Below the pieces are notes generated by a model. The model did not search any database and was not told the origin of the DNA. It saw nothing but the letters and a program-made list of their open reading frames with translations. From a bacterium UBP8_UBA817 (GTDB taxonomy: Bacteria; Margulisbacteria; Marinamargulisbacteria; CAMDBA01), in assembly GCA_945888995.1 (NCBI GenBank), contig CAMDBA010000002.1, forward strand, positions 73,690 through 137,689: a DNA stretch of 64,000 nucleotides. Reading direction: 5' to 3'. The translations under genes and the position numbers were made by a program. Positions 1 through 64,000 of the stretch are shown here, in pieces (the stretch's first letter is position 1; each line of letters opens with the position of its first letter).

Positions 1-95
1 CAACCCTATTTTTAAAACCAGAATTGTTACACGAGTTTGTTCCGGATTCAAAGGATCAAACATATTTTGCTCAAATTTTACAGGAGGACTAAATT

Positions 96-446
96 ATGAC
101 ATTACCCCAAATTATCGAAATCGAAAAACAACAGATGAAAGAAAGCGTTCCTGAAATCAGCGTTGGTGATACGGTTAAAATTTCAAGAATGATCGTCGAA
201 GGAAAGAAACAACGCGTTCAGACATCCGAAGGAAGCGTAATTAAAATGCAGCATGCATTTTCTCGTCAAACTGTAACCATTCGTCGTAATGTCGGGGGCG
301 TCGGTCTTGAACAAACTTTCTTGATTCACTCGCCGCTTGTTACTGAAATTAAAGTATTAAAGCGAGGAAAAGTGCGGCGCGCTAAACTGTTTTACTTGCG
401 CGGACGTGTGGGCGCTAAAGCCAACCGTCTTAAAACAAAAGACTAG
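96..446 (+). CDS. rplS: 50S ribosomal protein L19
   Basis: 116 aa; L19-like sequence incl. RRAKLFYLR; AGGAGG RBS ~8 nt upstream of ATG. Confidence 0.85.
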   Translation: MTLPQIIEIEKQQMKESVPEISVGDTVKISRMIVEGKKQRVQTSEGSVIKMQHAFSRQTVTIRRNVGGVGLEQTFLIHSPLVTEIKVLKRGKVRRAKLFYLRGRVGAKANRLKTKD

Positions 447-454
447 CGAGCTGA

Positions 455-1468
455 ATGCTACGAATTGGAATCGCGGGTGCCACCGGTTATGCCGGTATTG
501 AGCTTGTAAGGCTTTTATCAAAGCATCCGCATGTCAAACTTGAGAAGCTTTATTCCAGGCAATATGCGGGTAAAAAGATCAGTCAAGTCTACCCCCATTT
601 AGATGTTTCCACGGTTTTGGAAGGGTTTGATCCTGCTGCCGTAACGGGGTTGGACGTCTTGTTTTTAGCCCTTCCTCATGCACAATCACATGCTTGGATG
701 CCAGCGTTAATAACGGGAAGTGCCAAAATTATCGACTTGTCCGCTGACTTTAGGTTGTCTGACCCCGAAGCTTTTAAAAAATATTATGGGGTAGAGCATC
801 AAGCCCCTCAATTATTGCCCAAAGCAACGCTTGGATTTTCGGAGGTTTATCGGGAGGATATTGCAAAAGCACAATTGTGTGCGAATCCCGGATGTTATTC
901 CACATCGGTTGTATTGGGGCTTCACCCTTTAGCGAAAAACGGATTTCTTAATGACTGTAGTGTAATTGTCGATGCTAAATCAGGTGTTTCCGGCGCAGGA
1001 CGACATTTAAAAGAATCCTCATTATATTGTGAAGCCACTTCAAATCTTAGTGCTTACGGCTTAGCGTCTCACCGGCATGTGCCGGAGATGGAGCGTGCAC
1101 TAAGCTCAACATTTATTTTCTCACCACATTTAGTTCCGATGAGCAGGGGTATTTTATCCAGTATCTATATCGACAATCAGAAAAACCTGACGCAGGATCA
1201 CCTGAACGCGTTTTATCATGAGGCCTATGCTAATGAGCCGTTTATAAAATTAGCACCCGATTTGGACATGCCCAGTACTAAATATGTGACCGGTTCCAAT
1301 CGTTGTATGATCACGGCAAAAGTACTAAAAGAACACGGGAAAATCGTGGTGTTTTCTGCCATTGATAACCTTATAAAGGGGGCCTCTGGACAGGCCATTC
1401 AAAATATGAATATTATGTGTGGGTTTCCAGAAACAACGGGTCTGACAGACAGTCCTTTTTACTTATGA
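455..1468 (+). CDS. argC: N-acetyl-gamma-glutamyl-phosphate reductase
   Basis: 337 aa; N-terminal Rossmann GIAGATGYAG; active-site Cys motif NPGCYSTS; position in arg operon. Confidence 0.9.
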   Translation: MLRIGIAGATGYAGIELVRLLSKHPHVKLEKLYSRQYAGKKISQVYPHLDVSTVLEGFDPAAVTGLDVLFLALPHAQSHAWMPALITGSAKIIDLSADFRLSDPEAFKKYYGVEHQAPQLLPKATLGFSEVYREDIAKAQLCANPGCYSTSVVLGLHPLAKNGFLNDCSVIVDAKSGVSGAGRHLKESSLYCEATSNLSAYGLASHRHVPEMERALSSTFIFSPHLVPMSRGILSSIYIDNQKNLTQDHLNAFYHEAYANEPFIKLAPDLDMPSTKYVTGSNRCMITAKVLKEHGKIVVFSAIDNLIKGASGQAIQNMNIMCGFPETTGLTDSPFYL

Positions 1469-1507
1469 AAATGGACGTATTAACTCGACATAGGGGAGAA
1501 CGCTTAG

Positions 1508-2707
1508 TTGGATGAAGATGTAGTTGCCAAAACCATTACAGATATTGAAGGTGTGTATGCATCCGGACTTCACTGTGGAATAAAACCACGAAAAAAAGAC
1601 CTGGCCTATATCTATATTCCGACTGCATGTGCCTCTGCAGCTGTTTTTACCCGCAATAAATTTGTCGCGCCATGCTTGACGTATACGCGTAAAATGCTGT
1701 CCAAAAACACGGTGAAAGCCATCATTATTAATTCCGGTAATGCAAATGCTCTGACCGGAGATGAGGGGTATAAAAATGCAAAGCAGACTGCAAAATGGGC
1801 GGCTTCCTATCTAAACCTTAAGCAATCCGAAATCGCGGTGGCTTCAACGGGCATTATCGGCGTTCAACTTCCAATGGAAAAAATTGAATCCGGTTTGGCT
1901 CGGCTTCTTGAGACTCCTTTTAAACAAGAAGGCCATATAGCCGCTGAAGCAATTCTGACAACCGATACCTTTACTAAGGAAGTCTATTTCGAAGAAAAAA
2001 TCGGGAAGAAGACCATTGTTGTGGCGGGTATTTCAAAGGGTTCGGGAATGATTGCCCCAAATATGGGTACAACCTTAACCTATTTAGTAACAAATGCTCG
2101 GATAGAAACAGACGAATTAAAGAAGTTTTTAGTCGACGCGATCGATGACTCATTTAATATGACAACGGTTGATTCCGATACTTCTACCAATGATATGGCT
2201 ATGATTTTTTCAACCGGGGAGCGTAAATTTCAGCTGACGTCTAAAGAAGAACGCGATTTGTTCAAAGCCTTGTTATTAAAAGCGTGTATTGAGCTGGCGA
2301 AGATGGTCGCACGGGATGGAGAAGGTGCCTTCAGGCTTCTCGAAGTAGTCGTCAAAAAAGCGGCAAATATCGGTGAGGCCAAACAAATAGCCCTGGATAT
2401 CGCCAATTCACCTTTGGTGAAGACCGCGATTCATGGCGCGGATCCTAATTGGGGGCGTGTTGTAGCCGCTGCAGGAAAGAATCCTAAAAATAAGTTGAAC
2501 CCTGAAAAAGTGGATGTGTTTTTCGGAAACATCCAGGTAATGGCTGCCGGCGCGGTTATTCCTTTTGAAAGAGAAGACGTCATCACGTATTTAAAACAGG
2601 ATTTTGTACAGGTAACAGTAGACCTGAATTTAGGAACCTCTGCTGCGACGGCATGGGGTTGTGATTTGTCTAAAGGATATATCGATATTAATACTAGGTA
2701 TACGTAG
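1508..2707 (+). CDS. argJ: bifunctional glutamate N-acetyltransferase / amino-acid acetyltransferase
   Basis: 399 aa; ArgJ-like throughout, C-terminal ATAWGCDLS...YIDINTRYT; TTG start with GGGGAG RBS upstream. Confidence 0.85.
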   Translation: MDEDVVAKTITDIEGVYASGLHCGIKPRKKDLAYIYIPTACASAAVFTRNKFVAPCLTYTRKMLSKNTVKAIIINSGNANALTGDEGYKNAKQTAKWAASYLNLKQSEIAVASTGIIGVQLPMEKIESGLARLLETPFKQEGHIAAEAILTTDTFTKEVYFEEKIGKKTIVVAGISKGSGMIAPNMGTTLTYLVTNARIETDELKKFLVDAIDDSFNMTTVDSDTSTNDMAMIFSTGERKFQLTSKEERDLFKALLLKACIELAKMVARDGEGAFRLLEVVVKKAANIGEAKQIALDIANSPLVKTAIHGADPNWGRVVAAAGKNPKNKLNPEKVDVFFGNIQVMAAGAVIPFEREDVITYLKQDFVQVTVDLNLGTSAATAWGCDLSKGYIDINTRYT

Positions 2708-2743
2708 GGCATACGCATGATACCTCTACTGGAAGGAGAACCC

Positions 2744-3619
2744 ATGTATCGGGAACGGATTCAAAAAGCGAAGGTTTTGCTTGAGGCATTGCCTTATATA
2801 AAAGAATTTTTTGGCCAGACGATCGTCATTAAATACGGTGGATCGTTGATGGTGAACGAGGAAATGAAAACCCTCTTTGCCGAAGATATTGTCCTGTTGA
2901 AATACGTCGGGATGAACCCGATTATTGTCCATGGCGGTGGAAATGAGATTTCAAAATGGATGACAAAAGTCGGTAAAGAAACTGTTTTTATTGACGGCTT
3001 GCGTTTTACAGACGACGAGACCATGGAAATAACAGAAATGGTGTTGTCCGGAAAAATTAACAGTGAAGTCGTCTCTCTGATTAACCAATATGGCGGCCGT
3101 GCTGTCGGATTGTCCGGAAAAGACGCGAAATTATTTACCGCCAAGAAAATTAAATCAAAAGATGATAAGGATCTTGGATTAGTTGGTGAGATTGAAAGCA
3201 TTGATGTGGATATATTAGATACGTTATGCAGCCGCGGCTATATCCCGGTAATCTCATCTGTCGGATTGAGCAAAAAAGGCGAAAGCTTAAATTTAAATGC
3301 CGATCATGTGGCCTCTGGTGTCGCGCAGGCCATGAAAGCCTTAAAACTTATTTTCCTGACGGATGTCCAGGGCATCATGAAAAAAGGTAAATTGATTAAC
3401 CACCTTGATTTGAAAGAGGCAAAAAAGCTTTTGGAACACCCAGATATCAAAGGCGGCATGTTACCAAAGCTGGAATGCTCGATCGAGGCTATCAAAGGAA
3501 ATGTTGGCAATGTTCATATCATCAACGGCAATATTGAGCATGCGGTTCTTCTGGAAGTTTTTACCGATGTGGGCATCGGAACCATGCTGTCAAAAAAACC
3601 ATTGGATGAGGACATTTAA
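2744..3619 (+). CDS. argB: acetylglutamate kinase
   Basis: ORF track starts at 2717, but GGAAGGAGAA RBS precedes the internal ATG at 2744 (MYRERIQKAKVLLEALPYIKEF, typical ArgB N-terminus); VIKYGG and IVHGGG motifs. Confidence 0.85.
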   Translation: MYRERIQKAKVLLEALPYIKEFFGQTIVIKYGGSLMVNEEMKTLFAEDIVLLKYVGMNPIIVHGGGNEISKWMTKVGKETVFIDGLRFTDDETMEITEMVLSGKINSEVVSLINQYGGRAVGLSGKDAKLFTAKKIKSKDDKDLGLVGEIESIDVDILDTLCSRGYIPVISSVGLSKKGESLNLNADHVASGVAQAMKALKLIFLTDVQGIMKKGKLINHLDLKEAKKLLEHPDIKGGMLPKLECSIEAIKGNVGNVHIINGNIEHAVLLEVFTDVGIGTMLSKKPLDEDI

Positions 3620-4507
3620 GTGACGCGGCATTTTCTGACGCTTCGGGATATATCTGCTGAAGAAATTAATCGGTTATTAACACTTGCCATCGACCTCAAA
3701 GCCAAACAGAAAAAAGGGGTTTCTCAAAGGTTTCTGGACGGTAAATCAGTTGGATTGATTTTTGAAAAACCCTCCAATCGTACCCGTGTGTCTTTTGAAG
3801 TCGGTGTAACCCAATTAGGCGGCCATCCGATTACTATACAAGGATCCGAAATCAAGATGGGGGAGCGTGAGACTGTTGCCGATGTGGCGCGGACGATGTC
3901 GCGTTATGTGGATGCTGTAGCGATTCGTGCATTTTCACATGAGACTGTCGCTGAGTTTGCCGCATTTTCAAGTGTGCCGGTGATTAACGGATTAACGGAC
4001 TTATACCATCCATGCCAGGCATTAGCGGATGTCTTAACAATAAAAGAAAAACTGGGTGCTTTATCCGGGTTACGGATTTGTTATATCGGAGACGGAAACA
4101 ACGTCTGCCGATCGCTTATTCTGGCGGGATCTTTACTCGGATTCACCGTGATCGTGTCGTGTCCTCATGGATATCGGCCTGAAGCGGAATTGCCATACGA
4201 ATATGTCGAAGATCCGGTAGTTGCGGCGAAGTCAGCCGATGTGATCTACACCGATGTGTGGACATCCATGGGGCAGGAAGAAGAATCCGCTATTCGGAAA
4301 CGAGATTTTGCGGCGTACACGGTCACCTCTACTATTATGGCAAATGCCAAACCAACCGTATTATTTATGCATTGTTTGCCTGCGCACCGTGGGGAAGAAG
4401 TGTCGGAAGAGGTATTTGAAAGCCCATCTTCAGTCGTATTTGATCAGGCTGAAAATCGGCTGCATGCCCAAAAAGCTGTTTTAGTAAATTTAATAGGGAA
4501 ACAATAA
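3620..4507 (+). CDS. argF: ornithine carbamoyltransferase
   Basis: 295 aa; STRTR carbamoyl-phosphate motif, HCLPA motif; GTG start immediately after argB stop. Confidence 0.9.
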   Translation: MTRHFLTLRDISAEEINRLLTLAIDLKAKQKKGVSQRFLDGKSVGLIFEKPSNRTRVSFEVGVTQLGGHPITIQGSEIKMGERETVADVARTMSRYVDAVAIRAFSHETVAEFAAFSSVPVINGLTDLYHPCQALADVLTIKEKLGALSGLRICYIGDGNNVCRSLILAGSLLGFTVIVSCPHGYRPEAELPYEYVEDPVVAAKSADVIYTDVWTSMGQEEESAIRKRDFAAYTVTSTIMANAKPTVLFMHCLPAHRGEEVSEEVFESPSSVVFDQAENRLHAQKAVLVNLIGKQ

Positions 4508-5899
4508 ATGTCTACACAAAAATCCGCGAAACTCTGGGGGGGCCGATTTAAGAAATCATTGGATGCGGATGCGGTTCGCTTGAGTTATTCCTATGATGTT
4601 GACAGCCGCTTGTATCGGTATGATATCCGGGTGAATCAGGCTCAGGCCAAAGCACTGTGGGAAGTGGGCATTTTAACGGAAAGCGAATTCGATCAACTTA
4701 CAGAATGTCTTGAAGATATCTTGGTGCGCTTTGAAAATTCGGACTCGGATTTGTTTGCGGGAGATGAAGATATTCACTCGTGTATCGAACGTCTGGTTAC
4801 CCAAAAAGTAGGGGATTTGGGTAAGAAACTACACACCGGAAAATCACGTAATGATCAGGTCATTTGTGATGTTCGTCTTTATCTGAAAGAAGAAATCGGA
4901 CATATTTCGACGCTCCTTCGGGCATTAATGCATGCAATATGGACGCTTGCGAGTCAGAACCAAACTTTAATTATGCCCGGCCTTACCCATTTTCAAACCG
5001 CTCAACCCGTCTTAGTCGCCCATCATCTTCTTGCCTATTTTGAGCAATTTTCCAGAGACCATGACCGATTTTCGGACGTCTTAAAGCGTGTAGACATTTG
5101 TCCTCTCGGCTCGGGTGCGCTGGCCGGTAATAACTATGGATTGGACCGGAATGTCGTGGCCAAACTTTTAGGATTTTCCACCGTTTCGCAAAATAGCATG
5201 GATGCCGTAGGCGATCGAGATTTCCTTCTGGAGTTTTTATCGCATGTTTCAATTACAATGATGCATTTGAGCCGCTTTGCTGAAGAGATGGTGATCTGGA
5301 GTTCTCCTCTGATAGGGTTTATTGAGATCGGAGATGAATTTACGACCGGCAGCTCAATTATGCCACAGAAAAAAAATCCGGATATCGCTGAATTAATCCG
5401 AGGTAAATCCGGCCGTGTCTTAGGTAATCTCGTCTCACTTCACCATATTTTGAAAGCCCTTCCGATGACATACAACCGTGATTTGCAGGAAGATAAAGAA
5501 GGCTTATTCGATAGCATTGATACCGTATCGATCAGTTTGAAGTGTTTTGCTAAGATGCTGGGTTCGATCACTTTTAATTCTCAAGCCCTGACAGCAGCCG
5601 TTAAAAAAGGATATACCCTGGCAACTGAATTGGCCGACTATTTGGCCAAAAAAGGGGTTCCCTTCAGGCAAGCTCATGAAATCACAGGTCAGGTCGTCTT
5701 GTACGCTGTGGATCAGAAAAAACAATTGGAAGAGCTGACTCTCGGGGAATTAACGGTATTTTCAGATGCCATTGATCAGGATATTAACCAGATATTTAAT
5801 TACGAGAAAAGCCTCGAACGAAAAGACGTTTTAGGCGGAACCGCGCCAAATCAGGTTCGCTATCAATTGCAAAAACTAAAGGAGCAGTATAAATGGTAG
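4508..5899 (+). CDS. argH: argininosuccinate lyase
   Basis: 463 aa; fumarate-lyase signature GSSIMPQKKNPD; starts 1 nt after argF stop. Confidence 0.9.
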   Translation: MSTQKSAKLWGGRFKKSLDADAVRLSYSYDVDSRLYRYDIRVNQAQAKALWEVGILTESEFDQLTECLEDILVRFENSDSDLFAGDEDIHSCIERLVTQKVGDLGKKLHTGKSRNDQVICDVRLYLKEEIGHISTLLRALMHAIWTLASQNQTLIMPGLTHFQTAQPVLVAHHLLAYFEQFSRDHDRFSDVLKRVDICPLGSGALAGNNYGLDRNVVAKLLGFSTVSQNSMDAVGDRDFLLEFLSHVSITMMHLSRFAEEMVIWSSPLIGFIEIGDEFTTGSSIMPQKKNPDIAELIRGKSGRVLGNLVSLHHILKALPMTYNRDLQEDKEGLFDSIDTVSISLKCFAKMLGSITFNSQALTAAVKKGYTLATELADYLAKKGVPFRQAHEITGQVVLYAVDQKKQLEELTLGELTVFSDAIDQDINQIFNYEKSLERKDVLGGTAPNQVRYQLQKLKEQYKW

Positions 5900-6303
5900 A
5901 GCAGACATTAATTTTTCTTAAACCGGATGCCGTTCGAAACCGTCTGACCGGCCGTATTATTTCCCGCTTCGAAGATCGGGGATTTAAAATCCGCGGTATG
6001 AGAATGCTGACTTTGACCTCGGAGCTTTCTGACAAGCATTATGCCGAACATATCGATAAACCTTTTTATCCCGGATTAAAAGACTATGTCATGTCAGGTC
6101 CGATTGTGGCCGTCGTTCTTGAAGCTGAGAATGCCGTTTCTGTTGTGCGGCGTATGGTAGGGGATACCGACGCAGGATTGGCTCAGCCGGGTACTATTCG
6201 TGGAGATTTTGCCCTTTTAAAATCCGAAAATGGCATTCATGCCTCAGACAGCCCGGAAAGCGCTCAGCGTGAAATCGCCAATTTTTTTGAATCGCTGGTA
6301 TAA
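5893..6303 (+). CDS. ndk: nucleoside diphosphate kinase
   Basis: 136 aa; NGIHASD active-site His motif; 7-nt overlap with argH stop. Confidence 0.9.
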   Translation: MVEQTLIFLKPDAVRNRLTGRIISRFEDRGFKIRGMRMLTLTSELSDKHYAEHIDKPFYPGLKDYVMSGPIVAVVLEAENAVSVVRRMVGDTDAGLAQPGTIRGDFALLKSENGIHASDSPESAQREIANFFESLV

Positions 6304-6349
6304 GTTTCTTCTCAAAACGTTTAAATTTGTTTAGTCAGGAGAGCCGATC

Positions 6350-7855
6350 ATGATCTTTTCAATTAAAAAAGTGGATGTATTTAGTCAACAAACCGATGTT
6401 TTGGTAGCACCTGTATTTAAAAACGAAAGCCTTTTATCTTCCGATTTAAGAGTGCTGGATCGATTATTGGAAGGGAAGCTGTCGGAGCTTTTTGACGAAA
6501 AAACATTGACCGGAAAAGATAATGAAGTCGTGGTTATCCATGGATTTGGTGAATTAAAAGCCAAACGTCTTCTATTAGTCGGACTGGGCGAACGATCTGC
6601 TTTGACCTGTGAGAAATTACGTAAAGCAGCAGGTGAAATCGTGAGAAGAGCTAAAGGAGCAAAGGCAAAAAAAGTGGTCTGGTTATGGGATATCGGAACT
6701 CTTGATGCTGCAGATACTACGCAGGCCGTGGCCGAAGGCGCAGTCATGGGCGGATATACTTTTGACTGCTATAAAACCAAACCTGAAAAAAATGAAAAAC
6801 CCACCAAGATTAAAGAAATAGTATTAGCGGTACCTGATTCAGAACATATTTCTGCCATGGAATCGGCAGTTATAACCGGCCTGGTCATTGGGGAATCGGT
6901 TAACATCGCACGTGATTTAGCCAATATGCCGCCGAACGACTTAACCCCATCAGCGTTTGTAGATCTGGCCAAAAAATATCTGGATGGACAAAAATCGATT
7001 ATGATTGACGTTATTGATAAAAAGAAAGCAAAAGCTTTAGGAATGCACGCATTTTTAGGCGTAGGTCAGGGCACTGTCGAACCTTGTTATATGCTGGCGG
7101 TTTCCTATCATCCTATGAAAAATAAAAAGCCCATCGGGCTTGTGGGGAAAGGCGTCACATTTGATACCGGAGGTATTTCCATAAAGCCGTCAAAAGGAAT
7201 GGAAGAAATGAAAGGCGATATGAGTGGAGCAGCAGCAGTTCTGGGTACGGTGATCGCCTTGTCAAAGCTTAAAGTTCAGACCAATGTCTTAGCTGTAATG
7301 CCTTTGAGTGAGAATATGCCCTCCGGTTCTGCACAGCGTCCCGGTGATATCGTCGCTGCAATGAATGGGAAAACGATTGAGATTACCAACACCGATGCGG
7401 AAGGTAGACTGATTTTGGCCGATGCGCTATGTTATGCCGTTACTAAGGGGTGCTCTCAGTTAGTCGATATTGCGACTCTGACAGGTGCATGTCTGGTTGC
7501 CTTAGGAGATCAGGCAGCGGCAATACTCGGGTCTGATCAGGGCATGATTGATACCTTTCTAAAGGTTGGGGAGCGGACCGGCGAGCGTTTATGGCAATTG
7601 CCACTTTATGAAGAATATTTTGACTATATTAAATCGGATTCTGCGGATATGGTGAATTCATCCGAAAACCGGCTGGCAGGCACCGCCGTAGGTGCAATAT
7701 TCCTGAAGCAATTTGTCGGGGATACGCCGTGGGTGCACCTTGATATTGCCAGTATGATGCACTATTCCAAAGTATCCGGTTATACGGTCAAAGGGATGTC
7801 GGGTGTGGGGGTTCGGACCCTCGTTGGATATTGTCGCCAACAGTCTGGGCTTTAA
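6350..7855 (+). CDS. pepA: leucyl aminopeptidase (M17)
   Basis: 501 aa; NTDAEGRL signature and M17 catalytic core. Confidence 0.88.
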   Translation: MIFSIKKVDVFSQQTDVLVAPVFKNESLLSSDLRVLDRLLEGKLSELFDEKTLTGKDNEVVVIHGFGELKAKRLLLVGLGERSALTCEKLRKAAGEIVRRAKGAKAKKVVWLWDIGTLDAADTTQAVAEGAVMGGYTFDCYKTKPEKNEKPTKIKEIVLAVPDSEHISAMESAVITGLVIGESVNIARDLANMPPNDLTPSAFVDLAKKYLDGQKSIMIDVIDKKKAKALGMHAFLGVGQGTVEPCYMLAVSYHPMKNKKPIGLVGKGVTFDTGGISIKPSKGMEEMKGDMSGAAAVLGTVIALSKLKVQTNVLAVMPLSENMPSGSAQRPGDIVAAMNGKTIEITNTDAEGRLILADALCYAVTKGCSQLVDIATLTGACLVALGDQAAAILGSDQGMIDTFLKVGERTGERLWQLPLYEEYFDYIKSDSADMVNSSENRLAGTAVGAIFLKQFVGDTPWVHLDIASMMHYSKVSGYTVKGMSGVGVRTLVGYCRQQSGL

Positions 7856-9563
7856 ACCGGGTTTTACCCTTATGCTCGAATTTGAGCATCGGAACACCGG
7901 GCAGATATTCTTCCTGAGAAACAGCCGTGATACGCCGTAACGCATACAAAATGACGCCAATTTTTTTTGCTTGCTCGGCAATAATCCGGCTTACCCAAAC
8001 AAGTTTCGGGTCCAGATTGGCTTCCTGAGTGAGCTGTTGGGCGCCGAGAAGGATCGACGTGAGAGGTGAGTTAATCTCGTGATTGAGGGTAATGACGGTT
8101 TTAGTGACGGCGGCGAGTTTAAGCGTTTCTTCGATTTCTTTTACTTGTTGGGCAACCCGTTTTTCAAGAGTTTGGAGTAATTCTTTATTTTCCTGGTTGA
8201 GTTGTTGAAGGTGTTCAAACACCCGTACCCGTTCATACACGACCGTAATATGAGAGGCCAGTGTTTCGAGCAGCGTAATATCCTGTAGTGAATAGGCGTC
8301 CCCCGAATATTTTTTTTCTAGCGCCAGGAAGCAGAGTAGCTGGTTTTCCAAAATACCTGGAACAGCCAGTGAAATACGATTTTCTTTCAAATATTCTCTC
8401 AATGTACAATCGAATTCGGAGGATAGAATCACTTTCTTTTCGGAGAGTAAACGCGAAACCAATGGATCAGACTCATCCAACGTATCAGGCAGAGCGATAG
8501 ACGAACCGACATTTTTGCCCGCAAGATAGAAATTCTGAGATACAAAATGAGATCTCCGGTCTTCGACATAAAGGACAAGCGGCATCTCTAGCTCTTTTCT
8601 AAACAAGTCTAATAGGACATCGAGAAGATCCGCCAGGCTGACGCAGCCCGTTAAGCGGTGAGAGACTTTTTTTAAGACTTCCTGATAGTTATACCGGCCT
8701 TTCAAAAAGAGACTATCTGAGCTGGTTTGAATAACATATCGCACTTTTTGAAACGTTAAGATGATAACTGACGTATATAAAATCTGGAATAATAAAAATA
8801 GTGCGTCTGATCTGCGGCTCGAAAATTGATGGAAAATATATACCGACGAAAAGCTGATAAAGATATAAAAAGCGGCTGTTGTGGCCAATGCGACACTTCG
8901 GCTGATCATGATGGGGATTTCTACAAGCCGGTGCCGTGTAATAGCGATAAATGTGGTAATGACTAAAAACGATGTGAATAGCGGACTGAATTGATCAAAT
9001 TCCGTATATCCCACCATCGGCAAAATGATGCTTGCCGCAGCACATGAAAATCCTGACAAAATCGTGCCGGCTATAAAGTATTGAAGACGCATCGCATAAA
9101 TTCCCCGGTGCAATCTAATCTGTGCCATGGCTACTCCAACGATACCGGCAACGTAAGAAAGGAAATAAACCGCAAATATAGGACACCCGATCCCATAAGC
9201 TGTAGTAGAAAATGTCGGCGCGCTTTGAACAATGGCAGGTGTAACCGAAAGCCCGATCATCCAGATAGGGGGAATCCAAATGAGTCCTAATATCCACCCA
9301 TTGAGCCCGCTAAATTTTCTAGGATAAAAAAGTGCGAACATCAGAATGAATGGCGGAATAATACTTGCGATTACAAATGAAACTCTCGTCCAAAACAGGA
9401 TATTGGTAGAATTGTGGACCAGATAGACGGACGCAATCCACGCGGCAATTCCAAGCGCACCCAGAAAAAAAGAAATGTTGGCGGGATTGGTTCTGTGTTT
9501 ATAAAAAATAAGCCAACCAAGTAGACAATTGGCCGCGATTAAAAATAAATAGATATAGATCAT
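7788..9563 (-). CDS. multi-pass membrane sensor protein with GAF domain and histidine-kinase DHp/H-box but no HATPase_c domain
   Basis: 591 aa; ~8 predicted TM helices in first ~300 aa; central GAF-like region; C-terminal H-box LNHEINSPLTSI followed by only ~95 aa (two-helix DHp), no N/G1/F/G2 boxes; C-terminal 68 nt overlap the 3' end of pepA on the opposite strand. Confidence 0.6.
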   Translation of the reverse strand: MIYIYLFLIAANCLLGWLIFYKHRTNPANISFFLGALGIAAWIASVYLVHNSTNILFWTRVSFVIASIIPPFILMFALFYPRKFSGLNGWILGLIWIPPIWMIGLSVTPAIVQSAPTFSTTAYGIGCPIFAVYFLSYVAGIVGVAMAQIRLHRGIYAMRLQYFIAGTILSGFSCAAASIILPMVGYTEFDQFSPLFTSFLVITTFIAITRHRLVEIPIMISRSVALATTAAFYIFISFSSVYIFHQFSSRRSDALFLLFQILYTSVIILTFQKVRYVIQTSSDSLFLKGRYNYQEVLKKVSHRLTGCVSLADLLDVLLDLFRKELEMPLVLYVEDRRSHFVSQNFYLAGKNVGSSIALPDTLDESDPLVSRLLSEKKVILSSEFDCTLREYLKENRISLAVPGILENQLLCFLALEKKYSGDAYSLQDITLLETLASHITVVYERVRVFEHLQQLNQENKELLQTLEKRVAQQVKEIEETLKLAAVTKTVITLNHEINSPLTSILLGAQQLTQEANLDPKLVWVSRIIAEQAKKIGVILYALRRITAVSQEEYLPGVPMLKFEHKGKTRFKAQTVGDNIQRGSEPPHPTSL

Positions 9564-9754
9564 AAGTTATATTAAAGGGCCATAGTGAAAAATGAATATA
9601 TTGATACTATTATATCCTTTTTTTTCACAATTCGGATGGGTCATTTCATCGGTATAAAAAGGCCCGGTTTGCATCAAGAATGATCGATGTTTAAGGCGGA
9701 CTTATAAAGGGTAATTAGTTAAGAGCGATATCTTGTATAAAAGGTGGGGTGGGA

Positions 9755-10675
9755 ATGAATGTAATTAACTCAAGACAAGATTCTTCTCCGGATTTCTCAG
9801 ATTTTTTAAGCAGGCGGTTTCTATCTCAAGGGAATGGTGCCCAACCGACAACACCTTTAGTGGCGATGGCGGAAAAAATCGCAGCCCTGGAATCAGAATT
9901 GGCGGGCTATAAAAAAATGAAAGACGATGTCGTGAAGCAGTTAATCGAAATCCGTGAGAATAACCATGACATGAAAAATTATATGACACCTTTAAAGATT
10001 TTCCTGCAAATGGTATCAAAGGAAATTACAGACACTAAACTTCTTAAATTTATTGAGTCTCTTCGCTACGATACGCTGCCCAAAATAGAAGAAGTATATT
10101 TGAGTGTAGATAACAATGCGGCTGAGTTGGGCCAGACATCTAAAGTTTATACGAGGGTTTTAAATTTATCGGAAGAGTTAACACGGTTTTTAGAACATAT
10201 CGCCATTCAAAATCCAGGGATCACGATTGCCTCAGATATTCATTATACCGGGTTTATTCGAACCAGCACCCGGATTTTTTTTGATAAAGTATTGAAAAAT
10301 TGCATCATTAATTCCGTTCAGGCAATCCGTGAAAAACATATTGCGAACGGCAATGTCATAGTGGAATTACATGATGTGACGAGCTATCGGAATCGCTATA
10401 ACGATAAAGTTTGTTTCGATCAATTCGAAGAGTCCGATATTATGATCGTTTGCAGGGATAACGCTGGAGGTCTTCCTCAGCAACTGGAGCACCGATTTTT
10501 TGATATGGGATTTACGTATAATAAGCCGAGTGGGACAGGTGTGGGCACCGCTTCGGTCCGAACCTCGGTAGAGGAAAAGCTATTTGGCAAAATCGCACTT
10601 GAAAATAAAGAAGGTGCGGGCTTAGCCATTCATATGAAATTTTCAGGATCATTAGAAGATAAGAGCGCGTCATAA
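9755..10675 (+). CDS. soluble sensor histidine kinase (HisKA + HATPase_c)
   Basis: ORF begins with GTG at 9749; ATG at 9755 preceded by AAGGTGGGGTGGG RBS; coiled-coil N-terminus; H-box HDMKNYMTPL, N-box NCIINSVQAI, G1 DNAGGLP, F-box FFDMGFT, G2 GTGVGT. Confidence 0.75.
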   Translation: MNVINSRQDSSPDFSDFLSRRFLSQGNGAQPTTPLVAMAEKIAALESELAGYKKMKDDVVKQLIEIRENNHDMKNYMTPLKIFLQMVSKEITDTKLLKFIESLRYDTLPKIEEVYLSVDNNAAELGQTSKVYTRVLNLSEELTRFLEHIAIQNPGITIASDIHYTGFIRTSTRIFFDKVLKNCIINSVQAIREKHIANGNVIVELHDVTSYRNRYNDKVCFDQFEESDIMIVCRDNAGGLPQQLEHRFFDMGFTYNKPSGTGVGTASVRTSVEEKLFGKIALENKEGAGLAIHMKFSGSLEDKSAS

Positions 10676-10687
10676 AGGAGAATCGGT

Positions 10688-11923
10688 ATGTCTGTTGAAA
10701 CGATTGTGGTCATTGAAGAGGGCACGGCTATTGCGGATATGTTAGAAAAGGAACTGATGAAACCGCATCAGATTTTAACTTTTTTGGAAGCGAATGAGGC
10801 AACTTACCAAGCCATACAGGCCCGATATGATGATTTAAAAGAGTATGTGGCGCTTATCATAGTCCAGGAGACGGAATTGTTGGACGGAATCGCGGTTTTT
10901 CGTCAACTCTCTCAGAGATTGTATTTCCCGAATGTACTGATTGTGACTAATGACCGGGATCTGGAACGCAGTATCGTTGCTATGAAGGAAGGCTGTGTTG
11001 ATTACCTTATTGCACCTGGCATGGAGACACTCAAGGCTCATGTTGAAGATATCTGTAAAAAATCGATTCATAAGATATCGGATCACTATGACAAATTCGA
11101 AGTCCAAAACGAACTCGTATACAAACGAACTCTAACGCGTGAAGTAGAGCTTAAAACCTATATCGATGAAAACCGTGTGTTGACCCAGGAAGAACGCAGC
11201 GCTATTCGGTATGCCAGTGGTCCGGAAGTCGGCAAGACCTGGGAATCCGTTATTGATGACATCGAATTATCTTCAACCCGAAAACCGCATGTCCTAATTG
11301 TTGACGACGAAGAAATGCAGAGGGAAAGTCTGGCAGAATATTTATGCGATGACTATGAAACGGTAATGGTGGGCAGCTCAGAAGCCGCACTGGCCTATAT
11401 GGCGGAGCATCCGATTGATGTGGCGCTATTGGATATTCGGATGGAAGGAATGCCCGGAGACGAATTGCTTAGGCAGATCCGGCAGATTTCACCGTTGATA
11501 TCGGTTATTATGGTGACGGCTTATCCTGATACCGCTACGGCCGTTCAAACATTGGGAGATGGCGCGGTTGAATTTCTCAATAAGCAATCCTACACGGAAG
11601 AGGCTTTATTGGCGGCGGTGAAACGTGCTGCTGAAATGAAATATTATCGGGATCATTATATTTGTCAGGATTTGCTGTTCGAACGCCGGCTGAAATTGTG
11701 GAAAAAATATTACATGGGAGGGTGTCATAAAGCGCAGATCCTACTCAGGGATTTTTATGTGTTTTTTCCTGAATTTTGGGTTGAATCTGTTGATGAGCAA
11801 CTTCCGATAAAGCCGGATTATGTTTTAGGTGACTTGGATGAATTCGTTGAAAAGATGAGAACGGTTTATGAAAAAGAAGAAGCCAGAGTAGAAGAAAAAG
11901 TGATGCAGGAGAATGCCCTTTAA
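10688..11923 (+). CDS. response regulator with degenerate N-terminal receiver, canonical receiver and uncharacterised C-terminal domain
   Basis: 411 aa; starts 13 nt after the kinase stop; second domain has DD (LIVDDEE), phospho-Asp (ALLDIRM), Thr (MVTAY), Lys (FLNKQ); first REC-like domain lacks the phospho-acceptor Asp and the conserved Lys; last ~95 aa have no recognisable HTH. Confidence 0.7.
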   Translation: MSVETIVVIEEGTAIADMLEKELMKPHQILTFLEANEATYQAIQARYDDLKEYVALIIVQETELLDGIAVFRQLSQRLYFPNVLIVTNDRDLERSIVAMKEGCVDYLIAPGMETLKAHVEDICKKSIHKISDHYDKFEVQNELVYKRTLTREVELKTYIDENRVLTQEERSAIRYASGPEVGKTWESVIDDIELSSTRKPHVLIVDDEEMQRESLAEYLCDDYETVMVGSSEAALAYMAEHPIDVALLDIRMEGMPGDELLRQIRQISPLISVIMVTAYPDTATAVQTLGDGAVEFLNKQSYTEEALLAAVKRAAEMKYYRDHYICQDLLFERRLKLWKKYYMGGCHKAQILLRDFYVFFPEFWVESVDEQLPIKPDYVLGDLDEFVEKMRTVYEKEEARVEEKVMQENAL

Positions 11924-12063
11924 ATAATCGGTTTTTTTTATATCATAGGGCATCCGTATTTACGACGTACCCCGTTTTTTGCAGTAGCATAATAAAATAT
12001 GAAATATTCTCCTCTCCGATACGATACTTACTGATGCGGATAGGATGGTAGGACTAATACCTT

Positions 12064-15000
12064 ATGGATGCGCAATACCATATTACTGAAATATTATTTG
12101 AAAATAATCAGGTCAGCCTATGTAGAGGGATAATGTCGGGTGCTCCTTGCTTAATTAAGCGGCTTAAACCGCTGGAAGATTCCCGCAGAGAAGTGTCTCA
12201 GCTTGCGTACGAATACCGAATTTCTAAGTCGTTTGAATCGGACTACTGCTTGGATCCTGTTACAGTAGAGATGTTCGATCACACACCGGCCATTGTTTAT
12301 TCCTATCATGAAGCGGATTTATTAAGTTGTTTAATGGATAAGCGGATATTTTCCGTGTCTGAAGTGCTGAGCCTCGGAATAGAAATCCTGAAAGCACTCA
12401 CGGAAATTCACGGAAATTTTGTAACGCACCGTCTGCTCAGCCCTCATTCGATCTTTTGGAATGGGAATACCAAAAAAGTAAAGATAATTAATTTCGGATC
12501 TGCGGTTTCGTTTTTACAGGATTCGATTTCGTATAAAGCTGCATTATTGGCCGATGATCGGGATCGAGCTTATATCGCGCCTGAATGTTTAAAAGAAGGG
12601 TCGTCCTATGACTTTCGTGCTGACTTTTTTTCGCTGGGAATTCTTTTGTATGAATTATTTTTAGGGCATCCGCCGGATTATCATAGCGCTATGTCGTCTT
12701 TATATGACAGCAAGCCCACCATCCCCCGTGCCATATCGGACATCGTTCAAAAGTTATGCTCATTTAATATCCAGGATCGGTATAAAAGTGCGCAAGGCGC
12801 TTTATATGATTTGGAAAAATGTGCGGAATTGCTTCAACCGACCGGTTCTATTGCCTATTTTTACCCGGGGCAGGAAGATGTGCCGACGTTTCTAATGTTT
12901 CCGGAAAATGTATACGGACGCGAAGCGGAAGATAAATTCTTAAGTTTGATCATTAAATCTATTTGTTATGGGCAGCCGAAATGTTGTCTGGTATCAGGGT
13001 ATTCGGGGATCGGAAAAACGACGCTGATTATGCAGGCTTTGCAATCGGAAACCCTCCAATATTGCCATGCCTTGAAAGGAAAGGGCGAACAAACTGGAGA
13101 GCGTCGGCCATATGGGTTATTCAGACGTGCGTTTACTGAATTTGTATTTAAAATTTTACAAGCGGGTCAAACCTCCGTGTCCTATTGGCGAGATCATATC
13201 CTAAAAGCAGTCGGGGAACTTAATGGCCAGGTAATTGTGAATGTCATACCCGAGTTTGAATTTATTCTCGGATCACAGCCTGCTTTATATACCATCACCT
13301 CTCAAGAGGCTCAAAACCGTCTGGAGGAAACCTTTTGCTGTTTATTTCATGCGCTTTCAAATGTAGAGCATCCATGTCTTTTTTTTGCGGATGATTTGCA
13401 TTGGGCGGATGAAGAGTCGTTACGCCTGTTAAGCGTGATCGTTAATCAAAGAATGCCCTATTTTGGCCTGATCGGCACCTATCGAAGTAATGAAATTTCG
13501 ATGGATAACCCTCTTAATACTTGGCAAGATAACAGTCTGATTCCGATTGAGACGATCGTCCTGCTACCTCTGCATTTACATGATGTTAAATGCTATATGG
13601 AAGAATTATTAAATTGCACTTCCGATCAGATCGATGTCTTTTCATTTATGGTGTACGAAAAGACAAAAGGAAATCCGTTTTTTATGAAGCAGTTTTTGCG
13701 ATCGCTATATGATCAGAAGCTGCTTTATTTTGATATCAAAACCCAGAGCTGGTTATGGGACCAATCCGCGATCAGTAAAATTACCGTATCGGAAAATGTG
13801 GCCGATATGCTAGAAGAACAGCTCAATTATCTTTCTGAACCAACCAAGTCGCTGCTTATGATGGCCGCTTGCTTAGGTACAATGTTTGATATCAAAACTT
13901 TAAGTAATATTTGCTACCGTCCTTTTATTCAATTATCGTCTGAAATATGGGAAGCCTGTCAGAAAGGCCTTCTTATTCCGCTCAACGACATTGATATTTT
14001 AGATATCGATATTCACCATGTCGATACGACAAAGTGGTATCGCTTTGCCCACGATAAGATACAAGGAGTGGCCTACTCGCTTATTCCAGCGGATGAAAAG
14101 CCGGAACTTCACCTTAAAATTGGCCGGAATTTGAAAAAATTCTATGTTGAAAATCAATCGGACGAATGCCTGTTTGCAGCCGTTTATAACCTAAATTTAG
14201 CGACCCATCTTATACCGGATGATCGGGAGAAATATGAGCTGGCCCGTCTTAATTTCATGGCCGGCGAAAAATCAAAAGAAGAGTTAGGATTTAAATCAGC
14301 CAAAGATTATTTTTTGACTGCCACGGGTCTTTTAAGGGCAACATATTGGAATACGGAGTTTGAATTCTTAATGTCGGTATGGCTTAATTATGCGGAGACA
14401 TTAGCAGTGTGTAATGATTTTAAAGGGGCCGAGCGCACTTACCGAAAACTACTCGACTATGCCAAAGAGCCTCTCGATAAAGTGCGAATATATATCAAAA
14501 TGGTAGTGCTCTATACGGCGTCTATCCAATATCCTCTGGCCATTGAAAGCGGATTAGACGGCTTGGCGTTACTGGGTTTGACGGTTCCCAAATATTGCAG
14601 GAAATGGCTTTTAATTGTCGAAGTATTAAAGTTTCAGATTTATCATAGGCGAACCGATGTTCATGAATTGATTCACCGGCCGATTTTTAAAGATAAGTCT
14701 TCGATCTTATTAATCGATATGATGAATGCGCTAGCGGTTCCGATATATTTTAGCAATCAAATCCTGGGCCAAATATTATTGTTACGGGTATTGAATTATT
14801 CATTGCGCCGGAATTGCGTCACAACGGCGTCATTTTTGTATCTTGCGGTAGGTATCGTGATCAATCATATTTTGCAGAAACCTTGGTGGGGCTATCAATT
14901 TGCAAATTTAGCGATTGATCTTAACGAAAAATATCATTTGGTCCAACAAAAATGCAAAACTCTTGAATTATTAGGCACGTTTTTTATGCATTGGGTAAAG

Positions 15001-15864
15001 CCTGCGTACGAAGCCTTGGAGGTTTTGGAACGTGCTTATTCAGCAGGTCTTGAAACGGGCGACTATTATTTTGCAGGTCTTGCTGCGTCTAATTTAATGG
15101 GAATCTCAATGATTTGCGGGATTCATCTGGAAACCATTTTAAAGATGGGCCACCGCGCGGATGAGGTGTTTGTGAAACAATCCTTGTCGGATGTGACTCG
15201 CAAGGTAGATTTACAAAAAGATCTGATTGAAGCCTTGATGACGAGTCAGGAAAAAACACTCGCGATTTTTTGTAATGGATATATTTTAAACGTAATAAAC
15301 CGCACAGGGAATCAAACCGCGATGGCGTATTATTATTCACTTAAACAAATGATCTTTTATCTTTTTGATCATCCCGATGCTCTCGAAGCGGTGGATCATT
15401 CCCAGGAATATCATATTTATTCCGCAGGCTTATACTATTACCCTGAGCATCGTTTCTTTCAAACACTTATTTTAATTCGGCATTACCGAAAGGCCACATG
15501 GTTTAAGAAAGTCCAGTTTCTTAAAATTATTCGGCGTAATATCGCTCAGCTTCAACGGTGGGCAAAGCATTCACCTATTAATTTTCGGCATAAAGGGCTA
15601 ATTTTGCAGGCTGAATTAATGAGGCTCCAAGACAAAAAAACAGAAGCTGAAGGATTTTATAAGCAAGCATTATCCGACTTTACTGGGGATTACTTTGCGC
15701 ATAATAAAGCCATTGCCTCAGAATGCTATGGCCAGTTTTGTCTGGAAAATGGAAAGCTAGAGCAAGCTTCCCTATATATTAAGCAATCCAGATGTCTCTA
15801 TTATCTCTGGGGTGCCACTGCCAAAGTCGAAGAAATGGACAAACGGTACCCCGGTTTTTTATAA
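12064..15864 (+). CDS. STAND-type NTPase with N-terminal Ser/Thr pseudokinase domain, AAA_16 ATPase and C-terminal TPR-like repeats (PknK/MalT-like architecture)
   Basis: 1266 aa; kinase fold present (VAIK-like CLIKRL, APE, DFFSLG subdomain IX) but HRD->HRL and DFG->NFG, Gly-loop degenerate; Walker A GYSGIGKTT, Walker B LFFADDLHWADEES; long helical/TPR-like C-terminal half. Confidence 0.7.
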   Translation: MDAQYHITEILFENNQVSLCRGIMSGAPCLIKRLKPLEDSRREVSQLAYEYRISKSFESDYCLDPVTVEMFDHTPAIVYSYHEADLLSCLMDKRIFSVSEVLSLGIEILKALTEIHGNFVTHRLLSPHSIFWNGNTKKVKIINFGSAVSFLQDSISYKAALLADDRDRAYIAPECLKEGSSYDFRADFFSLGILLYELFLGHPPDYHSAMSSLYDSKPTIPRAISDIVQKLCSFNIQDRYKSAQGALYDLEKCAELLQPTGSIAYFYPGQEDVPTFLMFPENVYGREAEDKFLSLIIKSICYGQPKCCLVSGYSGIGKTTLIMQALQSETLQYCHALKGKGEQTGERRPYGLFRRAFTEFVFKILQAGQTSVSYWRDHILKAVGELNGQVIVNVIPEFEFILGSQPALYTITSQEAQNRLEETFCCLFHALSNVEHPCLFFADDLHWADEESLRLLSVIVNQRMPYFGLIGTYRSNEISMDNPLNTWQDNSLIPIETIVLLPLHLHDVKCYMEELLNCTSDQIDVFSFMVYEKTKGNPFFMKQFLRSLYDQKLLYFDIKTQSWLWDQSAISKITVSENVADMLEEQLNYLSEPTKSLLMMAACLGTMFDIKTLSNICYRPFIQLSSEIWEACQKGLLIPLNDIDILDIDIHHVDTTKWYRFAHDKIQGVAYSLIPADEKPELHLKIGRNLKKFYVENQSDECLFAAVYNLNLATHLIPDDREKYELARLNFMAGEKSKEELGFKSAKDYFLTATGLLRATYWNTEFEFLMSVWLNYAETLAVCNDFKGAERTYRKLLDYAKEPLDKVRIYIKMVVLYTASIQYPLAIESGLDGLALLGLTVPKYCRKWLLIVEVLKFQIYHRRTDVHELIHRPIFKDKSSILLIDMMNALAVPIYFSNQILGQILLLRVLNYSLRRNCVTTASFLYLAVGIVINHILQKPWWGYQFANLAIDLNEKYHLVQQKCKTLELLGTFFMHWVKPAYEALEVLERAYSAGLETGDYYFAGLAASNLMGISMICGIHLETILKMGHRADEVFVKQSLSDVTRKVDLQKDLIEALMTSQEKTLAIFCNGYILNVINRTGNQTAMAYYYSLKQMIFYLFDHPDALEAVDHSQEYHIYSAGLYYYPEHRFFQTLILIRHYRKATWFKKVQFLKIIRRNIAQLQRWAKHSPINFRHKGLILQAELMRLQDKKTEAEGFYKQALSDFTGDYFAHNKAIASECYGQFCLENGKLEQASLYIKQSRCLYYLWGATAKVEEMDKRYPGFL

Positions 15865-15872
15865 GAATTAGT

Positions 15873-16589
15873 CTAGGAATGTTCGCCGGTTAAGACGAGT
15901 TCCGAAACGTGTGTTGAAACTTCTTTATTAGAATCCAATGTTAAAACCGTGTAGCGGTTAGACCAGACCGACCCTGTGATTTGAGCTGAAATATTAGGGA
16001 ATTGGTTTCTCAGGAAGCTGGATGAAAGCGATTTTAAACCCTTTGTAAATTCATGGACACTTGATTTAGGATCGATGTCCAGAACCATTGTAATTTCAGT
16101 ACCACTGACTTGCAGGTGATAAAGGGCATAAGTTAATTCTGAAATCGTTTCTTCAATTAATTTTTGAAGCGCATCTCTGACCGGCTCATCTGCCAAGATC
16201 GATTTTTCTGATTTTGTTTTCCAAGAGATTAAGTAGGTGCATTTATAAACGACTTCGTCTTTTTCATAAACGCCTGCAGGAACTGCGAATGAACTTGCCT
16301 GGAAGGTAGGTGTTCCGTTTTCCTGATGCAGCGCGTCATAGAAAATAAGATCCGGTTTGATACGCCCGAAAAACGCGGCTGCAATAAATTGCTTTTTTTC
16401 ATCTTCGGTCAGGCTGAGCGTTTCAGCGAGTTTTTGACAAATTGGAAAAGTAGGCGGGGTATAGCCTAATTCGAGTTTTCGGATATAACCGTCAGATTTT
16501 TGTATAGCTTCGGCTAAGTCAACTTTATACAAATCTCTATCTAATCTAAATTTTCTTAGCAAATCGGCAAATGGAGGTGGCTTTATCAT
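15873..16589 (-). CDS. XRE-family helix-turn-helix protein fused to uncharacterised C-terminal domain
   Basis: ORF extends to 16670, but AAAGGAAA RBS precedes the ATG at 16589 (MIKPPPFADLLRKFRLDRDLYKVDLAEAIQKSDGYIRKLELG = HTH_3/Cro-C1 type); ~170-aa C-terminal region with no recognisable motifs. Confidence 0.6.
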   Translation of the reverse strand: MIKPPPFADLLRKFRLDRDLYKVDLAEAIQKSDGYIRKLELGYTPPTFPICQKLAETLSLTEDEKKQFIAAAFFGRIKPDLIFYDALHQENGTPTFQASSFAVPAGVYEKDEVVYKCTYLISWKTKSEKSILADEPVRDALQKLIEETISELTYALYHLQVSGTEITMVLDIDPKSSVHEFTKGLKSLSSSFLRNQFPNISAQITGSVWSNRYTVLTLDSNKEVSTHVSELVLTGEHS

Positions 16590-16706
16590 AATAATTTCCT
16601 TTTCATTAACGGGGTCTTTGATATTACTACTTCGACTCATGCCAGCACGACAGTAAATATTTACTACCATTTTTGGTATGGTTTTTCAACTAGGAAAAAT
16701 AAACGC

Positions 16707-16735
16707 TTGACAAAACCCTCTCGGTTCGGTACTAA
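16707..16735 (+). promoter_or_regulatory. sigma70-like promoter (TTGACA-17nt-TACTAA)
   Basis: TTGACA at 16707-16712, 17-nt spacer, TACTAA at 16730-16735; lies in the divergent intergenic region upstream of small ORF 16740..16931. Confidence 0.35.
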
Positions 16736-16739
16736 TTAA

Positions 16740-16931
16740 ATGCACTATATTTCAGAAGTGGAGGATGGCAGAGTGGGTAGGAAAAAAATGAAAAAAGAAG
16801 ATCTCATTTTACGGGAGCTCATAAAAAAGTTATTGGTTGAGCATATCCGGGGCCGGGAAAAAGGCGTTTCCGACATTTCTTTTAGGATGCCGACGGAGCT
16901 ACATTACTGTCGGGTAGGTGCTCGCGGATAA
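16740..16931 (+). CDS. small hypothetical protein (47-63 aa, Lys/Arg-rich)
   Basis: ORF behind the consensus promoter; internal ATG (MKKEDLILRELIKKLL...) has a GGTAGGA RBS-like sequence ~7 nt upstream; no recognisable family; ends 1 nt before the convergent FAD-oxidoreductase stop. Confidence 0.25.
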   Translation: MHYISEVEDGRVGRKKMKKEDLILRELIKKLLVEHIRGREKGVSDISFRMPTELHYCRVGARG

Positions 16932-16932
16932 T

Positions 16933-17967
16933 TTATAGGATAAACCGGTTTAGGTTGACGTCCTTGTCAATGGGGTGGGAGCAAAGTAAGTGCTGGCATA
17001 GTTGACGGGCATAGTAGGGCGCTACCATAAATCCTTTGGATCCAAATCCGTTTAATACGCCGATTTTGGGCCGATGTTTATGGAAGCCTACAATCGGATG
17101 GTTATCCCGGCTGATGGGTCTAACGCCGGCTTCTTGAACAAGAAGAGTCGACGGTGGAATCCATTCATCTAAAGAAGCATGTAGTTTTTCATAGCCAGTT
17201 CGACTCGGGGCCCAGTCGGCTGTATCCCAGTCATAAGTTGAACCGTATTTGAAAGCGCCGTCCCCAATCGGCAATAAAATATGGTCTCGGCAGAAAATAT
17301 GGGTTTGAGGCAACGTTGTATTTTTGATGGTCCAGACTTCTCCTTTTGCATGTCGAAACCGGATGTTATCGAAGAATGGATTATGAATGATTTGAGAACC
17401 TTCGCAAAAAATCACGCGCCGTGCCCGGATATCTCTCCATTCGATGTGATCGGTTTCTTCTCTGAAGTCTGAGAATGAAAATTGATCGGAAATAAGGAGG
17501 TGCCGGTTTGAAAAATAATCAGTAAATGCGGTTAAAAGCGATTCCGATAGAATGCTGAAACTGGATGTGGTTTCAATGCCTTCTAAAGGTAAACGGAATC
17601 CGGGCATTATGCCGGTCGATCCAACAATGTAACGGTGAAAATCCGGGTCATCGCGACGCTTGGGCCATAGCGCTTCAGTGATAGGGTCCCGAATAAACCG
17701 GATAACGTTTTTACGGGTGATCAGCCGACGACAAAAAACCGTTTCGAGGCTTTCGTAGAATTGTTTTGCGAAGGGGATCAGCAGCTCTGCTTTCCAGGAC
17801 AGAGTCAAGCGTTTTCCCGATAAAGGATCAACAATGCCACCGGCTATTTTGGACGAAGAAAATCGGTGCCGATTGTCAATAATGGCGAATTTAGCGGATG
17901 TCTGGGAAAGGTAATACCCTAACGTAGAGCCCGCTAGTCCTTGCCCGACAATCAAGACATCAAGCAT
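16933..17967 (-). CDS. FAD-dependent oxidoreductase (DAO/ThiO-like family)
   Basis: 344 aa; N-terminal dinucleotide fold VLIVGQGLAGS; C-terminal RPISRDNHPIVG and GFGSKGFMVAP motifs typical of the DAO family. Confidence 0.6.
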   Translation of the reverse strand: MLDVLIVGQGLAGSTLGYYLSQTSAKFAIIDNRHRFSSSKIAGGIVDPLSGKRLTLSWKAELLIPFAKQFYESLETVFCRRLITRKNVIRFIRDPITEALWPKRRDDPDFHRYIVGSTGIMPGFRLPLEGIETTSSFSILSESLLTAFTDYFSNRHLLISDQFSFSDFREETDHIEWRDIRARRVIFCEGSQIIHNPFFDNIRFRHAKGEVWTIKNTTLPQTHIFCRDHILLPIGDGAFKYGSTYDWDTADWAPSRTGYEKLHASLDEWIPPSTLLVQEAGVRPISRDNHPIVGFHKHRPKIGVLNGFGSKGFMVAPYYARQLCQHLLCSHPIDKDVNLNRFIL

Positions 17968-19312
17968 CCAGCGTCGTTAATGAGTCCAGAGGCGGGAGTT
18001 CTACCGAGTCCAGGATAGGGGGCGATTCAGGCGTTGGAAGGTCTTGAACCGTGCGAAGTTTTCGCTCGATGGTCCGTGATTTTTGTGTGGCGGTTTCAAT
18101 AGTATTGCTGGCTTCCTGGAGTTTTTTCTGAGTTTTATCCAAGAGGGTGCCGAATTTTGAAAACTCGGATTTGACTGTACTTAATAATCCCCAGACTTCC
18201 GAAGAGCGCTTTTCAATCGCAAGGGTGCGAAATCCCATTTGAAGGCTGTTCAGAATAGCCGTTAAGGTAGTCGGTCCTGCAATAATGACGCGATATTCTT
18301 TTTGGAGAGTATCGTGAAGGCCGGGCCGTCGTAAGACTTCGGCGTATAGCCCTTCGATTGGCAGGAATAGAATGCCAAAATCAGTTGTGTGCGGTGGATC
18401 GATATATTTATCCCGCATATTTTTAGCTTCGCCTTTGATTCGTTGTTCTAAAAACTTGGCGGCTTCTTCTGCCAGGATCGGATCGGCTAATTCCTGAGCA
18501 TCTAAAAGCCTGATATAGGGGTCTTGAGGGAACTTGGCATCGATAGGTAGCCAAATAGGTTCTTCCGCATTTCCTTTGGTTCCTGGAAGTTTTATCGCAT
18601 ATTCAACCCGGTCGGCGCTGCCCGGTTTTGTTGCGACGTTCATTCCGTATTGATCCATCGTTAATAATTGTTCTAAGATTGCCCCTAACTGAATTTCGCC
18701 CCAGATGCCGCGGGTTTTGACATTTGTCAGGACTTTTTTTAGATCTCCGACACCGGTGGCCAGAACCTGCATTTCTCCTAATCCTTTATGAACGAGTTCA
18801 AGACGCTCGCTAACCAATTTAAATGAATCACCGAGACGTTTTTCCAAAGTAGCATGAAGCTTTTCATCAACTGTCACACGCATTTGTTCGAGTTTTTTAT
18901 TATTGTCATCCTGAAGCCCGAGAATCCGTTTTTCGATGGTTTCTCGCATCATTTCCAGTTTCTTTTCGTTGGTTTGCGTGAGGGTATCGAGTTTTTGGGA
19001 CACGATATCCAGCTGGTTTTTTTGAACGGTCGAAATGTCTTTCATCCAGTTTGCTAATGATTGATTAAACGTGGTTAAGCTAGTGGCCAATTCTTGTCTG
19101 GAAGACTTAAAAGAGACTTGAGATTCTTCCCGTGCTTTAGTCAGTTCGTCACCTAGAATTTTTTCAACACGCTCCAATTGTTTTTCGAAAATCGCTAACT
19201 TAGTCTCAACGGCAGCTTGTGTGCTATGAGCGGTATTGCTTCTGAAAATAAGGACGGATATGAGGCCTGCAAGTAAGCAAGTTTGTGTGATCACCATGAT
19301 CCAAATAGGCAT
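17960..19312 (-). CDS. rmuC: DNA recombination protein RmuC
   Basis: 450 aa; N-terminal TM anchor, long coiled coil, C-terminal RmuC-like core (GILFLPIEGLYAEVLR...IIAGPTTLTAIL); 8-nt overlap with downstream oxidoreductase. Confidence 0.6.
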   Translation of the reverse strand: MPIWIMVITQTCLLAGLISVLIFRSNTAHSTQAAVETKLAIFEKQLERVEKILGDELTKAREESQVSFKSSRQELATSLTTFNQSLANWMKDISTVQKNQLDIVSQKLDTLTQTNEKKLEMMRETIEKRILGLQDDNNKKLEQMRVTVDEKLHATLEKRLGDSFKLVSERLELVHKGLGEMQVLATGVGDLKKVLTNVKTRGIWGEIQLGAILEQLLTMDQYGMNVATKPGSADRVEYAIKLPGTKGNAEEPIWLPIDAKFPQDPYIRLLDAQELADPILAEEAAKFLEQRIKGEAKNMRDKYIDPPHTTDFGILFLPIEGLYAEVLRRPGLHDTLQKEYRVIIAGPTTLTAILNSLQMGFRTLAIEKRSSEVWGLLSTVKSEFSKFGTLLDKTQKKLQEASNTIETATQKSRTIERKLRTVQDLPTPESPPILDSVELPPLDSLTTLDA

Positions 19313-19405
19313 ATTAAACTCCTTGTTTATCCCTCATGAATGGACGGTCAAATAATAGCGGACATTATATCAGATTTTTAGATTTGAGCAGGATAGTGAA
19401 CAATA

Positions 19406-20005
19406 ATGGCCAGTAGTCTTTCAGAGCTATCTTTTTTTTGCGATAATAAGATCATGTTAAAACTGATGTTGCATGTTGGATGGATAAAATATCGCGCGTT
19501 ACCAATGGGTTGGAAGTTGTTTGCTCTTATTGCAGGCATCGGCGTTGTATATGGAATTGCTGAGATGTTTAACCTGGGGCATTGGGTGTTAGCCGGGATT
19601 CTGGCCGGTGTCGCAGTGATGAATCTGCTCACCTATCGTAACGTCCGCCAAATCGATGCTTCACAAAAAGAAAGCCTCTCAAGATCGCCTTCTGGTGGGC
19701 TGCGTCCCGACCAACTCGATTGTGCATTGGTCGTCGATCCGTCTGTGATGAGCCAAAGTATTTACCTGATTCCTCTAGCCAATGACGAGTCTTATCATCT
19801 TCCCGGCGCGCAGTCCAAATTGCCCGCGGATTTAAAAGATGTAATCGGATATATGAAAAAGACCGGCTATCAAGTCCGTTTATTACGTTCTTATAATATG
19901 GCTTCGATGGCAAATCGGGGACAAGATCCGTTTTTTGATATTAAACCCGGAGAAAACCCGGCTTCCGGCTTAATGATCCCGCCGCAGTTTTTGAGCTTTA
20001 ATTAA
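19406..20005 (+). CDS. hypothetical membrane protein (2 TM + cytoplasmic domain)
   Basis: 199-aa ORF divergent from rmuC; two hydrophobic helices (FALIAGIGVVYGIA / VLAGILAGVAVMNLL); true start uncertain (ATG 19406, 19454 or 19505); no recognisable family. Confidence 0.45.
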   Translation: MASSLSELSFFCDNKIMLKLMLHVGWIKYRALPMGWKLFALIAGIGVVYGIAEMFNLGHWVLAGILAGVAVMNLLTYRNVRQIDASQKESLSRSPSGGLRPDQLDCALVVDPSVMSQSIYLIPLANDESYHLPGAQSKLPADLKDVIGYMKKTGYQVRLLRSYNMASMANRGQDPFFDIKPGENPASGLMIPPQFLSFN

Positions 20006-20013
20006 TCGGATAT

Positions 20014-20049
20014 AAAAAAGGAGATGCTAGCTTTGCATCTCCTTTTTTT
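20014..20049. terminator. bidirectional intrinsic terminator
   Basis: A6-GGAGATGC-tagcttt-GCATCTCC-T7: perfect 8-bp GC-rich stem flanked by A-tract and T-tract, between convergent genes. Confidence 0.75.
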
Positions 20050-20080
20050 GACATTAATAAAACCGGTGATGGGGGAAAAG

Positions 20081-20824
20081 TTAATCCCGGCTTCGTAATT
20101 TTGCCAGAAGGCGTAAAATCTCGATGTAGAGCCAAACTAAAGTAACCATCAGACCAAAGGCGGCATACCATTCCATATACTTGGGAGCGCCACTTTTCGC
20201 ACCGTTCTCAATGAAGTCGAAATCTAACACAAGGTTAAGCGCTGCTATGACGACAATGACAAGACTAATTCCGATACTCAGCGGACTATTATCGGTGAAA
20301 AGACTGACACCAAAAAAGCTGAGAACAAATGAAACGAGGTAAAAAACGGCAATTCCACCGGTGGCAGCAAAAATACCCAGTTTGAAATTTTCGGTTACTT
20401 TGATCATTTCGGATTTATAAGCGCCCAACAGGCAAAATAGGGTGCCGAAGGTCAGGCCTACCGCTTGAATCACAATTCCCGGAAATTGGGCCTCCAACAT
20501 TGAAGAAAAGCCGCCGAGAAGCAATCCTTGTGCTGCTGCATATAACGGGGCGGTCACAGGCGCCCATTCTTTTTTCAATACGGTTGCGATACCAAGACCG
20601 ATACCGCCGATAACGCCGACCATTGTCAGAGCGGCAACAAGTCCGGTGTTTTGGGCAATGTATTGAAACCATGTGATAGAGGCTGTAATTAAAAGGGTAA
20701 GCAGCAATAAAAATGTCTTATTTACAGTTCCTTGAACGGTCATTGTGCCCGTTTTGATTCCGGCACTGAGGCGGGCTTGTGAAAAAATGCCCTCATTTAA
20801 AGCGGGGTTAGCAGTACGCATCAT
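20081..20824 (-). CDS. Bax-inhibitor-1/YccA-family 7-TM membrane protein
   Basis: 247 aa; seven hydrophobic segments; C-terminus ...RSRD resembles the YccA/BI-1 family ending. Confidence 0.5.
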   Translation of the reverse strand: MMRTANPALNEGIFSQARLSAGIKTGTMTVQGTVNKTFLLLLTLLITASITWFQYIAQNTGLVAALTMVGVIGGIGLGIATVLKKEWAPVTAPLYAAAQGLLLGGFSSMLEAQFPGIVIQAVGLTFGTLFCLLGAYKSEMIKVTENFKLGIFAATGGIAVFYLVSFVLSFFGVSLFTDNSPLSIGISLVIVVIAALNLVLDFDFIENGAKSGAPKYMEWYAAFGLMVTLVWLYIEILRLLAKLRSRD

Positions 20825-20915
20825 ATAGAAATCCTCCTGATTGATAAAACAAGTTGTTTAAATTATACGTCTTTCCTGAAAAGGACAAAAGGGGCGACTA
20901 AAAATAAAGGAGAAA

Positions 20916-21416
20916 TTAATCTTCGTCGCCTAGGGCTTTGTATTCTTTTTCCGTAATGATGTCTTTATTAGAGCTCAGTCTATCTAAAAAAACTTTGCCT
21001 AGTAAGTGATCATATTCATGCTGGAAGACCCGGGCGATAAAATCCTCAGCTTCTGCACAAATCCGTTCTCCGGTGATATCGGTAAATTCAATTCTAATCA
21101 CATCGGATCTCGGGACATAGCCACGGATACCGGGAATACTCAGACAGCCTTCCCAGTCTTTCACGGTTCTTTTGGAGTAATACGTGATTTTGGGATTAAA
21201 TATAAAGATAGGCTCATCGTCGGGACAAACAATAAAAATCTGTAAGAGCTCGCCCACTTGAGGTGCGGCTAAGCCAACCCCGTTGGCAAATTCAAGTGTC
21301 GCGAGCATATTCTCGCAAAGGACTTTGATGTGAGGTGCGAAAATATCGGAAACAGGTTTGGCTTTTTTTCTTAAAATCGGCTGACCTAATTCAACCATTT
21401 CCAATACTTTACCCAT
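20916..21416 (-). CDS. def: peptide deformylase
   Basis: 166 aa; three PDF motifs GVGLAAPQVG, EGCLSIPG, QHEYDHLLG. Confidence 0.92.
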   Translation of the reverse strand: MGKVLEMVELGQPILRKKAKPVSDIFAPHIKVLCENMLATLEFANGVGLAAPQVGELLQIFIVCPDDEPIFIFNPKITYYSKRTVKDWEGCLSIPGIRGYVPRSDVIRIEFTDITGERICAEAEDFIARVFQHEYDHLLGKVFLDRLSSNKDIITEKEYKALGDED

Positions 21417-21532
21417 AATACGTCATACTCCTTTTTAATTTTGGCCAAAAATTTGCCTAACCTCTTATACGGTTGGGCAAACTATACTATAATATTCCGT
21501 TAAATTTAGTCAAAAAAGGAGGCGTTGATAAG

Positions 21533-23077
21533 ATGACTCAGTGGATCAAAATTTTCGATACCACACTTCGAGACGGGGAACAGTCCCCCGGTTGCTCGAT
21601 GAACAAAGAGGAAAAGCTGGAGGTGGCTTATCAGCTAGAACGCCTCAATGTAGATATCATAGAAGCCGGGTTCGCGATTAGTTCAAAAGGCGATTTCGAA
21701 TCGATTGAGTTAATATCGGAACGATTGAAAAAGCCGGTTATTTGTAGTCTTTCACGTGCGAGAAAAGAAGATATCGAGCTTTCTGCCCGCGCAATTCAAA
21801 AAGCCAAGTTCGGACGTATCCATATTTTTTTGGCAACCTCTCCTCTACATATGGAATACAAACTCAAAAAGACACCGGAACAGGTGCTGGAAACCGCTGT
21901 TGAATCGGTTAAATATGCCAAGTCATTGATGGAAGATATCGAGTTTTCCTGCGAAGATGCCGGGCGCTCGGATCCGGGGTTTTTGGTTAAGGTCTTGTCA
22001 GAGGTGATTAAAGCCGGGGCGACCACGGTCAATATTCCAGACACAGTCGGCTATCTGATGCCTGCGGAATATGGAGATCTTATTCGGTATCTTTCTCAAA
22101 ATGTTCCGGGAATTGAAAACGTGATTATGTCGGTTCATTGCCATAACGACCTCGGGCTGGCAACGGCTAATTCTTTAGCGGGCGTATTAAACGGCGCAAG
22201 TCAGATTGAATGTACGGTGAACGGAATCGGGGAGAGAGCCGGTAATACCGCATTGGAAGAAGTGGTTATGGCCTTGAAAGTCAGACCGGACATCTATGGA
22301 GATCGTGGTACCAAGATCAATACTAAAGAAATTTCTAAAACTTCTCGGCTTGTTTCCAATATCACCGGCTCCGTCATTCAGCCGAACAAGGCCATTGTCG
22401 GTGCGAATGCGTTTGCCCATGAGTCCGGCATTCATCAGGACGGTATTTTAAAACAGCGCCGGACGTATGAAATTATGGACGCCGAAGACGTCGGATTGGT
22501 CGAAGGGAAATTGGTTTTAGGAAAACATTCCGGGCGCCATGCCTTCGCCGATAAGCTTCAGGAAATCGGCTTTATCTTAACCAAAGAAGAAATCGAAAAA
22601 GCATTTGAGCGCTTCAAGGCCTTGTGCGATCAGAAAAAAGAAATCTCCGATAAAGACATCGAATCGATTGTGGCCGATGAAGTATATCAAGCGCCTGAAA
22701 TTTATAAGCTGCAATACGTTCAGGTCATCGGGGGCAATACCATTCGCCCAACAGCGTCTATTCAGCTGCTCAAAGGCGACACATTAATTGAAGGCGCAGG
22801 CCTTGGTGCCGGACCGGTGGATGCGATTTATTGTACGATCGATAAATTAATCGGGGAGCCCATTACCCTCGTGGATTTCTCGATTCACTCGGTTACAGGC
22901 GGGACAGATGCCTTAGGCGAAGTGACGGTCAGGATTCGAGATAAAGCGCAGATTTTTATAGGACGGGGTTCGTCGCTGGATGTATTGGTTGCCTCGGCTA
23001 AGGCTTATATTGCGGCCATTAACCGGATGCTTCATTTCAGGGCGGCATCTTCAGACCGCATCAAACCGACGTTATAA
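21533..23077 (+). CDS. leuA: 2-isopropylmalate synthase
   Basis: ORF starts 21473, but AAGGAGG RBS precedes the ATG at 21533 (MTQWIKIFDTTLRDGEQSPG); HCHNDLGLATANSLAG motif; LeuA-type C-terminal regulatory domain. Confidence 0.88.
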   Translation: MTQWIKIFDTTLRDGEQSPGCSMNKEEKLEVAYQLERLNVDIIEAGFAISSKGDFESIELISERLKKPVICSLSRARKEDIELSARAIQKAKFGRIHIFLATSPLHMEYKLKKTPEQVLETAVESVKYAKSLMEDIEFSCEDAGRSDPGFLVKVLSEVIKAGATTVNIPDTVGYLMPAEYGDLIRYLSQNVPGIENVIMSVHCHNDLGLATANSLAGVLNGASQIECTVNGIGERAGNTALEEVVMALKVRPDIYGDRGTKINTKEISKTSRLVSNITGSVIQPNKAIVGANAFAHESGIHQDGILKQRRTYEIMDAEDVGLVEGKLVLGKHSGRHAFADKLQEIGFILTKEEIEKAFERFKALCDQKKEISDKDIESIVADEVYQAPEIYKLQYVQVIGGNTIRPTASIQLLKGDTLIEGAGLGAGPVDAIYCTIDKLIGEPITLVDFSIHSVTGGTDALGEVTVRIRDKAQIFIGRGSSLDVLVASAKAYIAAINRMLHFRAASSDRIKPTL

Positions 23078-23080
23078 GAA

Positions 23081-25153
23081 TTAAGGTTGTTTGAACAACG
23101 TCGGAAACAGAGGCTTGGGAGAAGCATACATTAGCATGCTCTCCCAAGATTTCCGGTTGAGCTGAGAATAAGTAGTGCGGTTTAGCGGATAAAATGGGAT
23201 GAATCCACCTCTCGCTACCGTATAGGTGCCCCGTTTTTGTCCGACCAATATCCATGCTTCCTGAACAGGCCCTGTTGCGCCTTGCAATAGAGCGTAGGGG
23301 GACTTATAAAGTGTCGCGATAGTCGTAGTCGGTCGATTTAAATAACCGGTTTTAGACGCAGATTCCAAAAAAAGTGCCATGTGATCTTGTTCATCGTGCG
23401 TCATCATGGTGCCTTCGAGTTCTTTTTTAGAAACCGACTCAAGATATCTGGCATAGGCATATAATTCCTGGAGACGCCAGTTGACCGGAAGATTTAGAAT
23501 GTAGCGATCTTTAAGGCCTTGGCGAAAACTCATGACAATATCGGCTAAACGGGCATAAGCCAACGGCTGAGGTTCAACATAAAATGTTGCGCCCTGGAAT
23601 GTCAGAGGGGTATGCACTGTAACCGAGTCTGCAGAAAGACTGTCGGACAAAAGAGGGATCATACCGGAAAAGAACGTATTAAGTTTAAGTTGGCCCCAAG
23701 CATGGCTCTGCATAAAAGGGGGGTAGGCTGCATTTTTTGGAGATCCGAGTGTCTTTAATGCATAGGCCCATCCTAGATCTAGCTGCTGTGTCCATGTCGT
23801 TGACGGGAGCTGTGAGACAAGTGAGTGAAGCCGGGTCTGTATTTGCTTATAATGAGGAAAAGAAGGTGCGGTAGGGGATGTGTACGTGCCCAGCACAGCC
23901 GATAAGTCGGTTATCGAGGGTGAGAGCCGTCTTTGACCTGCTGAATTCTTGCTGACATTCGGGAAAACTAATTTGTCCAATAGGGCCTGACTGACAGAGT
24001 AATCAGGAGAAATAAATCGGAAATATCGGTTTTTCCGGACGCCATTATTCGAAAAGCCGAATAATGAGTCAGATTTATAAGACAAAAGGCCTTTTTGAAA
24101 TGCTTTGAATTTCTCGGCGTCTTCGGTTAGTTTTTGGAGTGTAAGCTCATTTTGATAAAGAAAATCGGCCATGCCTTTTATTTGGTAATAGGTGGGGTCG
24201 TATGTTCTTCCTTTAATAAATTGCCAAGGTTCGGCAACTTGACGCCAGTAGGTTTGAACGGCCGGTTTTTTGAGTGCCATCGCCATCAATAATATAGAGC
24301 GTACTTCATCTTCCTGGGTGCTTCGGAAACGGATTTGGGAGTACCAGGTCATGGCCCGGTAATATTGTCTCAGGCCGGCTGAAGCTGCGTAAGATTCCGG
24401 GATTTGATAGAGAGTGTAATTTTGCTTGGGGTAGGGAAGAGAGGGTTTTTGCCGGGTTAATCGTTGCAGTGCGTTTTGTCTCGGACGGATGCCCATGACG
24501 GGTGATTTCGCTATACCCTTTGCGGATTGGATAAGATGAAGCTCATATTGGACTTCTTTACGAACAATTTGAGGAATTGGAACCGTGGGGTCTAAGAGTT
24601 GTGTGGCGACCGAAAAGAATGCGACGTTGCGTTTTGCCGCACTCTTGTAGGGGGTGTCTTTTAGATCGTAATAATATTCCAGAGATGAAAATAACATCGC
24701 AACACTTAAACTTTTAAGCTTAGGAATTAATAAATCGGTTGAGAAGTCCCGAATAATATCGTTCATCATTTGGCCATAAAGGTGAAAGATAAAATCCGTA
24801 CTGATAAAAGAAGGGGTAGATTGAGATCGGCTAGCGGAAAAAAACTCATGATAGGTCGAATAAGAAGTGGGCCGTATGATAAATCCTTGTGCTAGGAGTG
24901 CCTTTTTTTCATCGCGAGACAAAGGCAGCTTTGATAGGGCCTTTCTGGCGTCATTTGTATAGTGGGGTGCGGCATAAAGATCTAGCGGATCCGGCCTAGA
25001 AGGCATCCAGTCACTGAATGCAGGTACGGCATAGGTTTTAAAGGGAAGAACCGGCCGTGATATCGTCGTCTTTGCTTTATATAGAAAGAAGCCCCCCGTT
25101 AAACTAATCGCTAAGAGTGCCAGACAGGTAAGAAGAAGAGGTTTTTTTTTCAT
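23081..25153 (-). CDS. secreted/membrane-anchored protein of unknown function (690 aa)
   Basis: N-terminal signal peptide/anchor MKKKPLLLTCLALLAISLTGGFFLY; no motifs I can assign; stop 3 nt from the convergent leuA stop. Confidence 0.5.
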   Translation of the reverse strand: MKKKPLLLTCLALLAISLTGGFFLYKAKTTISRPVLPFKTYAVPAFSDWMPSRPDPLDLYAAPHYTNDARKALSKLPLSRDEKKALLAQGFIIRPTSYSTYHEFFSASRSQSTPSFISTDFIFHLYGQMMNDIIRDFSTDLLIPKLKSLSVAMLFSSLEYYYDLKDTPYKSAAKRNVAFFSVATQLLDPTVPIPQIVRKEVQYELHLIQSAKGIAKSPVMGIRPRQNALQRLTRQKPSLPYPKQNYTLYQIPESYAASAGLRQYYRAMTWYSQIRFRSTQEDEVRSILLMAMALKKPAVQTYWRQVAEPWQFIKGRTYDPTYYQIKGMADFLYQNELTLQKLTEDAEKFKAFQKGLLSYKSDSLFGFSNNGVRKNRYFRFISPDYSVSQALLDKLVFPNVSKNSAGQRRLSPSITDLSAVLGTYTSPTAPSFPHYKQIQTRLHSLVSQLPSTTWTQQLDLGWAYALKTLGSPKNAAYPPFMQSHAWGQLKLNTFFSGMIPLLSDSLSADSVTVHTPLTFQGATFYVEPQPLAYARLADIVMSFRQGLKDRYILNLPVNWRLQELYAYARYLESVSKKELEGTMMTHDEQDHMALFLESASKTGYLNRPTTTIATLYKSPYALLQGATGPVQEAWILVGQKRGTYTVARGGFIPFYPLNRTTYSQLNRKSWESMLMYASPKPLFPTLFKQP

Positions 25154-25311
25154 GTATGTGACTCCGGGTTTGCTATTAAGTAAGAAATAAAAAACGACTA
25201 TAAATAGCCGGATAGGCGACCTAGTGTATCACGAGATTTCAAAAAAGTGAGAGGAGTGAATTGACATAAAAGAAGAGTATTCAGTACTATAAACAATTCT
25301 TATTGGCTTGA

Positions 25312-25388
25312 GGCGGCGTAGCTCAGGTGGTTAGAGCACACGGTTCATACCCGTGGTGTCACTGGTTCGACTCCAGTCGCCGCTACCA
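25312..25388 (+). tRNA. tRNA-Met (anticodon CAT; could also be tRNA-Ile2 or the initiator)
   Basis: 77 nt cloverleaf: acceptor GGCGGCG, D-arm GCTC/GAGC, anticodon stem CACGG/CCGTG with loop TTCATAC, T-arm ACTGG-TTCGACT-CCAGT, encoded ACCA. Confidence 0.85.
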
Positions 25389-25430
25389 TATTATTGTTTA
25401 TCACGTAATTTTGATAAGAAAGAGGTCATT

Positions 25431-28172
25431 ATGAAAACCTGGTTCAAACTCCTGGCACCGTGTGTGGTCGCACTGGGGCTTTTAGTCACATTTATCGGAT
25501 TAAAACTGTTGCCGGATATTTTGTGGTTTGATTCTTTCGGATTAAAAACAGTCTGGCTCACGACTTTCTCAACGCGACTAGCTGTGTTTTTTGCTTTTTT
25601 TGGCATTGCGCTTCTCGTGCTTTGGACAAACCTCAAGCTTACCCATCGGTTTTCTTCTGAGCCGGTCAATCTCAAAACACTCAGTTTTAAACCGCCCTTT
25701 GATTTCCTAAATGAACTGATTGCCCGGTATGCTGAAATGGATGCGCTGAAAAGAGGCCTCACGTTTCCGGCAAAAATTTACCGGTTTTTATTCTATGTCG
25801 GTATGTTTGTCTTAGCCTTATTTTTTGGATTTTCAGCAGCAGACCGATGGATGAAAATCGCATTGTTTATTAAGAAAACGCCATTTAATTTAGCCGATCC
25901 GGTTTTTAATAAAGATATTGCGTTTTATGTGTTTTCTCTTCCGTTTTGGCAATTTTTACAAGGATGGCTTTTTGCGCTATTGGGTATTGCCCTTGTGACC
26001 AGCATTTGGATTTATTTTTCTAAGCGGGTTGTATTCCTGATTTTTAGTTCTCAAACGCCTTCAAAAGGATTAAAAGCGCATCTTTTTATTTTATTAGGCG
26101 GTATTTGTTTATTACTTGGGTTCGGGGCATGGATGAATATGTTCGAACTATTGACTACAAAACATGGCGTAGTATTCGGAATCGGGTTTACCGATGCGCA
26201 TATTAGGCTTCTCGCCGCCAAAATCACAGCGGTTCTGCTTTTTGTGCAAGCACTGATATTTTTTATCTGCGCGTTTAGACGAAATATTCTTCTACCGGTT
26301 TATACGTTAGGGTTTTTATTGGCAGTCTCAGTAGTTTTTAATCTTGTATTACCAGCCGCTATTCAAAAATACGTTGTGGAACCTAATGAATATGAACGGG
26401 AAAAACCGTATATCTTAAATAATATTTTATTTACCCGAATTGGATTTAATCTCAATTCCATTCAGGAAGTCTCATTTCCGGCAAAACAAAATCTGACTGC
26501 ACAAGATATTCAGGACAATAAAAACACCATTCAAAACGTAAGATTGTGGGATCCGGATCCATTGAAGCGGACCTTTTCGCAGCTTCAGGAAATCCGCCTG
26601 TATTATGAATTTAATAATATCGACATTGATCGCTATAAAGTAAACGGTAATATCCGTCAGGTAATGCTATCACCTCGCGAATTAAATACGTCTCAATTAT
26701 CAACGCAAGCGCAGACATGGGTGAACCAGCATCTCGTCTATACACACGGTTACGGCCTATGTATGTCGCCGGTAAATGAGGTAACAACCGAAGGGTTGCC
26801 GAATTTCTATATTAAAGATCTTCCGCCAAAATCGATTCATGGCCTCAATATTACTAGACCCGAGATTTATTTCGGTGAAGACACGATGAACTATATTATA
26901 GTGAATACCAAGCAGCAGGAATTCGACTATCCAAAAAATGAAACGAATGTCTATGCCAGCTATAAAGGAAAAGGCGGCGTTACCTTAAATACATTCTGGA
27001 AAAAAGCCTTGTATGCGCTTCATTTTTCAGAGCTGAATATCTTTATCAGTTCATTAATTACCCCTGAGAGCCGTGTAGTGTATGACCGTGACATTAAGAC
27101 CATTGCCCAAAAAGTCGCGCCGTTTCTCTCGTTTGATTCGGATCCATACCTGGTGCTAACACCGGAAGGGCGGATGGTCTGGATGTTAGATGCCTATACC
27201 TACTCGCAAAAATTTCCTTACTCCGAATCGACGCAATTTGGCGTTAATTATATCAGGAATTCAGTCAAAGCCACGATCGATGCCTATGATGGCGAAGTGC
27301 ATTTTTATGTCGTAGACCAACAGGACCCATTGATTGCATCGTATTCTAAGCTATATCCCGATCTTTTTGAGCCGTTCAGCAATATGCCGAAGGGGTTGCA
27401 AGAACATATTCGATACCCTCAGGATTTATTTGGGATTCAATCAGCTATTTACGCAACCTATCATATGAACGACACCCAGGTCTTTTATAACCGGGAAGAT
27501 GTCTGGAGTATTCCGAAAGATACGTTCTCCGATAAAGACTCGTTGATGGAGCCTTATTACATCGTCACCAAGATTCCCGGCGAACAGGACGAATCCCTCA
27601 TCTTAATGTTGCCCTTCACGCCGACTAATAAAAGCAACATGATCGCTTGGTTAAGTGCGAATTGTGACTTGGATCAATACGGCAAGCTTAAGGTATTTAA
27701 TTTCCCTAAAGATAAAACAATCTATGGTCCGTCTCAGATCGAGGCCCGAATCGACCAGGATACGGAAATTTCTCAAAAATTGACACTGTGGGGGCAAGCG
27801 GGTTCCCGGGTTATCCGTGGCAATCTAATGGTGATTCCGATGGAGGAATCATTGCTGTACCTGGAGCCGATTTATCTTCAAGCCACGCAAGGCCGCTTGC
27901 CGGAATTCAAACGGGTTATTTTGGCGTATCAGGATTCGATTGAAATGCAAGAAACTCTGGATAATGCGATTTCGGCAATTTTCGGTCAGAAGCGAACCAT
28001 CGAAAAGTCCCCTGTTTCAACAGGGCCGGCACCTGTTCGATCTAATGTTATCGAATCGCTTGCAAACGAGTTTCGCGCGTTTAAAGAAGCTGCAAAAACG
28101 GGTGATTGGGCCGTATTCGGTGAAAAGCTTAAAGCCGTCGAATCTAAAATCCGACAATTATCAGAACAATAG
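25431..28172 (+). CDS. UPF0182-family large membrane protein
   Basis: ORF track starts at 25353 inside the tRNA; real start is ATG 25431 with AGAAAGAGG RBS; N-terminal multi-TM region with DILWFDSFGLK motif characteristic of UPF0182, ~650-aa extracytoplasmic domain. Confidence 0.65.
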   Translation: MKTWFKLLAPCVVALGLLVTFIGLKLLPDILWFDSFGLKTVWLTTFSTRLAVFFAFFGIALLVLWTNLKLTHRFSSEPVNLKTLSFKPPFDFLNELIARYAEMDALKRGLTFPAKIYRFLFYVGMFVLALFFGFSAADRWMKIALFIKKTPFNLADPVFNKDIAFYVFSLPFWQFLQGWLFALLGIALVTSIWIYFSKRVVFLIFSSQTPSKGLKAHLFILLGGICLLLGFGAWMNMFELLTTKHGVVFGIGFTDAHIRLLAAKITAVLLFVQALIFFICAFRRNILLPVYTLGFLLAVSVVFNLVLPAAIQKYVVEPNEYEREKPYILNNILFTRIGFNLNSIQEVSFPAKQNLTAQDIQDNKNTIQNVRLWDPDPLKRTFSQLQEIRLYYEFNNIDIDRYKVNGNIRQVMLSPRELNTSQLSTQAQTWVNQHLVYTHGYGLCMSPVNEVTTEGLPNFYIKDLPPKSIHGLNITRPEIYFGEDTMNYIIVNTKQQEFDYPKNETNVYASYKGKGGVTLNTFWKKALYALHFSELNIFISSLITPESRVVYDRDIKTIAQKVAPFLSFDSDPYLVLTPEGRMVWMLDAYTYSQKFPYSESTQFGVNYIRNSVKATIDAYDGEVHFYVVDQQDPLIASYSKLYPDLFEPFSNMPKGLQEHIRYPQDLFGIQSAIYATYHMNDTQVFYNREDVWSIPKDTFSDKDSLMEPYYIVTKIPGEQDESLILMLPFTPTNKSNMIAWLSANCDLDQYGKLKVFNFPKDKTIYGPSQIEARIDQDTEISQKLTLWGQAGSRVIRGNLMVIPMEESLLYLEPIYLQATQGRLPEFKRVILAYQDSIEMQETLDNAISAIFGQKRTIEKSPVSTGPAPVRSNVIESLANEFRAFKEAAKTGDWAVFGEKLKAVESKIRQLSEQ

Positions 28173-28183
28173 GAGTGAATTAA

Positions 28184-28405
28184 ATGCCGACATATGATTA
28201 TCGATGCGATAATTGTAAAAAAGAATTTGAAGTATTTCAGAGCATGTTGGAAGATCCCTTAGCCATTTGCAGTGATTGCCAAGGCACTGTTCGCAGATTG
28301 ATCAGCCGAAATGTAGGAATTGCATTTAAAGGATCCGGATTTTATGTGACGGATAGCAAGTCACAGAGCAGTTCTTTGTCTTCATCAGCCGCGCCGTCAT
28401 CCTAG
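28184..28405 (+). CDS. FmdB-family zinc-ribbon protein
   Basis: 73 aa; MPTYDYRCDNCKKEFE...CSDCQG (two CxxC pairs) typical of the FmdB putative regulatory zinc ribbon; AGGAG RBS; Ser-rich C-terminal tail. Confidence 0.7.
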   Translation: MPTYDYRCDNCKKEFEVFQSMLEDPLAICSDCQGTVRRLISRNVGIAFKGSGFYVTDSKSQSSSLSSSAAPSS

Positions 28406-28737
28406 GCTCGGCAGAGGGCAAAGTTGCTATATACGAGGATTTAATCTCATAAAAAAACGAGGCTTCGCCAGGCGATGCCGCTTGATTCAAGGGGGTCCCT
28501 GCATTTTAATTGAGGCATAATTTGACCTCATAAGAGCCCACTAAACAGGCAAGGTTAAATTGGATTAAAGTCGATTCCTGTACGCTGGATTCAGTCGTGC
28601 TTTGAATAATTAATTTTTCTTTTTCGGTCATTGTAGGCTCCTTTATTGATAGAGTGTTCTATTTAGGAATATGCCCACAACGATATCTCTTGAAACATCT
28701 ATTTTTAATCATTTTTAAAAGAGAGAAATAACCACTA

Positions 28738-30054
28738 TTATTTGGTGATCTCTAATTCTTTTCCTTTGATTTCGTCAAAAAAGTCACCTTCCCGAAAGAC
28801 CATCTGACCGTTTACGAAGCTCATCACTGGCCAGCCTTGTAACGTGCTGTCCGCAAATACGCTCCATTTTGCCCTCGTATGTAAGTCGTTATTGATAATT
28901 TTCTTTTTAGCCTTCAAATCTACCAGTACCAAATCTGCGTCATAGCCGACATCCAGATGGCCTTTTCCCCGAATACCAAAAATATCGGCCGGTTTTTCAC
29001 ACATCCATCTGACGATATCGGTTAACCGGCATCGTTTCTGGGTATATTGTGTGAGCATTAATGGCAGAGAGAGTTCGACAATCGGCATCCCGGAATGCGC
29101 TTTTGAATACGGTTGAAGCTTTTCTTCCAAGGTATGTGGCGCATGATCGGTTGCAATAAAGTCAATAATTCCGAGCTGCAACGCCCGCCAGAGCGCGTCT
29201 CTGTGACGACTGCTGCGGATCGGTGGATTGATTTTAGCTAGTGTGCCCCAGGCATCGTATACACCCGGAGAAGATAATAACAGATGTTGTGGAGTCGCTT
29301 CACACGTAATTAACCCCTCTTGTTTATGATCGGCCAGATACAGTGTTTCTTCTTCTGTGGTGAGGTGGCAGATATGGAGTCGTTTGCGGTATTTTTCGGC
29401 CAATGCGACGGCCTGGCGCGTGGCTTTGATGGCGGCTTCGGGATTACGGATGCGTTGATGATCGGAAGGATCGGTTGTGCCTTCGTATTTCTTTTTTTGG
29501 GCGGCGATCAGGTCTTCGTCTTCCGCATGAACGGCGATGAGCTTATTGGTATGGGCGAATAACCGGTCCAGATCTTCGGCTTTGTTAACTAAAAGCGATC
29601 CCGTTGACGAGCCCATAAAGACTTTAATGCCAGGCACATTTTCAGTTTTTAATAATTCATCTAAATTTTCCGGTGTTGCCCCGATAAAAAAATTATAATT
29701 AATCAGCGATTTTTGAGCTGCGAGGGCTTTTTTGTCGGCAATGGCTTGACGCGTGGTGGCTGCCGGTATGGTGTTAGGCATATCAAAAAAACTAGTCACG
29801 CCACCTGATGCTGCTGCACGGCTCCCGGACTCCAGATCTTCTTTAGCCGTCAGGCCGGGGTCCCTAAAATGAACATGCGTATCAATAACGCCGGGCATAA
29901 GGGTTAGGCCGCTTTCCTGAATAATGAGTGCTGCAGGTCTTTGTAGAAACGGTTCGATGGCCTTTATTTTGCCGTTCTCAATAAACACATCGCCGGTCCT
30001 GATTTCAGCGCCGGTCACAATCTCGACATTTTTAATTAAGATGGAGTCTATCAT
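28738..30054 (-). CDS. pyrC: dihydroorotase-type cyclic amidohydrolase
   Basis: 438 aa; DTHVHFRDPG and ATDHAPH metal-ligand motifs of class I dihydroorotase; 4-nt overlap with upstream psd. Confidence 0.65.
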   Translation of the reverse strand: MIDSILIKNVEIVTGAEIRTGDVFIENGKIKAIEPFLQRPAALIIQESGLTLMPGVIDTHVHFRDPGLTAKEDLESGSRAAASGGVTSFFDMPNTIPAATTRQAIADKKALAAQKSLINYNFFIGATPENLDELLKTENVPGIKVFMGSSTGSLLVNKAEDLDRLFAHTNKLIAVHAEDEDLIAAQKKKYEGTTDPSDHQRIRNPEAAIKATRQAVALAEKYRKRLHICHLTTEEETLYLADHKQEGLITCEATPQHLLLSSPGVYDAWGTLAKINPPIRSSRHRDALWRALQLGIIDFIATDHAPHTLEEKLQPYSKAHSGMPIVELSLPLMLTQYTQKRCRLTDIVRWMCEKPADIFGIRGKGHLDVGYDADLVLVDLKAKKKIINNDLHTRAKWSVFADSTLQGWPVMSFVNGQMVFREGDFFDEIKGKELEITK

Positions 30055-30887
30055 TCTTGTCCTTTCAAGATTGCAATGGGCTGACCATAGCGGATGTGTT
30101 GTTTCCGCGCTAAATCAGGTAGCCAGGAAACAGTGTCTTTTTCGGCAATCAAAATCACGGTCGATCCCAGGTGGAAGGTGCCCAGCCAATCCCCTTTATT
30201 AAATGATGCGGGGATATCATAATGGCGTCCGACGAGTTTTCGAGGGGTAGGGTAGCTCTTTAGGGTCGGGTCATATTGGACGGAAATCGCCCCGACGTTA
30301 ATGGCTCCGACTTTGACGCAAGCCAGCGTAGTCGCAGGGTGAGATATGATTGAAATAAGCCGTTCATTCTGGACATACAACGCGTCCTGCTCACTGATAT
30401 AAGGTTCCCGAACGGGATATAACGCACCGGGAACCAGATACGCATCGGTCACCTTGCCTGCAATCGGCGCAAAAATTCGATGGCAATCCTTCGGCGATAG
30501 ATAAAACGTCATGAAAGAACCGCCTTCAAACCGATCGGAAATCGGGAACGGAATAAATTTTTTCAAAGGATACTCGCGTCCTTTTGCCTGAAGAAGTTGT
30601 CCTTCATGAATAGTTCCGAATTCCAGAATCTGACCATCCACGGGGGACGTGATATGAGCGGGGTTCGGATCAACCGGCCGACATGCCTCATTAAGGCCCC
30701 GGGCAAAAAAAGCATTTAAACTCGGATAATGATCAAGTGGTTTTTCGACTTCGCTTAAATGAATTCCAAGCACGGACGCGGCTTTTTTAAAAAACGGGAC
30801 CCGCAGTGGGAATGGAATCGGAATAGCAGCTATTTTGCCAGTAAGACAACTGAGATATCCTGGCAAGGGTGTATTGAAAACGGTCAT
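30051..30887 (-). CDS. psd: phosphatidylserine decarboxylase proenzyme
   Basis: ATG at 30887 overlaps the aguA stop (ATGA); autocatalytic FHLGSTVIL (LGST) cleavage motif. Confidence 0.8.
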   Translation of the reverse strand: MTVFNTPLPGYLSCLTGKIAAIPIPFPLRVPFFKKAASVLGIHLSEVEKPLDHYPSLNAFFARGLNEACRPVDPNPAHITSPVDGQILEFGTIHEGQLLQAKGREYPLKKFIPFPISDRFEGGSFMTFYLSPKDCHRIFAPIAGKVTDAYLVPGALYPVREPYISEQDALYVQNERLISIISHPATTLACVKVGAINVGAISVQYDPTLKSYPTPRKLVGRHYDIPASFNKGDWLGTFHLGSTVILIAEKDTVSWLPDLARKQHIRYGQPIAILKGQE

Positions 30888-31945
30888 GATAAAGTCTTTC
30901 TTCCTAAAGGTTCTTCGTTGGTTAAGCAGTGAAGCGTGCCGAATCCCCACACGAGATCGACGGCGTGAATCCCGACGACGACTCTGTCGGGAAATAAATT
31001 GGCTAAAATGCCTAAGGCGATGCGGTCTTTCGGATCATTAAAGGTTGGCACAATCACCGAATGGTTAGAGATATAAAAGTTCGCATAACTCGCCGGTAAC
31101 CGAATCCCGTCGAAATACAATGGGTTTGGCATAGGTAATCCAACGACTTGAAGCGGATTCCCATTGGCAAGTTTACGGTTTTGAAGCCGTTCTTTGTTCT
31201 CGGCCAGAAGGGCGTAATTGTCGTCATTGGGATTGCCTTCCTGACACAACACGACCGTATCGGAATTAACAAACCGGCAAAGGTCATCCACGTGCCCATG
31301 CGTATCATCTCCGACGATGCCTTTTCCCAGCCAAATAATGTCGGAGACATCAAAACTTGAAGAGAGCGTTTCTTCTATCTGAGTTTGGGTAAGGTGAGGA
31401 TTTCGGACCTGAATCTTAGTGTCTAATAAGCATTCTTCCGTACTCAAAAGTGTCCCTTGTCCATTTACATCAATTGCGCCGCCTTCTAATACAAATGGGT
31501 GATGAGCCGGCGTGATCAGCGGATAGCCGTATGCGGCTGCGACCTGAGAAGAAATGCGGTTATCCAGGTCCCAATTATCATATTTAGCCCAGGCATTGAA
31601 CTGAAAATCAACAATGGCCACGCCATTTTTCTTATCGGGATCGCCATTCTCGACAAAGATCGGACCCAGATCCCTGGTCCATCCTCGGTCGGTATCCATC
31701 AAGACCCATTCAACTCTGGCCGGATCAATTCCGGCTTTGGCCAGAACCCGCTTGGCTTTGGTTGAATGAGCCTCTGATTTGACGATGATTTTGACGACTT
31801 CGCCCGGACAGATATGCCGCACCATTTCTCCGAATACCCAATCAATCGGTGTGAATTTCCCCGGCCAATCGTGACGGTTATGGGGCCACGAAAGCCAGGT
31901 GGCCTGATGAATTTCCCATTCCGCAGCACGTCTATAGCGGCTCAT
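30884..31945 (-). CDS. aguA: agmatine deiminase
   Basis: 353 aa; porphyromonas-type peptidylarginine deiminase fold, DDTHGHVDD and C-terminal GTLHCLT catalytic Cys motif. Confidence 0.85.
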   Translation of the reverse strand: MSRYRRAAEWEIHQATWLSWPHNRHDWPGKFTPIDWVFGEMVRHICPGEVVKIIVKSEAHSTKAKRVLAKAGIDPARVEWVLMDTDRGWTRDLGPIFVENGDPDKKNGVAIVDFQFNAWAKYDNWDLDNRISSQVAAAYGYPLITPAHHPFVLEGGAIDVNGQGTLLSTEECLLDTKIQVRNPHLTQTQIEETLSSSFDVSDIIWLGKGIVGDDTHGHVDDLCRFVNSDTVVLCQEGNPNDDNYALLAENKERLQNRKLANGNPLQVVGLPMPNPLYFDGIRLPASYANFYISNHSVIVPTFNDPKDRIALGILANLFPDRVVVGIHAVDLVWGFGTLHCLTNEEPLGRKTLS

Positions 31946-32835
31946 TTCACATCCAGATAGCGCTGGGTGATCGGTGCATAACTATCGATTCGGCGGTCCC
32001 GTAAAAACGGCCAGTTCCGTCGAATGGTTTCTAACTCCCGGGTATCAATTTCCCCGATTAAAATTTCTTCTTCACTATGAGTGGCATCGCAGAGAATGCG
32101 GCCTTGCGGATCGGATAAAAACGATTTTCCCCAGAATTCTATTCCGGCATCGGAGTCCGGTGATTTTTCAAATCCGGTTCTATTAATCGCCGCGATATAA
32201 ACGCCGTTTGCAATCGCATGTCCGCGTTGAACAGTTTGCCAGGCTTCGTATTGCCGTTGGCCGAATTCTTCTTTTTCGGCGGGATGCCAGCCGATCGCGG
32301 TAGGGTAGACAATTACATCCGCACCCATCATGGCTGTTAGGCGGGCGGCTTCCGGATACCATTGATCCCAACAGACCAAAACTCCGATCCGGCCGAATGC
32401 CGTGGTGAACACTTTGTACCCCAGATCACCCGGCGTAAAATAAAATTTTTCATAATATCCCGGATCGTCCGGAATGTGCATTTTTCGATATGTCCCAATC
32501 AGCGAGCCGTCTGCATCGATTACGGCTGCCGTATTATGATAAAGTCCGGCAGCCCTTCGCTCAAAAAGCGAGGCCACGATCACTACGCCTAATTCCTTCG
32601 CCACTGCACAAAGCTGCTCGGTTGAAGGTCCGGGAATGGCTTCCGCCCAGTCAAAAATATGGATGCTCTCTGTCTGGCAGAAATAAACGCTTCTAAAAAG
32701 TTCGGGAAGACAAATAATATCTGCGCCTTTTGCGGCAGCGGAGCGGATCATTTGAATAGCTTTAGCCATATTCTCGGAAATATTAGGGGAGATACGGAAT
32801 TGCAATAATGCAATTTTAGAAGAAGGTAGGGTCAT
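31942..32835 (-). CDS. aguB: N-carbamoylputrescine amidase (nitrilase superfamily)
   Basis: 297 aa; CN-hydrolase E-K-C triad context (ICLPELF, VLVCWDQWYPE); 4-nt overlap with aguA. Confidence 0.8.
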   Translation of the reverse strand: MTLPSSKIALLQFRISPNISENMAKAIQMIRSAAAKGADIICLPELFRSVYFCQTESIHIFDWAEAIPGPSTEQLCAVAKELGVVIVASLFERRAAGLYHNTAAVIDADGSLIGTYRKMHIPDDPGYYEKFYFTPGDLGYKVFTTAFGRIGVLVCWDQWYPEAARLTAMMGADVIVYPTAIGWHPAEKEEFGQRQYEAWQTVQRGHAIANGVYIAAINRTGFEKSPDSDAGIEFWGKSFLSDPQGRILCDATHSEEEILIGEIDTRELETIRRNWPFLRDRRIDSYAPITQRYLDVK

Positions 32836-32905
32836 GGAATGTCCTTAAATGGGTGGGTTTATATGCTATAGTACTCCCATCAAGATACCGTAGTTTAAAA
32901 AAAAA

Positions 32906-33859
32906 ATGAATAAATCCGAACTTAAAAAAACCTATTTGGATCTTCGGGCAACCTGGGTCCGCGCTGCGATCGGCTTATCGAAAGCCATCTGGGATCCGAC
33001 AAAATATCTTTCCCAATATTTTTTTGTCATAGGCGTCGACTGTCCGCTTAAGTGCAGCTTTTGCGCATTATGGCAGCCGTCTAAAAAACGTCGTATTCCG
33101 CCTCAACGTATGTCTAGTTTGTTGAAAATCATCCAAAACGACCTGCACCGATTGAGGTCGTGGGGCGCAAAAAAATTTCCGAAATATGTGTCACCGCCTA
33201 TTAAGCGCCTTGATCTTCGGACCGCGCCGCCCTTATCTGAATTGGTTCGTGACCGGACGTTTTTTAATTATTATCCATATAAGAGACTATATAATCTTGT
33301 CGGGGGAGATCCCCTTTATAGTCAGGACTTAAAAGCATTGGCGGCATTCCTGTCCGAGTCAGGAATTGAAGTGCGGCTTTGGTGTAATGTGATTTTTAAT
33401 CCGGCGGACCTGGAATCAGTTTTGCCATTCTTATCTGAAATTTTCATCTATATTCCGGCCATTGAGCAAACTGAGTTCAGGATGTTTACCGGTTATGATG
33501 TCTATGAAAAGCATATGGCCCAAATCCAGATTGTTTTGAGAAAGAAGGTGCCTGTCACGCTTTACCATCCGGTGAGGATCGATACGATTCAATTATTACC
33601 CGATCTGCAGCTCTGGGCCCGTAAGCGGGGATTGCTGCTCTATCTGAATTATGACAAAAAAGAGGGGTTTTCATCGGATTCTCTGGGCTACATTACCCGC
33701 TATAAAGGCATAAAAAATGTCATGGTGACAAAGCTTGAGACTCGCCCTACAGCATATTGTGCAGCGATGCCGGTTCAATGGACACATGGGTATCCTCAGT
33801 TCTCATTTTTTAACATTCAGGAAACCTTATTCCGCCTACTGTTTAAACAGATTATTTGA
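32906..33859 (+). CDS. radical SAM domain protein of unknown function
   Basis: 317 aa; CPLKCSFC = CxxxCxxC cluster motif near N-terminus, GGDPL SAM-binding-like motif; no SPASM or other recognisable partner domains. Confidence 0.5.
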   Translation: MNKSELKKTYLDLRATWVRAAIGLSKAIWDPTKYLSQYFFVIGVDCPLKCSFCALWQPSKKRRIPPQRMSSLLKIIQNDLHRLRSWGAKKFPKYVSPPIKRLDLRTAPPLSELVRDRTFFNYYPYKRLYNLVGGDPLYSQDLKALAAFLSESGIEVRLWCNVIFNPADLESVLPFLSEIFIYIPAIEQTEFRMFTGYDVYEKHMAQIQIVLRKKVPVTLYHPVRIDTIQLLPDLQLWARKRGLLLYLNYDKKEGFSSDSLGYITRYKGIKNVMVTKLETRPTAYCAAMPVQWTHGYPQFSFFNIQETLFRLLFKQII

Positions 33860-33896
33860 GCCGGAAATGACTCAGGTTTTTTTCTGGGGATAGTGG

Positions 33897-33926
33897 TTGC
33901 TCAAACAAATTTTGTGATGCTATACT
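33897..33926 (+). promoter_or_regulatory. sigma70-like promoter for rpsF operon (TTGCTC-18nt-TATACT)
   Basis: -35-like TTGCTC at 33897 and -10 TATACT at 33921, ~50 nt upstream of the rpsF start. Confidence 0.4.
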
Positions 33927-33976
33927 ATACCTTCTGTTTAAACTAATTTTGCTTTTAACTTAACTGAGGAGAGAAT

Positions 33977-34318
33977 ATGAAGGACTACGAAATCGTTTTT
34001 ATTTTGAAACCCACATTTTCAGAAGAAAAATATGCAGAAATCATTTCAAATTTTGAAGGTTGGGTAACCAAGAACGGAGGCGAAATCCTCTTGTTAACCG
34101 CGCTGGGATTGCGTGATTTGGCTCAACAATTCGGTCATTTTACTCAAGGCTACTATGTTCAAAGCCATTTCAAGGCAGTGAATCAGACATTAGAAGAAAT
34201 TCAACGTCAGATTTCCGTATCGGAAGACTTCCTTCGGCATCTTGTTGTGACATTAGAGTCTATTACGGTTCATAAAAGAGGTCAGGACGAACTTCAAAAA
34301 TCACCGGTAGGGGAATAG
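33977..34318 (+). CDS. rpsF: 30S ribosomal protein S6
   Basis: 113 aa; MKDYEIVFILKP... typical S6 N-terminus; GAGGAG RBS. Confidence 0.88.
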   Translation: MKDYEIVFILKPTFSEEKYAEIISNFEGWVTKNGGEILLLTALGLRDLAQQFGHFTQGYYVQSHFKAVNQTLEEIQRQISVSEDFLRHLVVTLESITVHKRGQDELQKSPVGE

Positions 34319-34322
34319 ACGA

Positions 34323-34829
34323 TTGTCGAGTGTAAATAAGATTATTTTAGTTGGTCGGCTTACTGCGGATCCGGATATTAAACTCACCACAACCGGCTTA
34401 ACGGTTGCGAAGTTTAATCTCGCCGTAGAAAGACCCGATGCAACCAAGACAACTCCTCAGGTTGATTATATTCCGGTGGTGGCGTGGCGCGAACTAGCCG
34501 ATACGACTCAAGGATGCCAGAAAGGCACGCTTGTGTTGGTAGAAGGTAATATTCTCACCCGCTCTTATGATACCGAAGCCGGACAACGGCGATGGGTCAC
34601 CGAAGTTGAAGCGCGTGAGCTAAAAGTATTAGATAAAACCGGCGGCAATGCGGCTCCTTATCAAACGGAGTCTTTCCAATCAGAATCGGGTAAACCGGTT
34701 TCTTCTTTGGAAAAGCATCCTTCCGCTTCAGAGAATGTTGATTTTAATTTTGGTGATGATGTGTTTGCGTCCGAGGAGTATCCGCCGAAATTCGGGGATG
34801 ACGAAATCGGTGAAGACGTCCCATTCTAG
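34323..34829 (+). CDS. ssb: single-stranded DNA-binding protein
   Basis: 168 aa; OB-fold KIILVGRLTADP; Gly/Gln-rich linker; acidic C-terminal tip DDEIGEDVPF; TTG start. Confidence 0.88.
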   Translation: MSSVNKIILVGRLTADPDIKLTTTGLTVAKFNLAVERPDATKTTPQVDYIPVVAWRELADTTQGCQKGTLVLVEGNILTRSYDTEAGQRRWVTEVEARELKVLDKTGGNAAPYQTESFQSESGKPVSSLEKHPSASENVDFNFGDDVFASEEYPPKFGDDEIGEDVPF

Positions 34830-34845
34830 CTAAAGGGTAAGCGCA

Positions 34846-35199
34846 ATGTATAACAAAGTATTTTTAATCGGACGATTGGTAAGAGACCCTGAAATGCGTT
34901 TAACGATGTCAGGCATTGCCGTAACACAATTTACTATTGCGATTAATCGCCCGCCTCGAAAAGATAGTGTAGAAAAAACAGCGGATTTTATCCGCGTTGT
35001 TGCATGGCGGCGATTGGCCGAAGTGTGTAATGAATATTTGAAAAAAGGAAAACTTGTGTCGATTGAAGGTCGGCTTCAGTTTTCTTCTTTTGAAAAAGAT
35101 GGTGAAAAACGCTCTGTTTCGGAAGTGGTTGCAGACGGTATGCAGATGTTAGATAAAATCGGGGACGTCAGCCATGACGTGCCTGCATTCCCAGAATAA
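34846..35199 (+). CDS. second SSB-family OB-fold protein lacking acidic tail (SsbB-like)
   Basis: 117 aa; KVFLIGRLVRDPEMR...FTIAINR...VVAWRRLAE parallels the SSB core; no linker or acidic tip. Confidence 0.7.
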   Translation: MYNKVFLIGRLVRDPEMRLTMSGIAVTQFTIAINRPPRKDSVEKTADFIRVVAWRRLAEVCNEYLKKGKLVSIEGRLQFSSFEKDGEKRSVSEVVADGMQMLDKIGDVSHDVPAFPE

Positions 35200-35231
35200 C
35201 AAAAGGTATTTAAGAAAAGGAGAGTTTACGA

Positions 35232-35471
35232 ATGGAACAACAAGTTCATATCAAAGCAAGACGCAAACGTCGCAAAGTATGTGGGTTTTGTGTCGATAAA
35301 TATGATGCAATTGACTACAAAGAAATTTCCAGACTTAGAAAATATGTCACCGATAGAGGGAAAATCGTGCCACGCAGAAATTCCGGAACATGTGCAAAAC
35401 ACCAACGGATGCTCGCTCTCGCAATTAAACGGGCCCGGTTCATCGGTCTCATGCCATATTGCGTCGATTAA
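35232..35471 (+). CDS. rpsR: 30S ribosomal protein S18
   Basis: 79 aa; RRKVCGFC...[18 protein letters not shown] typical S18. Confidence 0.9.
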
Positions 35472-35500
35472 GATTTACGAGTAAATAAGGAGGCCGGATT

Positions 35501-35962
35501 ATGGCGGAAACAGTTGAAATTATTTTAACTCAAGATGTTAAGAGTTTAGGAAAATTAGGGGATCGGAAAAACGTAAAACTCGGGTATGCCCGTAATTACC
35601 TTTTTCCACAAGGAATCGCATTAATGGTCAATGACCATAACCTGCTTCGATTCGCTTCCATTGAGAAAAAAGAACTTGCTCGCCGGGAAAAAGAGTTGGC
35701 AGAAGCCAAAACCTTTATTGCGTCGCTCGAAGGAAAAGAACTCTCGATCCAGGCCAAAACCCATGATGAAGGAAAGCTCTACGGATCAGTTGCTGAAACA
35801 GATCTGGCAAAAGCGATTCAGGATCAATTGGGAATTCAAATCGACAAACGTCATATCGTATTGCCTGAGCATATTCGTCAGGTAGGAGCGCATACCTTTG
35901 ATATTCAGTTTCATCATGGCGTTTCGTGTCAGATGAAAGTGACTGTTTCTGCACAAAAGTAA
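35501..35962 (+). CDS. rplI: 50S ribosomal protein L9
   Basis: 153 aa; VEIILTQDVKSLGKLGD...GYARNYLFPQG typical L9. Confidence 0.9.
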   Translation: MAETVEIILTQDVKSLGKLGDRKNVKLGYARNYLFPQGIALMVNDHNLLRFASIEKKELARREKELAEAKTFIASLEGKELSIQAKTHDEGKLYGSVAETDLAKAIQDQLGIQIDKRHIVLPEHIRQVGAHTFDIQFHHGVSCQMKVTVSAQK

Positions 35963-35986
35963 ACGGTACATCCGTTATGTCTTGTT

Positions 35987-37774
35987 TTGCGAGTGCATAA
36001 CTTTCGTTCGTTCTTAAAAAACCTTCCTTCCGAGCCAGGCATCTACAAGATGAAAGAGGTGTCTGGCTCGGTTATTTATATAGGCAAAGCCAAAAACCTT
36101 AAAAAACGGCTCACCTCTTACTTTACTTCCCCGGATACCAAAGATATTAAGACCACGCTTCTGGTCTCTCATATCCATACGATTGATACGATCGTCACTC
36201 ATTCTGAAAAAGAAGCGTTAATCCTGGAAAATCAGCTCATCAAAGCTTTTCTTCCTAAGTACAATATTAATCTTAAAGACGATAAAAGTTATCCGTATCT
36301 CAAACTTACTTTCGAACCATTTCCGAAGCTGTTAATCGTTCGCCAAAAAATTGCCGACAGAGCCTCCTATTTCGGGCCGTATCCGAATTTGGGATCCACC
36401 CGGCGGTTGATAAAATTATTGCATGTCTTATTCCCTATTCGGGATTGCGCTCAAGAAATTGATTTACTGCAGTTACAAAAAAAATGTATTAAGTTGGACC
36501 TTGGGACATGCCTGGGGCCTTGCGTCGATAAATCAGTGAAGGCCGACTATGACCAGGCTATAGAAGGTCTAAAGCTGTTGCTCCAAGGTAAAAATCGACA
36601 GGTCATCTCGTTTTTGAAGGCAAAAATGCAGGGATATTCGGATCGAATGGCCTTCGAAAAAGCGGCTAATTTGCGGGATCAATTAGAACGCCTGGAAAAA
36701 ATATCCACACCTCAGGTCGTCGATGTTGATCTTAAACCGTGTGTTCAGGTGTGGGCCGGCGAATCCAATACGTTTTATCATTATGCCTTGGTTCAAACCT
36801 GGATTGAAGGCCGGCTTATGTTTCAGAGTGGATATTACGATACGAGCCAATCAGACAGGGAATTGTTTTTTCAAGAATCGATCGATAATCATCTTGCTAA
36901 AAGCGAACGGCCGGACAGCATTATCTGCGATGAGCAAATGGCAGCGTATTTTACTCATCGGCATACCTCGATCCAAGTTATTGTGCCGCAACGAAGCACA
37001 AAAGCCCAAATCGTAGAGGGGGCAGCACGCAATGCACGTCTGTCGTTGCTGCGGCTGAGCCGCGAGCAAGATATGCTGGTTGCATCACCTCAGGCAATGT
37101 TGGGGCGAATAGCTGAAAAATTGGGCCTCTCTAAAGTCCCAAACCGCGTAATCGGAATTGATATCTCCCACCTTTCGGCTACGAATATTGTCGGATCTGC
37201 TGTTTATTTTTTTAATGGAAAGCCGTTTAAAAAACAGTATCGGAGCTTCAATATTAGAACGGTTACCAAAACCAGCCATGACCCTGCTTCGATTTATGAA
37301 GTAGTCGCCCGCAGACTTAGGCCCTGTGTGGAAGGCGAGGAGGTGTTGCCCGATTTATTGCTTATCGACGGCGGTATCGGTCAGCTAAGCTTTGCCATTG
37401 CGGCGGTAAACCATATTGGGCTAAGCGGGCAGGTCGAACTGATTTCGTTAGCCAAGCAGCAAGAAGAAATTTACACCTCACCGGATAAACCGCCGATTCA
37501 ATGGTCATTATCTGATCCGGATTTGCATTTTTTTCAGCGAGTTCGCGATGAAGCGCATCGGTTTGCCGTCGCTCTGCAGCGAAAAAAACGGCGGGACTTT
37601 TTTGATGAAACAGTCTTGTCGGGGATCCCGGGTTTAGGTGAATCCAGAATCCGGCTGATCTTGAGAACCTACAAAACAATTGATGCCTTAGCCGAAGCTG
37701 ATTTGGATGAACTGGCTAAACTTGGTAGAATGGGAAGAAAATTAGCGCAAAAGGTATTAAGTACGGTTGCATGA
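35987..37774 (+). CDS. uvrC: excinuclease ABC subunit C
   Basis: 595 aa; N-terminal GIY-YIG (PGIYKMKEVSGSVIYIGKAKNLKKRL), UvrC RNase H-like and C-terminal HhH; TTG start (GTG at 35993 possible). Confidence 0.88.
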   Translation: MRVHNFRSFLKNLPSEPGIYKMKEVSGSVIYIGKAKNLKKRLTSYFTSPDTKDIKTTLLVSHIHTIDTIVTHSEKEALILENQLIKAFLPKYNINLKDDKSYPYLKLTFEPFPKLLIVRQKIADRASYFGPYPNLGSTRRLIKLLHVLFPIRDCAQEIDLLQLQKKCIKLDLGTCLGPCVDKSVKADYDQAIEGLKLLLQGKNRQVISFLKAKMQGYSDRMAFEKAANLRDQLERLEKISTPQVVDVDLKPCVQVWAGESNTFYHYALVQTWIEGRLMFQSGYYDTSQSDRELFFQESIDNHLAKSERPDSIICDEQMAAYFTHRHTSIQVIVPQRSTKAQIVEGAARNARLSLLRLSREQDMLVASPQAMLGRIAEKLGLSKVPNRVIGIDISHLSATNIVGSAVYFFNGKPFKKQYRSFNIRTVTKTSHDPASIYEVVARRLRPCVEGEEVLPDLLLIDGGIGQLSFAIAAVNHIGLSGQVELISLAKQQEEIYTSPDKPPIQWSLSDPDLHFFQRVRDEAHRFAVALQRKKRRDFFDETVLSGIPGLGESRIRLILRTYKTIDALAEADLDELAKLGRMGRKLAQKVLSTVA

Positions 37775-38886
37775 AAATCCGAATTTTGACATTGTTACTC
37801 ATTGGATATCTGGCTAGTCCTGCCTTTGCCGAACGAAATTTTGTAAACTCAGCTAAACAGAAACTTGATCAAATCCAAGATAAAATAGCGCACAATAGAA
37901 GCAAGATTACGGAATCCCGTAAAAAAGAAAAATTGTTGTTGCGGGATTTAGTCGTATTAAATAGGGATTTGACTTATACGGGAGTTCAGCTCAAAAAAGC
38001 ACAGCAGAATCTTTCGTTTTACCAAGGTAAAGCAACTCAGACACGACGTGAGCTTCAAGATTTACAGCAAGAATATCAAAAAAAGAGAGATTTATTTACA
38101 AATCGACTGGTTCAGATTTATAAAAATAAGAATCTCGGCTTTATGGAATTTCTGCTTTCTCCGACGAATTACACATCGGCCTTTGATTCGTCTTACTATT
38201 TTGAGCGCATTATTAAAAAAGATATGAATCTTGTATCGGACCTCCGCACAGAATCGCAAAAGCTGATGCAGCGGGCGAATCAGTTGACTTATCAAACTCA
38301 AAAAATATCGTCGTTTCAATCTGAAATCAACGAGCGAAAAGATCGTCTTGCATCTCAGCAACAACAAAAAACTTCTTATATCGGCTCTATTCGGAGTCAA
38401 ATTCAACGCTACGAGCGGGATAATAACAGTCTGATGCGAAGTTCGATGGAAATTGCCCGTCTCATTCAGCAGCGGCCACATCAGAATGCAACAATAGGAA
38501 CCGGGCGCTTTATTCACCCGACCGGTGGATGGGTCTCTTCTCCGTTTGGATATAGAAGACATCCTATTTTACGTCGTTTAAATTTTCATAACGGAACCGA
38601 TTTTGCGGCACGAGCAGGCGCTACTATCCAAGCTGCGGATTCTGGAACAGTCATTTTTGCTGGCCGATGGGGTGGTTACGGAAATGCAACAATTATAGAT
38701 CATGGGCGCAATCTGACTACGGTATATGCCCACCAGTCCCGTATCGTTGTGACACGCGGTCAGCGGGTTTTAAAAGGTCAATTAATCGGATATGTGGGTA
38801 GTACAGGGTTATCTACCGGACCTCATCTTCATTTTGAAGTTCGTGTGAACGGGCAACCTGTTAATCCGATGGCGTATTTGAGGTAA
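37771..38886 (+). CDS. M23-family peptidase with N-terminal coiled coil (EnvC/murein hydrolase activator-like)
   Basis: 371 aa; signal peptide; long coiled coil; C-terminal M23 motifs HNGTDF and GPHLHFEVR; 4-nt overlap with uvrC. Confidence 0.8.
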   Translation: MKIRILTLLLIGYLASPAFAERNFVNSAKQKLDQIQDKIAHNRSKITESRKKEKLLLRDLVVLNRDLTYTGVQLKKAQQNLSFYQGKATQTRRELQDLQQEYQKKRDLFTNRLVQIYKNKNLGFMEFLLSPTNYTSAFDSSYYFERIIKKDMNLVSDLRTESQKLMQRANQLTYQTQKISSFQSEINERKDRLASQQQQKTSYIGSIRSQIQRYERDNNSLMRSSMEIARLIQQRPHQNATIGTGRFIHPTGGWVSSPFGYRRHPILRRLNFHNGTDFAARAGATIQAADSGTVIFAGRWGGYGNATIIDHGRNLTTVYAHQSRIVVTRGQRVLKGQLIGYVGSTGLSTGPHLHFEVRVNGQPVNPMAYLR

Positions 38887-38975
38887 GCGTGAATGATTGT
38901 TTGGTGGTCCCTGCTTAATGCCACCGCATTTTAGCTTGCCTAGCACCGGGAAAGTGAGCTAAAATTCGGTTTATT

Positions 38976-40001
38976 ATGAACATCGGATTGATCGGTACCG
39001 ATCACACACATTTGGCTCTTACCATCCGTGAAAAGTTTTGTTTTACCGAAGAACGACTTCACCTCTTTTTAAAGCAATTTCCTACCCAATCGCTCATTAC
39101 TGAACTCGTCGTTTTATCGACCTGCAACCGGATTGAGTTTTACTTTGTTTCTGATGATATCAAGGCCGCCGGAGATTGGCTCGAAACCTTTGTGTTGAAG
39201 TTTCACCATACCTACTCGGACGACCTTCCCGGCACCCTGCTACGCTGCGACGGTGACAAAGTAGTGTCGCATTTATTCGAAGTGGTATCCGGGATCAAGT
39301 CGCTTGTGTTTGGTGAAAATGAAATTTTAGGCCAAATCAAAGACGCGTATCGTCTCAGTCATAAATATGGCCGAACGGGATCTATTTTTAATAAGCTCTT
39401 TCAAAAAGCAACCGCTGTTGGAAAGCGGGTTCGCGAAGAAACACTGATCGGAAGAGGGGCTTATTCGATTAGTTCAATCGCTGTTGAAGATATTCGCCGG
39501 GAATACGGTGATCATTTTAACGATAAGAAAATTCTGATTATCGGCGCGGGTACTATCGGTTTGCGTGCATTACGAAAATTGTTGGCCCTCAAGCATCCTT
39601 CAACCTTCATTATGAACCGGTCAGAAGAAAAATTAGTTCGGATTCACGAAAAATATAGAGTGCCTGTCGTCCCTTTTGATGAATTATGCAAAACCGTGGC
39701 CTATGATGTCATTATTGTCGCAACGGACGCCAGTCATTATATCCTTACCCCTGAATGCGTGAGTAAAACCGGCCCTAAGATCCGGGTGATTGATTTGAGT
39801 GTTCCTCGAAATGTCGATCCTAAAATTGCCAAGATGGACCGTGTTGAATTAATTACGATGGATGAAATTAAAGCCGTCTCCGATACTAATGTCGAAAAGA
39901 AACGGAATGAATTAGATAAAATTCAAGTGATTATTGATCAGGAATTCGGCGAGTTTGCACATTGGTATGTGACTAAACAGCAATTATGCAGCTCCGATTA
40001 G
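38976..40001 (+). CDS. hemA: glutamyl-tRNA reductase
   Basis: 341 aa; LSTCNRIEFY active-site Cys motif; Rossmann GAGTIG. Confidence 0.85.
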   Translation: MNIGLIGTDHTHLALTIREKFCFTEERLHLFLKQFPTQSLITELVVLSTCNRIEFYFVSDDIKAAGDWLETFVLKFHHTYSDDLPGTLLRCDGDKVVSHLFEVVSGIKSLVFGENEILGQIKDAYRLSHKYGRTGSIFNKLFQKATAVGKRVREETLIGRGAYSISSIAVEDIRREYGDHFNDKKILIIGAGTIGLRALRKLLALKHPSTFIMNRSEEKLVRIHEKYRVPVVPFDELCKTVAYDVIIVATDASHYILTPECVSKTGPKIRVIDLSVPRNVDPKIAKMDRVELITMDEIKAVSDTNVEKKRNELDKIQVIIDQEFGEFAHWYVTKQQLCSSD

Positions 40002-40894
40002 GCACGCGAGGATCGGCGCTTGCACGAAAGCAGGCGGATATTGTCTCGTCGTTATTGCACGCTCACTTTCCGAATATGGATATCAACGTTGTCGTTATCA
40101 AAACATCCGGTGATTTGGATCAGCTCTCTCCTTTAAGTCAAATAGGCGGAAAAGGTGTGTTTATCAAAGAGTTGGAAGCGGCTTTGATTGATCGGCAGAT
40201 TGATATTGCGGTTCATAGCTTTAAAGATATAACCTCTTCGATGCCAGAAGCCCTGGTATTGGCAGGATATTTAACACCGGAATCTCGCGCGGATGTCGTG
40301 ATACTCAAACCCGGACTTCGATTCGAAACCCTGCCTCCAGACAGTATTCTGGCCACCGGCAGTGTCCGGCGGCAGGCCTTGTTAAAACAAATAGCGCCAT
40401 ACTTAAAAACCATTGGAATTCGGGGAAACGTACAGAACCGGCTGGATAAATTAGCGATGATGTCGGAATGGTCAGGGATTATCTTGTCGGAAGCTGGCCT
40501 CATTCGACTGGGCCTTGAAGGCCGGATTAGCCATCGATTTGAGCCGTTCCTATTTTATCCGGCCCCCGGTCAAGGTGTAATTGCATTGCAATGTCGCACT
40601 GGGGATGCGAAGTCGGTTCGCTATTGTGAAAGCGTCACCGACCCTACTCAAAAAATAATTTCAACTGTGGAATTCAACTTTTTAAAAACTGTCGGGTTTG
40701 ATTGCCGTTTACCGCTCGGATTATATACGACTTTGGCCGGTGAAGAGGTTCACGTAAAAGGCTTTGTTGCCAATGCCCATCTATCCGAAGCTTACGAAGA
40801 CCGAACCCACTTTCAGGTTGGTGATAATACCGCTGCAGCAGAATTTGCGAACCGGTTCTTAAATTGGTTAAGATCAAGACATGACGAATCCTAA
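39986..40894 (+). CDS. hemC: porphobilinogen deaminase (hydroxymethylbilane synthase)
   Basis: 302 aa; LRLGTRGSALARKQA N-terminus and HemC fold. Confidence 0.88.
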   Translation: MQLRLGTRGSALARKQADIVSSLLHAHFPNMDINVVVIKTSGDLDQLSPLSQIGGKGVFIKELEAALIDRQIDIAVHSFKDITSSMPEALVLAGYLTPESRADVVILKPGLRFETLPPDSILATGSVRRQALLKQIAPYLKTIGIRGNVQNRLDKLAMMSEWSGIILSEAGLIRLGLEGRISHRFEPFLFYPAPGQGVIALQCRTGDAKSVRYCESVTDPTQKIISTVEFNFLKTVGFDCRLPLGLYTTLAGEEVHVKGFVANAHLSEAYEDRTHFQVGDNTAAAEFANRFLNWLRSRHDES

Positions 40895-42362
40895 AGTTTA
40901 TCTCGTCGGTGCGGGGCCTGGCGATCCGGGATTAATTACCGTTAAAGCCGTTCGTCTATTAGAGAGGGTAGATGTCGTATTATACGATTATCTTGTGCAT
41001 CCGACGCTTTTGCGGCATTGCCGATCCGATGCAATCCTTCGCTGTGTCGGAAAGCGAAAAGGGCATCATTCTAAAAAACAAGCGCAGATTAATCAGTTAT
41101 TGCGCTACTATCACCTTCAGGGAAAAACGGTAGTACGCTTAAAAGGCGGAGATCCGTTTGTGTTCGGCAGAGGGAGCGAAGAGCTCTTGTATCTCAAGCG
41201 GCATGGGATTTGCTTTGAAGTGGTTTCCGGTGTCAGTTCGGCTGTGGCAGTTCCGGCGTATGCAGGAATACCCGTGACGCATCGCCAATTGTCCCGTTCT
41301 TTTGCGGTGGTAACAGGAACAACAAAAGACCCCGATTTTAAAAAGACCCATATTCCGGATGCAGACACGCTAGTGGTATTAATGGGCGTCCATTATTTAG
41401 AGATGCTGGTTGAACGAATCTTAGAAAATCCACGATTTAATTCCGGGACACCAGCCGCTTTAATTTACTGGGGAACCGTGGCTGCCCAGCGTACTTTAAT
41501 CGGAACACTCGGAACCATTGTGCAGGTGCGGGATAAGGAAAAAGTCCTCCCACCTACTATTTTAGTGGTCGGAAATGTCGTGTCGCTTGCACCAGTATTG
41601 GATTGGGTGGGGGAGTTGCCGTTATTCGGCCGCCGAATTTTTGTATTGAGAGCTGCAGAGCAAGCAGAAGATCTAGTGTCTGAATTAGAAGCCTTGGGTG
41701 CCGAAGTGTTTTGTATGCCAATGTTGGCGTATAAGCCTATCTCTCGAAATTTACGCAAATTGTCGATGTCTTATCTGAGCCGGTTTCAACGTCTGATCTT
41801 TACCAGCGCTAACGGCGTGAAGTTTTTTATGGAACAGCTCTTGGCCCATCAGATGGATGCACGGATTCTGGCCGGTAAAAAAATAACGGCTGTCGGACCT
41901 AAAACCGCTGATAGATTACGGCAATTCGGTATCGTGGCAGATGAAGTTCCGACACCTCACCATGCCGACGGGATTTTTGACATGTTATGGGATAAAGTTC
42001 AGGGTGAATCTATTTTAATTCCGGGATCTGCCTTGTCCCGTGAGGCCTTGAGCATTCAATTGAAAAGCGTTGGCGCATCTGTGACCGCTCTTCCGATCTA
42101 TCAAACAGTACCTCCAAAATTTTCTGTATATCCGGTAAAAGATGGAGATTATGTCATATTTACCAGTCCCTCTACAGTCACCCATTTTCTTGACTCCAAA
42201 ATGGCGACGGACAAAAAGATCACTTGTTTTGCCATCGGCCATGTGACGACTGAAAAAATTCATGAGATGATTCAAACACGGGTTATCACAGCAACAGACG
42301 CTACCACAGCGGCTTTGGTAGACGCGATAATTTCATATACAACAGATCATCCGAACTCATAA
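40881..42362 (+). CDS. cobA-hemD: uroporphyrinogen-III C-methyltransferase / uroporphyrinogen-III synthase fusion
   Basis: 493 aa; N-terminal SAM-dependent tetrapyrrole methylase (VYLVGAGPGDPGLIT), C-terminal ~240 aa HemD-like. Confidence 0.8.
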   Translation: MTNPKVYLVGAGPGDPGLITVKAVRLLERVDVVLYDYLVHPTLLRHCRSDAILRCVGKRKGHHSKKQAQINQLLRYYHLQGKTVVRLKGGDPFVFGRGSEELLYLKRHGICFEVVSGVSSAVAVPAYAGIPVTHRQLSRSFAVVTGTTKDPDFKKTHIPDADTLVVLMGVHYLEMLVERILENPRFNSGTPAALIYWGTVAAQRTLIGTLGTIVQVRDKEKVLPPTILVVGNVVSLAPVLDWVGELPLFGRRIFVLRAAEQAEDLVSELEALGAEVFCMPMLAYKPISRNLRKLSMSYLSRFQRLIFTSANGVKFFMEQLLAHQMDARILAGKKITAVGPKTADRLRQFGIVADEVPTPHHADGIFDMLWDKVQGESILIPGSALSREALSIQLKSVGASVTALPIYQTVPPKFSVYPVKDGDYVIFTSPSTVTHFLDSKMATDKKITCFAIGHVTTEKIHEMIQTRVITATDATTAALVDAIISYTTDHPNS

Positions 42363-42373
42363 AGGAGTCCGAT

Positions 42374-43339
42374 ATGTCTTTTCCGATTCGACTTTCCCGC
42401 TTTCGCGGGACACCCGCAATCAGGTCGTTAACCGCGGAAACGCAGTTAAGTGCCGCTGATTTCGTCCTGCCTTTATTTGTGTCCGAATGTATTGCCGGAT
42501 CTCGTCCGATCTCCAGTTTACCAGACGTATCACAATATGATTTGTCGTCTCTTGTGGAAGAAGTCCGGAGTTGTGTCGCAGTGGGCATCAAAGCCGTCAT
42601 GCTTTTCGGAATTCCTCAACATAAAGATAGCCGTGGCACCGCAGCGCATGATCCAGAAGGCATTGTTCAAAGAGCCATTCGCGCTCTCAAATCCGAATTT
42701 TCTGATCTTGTGATCATGGCGGATTGCTGTCTCTGTGAATATACGGATCATGGTCATTGCGGCATCATGACCGAATCCGGCCTGGATAACGATGAAACAT
42801 TAAAGATTCTTCAAGCAGTCGCCTGTTCTTATGCTGAAGCAGGCGCCGATGTCGTTGCACCGTCCGGTATGATGGACGGTATGGTAGCGTCTATTCGCAC
42901 AGCACTGGATCAAGCGGATTTCACCAGCACATTAATTCTTTCATATGCCGTAAAATATGCGTCCCATTTTTACGGACCTTTTCGTGAAGCTGCTGGGTCT
43001 GCCGGTAATTTTAAAGGCGACCGGCGTCATCATCAACTTGCCCCTAGCCAGCGAATGGAAGGCATCCGAGAAGCGGAACTTGATGTAGCGGAAGGCGCCG
43101 ATATGTTAATGGTGAAGCCCGCAGGGTTGTATCTGGATATGATACGGGATTTACGAGAGCGAACTTTGCTTCCGTTGGCTGCCTACCATGTCTCAGGCGA
43201 ATATGCGATGATAAAGGCTGCCGCGAAAGCCGGAATTGTTGATGAATACGAGGCTTTTAATGAAACCTTTATTGCGATAAAACGCGCCGGTGCAGGGTTG
43301 ATCATTACCTATTATGCAAAGGAATTTCTGACCAAATGA
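42374..43339 (+). CDS. hemB: porphobilinogen synthase (ALAD)
   Basis: 321 aa; ALAD fold with Cys-rich DCCLCEYTDHGHCG Zn site and Schiff-base Lys region. Confidence 0.88.
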   Translation: MSFPIRLSRFRGTPAIRSLTAETQLSAADFVLPLFVSECIAGSRPISSLPDVSQYDLSSLVEEVRSCVAVGIKAVMLFGIPQHKDSRGTAAHDPEGIVQRAIRALKSEFSDLVIMADCCLCEYTDHGHCGIMTESGLDNDETLKILQAVACSYAEAGADVVAPSGMMDGMVASIRTALDQADFTSTLILSYAVKYASHFYGPFREAAGSAGNFKGDRRHHQLAPSQRMEGIREAELDVAEGADMLMVKPAGLYLDMIRDLRERTLLPLAAYHVSGEYAMIKAAAKAGIVDEYEAFNETFIAIKRAGAGLIITYYAKEFLTK

Positions 43340-44616
43340 CTACACATTCCGCTCATCTCTTCGAGGCTGCAAAAAAAGTATTGGTCGGCGGAGTAAATAG
43401 TCCCGTTAGGGCCTTTAATGCCGTCGGGGGTGACCCTGCCTTCATTCGCAGAGCAAAAGGTGCCTATCTCTATACTGAGGATGATACCGTTCTGATCGAT
43501 TATGTCCTCGGATGGGGCGCGATGCTACTGGGCCATGCGGATGACGATGTCACGGCAAGTGTGAGCCATGCAGTGGCAAACGGTGTCTGTTATGGCGCAC
43601 CGACCGAAAATGAAACCAAATTAGCGGAATTGATCCGTGAATTTTATCCTGGAATGGAAAAATGTCGGTTCGTGAATTCCGGAACAGAAGCTGTCATGAG
43701 TGCGATCCGGCTGGCGAGAGGTGCAACTAAGCGATCGTTTATTGTGAAGTTCGAAGGCTGCTACCATGGCCATTCCGATTCGATGTTAGTGTCTGCCGGG
43801 TCCGGGAATCTGACCTTCGGGCATCCCGATAGCGCCGGTGTTCTGGATGATACGGCACGCTATACCTATGTCCTGCCATTTAATGATTTAGATGGCGTGA
43901 AGGCACTGTTTTCTCAATATGGTGATACCATCGCTGCTGTGATTGTGGAGCCGGTCTGCGGCAATATGGGCGTCATTCTTCCTGATCCCGGGTTTCTACA
44001 TACGCTTCGGCAGGTATGTACCCAATATGGCGCACTTCTGATTTTCGATGAAGTGATGTGCGGGTTTCGGGTCGGGCTGACCGGCGCCCAGGGGTTGTAT
44101 GAGATTCACCCGGATTTAACCTGCTTGGGAAAAATTATTGCGGGTGGATTGCCGTGCGGAGCATTTGGTGGAAGCGCGGCACTTATGGCGCACTTATCAC
44201 CTGAAGGTCCTGTCTATCAGGCCGGAACAATGTCCGGAAATCCGGTGACCGTCAGCAGCGGTATCGCAACATTAACCAAACTCAGAACTACCGATGCTTT
44301 TGAAATCGCGTGCCGCCAAACTGTACGATTAGTTGACGGTTACCGGCAATGCTTTGATCAAAAAGGCCTGTCATGCGTTATAAATACACAAGGCACGATG
44401 TTCTCTCTCTTTTTTACAACCGCTCCTGTAACCTCGCTCCAGTCGGCAAAAACATCGGATACGGCACTTTTTAAGCGATATTTTCACCATATGCTATCGG
44501 CCGGAATTTATTTGCCGCCATCTCAGTTTGAGTCTAATTTTGTGTCATCGGTTCATAGTGGCGCCGATATCGACCGGACAGTCGAGGCTTTTGAAGGGTT
44601 TTTAAAAACCATTTAG
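43336..44616 (+). CDS. hemL: glutamate-1-semialdehyde 2,1-aminomutase
   Basis: 426 aa; class-III aminotransferase motifs (FDEVMCGFR, PLP-Lys region CLGKIIAGG). Confidence 0.88.
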   Translation: MTTHSAHLFEAAKKVLVGGVNSPVRAFNAVGGDPAFIRRAKGAYLYTEDDTVLIDYVLGWGAMLLGHADDDVTASVSHAVANGVCYGAPTENETKLAELIREFYPGMEKCRFVNSGTEAVMSAIRLARGATKRSFIVKFEGCYHGHSDSMLVSAGSGNLTFGHPDSAGVLDDTARYTYVLPFNDLDGVKALFSQYGDTIAAVIVEPVCGNMGVILPDPGFLHTLRQVCTQYGALLIFDEVMCGFRVGLTGAQGLYEIHPDLTCLGKIIAGGLPCGAFGGSAALMAHLSPEGPVYQAGTMSGNPVTVSSGIATLTKLRTTDAFEIACRQTVRLVDGYRQCFDQKGLSCVINTQGTMFSLFFTTAPVTSLQSAKTSDTALFKRYFHHMLSAGIYLPPSQFESNFVSSVHSGADIDRTVEAFEGFLKTI

Positions 44617-45119
44617 AGGGTCTTACGGTGCCGCCATTTCCAAGGGGAAACCGCATCTTGTTGTGTCCACAGTCCTTTATTTGATTTCTTAGCAGCGGCT
44701 TCAAGAGCATATAAGCACGGATCGGTTGTGTATTTCCGATAGACCCATGCCATTCCCCGGCTGACTTGCAAGGCATTTATATCGACCGAATCCAGATAGA
44801 GAGTTCCTAGTGTCCGCCTATATTGATCAAGACCCGCTTCGACAACCCTAATGTCCTGATCTAATAGAAGGGTTTCAAGCGCTTGCTTAGACTCTTTCCC
44901 GAACGGTTGATCTCGTTCCGGCGCATCAATCCCGACTAATCGAACTTTAGTTCGACTCTGGTGATGCAGCACTGTCACCGTGTCACCATCCGCGACGGAT
45001 ACCACTCGCCCGGTAAAGTCTGGATACGACCATGTGGGGATGAATAATAATACAAAGATTCCCCAGGCCGCGAAGACCATAAAAATCTTCGGATTACAGA
45101 ACCTATAAAAGTTTAACAA
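44613..45119 (-). CDS. staphylococcal-nuclease-like thermonuclease (secreted)
   Basis: 168 aa; N-terminal hydrophobic anchor; SNase motifs GDTVTV...VRLVGIDAPE. Confidence 0.75.
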   Translation of the reverse strand: MLNFYRFCNPKIFMVFAAWGIFVLLFIPTWSYPDFTGRVVSVADGDTVTVLHHQSRTKVRLVGIDAPERDQPFGKESKQALETLLLDQDIRVVEAGLDQYRRTLGTLYLDSVDINALQVSRGMAWVYRKYTTDPCLYALEAAAKKSNKGLWTQQDAVSPWKWRHRKTL

Positions 45120-45296
45120 ACCGATTTGCCAATATCATTACCTGGAGATAATTGAAAAATATTGAATCTGACCGCATGGGCAACGCCTAAATGACCGTCG
45201 GTAATCGAGAGCGGCTGGCTATGGGATGGAATCGACCATAGCCCAATCATCAGTATCCGTATGACGGCTCTTACCACGTGAATCCCCCCTCGGAAT

Positions 45297-46706
45297 TTAG
45301 GTAAAAATCGGTGAGTTCAGAAATTCTTCGTTGGAAACAGTTCGTCCAAGAAGCTTGATCAGCTCTTCGGTCGAACTTTCGGAATCGATGTTTTTACGCA
45401 GCAAGTAGGCTTTTTTTAAAACTTCAGGCGAAAGGAGCAATTCCTCTTTTCGGGTACCGGAATTAATAATATCAATCGCAGGAAAAATCCTACGGTTGGC
45501 GAGCTTCCGTTCGAGGTGAAGCTCCATATTACCTGTGCCCTTAAATTCTTCGTAAATAATATCGTCCATTCTCGAGCCGGTGTCGACCAACGCGGTCGCA
45601 ATAATGGTGAGACTTCCGCCTTGCTCAATCTTCCGGGCACCCCCGAAAAAACGTTTCGGTTTATGAAGTGAACTGGGATCAAGTCCGCCTGAAAGGGTTC
45701 GGCCGGAAGGCGGGACTACCAGGTTATAGGCGCGTGCTAGCCGGGTAATACTGTCTAGAAGAATGACCACGTCTTTTTCACATTCAACCAGACGTTTTGC
45801 ACTTTCAAAGACTAGCTCCGAAATACGAACATGTTGTTCTGGGGGCTCGTCAAAAGTTGAATAAATGACTTCGCCTTTAATAGATCTTTCCATATCAGTC
45901 ACTTCTTCGGGGCGCTCGTCAATTAATAGGACCTTAATAATAACTTCTGGGTGGTTGATCGAAATGCTGTTGGCGATTTCTTTTAAAATAGTCGTTTTAC
46001 CGGCTTTAGGAGGGGAGACGATTAATGTGCGCTGCCCTTTCCCGATCGGTGCCATCATATCCATGATTCGCCCTGAAATCGGGAACTGACCAATTTCTAA
46101 TTTTAATTGTTCGTACGGGTAAACCGGTACAAGATTTGAAAAGACGGTGCGGTCTTTTACAATAGCCGGATCTTCCCAGTTAATCGCTTCGACGCGTAGT
46201 AGAGAAAAGTAGCGTTCCCCTTCCTTAGGAGGGCGTACTTGACCGGAAATCATATCCCCGGTTTGTAGTCCGAAACGGCGAATTTGGGTCTGGGAGACAT
46301 AAATATCTTCTGAGCTCGGCAAGTAATTATTGGTCCGCAAAAATCCATAACCATCTTGTAAAATCTCTAGCGCGCCACGGGCAAAGATCAGGCCGTTTTG
46401 CTCGGTTTTTGCCTGAAGCATTTTGAAGATTAAATCGTTTTTCTTGAGTTGCTTGAATTCAGGGATTCCCAGTTTTTGGGCCAGGTCATGAAGTTCTTTT
46501 AGAGAGCTGCGCTGAAGCTCCACAATATCTAATTTTTCGTTATTTTCGAGAAGGGCTTTTTTCTCTTCGACGGTTTTACCTTTACGTTTCTCTGGCTTTT
46601 CAGGTTCTTCGTCGAGCTCAAATTCATCAAGCTGGTAGTCTGCGTCGCTATGTGATGGGGTCATGATGGTTGTCCTTATAGTTGTTTGCTTTAGACCAAA
46701 AATCAA
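45297..46706 (-). CDS. rho: transcription termination factor Rho (with ~55-aa N-terminal extension)
   Basis: 469 aa; Rho N-terminal domain [16 protein letters not shown]-binding OB, Walker A PPKAGKTT; acidic/Lys-rich extension precedes the conserved N-terminus, so true start may be an internal Met. Confidence 0.88.
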
Positions 46707-46883
46707 AAAACAAGTATGTCTTTTATTGGTGATTTTGTAGCTAAGGGAAGAAGAATTGTGATTGGTATCCGAAGGTTACTGTAAGCAGAGGCCTTAGATT
46801 TCACAGGGGTTATTGAGTATAAATGGAGTATAATCAAGAAGATATCACCAAATAAATCCAAAGGCAAGTAAGAAGGGTATACA

Positions 46884-47261
46884 ATGGCAGAAACAGAACT
46901 AGAGACGCATAAGCGTGACGAATGGACAGAGAAATTTGTTCGCCTGCTCGAACAAAAACGCTTTAGCGAAATCAGAGCGGACTATCCATCGAGTCCTTAC
47001 AATGCCCCAAAATCCATTTATGGCTACACAACGGCCATAACCGCTCACGATAGCCATAATCGGTTTTGTATTATCGAAGTGGAAATGGGTGATCTTTCTG
47101 ATCCCGCCGTTCAACAACGCTTAAGCGCATTCGGAAAATACGCGACCCTGCATAAAGGCGCCTACTGGATCATTTATTCAAAAGACTATGAGGCAAAATT
47201 ACCGAAAGTTTTGAAAGATCTAAAATTGACCGAGGTCGTAAAGTTTACTAAAGGGGTGTAG
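46884..47261 (+). CDS. hypothetical protein (125 aa)
   Basis: ORF divergent from rho; perfect TATAAT at 46829-46834 and AAGAAGGG RBS; no recognisable motifs. Confidence 0.45.
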   Translation: MAETELETHKRDEWTEKFVRLLEQKRFSEIRADYPSSPYNAPKSIYGYTTAITAHDSHNRFCIIEVEMGDLSDPAVQQRLSAFGKYATLHKGAYWIIYSKDYEAKLPKVLKDLKLTEVVKFTKGV

Positions 47262-47351
47262 AAGAAAATTGATTTACCCCCACCTACGCCGCCCCCTTTT
47301 GTAAGGGCGAGGAATAGAAATGACGATATCTACTTTGAAAGTGAAATTTTA

Positions 47352-47378
47352 AAGCCTGCCCTTGATAAGGGCAGGCTT
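47352..47378. terminator. 12-bp perfect hairpin (AAGCCTGCCCTT-GAT-AAGGGCAGGCTT), candidate terminator between convergent genes
   Basis: Perfect 12-bp inverted repeat with 3-nt loop between the 46884..47261 gene (+) and slyD (-); flanking T/A-rich stretches are weak, so probably a low-efficiency intrinsic terminator. Confidence 0.45.
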
Positions 47379-47443
47379 GGTTTATCCGCAGAAGCTTTAG
47401 CGTAGGAGGGAGGGGTGATTATCCGTCCCCTCCGAAAGAGTGT

Positions 47444-47935
47444 CTAGTGGTGGTGGTGTCCGTCGCCGTCGCCGGAGTGGACATGTCCGTGCTCAAGCTC
47501 TTCTTTTGTCGCTTCACGAATAGACGCGATTTCAACATCAAAGTTAAGCGTTTCACCTGCTAGTGGGTGATTGCCATCGAGCGTAATAGTGTCTTCACCG
47601 ATTTCTTTGATGAGCATAACCACCGAAGATTGATCACTTTCAAGTTCGACTTCTAAGCCGACTTCAAGTTCTTCTCCAGGAGTGAAGGCTGATTTTGGAA
47701 ATTCGTGAATTAATGAGTCGTCATATTCGCCATACGCATCTGCTGCTGGAACAGACACTGTTTTTTTGTCACCGATTGTGAGCCCGTCTAATTCTTTTTC
47801 AAGACCTGGAATGATGTTATTGAATCCATGTAAATATTCTAAGGCTTCATCTGAACGGTCCAGAATTTCATCATCCGCATTGGTCAAAACGTAATGAAAA
47901 CCGACTACTTTTTGGGGGGTAATTGTTAATGTCAT
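47444..47935 (-). CDS. slyD: FKBP-type peptidyl-prolyl isomerase SlyD with His-rich metal-binding tail
   Basis: 163 aa; FKBP + IF insertion domains; C-terminal HGHVHSGDGDGHHHH. Confidence 0.85.
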   Translation of the reverse strand: MTLTITPQKVVGFHYVLTNADDEILDRSDEALEYLHGFNNIIPGLEKELDGLTIGDKKTVSVPAADAYGEYDDSLIHEFPKSAFTPGEELEVGLEVELESDQSSVVMLIKEIGEDTITLDGNHPLAGETLNFDVEIASIREATKEELEHGHVHSGDGDGHHHH

Positions 47936-47984
47936 AATAATAACTATAATATTTTTTAGATTAAAGTTAAAGAGACAAGTCGAC

Positions 47985-48485
47985 CTATCTCTGACGGCCT
48001 TCGGGCTGACTGAGTTTTTGTAGCATATCCCGTCTTAGCTGTACCCGGAGTTTGGCGTTGTTATAGCGGCGGGTTTCGTTGTCACTGGTGAGGCGAAGTT
48101 CAGGAATTTTCGTGGGAATTTTGTGCTGGTCGAGGGCGACAAACGTAAGATAGGCCGTTGTAGCTCGGGTTTGTTCGCCGGTATAAGGATTTTCTTTTGT
48201 CACTTGGACGCCGATTTCCATGGAGGTCGTTCCGACATAATTGACGCAGGCTTTGAGTATAACGTGATCGCCGATATGAATCGGCGTAATAAATGCGATC
48301 CGGTCAATACTGGCGGTAACGGCTTCCCGTCCGCAATGACGTTGAGCAACCATCACGGCCACCAAGTCGATCCAGGACATAATGACCCCTCCGAATGCCG
48401 TTCCGTAATGATTGGCATGCTGCGGTAGGATCACGTAGCGGGATTCAACGGAACTGTCACCGGGTGTCTTAATACTAATGTTCAT
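47985..48485 (-). CDS. acyl-CoA thioesterase (hotdog fold, YciA-like)
   Basis: 166 aa; HANHYGTAFGG...MSWIDL hotdog-thioesterase motifs. Confidence 0.75.
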   Translation of the reverse strand: MNISIKTPGDSSVESRYVILPQHANHYGTAFGGVIMSWIDLVAVMVAQRHCGREAVTASIDRIAFITPIHIGDHVILKACVNYVGTTSMEIGVQVTKENPYTGEQTRATTAYLTFVALDQHKIPTKIPELRLTSDNETRRYNNAKLRVQLRRDMLQKLSQPEGRQR

Positions 48486-48551
48486 ATTCCTATTTTAGGA
48501 CGATTTAAATAATTGAAACAGTAGAAAAAAATAAGAGTTGAAATGGCACGT

Positions 48552-48590
48552 GTATACATGGTAAATATATACCATGCAAATACATGTTAT
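48552..48590 (+). promoter_or_regulatory. candidate LexA operator: CATGGTA-N6-TACCATG palindrome flanked by ATACATG direct repeats
   Basis: ATACATG GTA AATATA TAC CATG CAA ATACATG TT lies ~15-50 nt upstream of the lexA ATG, overlapping the likely promoter; not a Cheo box or CTGT-N8-ACAG. Confidence 0.35.
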
Positions 48591-48602
48591 TGGAGGTCAG
48601 CT

Positions 48603-49196
48603 ATGGATTTAACCGCGATGCAAAAAAAGGTGTTTGAGTTTATCTGTGACTTTTCAACCGAAGAAGGATTTCCGCCTTCTTATAAAGATATCGGTCGTCA
48701 CTTCGGCTATAAGTCTGACGGGACAGTCAAAACCTATCTTGAAGCCTTGGAAAAAAAGGGCTTTATCCAACGATTGGGAACGGCGCGGGGAATTAAGATC
48801 TTAAAAGGTCTGATTCGACGGGACATCCCGATTTTAGGTAGGGTGGCTGCCGGATACCCGGGAATGGCCGTTGAAGAATTAGTCGGGACGTTGGATGATC
48901 TTGAACAGTTAAAATACCGGTCCGGCCGGATTGCATTGATGATCAAAGGCGACAGTATGAAAAATGTCGGTATTTTTGAAGGTGATTACGTCATCATCCA
49001 AACCGGCGTTCCCGTCGCAAGCGGCCAAATCGGCGCTGTGATGATCGATGGGGATGCGACATTAAAGCGTGTCTATTACGAACAGGACCGGATTCGACTT
49101 GAACCTGAAAACGAGAGTTATCAAAGTATTATTGTAGATGCATCTTTCGAAACCAAAATTATCGGAAAATATATCGCCCTCGTTAGAACCTCATGA
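48603..49196 (+). CDS. lexA: LexA repressor (S24 peptidase)
   Basis: ORF track starts 48543, but GGAGG RBS precedes the ATG at 48603 (MDLTAMQKK...); winged HTH; cleavage-site region AAGYPG; Ser-Lys dyad (GDSM ... LKRV). Confidence 0.85.
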   Translation: MDLTAMQKKVFEFICDFSTEEGFPPSYKDIGRHFGYKSDGTVKTYLEALEKKGFIQRLGTARGIKILKGLIRRDIPILGRVAAGYPGMAVEELVGTLDDLEQLKYRSGRIALMIKGDSMKNVGIFEGDYVIIQTGVPVASGQIGAVMIDGDATLKRVYYEQDRIRLEPENESYQSIIVDASFETKIIGKYIALVRTS

Positions 49197-49197
49197 A

Positions 49198-49662
49198 TTA
49201 AGCAAATGGTTTGGAAAGCGCTTCGGAGAAGGCGGCGTAGTCTTCTCCCACTGAATGAATGGTTAAAAGCCGCTTATGCGCAGATTTATGCGAAAATGTC
49301 AGCTCGCAAAATGTGTCAGGGTACAAATAGTCTAATTTTTCAGCCCATTCGATAATAACAATGGCGTCGGCGCTAAACAGATAATAATCGATATCCATAT
49401 CTAGCAGTGAACTTGGGTGGTGAAGGCGGTAGAGGTCCAGATGATAAATCGGAATTGCGCCTTCGTATCGATTCACCAATGTAAACGTCGGGGACGAGAT
49501 AGCCTCAGTTACCCCTAACTGCCGACATAATGACGTTGTGAATGTTGTTTTTCCTGCACCCATTTCACCATTGAGAAGCAGTCGGTGACCTGGCTTTAGT
49601 AAGGGCGCTAAGTTTGCGGTCAGGTGATTAAGATGTCGGAGGTTTTGAATAATGAGGCTCAT
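49198..49662 (-). CDS. tsaE: tRNA threonylcarbamoyladenosine biosynthesis ATPase TsaE
   Basis: 154 aa; Walker A GEMGAGKTTF and SPTFTLVNRY motif. Confidence 0.82.
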   Translation of the reverse strand: MSLIIQNLRHLNHLTANLAPLLKPGHRLLLNGEMGAGKTTFTTSLCRQLGVTEAISSPTFTLVNRYEGAIPIYHLDLYRLHHPSSLLDMDIDYYLFSADAIVIIEWAEKLDYLYPDTFCELTFSHKSAHKRLLTIHSVGEDYAAFSEALSKPFA

Positions 49663-50117
49663 TTGAGGTCCTTATATAAGATCTGAATAGATTGATGTAA
49701 GACCGGATGCACCCAATCCGGCACAATTGCGGCCGACGGCCCAAGTGCAAACACACGTTCGGCAAATCGAGGGTGGGGAATGGTCAGAGTCGGTGTATCG
49801 AGAATAACTTGGTCATAGAGCAAAATATCGATATCAATCGGTCTTGGCGCATAATCCCCTTTTAAAACTCTTCCCAGATCGGCTTCAATGCCTTGAGCAT
49901 GCAGGAGCAATGCTTCGGGAGATAAGTCGGTTGTAATCAACACGGCTGTATTGAGAAATAGCGGTTGATCCAAAACGCCGACAGGCTCGGTTTCGATAAT
50001 AGGTCCCATTGCGATGAGATTAGCCCGGGATTGAGCGCAAATGAACTCAATTGCGTGTTTGATATGGGTTTCCCGATCTCCGAGGTTAGATCCTAACCCT
50101 AATAAAACCGTTGCCAT
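49659..50117 (-). CDS. folK: 6-hydroxymethyl-7,8-dihydropterin pyrophosphokinase
   Basis: 152 aa; HPPK N-terminus LLGLGSNLGDRE; 4-nt overlap with tsaE. Confidence 0.85.
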   Translation of the reverse strand: MATVLLGLGSNLGDRETHIKHAIEFICAQSRANLIAMGPIIETEPVGVLDQPLFLNTAVLITTDLSPEALLLHAQGIEADLGRVLKGDYAPRPIDIDILLYDQVILDTPTLTIPHPRFAERVFALGPSAAIVPDWVHPVLHQSIQILYKDLK

Positions 50118-50962
50118 TATGACGTCCTTAATATGGCGTCTGCGACGGCGACGGCTTTTTTCATCGCAGAGACGTCATGAACCCGTAAAAACGACGCGCC
50201 GTTTTGCAGGGCAATCATATTTGAGCTGATGCTACCTTCGAGCCGTTCGGGGGTGTCTTCGCCGGTGATTTTGCCGATAAAGGATTTGCGGGACGTACCG
50301 ATTAATAGCGGATGCCCGAGTGACTGAAATGTCTCCAGATGCCGGAGTAATGTGAGATTGTGTCCCAGCGTTTTGCCGAATCCGATGCCGGGATCAAGGA
50401 TGAGCACATCAATGCCATGATGCTCGGCAACCAGAATGCGGTCTTCAAAATACGAATAAATCTCTTGGACAATGTGTTGATAGGTCGGGTTATCTTGCAT
50501 CCCCTGAGGACGTCCTTTCATATGCATCAGAATTGCAGCGGCATGATGACGTGCGACAACGGAGGGCATTTGAGGATCTGCTTCGAATGCCGATATGTCA
50601 TTAATCAGATGGGCCCCTTCGCTCAAACAAAAATCGGCGACGTCGGATTTCATGGTGTCGATTGAGAGTGGCGTTGAAAAATAGGTTTTATATTTTGTCA
50701 CGATAGAAGAGAGCCGACGTATTTCTTCTCCGGCCGAAACAGGCTCCGCATCTGGGCGTGTTGATTCCGCACCTAAGTCGATCATATCCGCTCCAGCTGC
50801 AATTAAACTCTCGATATGGCGGAGTGCAGCATCGGCGTTATCGTAACGTCCCCCGTCTGAAAATGAATCCGGCGTGACATTCACGATTCCGACAAGATAG
50901 GTTCTCGAGAAATCGAATAATTGAGTGCCGATTTGAAGCGGTTTGAGAGTGAAATTTGTCAT
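50117..50962 (-). CDS. folP: dihydropteroate synthase
   Basis: 281 aa; GIVNVTPDSFSDGG pterin-binding motif; TAATG stop/start overlap with folK. Confidence 0.88.
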   Translation of the reverse strand: MTNFTLKPLQIGTQLFDFSRTYLVGIVNVTPDSFSDGGRYDNADAALRHIESLIAAGADMIDLGAESTRPDAEPVSAGEEIRRLSSIVTKYKTYFSTPLSIDTMKSDVADFCLSEGAHLINDISAFEADPQMPSVVARHHAAAILMHMKGRPQGMQDNPTYQHIVQEIYSYFEDRILVAEHHGIDVLILDPGIGFGKTLGHNLTLLRHLETFQSLGHPLLIGTSRKSFIGKITGEDTPERLEGSISSNMIALQNGASFLRVHDVSAMKKAVAVADAILRTS

Positions 50963-51060
50963 AAGAGCCCCACTATATCACGGGGATATTTCTCAAATCT
51001 ATATCGTCATTTCTGCCTTCTTTACGGCTTCTATTCTTTTGAGATATACTCGTTGGCCGA

Positions 51061-51147
51061 TGCCGAGGTGGTGGAATTGGTAGACACACCAGCTTGAGGG
51101 GCTGGCGGGGGCAACTCTGTGCAGGTTCAAGTCCTGTCCTCGGTACC
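51061..51147 (+). tRNA. tRNA-Leu (anticodon GAG)
   Basis: 87-nt type-II tRNA: acceptor GCCGAGG...CCTCGGT-A-CCA, anticodon stem CCAGC/GCTGG with loop TTGAGGG, long variable arm, T-arm GGTTCAAGTCC. Confidence 0.85.
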
Positions 51148-51173
51148 ATCTTTAAAATATATGACTCACGCAG

Positions 51174-51971
51174 GTGGCCTTTATGACAGTTTTATCAGAG
51201 TTTAATGAACTCATCGATGTGGTCAAAAAGCTCCGAAGCCCAGAAGGATGTCCTTGGGATCGCGAGCAAACCCTGGAGTCTCTCACCCCTCATATTATTG
51301 AAGAAGCCTATGAATTGGTTGATGCCATTCAAACCGGTGTCACAACCGACATTCAGGAAGAACTCGGAGACGTGTTGCTTCATGTCGTGATGTTGTCCAA
51401 TATGGCGGAAGAAGACGGCCATTTTTCGCTTCTGAACGTCATTCAAACGATTACCGAAAAAATGATCCGCAGGCATCCCCATGTCTTCGGTGATGTGGAA
51501 GTTAATTCGGTTGATGAGGTCTGGAAAAACTGGGAAGCCATCAAAAAACAAGAAAAATCCGGCTCCATTTTCACCTCGATTCCGGCGAGTTTGCCCGCCT
51601 TGATGCAAGCTGAGAAAATCCAGAAAAAAGCGTCCAGAGTTGGTTTTGATTGGGACGACAAGGTAAAGCCGTTCGAAAAAGTCAAAGAAGAAGTCGCTGA
51701 AATCGGCGAGGTTCTAGCACAACCGAATCCGGATATAAAAGAATTAGAAGAAGAAATCGGGGATGCGCTATTTGCCATCGTGAACGTGGCGCGAAAATGG
51801 GACATCGATCCTGAAGCCGCCTTAAGAGCGGGAAATACAAAGTTTAAACGGCGGTTTGCCGAAATGGAGACCGTTGCCGATCAGAATGGCACGCCGATGT
51901 CTCAATTAAGTCTAGATGAATTAAACGAGCTATGGGAACAGGCTAAATTATCAAAACCGCTAGTTAATTAA
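51174..51971 (+). CDS. mazG: nucleoside triphosphate pyrophosphohydrolase MazG
   Basis: 265 aa; two MazG domains with EEAYELVDAI / EEIGDALF motifs. Confidence 0.85.
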   Translation: MAFMTVLSEFNELIDVVKKLRSPEGCPWDREQTLESLTPHIIEEAYELVDAIQTGVTTDIQEELGDVLLHVVMLSNMAEEDGHFSLLNVIQTITEKMIRRHPHVFGDVEVNSVDEVWKNWEAIKKQEKSGSIFTSIPASLPALMQAEKIQKKASRVGFDWDDKVKPFEKVKEEVAEIGEVLAQPNPDIKELEEEIGDALFAIVNVARKWDIDPEAALRAGNTKFKRRFAEMETVADQNGTPMSQLSLDELNELWEQAKLSKPLVN

Positions 51972-52004
51972 ATGGTTGCCCCATCCGATATGATCCCTAA
52001 CCAA

Positions 52005-52046
52005 ACACCCCTAAACTGAAGTAGGGTGTCCGATTTCAAATCTTTT
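52005..52046 (+). terminator. intrinsic terminator downstream of mazG
   Basis: ACACCCCTA-aactgaag-TAGGGTGT hairpin followed by CCGATTTCAAATCTTTT. Confidence 0.5.
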
Positions 52047-52094
52047 GCTAAAATGATAAAGCTTTTTTAAATTTTTTTTGGATGGAGTAGAACG

Positions 52095-54095
52095 TTGACC
52101 TCAGTCTCCGATAAAGCCGCACTGATCGCCATAGCCAAGACCATTAGATCCCTGAGCATGGATGCAATAGAAGCTGCTAATAGCGGCCACCCCGGTTTAC
52201 CGTTGGGATGCGCTGAATTAGGCGCTTACTTATTTGGCAAAGTATTAAAATTAAATCCGAAAGATCCAAAATGGATCAACCGCGACCGGTTTGTTTTATC
52301 CGCCGGGCACGGGTCGATGTTGCTTTATAGCTGCTTGTATTTAGCAGGTTTTGAAGTCAGTTTAGATCACTTAAAACAATTTCGCCAATTAGGTAGTCCC
52401 TGCGCCGGGCATCCGGAATACGGAGCATTACCGGGAATTGAAGCCACTACCGGCCCTCTTGGCCAAGGTCTCGCTATGGGCGTGGGCATTGCGCTGGGCC
52501 ACAAAATGGCGGCTCAGAAATTCGGCGCCGATCGGCTTTTAGATGCGACGGTATACGTTCTGAGTGGTGACGGCTGTATGATGGAAGGGATTGTCTCGGA
52601 AGCAGCCTCGTTCTCCGGGCATTTGGGACTGGATAATCTGGTGGTGATTTATGATGCCAATGATATCTGTCTTGATGGGCCTATCGAAGAGTGTTTTTCA
52701 GATGATACGGCGCTCAAGTTCAAAGCAGTCGGCTGGAATGTTCATCAGATTGACGGCCACGATTTTGACCAGATTGCCGCAGTGTTTGAGAAAACCGCTC
52801 AGCGAAACGGCAAGCCAAGCTTAATTATCGCCAAAACTACCATCGGAAAAGGGGCCCCGACGGTTCAGGGAACCTGCGAAGTCCACGGTAAAGCCATGGG
52901 CGCCGATGAAGTGCTGAAAACCAAAACCTATCATGAAATTCCCCATGACCCATTCTTTTATGTCGATCCAGTTGCGACGGCCTATTTCAAAACCCGTCAG
53001 ACTGAATGGCAAGTGATGCAGGATAACTGGTCTGCCGCTTTTTCGTCCTGGGCCGCAGGCTCTGAAGATAAAAAGAACCTATGGGATCAATCTATCACTC
53101 ACCGCCTTCCGGCAAATTTAGATGAGATTTTAGCCCAAATTGCCATTAAACAGGGTGTCGCAACCCGTCAGTCCGCGCATTCGATTTTACAAACATTAGG
53201 AAAAGAAGTGCCATTTTTAATGGGCGGATCAGCGGATTTGTCTTGTTCCGACTCTACTTTAATTAAAGACATCGGCATTGTAGCCCCTCATCATTTCGCC
53301 GGCAGAAACATTAAGTTCGGTGTCCGTGAGTTTGCGATGGGCGCGATTTGTAACGGATTATATTTACATGGCATGTGGCGGCCTTTTTGCGGTACGTTTT
53401 TGACTTTTTCGGATTATATGCGCAATGCCATCCGATTAGCCGCAATTATGAAATTGCCAGTTATTTATCAATTCACCCATGACAGCATTCTTTTAGGTGA
53501 AGACGGTCCGACGCATCAGCCGGTGGAGCATTTAGCTTCACTGCGGGCAATGCCGGGATTAACCGTTATCCGTCCTGCCGATGCGAACGAGACACGTGGT
53601 GCATGGCTCTGGGCGCTCAAACATTCGGGTCCAACGGCACTGATACTGACCCGACAAGGCTGTCCGGATATTGCCCAAAGCGGTATGGCCGAAGTCGCGC
53701 GAGGTGCTTATATTATTAAATCCGAATCTCGAGAGGGTGTGGATTATTGTATTCTGGCAACCGGTTCGGAAGTGAGCCTGGCAAAAGAAGTTGCGACGAT
53801 TCTTGAAACAAAAGGTCACTCTGTTCGGGTGGTTTCGATGCCGTCTTTTGAAATTTTTGATGCGCAACCGGCCGACTACCGAGAAACGGTTTTAGGCGGC
53901 AATATTCGCCAATATTGGTCGATCGAAGCCCAAACCTCGTTCGGATGGCATAAATATATCGGCCGTGACGGCCATACAATCAGCGTAGATGAATTTGGGG
54001 TAAGCGCTCCTGCTTCGGCGCTTAAATTAAAATACGGATTTACTCCCGAAGCCGTTGTTGAAAAAATGGAAAGGAACTCCTTATGTCCGTACTAG
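52095..54095 (+). CDS. tkt: transketolase
   Basis: 666 aa; TPP motif GDGCMMEG, N-terminal SGHPGLPLGCAELG; TTG start with GGATGGAG RBS. Confidence 0.9.
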   Translation: MTSVSDKAALIAIAKTIRSLSMDAIEAANSGHPGLPLGCAELGAYLFGKVLKLNPKDPKWINRDRFVLSAGHGSMLLYSCLYLAGFEVSLDHLKQFRQLGSPCAGHPEYGALPGIEATTGPLGQGLAMGVGIALGHKMAAQKFGADRLLDATVYVLSGDGCMMEGIVSEAASFSGHLGLDNLVVIYDANDICLDGPIEECFSDDTALKFKAVGWNVHQIDGHDFDQIAAVFEKTAQRNGKPSLIIAKTTIGKGAPTVQGTCEVHGKAMGADEVLKTKTYHEIPHDPFFYVDPVATAYFKTRQTEWQVMQDNWSAAFSSWAAGSEDKKNLWDQSITHRLPANLDEILAQIAIKQGVATRQSAHSILQTLGKEVPFLMGGSADLSCSDSTLIKDIGIVAPHHFAGRNIKFGVREFAMGAICNGLYLHGMWRPFCGTFLTFSDYMRNAIRLAAIMKLPVIYQFTHDSILLGEDGPTHQPVEHLASLRAMPGLTVIRPADANETRGAWLWALKHSGPTALILTRQGCPDIAQSGMAEVARGAYIIKSESREGVDYCILATGSEVSLAKEVATILETKGHSVRVVSMPSFEIFDAQPADYRETVLGGNIRQYWSIEAQTSFGWHKYIGRDGHTISVDEFGVSAPASALKLKYGFTPEAVVEKMERNSLCPY

Positions 54096-55147
54096 GAATT
54101 GTTATTGCCCTTTTTGGGTTGAGTATCGTAGTTTTTGTACACGAATTAGGCCATATGCTGGTCGCAAAGAGAGCGGGAATTGGTGTGCTTGAGTTCAGTG
54201 TCGGGATGGGGCCGAAGCTCTTTTCACGGCGTCGTAAAGAAACGATTTATTCTATTCGTTTGCTGCCTTTCGGTGGATTTGTCCGCTTGGCCGGTATGGA
54301 TGATGAAGACGGCGATGAAGTGCCGCCTGAAAAAAATTATTATGCCAAACCGCTAAGATCCCGGCTTGCAACAATTGCGGCAGGATCTGTTTTTAATATT
54401 GTCTTCGGGTTTTTATTATTCTCGGTTTTATATATGTTTATGGGGGTGCCGACATTAAATAATCGGATCGACATGGTCAAACCCGACTCTCCTGCGATGA
54501 AAGCCGGACTTCTGGCCGGTGATGCGATTATCGAAGTAAACGGCCATGCGGTGACGCATCCTCAGGATGACATTATTACGCAGATTCACCGATCAGGCGG
54601 GCAGCCCCTGGTTCTGACCTTTCAGCGTGCAGGTCAGACCATCAGCACAAATCTAATTCCTCAGATTAAAGGTGGAAAAGGTATTATCGGTGTTCAACTC
54701 GGGGTTTCCTACCACCGCTATTCACCGATTAAAGCGGTGTATTACGGCGGACTTGCGACGATCGATAAGATTAAACTCGTGTTTGTCAGCATTAAAATGT
54801 TACTCGCCCACGAAGCCGGATTGAAAGATTTAGCTGGTCCCGTCGGAATTATTCAGCTGACTAGTTTCGAGCTTCAGCGGGGGCTCGTGAATTTTATCGG
54901 GATTATGGCTTTGATTAGTATTAGTTTAGGTGTTGCGAATTTATTTCCGTTTCCGGTTTTAGACGGGGGGCATATTTTATTCCTGGCCATTGAAGCCGTT
55001 CGCGGTAAACGCCTGAGTAAAAAGACCGAGACATTTATCTATAATGTCAGTGCTGCAATACTCATCGGACTGATGGTCATTATCGTGGTCAACGATGTCT
55101 TAAATTGGCAGGGACGTGTCAATCTCTTAAACCAATTATCAAAATAG
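54083..55147 (+). CDS. rseP: RIP zinc metalloprotease (site-2 protease) RseP
   Basis: 354 aa; HELGHML HExxH in TM1, central PDZ domain, C-terminal LDGG motif. Confidence 0.85.
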   Translation: MSVLGIVIALFGLSIVVFVHELGHMLVAKRAGIGVLEFSVGMGPKLFSRRRKETIYSIRLLPFGGFVRLAGMDDEDGDEVPPEKNYYAKPLRSRLATIAAGSVFNIVFGFLLFSVLYMFMGVPTLNNRIDMVKPDSPAMKAGLLAGDAIIEVNGHAVTHPQDDIITQIHRSGGQPLVLTFQRAGQTISTNLIPQIKGGKGIIGVQLGVSYHRYSPIKAVYYGGLATIDKIKLVFVSIKMLLAHEAGLKDLAGPVGIIQLTSFELQRGLVNFIGIMALISISLGVANLFPFPVLDGGHILFLAIEAVRGKRLSKKTETFIYNVSAAILIGLMVIIVVNDVLNWQGRVNLLNQLSK

Positions 55148-55166
55148 GACGATTGCGAATACTCAC

Positions 55167-55844
55167 ATGATACAAATTAAAAATCTCACCAAAATTTATC
55201 CCAACGGTTTTAAAGCGCTCGATGATGTGAGCTTGTATATCGGCCGGGAAGAGTTCGTCTACCTGGTGGGAATGTCCGGTGCGGGGAAGTCGACGCTATT
55301 AAATATGATTTTCCGGGCGGAAGTACCGACATCCGGTGAAATTGTCATCGATAATTTTTCCTTAAGCCAGATTACGGATAACCAAATTCCGTACCTTCGG
55401 CGCAATATCGGTGTTATTTTTCAGGATTACAAACTTCTACCCAAACGGACGGTTTATGAAAATGTGGCGTTCGCCTTGCGTGTCATGCATTATTCCAGGT
55501 CCCGTATTCACCGGCAGGTCGGCCAGGTTTTAGAACTGGTAGGCTTGCAACAAAAAGGGCATCATCTACCTCAGGAATTGTCCGGCGGTGAGCAGCAACG
55601 GATTTGTATCGCACGGGCCATCGTGAATAACCCGCCGATTTTATTGGCAGATGAGCCGACAGGAAATCTAGATCCGGACACATCATGGGAAATTATGCAG
55701 CTTTTAAATAAAATTAACGCCCGTAAGACAACGGTCATTGTGGCGACCCATAGCCGAGAAATCGTGGATAGCATGCGTAAACGCGTTGTGGCTCTCGAAG
55801 GTGGAAAAGTCGTGCGAGACCAGCAATTAGGAGTGTACTCTTGA
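55167..55844 (+). CDS. ftsE: cell-division ABC transporter ATP-binding protein FtsE
   Basis: 225 aa; Walker A GMSGAGKST, ABC signature LSGGEQQR, Walker B ILLADEPTG. Confidence 0.88.
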   Translation: MIQIKNLTKIYPNGFKALDDVSLYIGREEFVYLVGMSGAGKSTLLNMIFRAEVPTSGEIVIDNFSLSQITDNQIPYLRRNIGVIFQDYKLLPKRTVYENVAFALRVMHYSRSRIHRQVGQVLELVGLQQKGHHLPQELSGGEQQRICIARAIVNNPPILLADEPTGNLDPDTSWEIMQLLNKINARKTTVIVATHSREIVDSMRKRVVALEGGKVVRDQQLGVYS

Positions 55845-56728
55845 TTTTTAGGGACATTGAATTTTTTGTAATAGAAGCCTTAATCGGGATGCGCCGGTCG
55901 GGGCTAATGATTTTCATCTCAATTGCGACTATTACCGTGTCTCTTATTGTATTTGGTATTTTCCTGCTCTTAACCGTTAATATGAACAATATGGCGAATC
56001 TGATCTCAGATAAACTCGAAATCCGGGTTTACCTTAAAGAAGGCGTCACTCAGCGCGAAATCCAAGAGTTTATGGCCAAGCTCAATCAAATCGAAGGCAT
56101 TACTGAAGTGGGATTTGTCCCTAAAACCGATGCCTGGAAAAAATTCCAGCAGAATTATAAAAATGTGCAGATCGGAGATTTGATTAAGTCAAATCCATTA
56201 CCGGATTCCCTACATGTAAAGCTGGAAAATAATCGCCAGCTCTCCGATATTGCCAAATATATTTCTACCTTTACGGCCTATGTAGAAGACGTATCGTACG
56301 GCGGCATTATTGCGCAGCGTATTGCATTGATTTCCAACCTTATCCGAATCGGCGGATTGGTCTTGGTTTTGCTCTTAGGGATGGCCACCCTGCTAATTAT
56401 AGTAAATACCATCCGGTTAACGGTAATTGCCCGCCAGGATGAAATTTCGATTATGCAGCTCGTGGGCGCAACCAATACGTTTATTCGATGGCCGTTTATC
56501 ATTGAAGGGATGATTATCGGATTAATCGGATCGACGCTGGCGATCATTTTTTTAAAGATTTTTTATGTGGTATTCGGCGGACATTTTCAGGAAGCGGTTC
56601 CGTTTTTTCCTCTTGTATTTAATGACCAGGTTTTACTTGTTATTTATATTTTTGTTGGATTTGTCGGGTCTGGCTTAGGAACGGTCGGCGCGTATCTATC
56701 GGTTTCACGTACACTAAAATCAGGGTAG
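55841..56728 (+). CDS. ftsX: cell-division ABC transporter permease FtsX
   Basis: 295 aa; FtsX topology (TM1, periplasmic loop, three C-terminal TM); 4-nt overlap with ftsE. Confidence 0.85.
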   Translation: MIFRDIEFFVIEALIGMRRSGLMIFISIATITVSLIVFGIFLLLTVNMNNMANLISDKLEIRVYLKEGVTQREIQEFMAKLNQIEGITEVGFVPKTDAWKKFQQNYKNVQIGDLIKSNPLPDSLHVKLENNRQLSDIAKYISTFTAYVEDVSYGGIIAQRIALISNLIRIGGLVLVLLLGMATLLIIVNTIRLTVIARQDEISIMQLVGATNTFIRWPFIIEGMIIGLIGSTLAIIFLKIFYVVFGGHFQEAVPFFPLVFNDQVLLVIYIFVGFVGSGLGTVGAYLSVSRTLKSG

Positions 56729-56742
56729 GAGAAGGAGTTTTT

Positions 56743-58218
56743 ATGCTAAGTTTTTTACGCAATAACGCGATTTATATCGGATGGGGCATCGTGATTTTAT
56801 TTGTAGGAACGATGTTTACAGGCACTGTGTTTCTGGGACTTCAAGGCAAATCATCGTCCGAAAAGCCTCAGGATCTCACCGGACAGATCGCCGTTGTGGG
56901 GAATACCCCGGTAGATAAACGCAAATACGCGGAAGTATTAAACTCCCTTTATAACCAATACAGATCAGCAGGAAAAAGTGCCTCGCTCTCACCTAATGTG
57001 GTCGAAAGCCTGCAATTCGTCGCTTTTCAACAAGCGCTGCAATACACCCTTCTTTTAAAAGGGGCTGAAGCACAGCGCATTAATGTGTCGGGAGCAGAGC
57101 TGGATGGTGCCATTGATACTATTTTAAAGCAATATAAGCTCAAAGATAAAGGGGCATTAAAAGACTTATTAAAGCAAAATCAATATCCCTATGATGAATT
57201 TGAACAAGGTATCCGAAATGAAATCATGGTGCGCAAATTCTCAGGCGGTTTGCAATCCTCGGTCACGGTCAGCGAACGGGATGTGGAAAATAAATATTCC
57301 GAAGTAAACATTCAGCACTTATTGGTTATGCCGAAAGTATCCACCACCAACAACCAGGATGAACAAAAAAAATATGATGAAGAGGCACAGAAAAAAGTAT
57401 TAGATATTCAAAAGCAGATTCAAAACGGATTGAGTTTTGATGAAGCGGCAAAGACGTCTTCGGATGATTTGGCCACACGGCCTAACGGGGGACAGTTAGG
57501 ATGGGTTGGCGTCGGTAAGATGGTGCCGGAATTCGAAGCAGTGGCCTTCGTTCTGGATCAAGACGAAGTGTCTCAGCCTGTTCGAACCGCATACGGATAT
57601 CATTTGATTAAGCTTCTGGACCGACGTGAAAAGCGCCGTCCGATTAACCTTGATATCGAAAAAGAGAAAGCAGCGATTTTAAAAGACAAACAACAACGTG
57701 CGCTTCAAAGCTATTTTTCGACCATTCTGAACACATCTAAAATTCAGATTCTGGATCCGTCGCTTGAAGCATTTAAAGCCAAAAGCGAAGGTGATTTTGC
57801 GACCGCTTTCGGGGCCTACCAAAGCCTCGTTTCCCAAAATCCAACCAATCCTCTTCCGCATTATTATATTGCGAAGCTCTATGAACAATTGGGTAACCTG
57901 AAAAACGCAAAATTAGAACTTCAAAAAGCGTCTATTAAAGGCGAACTGAACAAAAGTATGGATCTTCCCATTATCCATATTGAGTTAGCCGGACTCTACC
58001 AACGTGACGGCAATCTCAGCGAAGCTCAAAAAGAATATGACAAAGCCTTAACGCTTTCCGATGCCGATATGACATCGTTGGAAACGTTATTGGGCATCTT
58101 CAAAAAACGGGGTGATGCGGGTAAAGTTCGGGCGACTCGAGCAAAAATCACCACTTTAAAATTGAAACTGGCTCCGTCGGCAACCCCGACCACAACTGCT
58201 CCGCCAGCCGCTAGATGA
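56743..58218 (+). CDS. membrane-anchored parvulin-type peptidyl-prolyl isomerase/chaperone (PpiD/SurA-like) with C-terminal TPR
   Basis: 491 aa; N-terminal TM anchor; SurA-like helical region; PpiC domain (GQLGWVGVGKMVPEFE...GYHLIKL); TPR repeats; Ala/Pro/Thr-rich tail. Confidence 0.65.
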   Translation: MLSFLRNNAIYIGWGIVILFVGTMFTGTVFLGLQGKSSSEKPQDLTGQIAVVGNTPVDKRKYAEVLNSLYNQYRSAGKSASLSPNVVESLQFVAFQQALQYTLLLKGAEAQRINVSGAELDGAIDTILKQYKLKDKGALKDLLKQNQYPYDEFEQGIRNEIMVRKFSGGLQSSVTVSERDVENKYSEVNIQHLLVMPKVSTTNNQDEQKKYDEEAQKKVLDIQKQIQNGLSFDEAAKTSSDDLATRPNGGQLGWVGVGKMVPEFEAVAFVLDQDEVSQPVRTAYGYHLIKLLDRREKRRPINLDIEKEKAAILKDKQQRALQSYFSTILNTSKIQILDPSLEAFKAKSEGDFATAFGAYQSLVSQNPTNPLPHYYIAKLYEQLGNLKNAKLELQKASIKGELNKSMDLPIIHIELAGLYQRDGNLSEAQKEYDKALTLSDADMTSLETLLGIFKKRGDAGKVRATRAKITTLKLKLAPSATPTTTAPPAAR

Positions 58219-59096
58219 CACAACGGACACTGCATCTCGTAAGCTTTGCCATCACGATCGCGATCGTTGGGGGGGTGCTTTTTTTGTCGACTCAGGAGTC
58301 TTCAAAGCGATTTGCGGAGTTTCTGACAAAAAACCAGAAACAACATTTTTCTCAGCTGAAAAAAGGAGAGCGAGACTTGGTCTCCCACCTCCGGTTAGTC
58401 TCTGGGGAGCTGAATGTTTTTCCGATACAAGATCGGCATCTTTACGGCTTGCTGGCGTCTTACCGGTTAGAGGAGGGTAAGCCTCTCGTGACATATCGTC
58501 CCGGACCGACCGGACAGTTAACCATCCAATCTTCCAAGTGGCGGCAATTGGGTGTGCTGGGAAAAGATGCCTGGAGTCTGGGTCTTAGCAAAGAGGTGCT
58601 ACATGACTTGAATATAACCACGCATACGGCCCGGCAAAATCTAAATTTATCCGGCATTCCGCTAAAACATTTAGCCATAAAATCAGGAACAAGTCGGCTT
58701 AATTTATATTTCAATATCTCAAATCCCGTCTCAATGTCAGAGATGTCGGTTCGCTTAGGCGCTACCGATTGCCGAATTTTCGGACTTTTGAGAGCACGGG
58801 CGAAGACTATCCATCTGGAAGGTGCCGGACGGTTTCTCCTGGATTTTTCGGGGACATTGTCGCAATCTTCTTTTGTCAGTATCACGGGAGGGATTGGGAA
58901 GCTGAAGTTGCTGATTCCTGCAAAAGCCAATGCCCGTATACAATTTTCTGACCGTCTTTTGACGGTCTTTAATATCCAGGGATTTTACAAGATTTCTGAA
59001 AATCAATATATTAGTGATACATTTGATCCGGATAAGCCGGTTTTAGACATCACTGTAAAGATTAAGTCCGGTAGTCTCTTAGTAAAGGCCCTTTAA
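58215..59096 (+). CDS. membrane-anchored DUF4097-like (LiaG/LiaF C-domain-like) beta-structure protein
   Basis: 293 aa; N-terminal TM; repetitive beta-strand-like C-terminal half ending ...DITVKIKSGSLLVKAL; 4-nt overlap with upstream PPIase gene. Confidence 0.45.
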   Translation: MTQRTLHLVSFAITIAIVGGVLFLSTQESSKRFAEFLTKNQKQHFSQLKKGERDLVSHLRLVSGELNVFPIQDRHLYGLLASYRLEEGKPLVTYRPGPTGQLTIQSSKWRQLGVLGKDAWSLGLSKEVLHDLNITTHTARQNLNLSGIPLKHLAIKSGTSRLNLYFNISNPVSMSEMSVRLGATDCRIFGLLRARAKTIHLEGAGRFLLDFSGTLSQSSFVSITGGIGKLKLLIPAKANARIQFSDRLLTVFNIQGFYKISENQYISDTFDPDKPVLDITVKIKSGSLLVKAL

Positions 59097-59128
59097 AGGG
59101 GTCCCGGGTAAAATTAGAAGGAGTCTTT

Positions 59129-59317
59129 ATGCCTCAAAATTCTCAATTTAAAGGGGGTCTGGTTTCAGGCATTACCTTATTGACGATCGGACTTGTTTTT
59201 TTAATCGATAATCTGGGGTTGCTGGATGTCTCGATTTTGTGGCCAATTATTCCCATTGGAATCGGAATCGGTCTGATGATTCGGCATTATCGGGGACGCC
59301 GTCAGCCGAAAGAGTAG
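59129..59317 (+). CDS. small two-TM membrane protein (LiaF/LiaI N-terminal TM-like)
   Basis: 62 aa; two hydrophobic helices and basic C-terminal tail RHYRGRRQPKE; GGAG RBS. Confidence 0.45.
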   Translation: MPQNSQFKGGLVSGITLLTIGLVFLIDNLGLLDVSILWPIIPIGIGIGLMIRHYRGRRQPKE

Positions 59318-59324
59318 GTCTCCC

Positions 59325-59645
59325 TTAGCGTTTAATCACAGAGCGCATCCAGTCCAGATACTCAGGCGTACCGTCAATAATCGGACAGACAATCCATTCG
59401 GGAACATCATAAGGATGGCCTGCCAGACATGCTCGAAGGTCTGGCATACAGGTCGTTTGCGTTTTGATCAGACAGCGCCATTCGGAGGCGGTTTCTAGTG
59501 ATCCCTTCCACCGATAATGGCTTTCGATCGGACCGTTGATCTGGACACAAGCTGCCAGGCGTAGATCAAGAATGGTTTTTGCGAAGTCACGTGCCTGCTC
59601 TTTGGTTTCAAATGTGGTGCTGATCTGGATAAAATTGGTCATAAA
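59325..59645 (-). CDS. cutA: divalent-cation tolerance protein CutA
   Basis: CutA1 core ...LRLAACVQINGPIESHYRWKG...; ORF extends to 59723, but CutA-length start is the internal Met (MTNFIQIS). Confidence 0.7.
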   Translation of the reverse strand, partial: FMTNFIQISTTFETKEQARDFAKTILDLRLAACVQINGPIESHYRWKGSLETASEWRCLIKTQTTCMPDLRACLAGHPYDVPEWIVCPIIDGTPEYLDWMRSVIKR

Positions 59646-60052
59646 GTCGGCAAAATATCGGTAAAAAACGCTTTGTCTTTCGGGTGAGTTAAGAGATCTG
59701 CCACCTCTTGAGGTGCAATCCAACGTGCTTCCGGATTATCAGGATCAACCGGATTTAGCTGAGTTTCTTTTGTATGAAAGAGAAAAAACGTGATGGTTTT
59801 GTATTCCTGAGCATCCTCTTCTCCGTCCCGTCCGATTTTATACCGCGAATATTGCCCGAGTTTTCGGATCAGGCTCAGATCTTTGACGCCCGACTCTTCA
59901 TGGATTTCACGTTTGGCCGCAGTCAGTTCATCTTCATCTTCTTCGAGATGGCCTTTTGGCAACGACCAGGAAACGCCTTTTTGATTGACGACCAGAATTT
60001 CTTTCCGGGCATTGACGACGACGCCACCGGCGCTAAAGGTGTTTTTTGTCAT
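59639..60052 (-). CDS. NUDIX hydrolase
   Basis: Nudix box GHLEEDEDELTAAKREIHEESGV; AGGAGG RBS precedes the ATG at 60052 (ORF track extends to 60112). Confidence 0.8.
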   Translation of the reverse strand: MTKNTFSAGGVVVNARKEILVVNQKGVSWSLPKGHLEEDEDELTAAKREIHEESGVKDLSLIRKLGQYSRYKIGRDGEEDAQEYKTITFFLFHTKETQLNPVDPDNPEARWIAPQEVADLLTHPKDKAFFTDILPTL

Positions 60053-60065
60053 GAGGAACCTCCTT

Positions 60066-61844
60066 TTAGATAAGATAAAGGGAATCAATGAGCGATTTAT
60101 AGCGTTTTTCAATTATTTTTCGCTTGAATTTTAATGTCGGCGTGAGTTCTCCGTTTTCCTGAGAAAATCCTACCGGAAGGAGGGTGAACTTTTTTATATG
60201 TTCGTACGGTGCAAACGCGGTTAGTTTTTCGTCTATCAGGCTTGTGAAGAATTGCGTGATACCCGCTTGGGAAATGAGCTCGACGGGATCCTGAAAGAGG
60301 AGTCCTTTTTTGACCCAAAATTTTGCAAGTAGAGAAAAATTAGGCACAATTAAAGCGGTCAGGTAGTGATGTTGATCGCCGATGACCATCACTTGTGAAA
60401 TATACCGGCTGGTTTTGAGGGCTTCTTCGATGACTAGCGGCGCGACTTTTTTTCCATTTGATAGCACAATCAATTCTTTTTTACGGTCAATAATTCGGAT
60501 AAACCCGTCGCTATCGATTTTGGCAATATCTCCCGTATGCAGCCACCCGTCGGCATCAATAATCTCCTGGGTTGCGCTATTTCGATTGAAATATCCATTC
60601 ATGACATTCGGGCCTTTTACAATGAGCTCGCCGTCGTCGGCAAGTTTGACAGACATATTGGGTAAGGGAAGGCCTACCGTGCCGATTTTGTAGTGATCCG
60701 GCCGGTTACAGGCGATAACAGGTGACGTTTCGGTCATGCCGTAGCCTTCGACAATTAAAAGACCAAGGCCAAGAAAAAATTCTCCAAGCTCTTTAGATAA
60801 CGGTGCGCCGCCGGATACGAAAAATCGGAGCTTACCGCCTGTTTTTTTTCTGATTTTGTTGAAAATAAAGGCATCAGCTAATTTATATTGAAGTGTGTTA
60901 AGAGGCGTAGGGTGAACGAGATGTTGTTTAGCCACATTAGTCGCCCAATCAAAAATAGGTTTTTTAATTCCGGTGAGTTGATCATAAAGTCGGGCCTGAA
61001 TTTTTTCATATAAACGCGGAACACTGATTAAAATCGTTGGTTGCGCTTCGAGCATATCCCGGCTCACAGTGTTAATACTCTCCGCATAATAGATACTGGC
61101 GCCGACTGAGAGAACACAATAATAGCCAACCGTCCGCTCAAACGCATGCGAGAGCGGTAGGAATGAGAGAACGACATCTTCATGGGTTGTTGCTACGCAT
61201 TCGAGTATATCGGCAATATTGCTCAAAAAATTTCCATGCGTGAGCATAACGCCTTTAGCAGGTCCGGTCGTCCCGGAAGTATAGACGATACTGGCCACGT
61301 CATCGGAGGCAATATTGCCGTACGCTATTTTGAGGGCATCGGATTCAAAAGGCTCAGCGTTTGCGCCTATATGCCTCAATTCTTCCCAGCCCATCCCTGA
61401 AATATTGGAAAGGACTGGCAGGTCGCCTTGTATCAGAATAACATGGCATAGCGTGGGGCATCTGCCCAGAATCGGCCGCACGATAGTGAATAACTCAAGT
61501 GTTTCTACAATAAGAATTTTGGATTGTGAATCGGTGACAATATGCACGATTTCCGCAGGAGAAAGTGTTGTGTAAATCGGTACACTGGCGGCGCCGCACA
61601 TTAGAATGCCCATATCCGCCATCACCCATTCAGGGCGATTACCTGATAAAATCGAGACCGCATCGCCTTTTCCTAAGCCGATTGCTTTTAGCCCCAAGGC
61701 AGTTTTCATGACGGATACCGCTAAGTCTTGATAGGTAATCGGAGCATAGACCGGCGCTGCGGCAGTTTTATAAAATAACGCAGCCTTTTGCGGCCGAAGG
61801 GCTGCTTGCTCAAAAAGAAGATCGGGAAGCGCGACCGGGGTCAC
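60066..61844 (-). CDS. long-chain-fatty-acid--CoA ligase (AMP-binding family)
   Basis: 592 aa; AMP-binding motif YTSGTTGPAKGV and TGD/GWLHTGD motifs. Confidence 0.85.
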   Translation of the reverse strand: MTPVALPDLLFEQAALRPQKAALFYKTAAAPVYAPITYQDLAVSVMKTALGLKAIGLGKGDAVSILSGNRPEWVMADMGILMCGAASVPIYTTLSPAEIVHIVTDSQSKILIVETLELFTIVRPILGRCPTLCHVILIQGDLPVLSNISGMGWEELRHIGANAEPFESDALKIAYGNIASDDVASIVYTSGTTGPAKGVMLTHGNFLSNIADILECVATTHEDVVLSFLPLSHAFERTVGYYCVLSVGASIYYAESINTVSRDMLEAQPTILISVPRLYEKIQARLYDQLTGIKKPIFDWATNVAKQHLVHPTPLNTLQYKLADAFIFNKIRKKTGGKLRFFVSGGAPLSKELGEFFLGLGLLIVEGYGMTETSPVIACNRPDHYKIGTVGLPLPNMSVKLADDGELIVKGPNVMNGYFNRNSATQEIIDADGWLHTGDIAKIDSDGFIRIIDRKKELIVLSNGKKVAPLVIEEALKTSRYISQVMVIGDQHHYLTALIVPNFSLLAKFWVKKGLLFQDPVELISQAGITQFFTSLIDEKLTAFAPYEHIKKFTLLPVGFSQENGELTPTLKFKRKIIEKRYKSLIDSLYLI

Positions 61845-62116
61845 TATTCTTTAAACTCGACCTCGATGCCTCCGATACGCTTGGCAAAGAAATTATACAG
61901 ATACGCGAGAATTAGTCCGAGGATATAGGCAAAACCGGGATAAATGAGCAAAAATAACCAGATAAAAACAAATCCCCAACTAAACTGTCGCTGGGTCATC
62001 ATCGAGCCGATCGTTAAGAATTGGATAGGAAGAATAAAGAGGGCGGTGACGCCGAACACCAGAATGCCAAGCATTTTTCCGAAACTGGAAGCATCGATAT
62101 AAACAATTTCTTTCAT
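61844..62116 (-). CDS. small hypothetical membrane protein
   Basis: 90 aa, three hydrophobic helices; stop overlaps the start of the downstream acyl-CoA ligase gene. Confidence 0.4.
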   Translation of the reverse strand: MKEIVYIDASSFGKMLGILVFGVTALFILPIQFLTIGSMMTQRQFSWGFVFIWLFLLIYPGFAYILGLILAYLYNFFAKRIGGIEVEFKE

Positions 62117-62247
62117 AATAGTGAAGTATCCTAAACGGTCAAAAATTTGGGGGTCTAAAAGTTGATCTTATCAAAGTAGGTTGTGGTCCCACAAGCCATC
62201 AAAGAAAAAAAGTTTTTTTTTAATTTTTATAGGCCTATAATAAAGCT

Positions 62248-62469
62248 ATGGAAACCTATCATATCGGAGATACACCTATGATTTTGATGGAGCCCCAGGT
62301 TTACGGAGAGCTCTATAAGGCTGTCTACAAGGAGGTCCTGTCTCAGGTGATTCCTGAGTTCGAAGAAAACTTTTATGATGGGCCGCATTTTATTTTGAAA
62401 TTCTACGATATTTTTGAGCATTCAAAAAAACTCGTTATCCTGGAATCCGACACGAATCCCTTTCTCTAG
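62248..62469 (+). CDS. hypothetical protein (73 aa)
   Basis: TATAAT at 62236-62241 only 6 nt before the ATG (possible leaderless mRNA); yfiH starts 3 nt after its stop. Confidence 0.35.
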   Translation: METYHIGDTPMILMEPQVYGELYKAVYKEVLSQVIPEFEENFYDGPHFILKFYDIFEHSKKLVILESDTNPFL

Positions 62470-62472
62470 TCC

Positions 62473-63108
62473 ATGCAGGAACATTCGGATTATTATTCGG
62501 ATCTTTTACCCAATAAAGATCTTATTGCCGGTGTTAGTAAACGATCATTCGGTCTGATTGATTTGGTTGAGAGTTTGGGTCTTGAAAATAGGCCTCTGGT
62601 TCAATTGGATCAGGTCCATTCTGCGACATGTGCTGAGGTGGTGACGCCTGAGACGCAGACGCTGGCACAGACCGACGCGGCATTTACAACATTACGACAT
62701 GTCGCGCTTGCTGTAAGAACTGCAGACTGTTTGCCTATTTTGATTGCGCATCCTCAATTAGTGGGTGTCGTTCATGCGGGTAGACGCGGGACCGACTCTG
62801 AGATATTACTCAAATTATTATGGCTGATTCGGGAGCGGCATGGGATCAGCGGCGGGTTTTCTTTTTGGATGGGCCCATGTATTTGCCGCGCTTGCTATCA
62901 GGTTGATGCAGTGCAGGATATTCATTACGATCTTATGGCGCAAAACATGGCGCAGTTAGAGTCGTTTGGATGTTTATCTTCTTGCCAGGTCGTTACATCC
63001 GATTTTTGTACGAAATGCCGACAAGATATGTTTTATTCATATCGCGGAGGGGCCCGTGAATATGAGAGAACTTGGGGTATAATTACATTAACAGATCACA
63101 ATAGATAG
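62473..63108 (+). CDS. YfiH/PgeF-family (DUF152) purine-nucleoside phosphorylase/peptidoglycan editing factor
   Basis: 211 aa; conserved TADCLPIL, HAGRRG and C-terminal FYSYRGG motifs; ~25 aa shorter at N-terminus than typical members. Confidence 0.75.
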   Translation: MQEHSDYYSDLLPNKDLIAGVSKRSFGLIDLVESLGLENRPLVQLDQVHSATCAEVVTPETQTLAQTDAAFTTLRHVALAVRTADCLPILIAHPQLVGVVHAGRRGTDSEILLKLLWLIRERHGISGGFSFWMGPCICRACYQVDAVQDIHYDLMAQNMAQLESFGCLSSCQVVTSDFCTKCRQDMFYSYRGGAREYERTWGIITLTDHNR

Positions 63109-63121
63109 GTAGGCATTTGAG

Positions 63122-64000
63122 ATGAAATTGAGTATGAAAGATGGTTTTTTTAGTATATTAGACACTCTTGATATTATGGACCCCGCATTATCCGTTCATC
63201 ATCGGCAAGTCGGTTTGCTGACGCTATTTCTGGCCTCAGAATTTAAATTAGAACCCCAGGTGCGACGAGATCTTTTAGTTGCGGCGCTTTTGCATGATGT
63301 GGGTTTGCTGGAACGGGATGTTAAACCAATGCCAAATGCGCGTTATGGTCACCTTCATGCCAAACGCGGCTCGGGTCTGGTTGGCCTGATGCCGTATTTC
63401 CGCCGCCCTGCCGATTGGATCGGTTTGTCCCATTCGGCAGACTCTGTCGGAGAAGATAATGTGCCGGTTCATATTCTTCAGATATCGGAATGGATTGTCG
63501 AACAAATGGATGATTCTATTGAAATCCTCATTCAGGTGCCGACATTGTTGCAATCGGTTTCGGATCAGAAGTTTGGACATGGAGAGGAGATTGTAACCTG
63601 CCTTCGAGGCAATGCGTCTTTATGGTTTGACCTGGTCTCGCCGTTGTCGGGACGGATTGTTCGGAATGCCTGTGAAGACTTAATCGGGGATGAGGAAATT
63701 CTCTTAAAAGACCTCTGCCTGTTTTATGTGCGATTAATGGATTTCTCGAATTCGTTTACATCGATTCATTCTTGTGGAGTCGCGGAAACGGCGTTCGAAG
63801 TATCCAAACTTGCGGGATTCGATGATGAAAGTTGCCACCGGATTTATATGTGTGGATACCTTCATGACTTGGGTAAAGTCGGGATTTCTAATGAAATTTT
63901 GGATAAGCCGGGAAAGCTGACCGAAGAAGAATTTAATTATATTAAGCAGCATCCCTATTTTACATATCGTATATTAGAGCCTATCGCCGGAATGGATATC
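63122..64000 (+). CDS. HD/HD-GYP domain protein (tandem HD-type domains), 3' truncated by window edge
   Basis: Open frame with no stop from ATG 63122 to window end (not in ORF track); first HD-like unit VHHRQVG...ALLHDVGL, second HSCGVAETA...GYLHDLGKVGISNEILDKPGKLTEEEFNYIKQHP typical of HD-GYP phosphodiesterases. Confidence 0.65.
   Translation, partial: MKLSMKDGFFSILDTLDIMDPALSVHHRQVGLLTLFLASEFKLEPQVRRDLLVAALLHDVGLLERDVKPMPNARYGHLHAKRGSGLVGLMPYFRRPADWIGLSHSADSVGEDNVPVHILQISEWIVEQMDDSIEILIQVPTLLQSVSDQKFGHGEEIVTCLRGNASLWFDLVSPLSGRIVRNACEDLIGDEEILLKDLCLFYVRLMDFSNSFTSIHSCGVAETAFEVSKLAGFDDESCHRIYMCGYLHDLGKVGISNEILDKPGKLTEEEFNYIKQHPYFTYRILEPIAGMDI

Follow-up and report, generated by a model that had tools for sequence, protein, structure and literature searches.

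A divergent, output-less pseudokinase–STAND NTPase protein of the CP1 kinase/COG3899 type predicted from a Marinamargulisbacteria genome

The gene at 12064..15864 on the plus strand of the window (the whole stretch of 64,000 nucleotides analysed from contig CAMDBA010000002.1) encodes a protein that, judged by its sequence, is a large cytosolic signalling ATPase with a catalytically dead N-terminal kinase domain. Alignments place it as a very divergent, shortened member of the described CP1 kinase/COG3899 family of HstK-type 'dual' or 'trifunctional' kinases, and its order of kinase, AAA_16 and solenoid is, on the same comparison, not a new architecture. We consider it probable that the protein is a stand-alone core module of this family, a switch of the MalT/STAND type whose output is provided in trans.

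Gene and domain organization

The open reading frame proposed in an earlier sequence-only reading is real: it is the maximal ORF, begins with ATG, is complete with its stop codon and encodes 1266 aa, a length found intact in 7/7 population variants. Purifying selection keeps all three domains of the protein (dN/dS 0.26 for the whole gene compared with a 98% variant, p = 5e-6 versus neutral; 0.14 for the kinase domain, where non-synonymous changes fall below neutral expectation at p = 0.005). A Pfam scan returned Pkinase and AAA_16 plus a sub-threshold match to TPR_14, the AF2 model of aa 1-500 reached a pLDDT of 88.1, and no convincing TM segment was found in the protein (the highest Kyte–Doolittle 19-mer, 1.75, lies within a confidently modelled solenoid helix).

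The N-terminal domain (aa 1-262; 12064..12849, plus strand) has a Hanks-type kinase fold according to Pfam, AF2 and Foldseek. The Pkinase model matches aa 16-235 with an E-value of 7.9e-22, and the best PDB matches of the AF2 model are S. aureus Stk1/PknB and CaMKII; both results contradict the possibility that the domain has no kinase fold at all. Motifs were placed by residue alignment to GRK2 and by MAFFT alignment with M. tuberculosis PknB and 120 homologues, and all lie on the plus strand. FENNQV (12097..12114) occupies the site of the missing Gly-rich loop (GxGxxG). The beta3 Lys (K32 in CLIKRL, 12148..12165, aligned to PknB K40) and the alphaC Glu (E50 in AYEYR, 12202-12222, aligned to PknB E59) are retained. 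The catalytic loop reads HRLLSPHS (H122-R-L124-L-S126-P-H-S129; 12427..12450) against HRDxKPxN when aligned to GRK2 (YRDLKPAN), PknB and the family (HKDIKPxN), with Asp replaced by Leu124, Lys by Ser126 and Asn by Ser129, and Asp is absent throughout this loop in both the GRK2 and the PknB/homologue alignments. NFG replaces DFG at 12490..12498, the Mg-binding Asp being Asn143 in alignments to GRK2, PknB and the homologues. APE (A172-P-E) is kept, but CLKEGSS comes next and the hallmark of the family, PEQTGRMNR, is lost (12577..12606; homologue alignment), while D187 (DFFSLG) aligns on subdomain IX and R239 (QDRY) on subdomain XI. A pseudokinase is defined here by loss of at least one of the VAIK Lys, HRD Asp and DFG Asp; both Asp are replaced, K32 is kept, and HRL and NFG occur in 7/7 population variants. 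The domain is thus predicted to be a Hanks-type pseudokinase, as had been claimed, with the proposed substitutions at the HRD and DFG positions upheld and no compensating acidic residue at the aligned positions. The scaffold or other non-catalytic role suggested for it is a sensible reading.

An AAA_16 P-loop NTPase follows at aa 283-480 (12910..13503, plus strand; Pfam AAA_16 at aa 283-461, E 2.9e-24), confirming the fusion to a NTPase of the AAA_16/STAND type. Walker A (GYSGIGKTT, aa 312-320; 12997-13023, plus strand) and Walker B (LFFADDLHWAD, aa 439-449; 13378-13410, plus strand) are intact, matching the family-invariant G312/G315/G317/K318 and D443/D444, respectively. The invariant W447 and R474 are kept as well, and the domain contains GTYRSNE at 13474-13497 (plus strand). 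Where family columns are conserved at 80% or more, the protein keeps the family residue in 70% of them, and its replacements are largely conservative. A family His conserved at 99% is replaced by N482.

The arm or winged-helix region (aa 481-664; 13504..14055, plus strand) consists of helix and beta-hairpin units in the AF2 secondary structure and carries KTKGNPFF (13660-13683, plus strand), of which GNPFF is nearly invariant in the family. It leads into a TPR-like alpha-solenoid, the putative sensor domain (aa ~665-1266; 14056..15861, plus strand), which ends 3 residues past the family's terminal WGAxAKVxxLExxYPxL motif. The solenoid's best structural match is the sensor domain (domain III) of MalT, in agreement with the MalT-like architecture noted earlier, and fold matches of the protein also include PH0952 and Apaf-1. 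The likeness to PH0952, a STAND-TPR protein (PDB 6MFV), is at the fold level only, and no solved structure matched aa 261-1266 at the sequence level. Walker A/B, WH-like units and a C-terminal solenoid together suggest, on the AF2 model, a STAND protein. The earlier figure of ~700 aa for the TPR-like repeats is roughly right, as the solenoid spans ~600 aa and the WH/arm region ~180 aa, although the repeats are recognizable only at the fold level, Pfam TPR models being blind to them apart from the sub-threshold TPR_14 match at aa 772-798.

Place within the CP1/COG3899 family

Query residues ~5-1266 align as a single HSP with the first ~1300 aa (residues ~7-1300) of family members 1650-2200 aa long (E 1e-118 to 1e-166), in a family of 9072 representatives (50%-identity) at E ≤ 1e-30. 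End-to-end identity is 25-32% with about 270 members and exceeds 32% with none. Published descriptions present CP1 kinases as cytosolic proteins with an invariable link to the COG3899 ATPase and often one to GAF/PAS, about 40% of them being pseudokinases (O'Boyle et al., bioRxiv 10.1101/2025.01.12.632604; PMC12599244). The protein matches this description in having an N-terminal cytosolic kinase-like domain fused directly to AAA_16, a long helical region, degraded catalytic motifs, no Gly-rich loop and full-length homology in one HSP of ~1260 aa. The same core is found in the HstK/cbSTKIII dual kinases of Anabaena and Nostoc (Alr2258 HstK, Alr0709/Alr0710; PMC2176072, PMC1262709), which go under the NCBI name 'trifunctional serine/threonine-protein kinase/ATP-binding protein/sensor histidine kinase'; cyanobacterial members, for example P0007, P0008 and P0013, rank with the best matches, aligning over 100% of the query at 26-29% identity. 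In HstK-type proteins GAF and HisKA/HATPase_c are present in cis, and K, HxD and DFG/DFS are mostly intact, whereas the protein described here lacks both the output and the catalytic residues. Some cbSTKIII/HstK members also have no His-kinase part (PMC2176072).

When the pseudokinase state was followed through the homologues, a check suggested earlier, catalytic losses proved to be common. Across 268 of them the Lys is lost in 20%, the HRD Asp in 16% and the DFG Asp in 28%; the published atlas gives 34%, 37% and 17% (bioRxiv 10.1101/2025.01.12.632604; PMC12599244). The Gly-rich loop is missing family-wide (2 incidental matches in 239 sequences). Loss of both Asp is confined to about 7% of homologues, and this protein departs from the family in losing HRD Asp, catalytic-loop Lys and Asn, and DFG Asp together. 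It departs further in the segment after APE, where PEQTGRMNR is 96-99% conserved in the 268 homologues, other pseudokinases included; the motif is absent only here, where PECLKEGS is found, and in the 98% twin, and partly absent in P0161. Of the family traits recognized in our own census, which are not a published CP1 pattern, the missing Gly-rich loop, GNPFF and WGAxAKV are shared and PEQTGRMNR is replaced. Among 120 sampled sequences this is the most divergent in kinase and NTPase domains alike, and it has the longest terminal branch in a NJ tree.

The protein stops exactly where its relatives go on with GAF/PAS and an output domain, and a search downstream of the stop codon found no GAF/HK remnant. 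Family outputs are C-terminal and comprise GAF plus His-kinase, cyclase, GGDEF, PP2C, STAS or sigma54 AAA; the kinase domain is therefore not in an Avs-type effector position, and this protein lacks the C-terminal output. Two other family members in this analysis (P0163 and P0246) are output-less, as is P0161, a pseudokinase and the NJ sister of the protein. The P0161 gene shares 23 nt with an overlapping gene for a membrane PAS-HisKA kinase, which we count as weak support for output in trans. At locus L084 an IS lies between a core and its GAF-HisKA-HATPase-REC part, showing a route by which split forms arise; this separated pair is likewise counted as weak support.

Neighbouring genes

A phosphorelay and an HTH-XRE gene flank the gene, as the earlier reading had it. 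Upstream lies a sensor-less histidine kinase of 308 aa (9749..10675, plus strand; Pfam HATPase_c), with an NHDMKNYMTPL H-box in its DHp domain and an intact CA domain (N, G1, F and G2 boxes read in the sequence); a word-indexed search found no homologue of it besides itself. The response regulator gene (411 aa; 10688..11923, plus strand; two stretches of Pfam Response_reg) begins 12 nt past the kinase gene and ends 140 nt before the STAND gene, and encodes two REC domains, one degenerate and one canonical (aa 202-311), with a tail of ~100 aa. The two are possible partners of the STAND protein, and their arrangement on its strand is also counted as weak support for output in trans. The 140-nt gap may hold a promoter of its own. 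In another organism (locus L089), a 58% orthologue of the kinase adjoins a 59% orthologue of the regulator (P0300), with nuoA/nuoB next in line instead of a STAND gene. The pair thus works with no STAND gene beside it, and because this is so in the only relative found, coupling of the STAND protein to it is plausible but weakly supported; the proposed signal-integrating link is an argument from adjacency.

Further upstream is a HisKA_7TM-GAF gene (7788-9563, minus strand; Pfam). Compared with the C-terminal modules of the family, the histidine kinase and this GAF-DHp neighbour show 25-38% identity over short stretches, no closer than generic homology. Downstream, 8 nt past the STAND stop codon, a convergent HTH_3 gene (15873-16670, minus strand; Pfam) also contains an IS200-type Y1 transposase-like domain. 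Being convergent, it is not co-transcribed with the STAND gene. Its Y1 domain is inactive (HUH lost, no catalytic Tyr) and no IS ends are present, indicating no recent insertion. The wider context is housekeeping, with argJBFH, ndk and pepA upstream and DAO, rmuC, def and leuA downstream, and GC content is uniform across the locus.

Proposed function and alternatives

The long terminal branch, the lowest identity to the family and the loss of catalytic and hallmark residues could mean that a trifunctional kinase has lost its GAF-output tail and left a functionless or decaying gene. Mobile elements have had such effects on relatives: P0043, a short one, is broken by a DUF772 transposase gene, and P0288 is split by a DDE_Tnp_1 IS with its GAF-HK part still downstream; here, too, a transposase-derived (Y1_Tnp) gene adjoins the stop codon. 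We nonetheless regard decay as improbable, since the 3.8-kb ORF is intact in every variant, dN/dS is significantly below neutral both overall and in the kinase domain, the protein keeps its Walker motifs and the majority of the invariant residues in NTPase and solenoid, and the ORF ends at an exact domain boundary with no tail remnant, beside a Y1 domain that is inactive and has no IS ends. Selection on the N-domain might instead reflect an atypical active kinase or nucleotide-transferring enzyme with relocated residues, of the WNK or SelO type, in which K32 and E50 persist and Asn143 could still ligate metal. This is extremely unlikely: the loop has neither Asp nor Glu, its Asp, Lys and Asn have become L, S and S, the Gly-rich loop is lacking, nothing acidic compensates at the aligned positions, and purifying selection is equally expected under a structural role.

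An anti-phage function, with the pseudokinase as decoy or effector of a STAND/Avs-like protein, had also been put forward. The tripartite layout does recall Avs/NLR-like proteins, the neighbourhood includes an XRE-HTH gene and rmuC, and the PADLOC kinase-containing models mad6, PD-T4-6, MkoA, PglW and Stk2 match the N-domain. None of these PADLOC/NCBIfam matches reaches beyond the generic kinase fold, and their scores are far under the family cut-offs (NCBIfam MAD6, 92 bits against 460; PglW, 47 against 990), so MADS MAD6, BREX PglW, Stk2 and PD-T4-6 were rejected as identities. The TOMM kinase/cyclase fusion TIGR03903 was rejected too (77 bits against 705, covering only the ATPase/arm at aa 283-698). 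The NTPase and sensor regions match none of the defence models for Avs/NLR, NACHT or other STAND proteins. Avs proteins combine an N-terminal toxic effector with a C-terminal sensor of phage proteins, whereas here the N-domain is a kinase-like module conserved in the family, whose output domains serve signalling and are not toxic effectors. The locus, among housekeeping genes and uniform in GC, is not a defence island, and we judge the defence reading very unlikely. Direct control of transcription by the STAND core, as in a PknK/MalT-type regulator, would suit the MalT-like solenoid and an AAA_16 NTPase of the same broad class as those of MalT and PknK, and M. tuberculosis PknK shares the order of kinase, AAA_16 ATPase and MalT-like helical region. 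However, the Pfam scan found no LuxR/GerE or other HTH in the protein, which thus lacks MalT's DNA-binding output and has a kinase-like domain that E. coli MalT does not. PknK has an active kinase and belongs to a separate bSTK family in the atlas, which sets it apart from CP1/COG3899 (bioRxiv 10.1101/2025.01.12.632604), to which our protein is homologous over its full length, and the adjacent HTH gene is convergent. Such a regulator is extremely unlikely here.

We therefore favour the stand-alone core module with output in trans. By analogy with MalT and other STAND proteins, it would work as a nucleotide-dependent switch: the solenoid would bind a small ligand, peptide or protein, and binding would release autoinhibition, with nucleotide exchange in the NTPase and oligomerization following. 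The dead kinase domain would serve as a non-catalytic docking, dimerization or allosteric module and may still bind nucleotide through K32/E50. With an output domain lacking in cis, the signal would have to pass in trans by protein–protein contact, the most plausible recipients being the upstream histidine kinase and response regulator, the weakest step of this explanation. As a member of an already described family, the protein does not represent a new kind of system; with PEQTGRMNR and the 99%-conserved His lost, its mechanism may not be the one used elsewhere in the family.

Domain architecture of the STAND protein

The gene at 12064-15864 (+) is a maximal reading frame with an ATG start and encodes a 1266-aa protein, of which Pfam assigns aa 16-235 to a protein-kinase domain (E 7.9e-22) and aa 283-461 to an AAA_16 ATPase domain (E 2.9e-24). 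The kinase fold is dead, the nucleotide-binding motifs of the ATPase are intact, the C-terminal part is a MalT-like sensor solenoid, and there is no output domain in cis. The sequence-only reading had described the kinase domain as catalytically dead, and the losses of the HRD-Asp and DFG-Asp are borne out by HMMER and MAFFT alignments. When aligned by HMMER to solved kinases, FVTHRLLSPHSI of the window protein falls on FVVYRDLKPANI of GRK2, with KIINFGSA opposite RISDLGLA, and the register is identical in a MAFFT alignment with PknB and 120 homologues. In the catalytic loop the HRD-Asp is replaced by Leu124, the Lys by Ser126 and the Asn by Ser129, and both alignments put Asn143 in place of the DFG-Asp. 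The MAFFT alignment shows that the beta3 Lys (K32) and the alphaC Glu (E50) are retained and that the domain has no GxGxxG; the APE motif, Asp187 of subdomain IX and Arg239 of subdomain XI are also kept. An atypical but active kinase is unlikely, as no acidic residue occurs in the aligned catalytic loop and its acidic and basic residues have all been lost.

The assignment of a STAND NTPase also stands: the Walker A motif GYSGIGKTT occupies aa 312-320, Walker B (LFFADDLHWAD) occupies aa 439-449, and both fall on family-invariant columns. Just past the ATPase core, within the motif YRDNEVxxxHPL, Asn482 (13507-13509) stands at a position where 99% of the family has His.

AlphaFold2 models of aa 1-500 and aa 460-1266, made with homologue alignments, were both confident (pLDDT 88.1 and 87.8). 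The first, in which a kinase fold precedes a P-loop domain, most closely resembles S. aureus Stk1/PknB and CaMKII among PDB structures. The second contains two winged-helix-like units followed by an unbroken helical solenoid, and its Foldseek matches are TPR proteins, including the STAND-TPR protein PH0952. The C-terminal TPR array proposed earlier therefore holds at the level of fold but not by sequence models, in which Pfam gives only a sub-threshold TPR_14 match; the reading of the solenoid as a MalT-like sensor is upheld. A PDB sequence search with aa 261-1266 returned no matches.

A divergent member of the CP1/COG3899 family

A search of 5.8 billion clustered proteins returned a single cluster at 98% and, below it, ~270 proteins that are 25-30% identical over ~100% of the query, while an exhaustive HMMER search of 1.84 billion representatives gave 9072 proteins at E <= 1e-30, the closest at 32%. 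No orthologue between 98% and 32% identity appeared among the matches listed by the word-indexed and exhaustive representative searches, and scans of genome and metagenome contigs with the window protein likewise gave no such intermediate among their top matches, below which short fragments might lie. The relatives are 1650-2200 aa long, with the Pfam order Pkinase, AAA_16, GAF (and/or PAS) and then an output domain, which may be HisKA/HATPase_c, guanylate/adenylate cyclase, GGDEF/EAL, PP2C/SpoIIE, STAS or sigma54 AAA+. Their name at NCBI is 'trifunctional serine/threonine-protein kinase/ATP-binding protein/sensor histidine kinase'. One literature name for the family is HstK (cbSTKIII), the 'dual protein kinases' of Anabaena and Nostoc (PMC2176072; PMC1262709), and a recent atlas of bacterial Ser/Thr kinases calls it CP1 (bioRxiv 10.1101/2025.01.12.632604; review PMC12599244). 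Members of CP1 are cytosolic proteins in which the kinase is invariably joined to the predicted ATPase COG3899 and in many cases to GAF/PAS as well (bioRxiv 10.1101/2025.01.12.632604; PMC12599244), and the atlas records loss of the VAIK-Lys in 34%, the HRD-Asp in 37% and the DFG-Asp in 17% (bioRxiv 10.1101/2025.01.12.632604). A pseudokinase at the N-terminal position of CP1/COG3899 proteins is a known, recurrent condition; this large, already described family, with its common pseudokinase states, was missed by the sequence-only reading. The window protein is, with little room for doubt, a divergent output-less member of it with a non-catalytic kinase domain.

A residue census of 268 homologues found the beta3 Lys retained in 80%, the HRD-Asp in 84%, the catalytic-loop Asn in 94%, the DFG-Asp in 72% and all three triad residues in 60%. 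Both Asp are lost in only 7% of the homologues surveyed. The HRL/NFG state is constant in all seven population variants of the window protein, each of 1266 aa. The Gly-rich loop is indeed absent, as had been noted, but it is found in none of the ~270 family kinase domains sampled (a pattern search of 239 sequences gave 2 incidental matches), so its loss is a family trait and nothing peculiar to this pseudokinase. The motif S/A-P-E-Q-T-G-R-M-N-R that follows APE is 96-99% conserved, even in proteins without the Lys, HRD-Asp and DFG-Asp, which suggests a family-specific non-catalytic constraint, perhaps contact with the ATPase.

Within this family, the real peculiarities of the window protein are its missing C-terminal output and its lost hallmark motif. 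One HSP covers its alignment with residues ~5-1300 of the relatives, and the protein stops 3 residues past a conserved WGAxAKVxxLExxYPxL motif that precedes GAF in those proteins, which extend 360-800 aa beyond this point. Its kinase domain is the most degenerate in the sample, with L124, S126, S129 and N143 accompanied by loss of PEQTGRMNR, a motif otherwise absent only from the 98% twin and, in part, from the relative P0161. The share of highly conserved family columns that it keeps falls from ~75% in the helical part and 70% in the ATPase to 54% in the kinase domain, where the losses are radical. Median identity to the family is 27% for the kinase domain (norm 40%) and 34.5% for the ATPase (norm 51%), in each case the lowest of 120 sequences, and the window protein forms the longest terminal branch in a neighbour-joining tree.

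All parts of the protein are under purifying selection. Relative to the 98% contig, Nei-Gojobori dN/dS is 0.26 for the whole gene (p = 5e-6) and 0.14 for the kinase domain (p = 0.005), each significantly lower than under neutrality. The flanking pepA and argH are under much tighter constraint (0.02-0.03). A dead kinase domain in a stand-alone core that is nonetheless under purifying selection shows that the kinase-like module performs a non-catalytic role on which selection can act. The alternative that the gene is a decaying remnant of a trifunctional kinase is unlikely given these values, the intact reading frames and the clean domain boundary. Nor does a recent IS-mediated truncation fit, since the neighbouring Y1_Tnp-like gene lacks the HUH motif, the catalytic Tyr and IS ends, and tblastn with more than 200 family tails revealed no GAF or His-kinase remnant 3' of the stop codon. 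Gene fission, in which the nearby histidine kinase or GAF-DHp genes would be the detached tail, is unsupported, with only generic similarity between these neighbours and family tails (25-38% over 60-140 aa). The same tails matched the start of a further His-kinase-like gene at 63842-63985 (+), which continues past the window end.

Two functional alternatives were also weighed. The suggestion of an Avs-like defence protein with a pseudokinase in the effector position is unsupported, as PADLOC and NCBIfam yielded generic kinase matches far below their cut-offs and the gene context is one of housekeeping. A MalT/PknK-like transcription factor is unlikely, as the protein contains no DNA-binding domain.

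Relatives shorter than 1400 aa indicate that output-less cores exist at a few per cent of the family, some arising from IS disruption and some lying beside separate His-kinase genes. Two examples come from other metagenomes. At L082 (1669-5980) a DUF772 transposase gene overlaps the end of the 1321-aa core of P0043, and at L084 (8001-15397) a DDE_Tnp_1 IS lies between the 1266-aa core of P0288 and a GAF-HisKA-HATPase-REC gene and an NtrC-type regulator; the core/GAF boundary is precisely where these splits and truncations fall. The short length of P0280 reflects a contig end. P0163 and P0246 appear truly output-less and have no adjoining kinase gene. P0161, the sister of the window protein in the neighbour-joining tree (where long-branch attraction is possible), is an output-less pseudokinase with HRD-Asp changed to Glu, Asn to Ala and a degraded hallmark motif. 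A gene for a membrane PAS-HisKA kinase overlaps the P0161 gene by 23 nt (L083, 460-6094), and this may be a second case of a core paired with a separate His-kinase.

Gene neighbourhood

The STAND gene sits in a housekeeping stretch of uniform GC content, with argJ, argB, argF, argH, ndk and pepA upstream and an FAD oxidoreductase, rmuC, a Bax-inhibitor homologue, def and leuA downstream. Large conserved proteins in the window include a 689-aa DUF3160 protein at 23081-25153 (-) and a 939-aa UPF0182 protein at 25353-28172 (+; E 2e-292). Directly upstream of the STAND gene is an unusual two-component cluster. The histidine kinase HK308 (9749-10675, +) consists of a DHp domain (H-box NHDMKNYMTPL) and an intact CA domain without a sensor. 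The response regulator RR411 (10688-11923, +) follows after 12 nt and comprises two REC domains, one degenerate and one canonical, and a tail of ~100 aa that has no assignment, with a 140-nt gap to the STAND gene. The third member, a HisKA_7TM-GAF-DHp protein at 7788-9563 (-) with the H-box HEINSPL and no HATPase_c, is divergent from HK308.

Convergent with the STAND gene, 8 nt past its stop, lies a gene at 15873-16670 (-) encoding an XRE-type HTH (aa ~33-91) and an IS200/IS605-type Y1 transposase fold (aa ~127-249; E 5.6e-11 to ISHp608 TnpA). Its HUH motif has become E-I-T, the fold lacks the C-terminal helix that would carry the catalytic Tyr, and neither IS ends nor hairpins lie beside the gene. 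From its sequence, the product looks like a regulator containing a domesticated, catalytically dead transposase domain.

Proteins of the window occur on ENA/NCBI/Logan contigs of up to 177 kb, and near-identical metagenomic contigs share the gene arrangement of the STAND locus. The only more distant relative of the locus genes is a pair in locus L089, where orthologues of HK308 (58%) and RR411 (59%, from run SRR8857866) lie in that order and are followed by nuoA/nuoB instead of a STAND gene. The word-indexed search detected no HK308 homologue besides itself, and the L089 orthologue is the only other one found. The HK-RR pair is thus a conserved unit by itself, and the adjacency of the STAND gene to it is unconserved in the single comparison available. 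The source organism lacks near relatives among the species representatives of GTDB: its best PepA matches are 38-46% identical and come mostly from Chloroflexota/Dehalococcoidia MAGs, which makes a Chloroflexota-related origin a weak guess. None of these 80 loci had STAND, HK or 7TM-GAF relatives near pepA. Promoter and terminator counts across 9400-17100 equalled the shuffled expectation and so carry no information on operon structure. An Rfam scan of the window found two tRNA genes alone (25312-25385, + and 51062-51145, +), neither close to the STAND locus.

Possible coupling in trans and significance

In MalT and other STAND proteins, ligand binding releases autoinhibition and leads to nucleotide exchange and multimerisation. 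By analogy, the solenoid of the window protein would bind a ligand and relieve autoinhibition, the ATPase would swap its nucleotide and multimerise, and the N-terminal kinase-like domain would serve as a non-catalytic interaction or allosteric module. Multimerisation of the fused relatives would gather their GAF-His-kinase or cyclase outputs; in the window protein, the output would have to be recruited in trans. HK308, itself lacking an input domain, is the obvious candidate partner. Action of the window protein through the neighbouring HK/RR pair is a tentative and somewhat doubtful proposal, with adjacency as its basis and weakened by the L089 comparison.

We consider it improbable that the locus is a naturally 'unbundled' trifunctional kinase, in which a dead-kinase COG3899 core without cis output gates HK308 and the dual-REC RR411 in trans. 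Three hints point that way, namely locus adjacency, the overlap of the P0161 gene by a PAS-HisKA gene, and the family rule coupling the core to a His-kinase. The divergent 7TM-GAF-DHp protein might be a further participant in such a system. If the unbundled reading is true, the dead kinase domain would be a His-kinase docking surface, and the locus would offer a tractable system for the role of the COG3899 module in thousands of bacterial signalling proteins.

Otherwise, these results amount to an ordinary annotation refinement that reveals neither a new system type nor a defence function, and the architecture is not an orphan. The family is abundant: over 9000 clusters at 50% identity reach E <= 1e-30, and certain cyanobacteria and myxobacteria carry a dozen paralogues. 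To our knowledge, no signal, mechanism or structure has been defined for any member. The window protein provides a minimal, naturally output-less construct of 1266 aa for biochemical and structural work on this abundant, uncharacterised signalling module.
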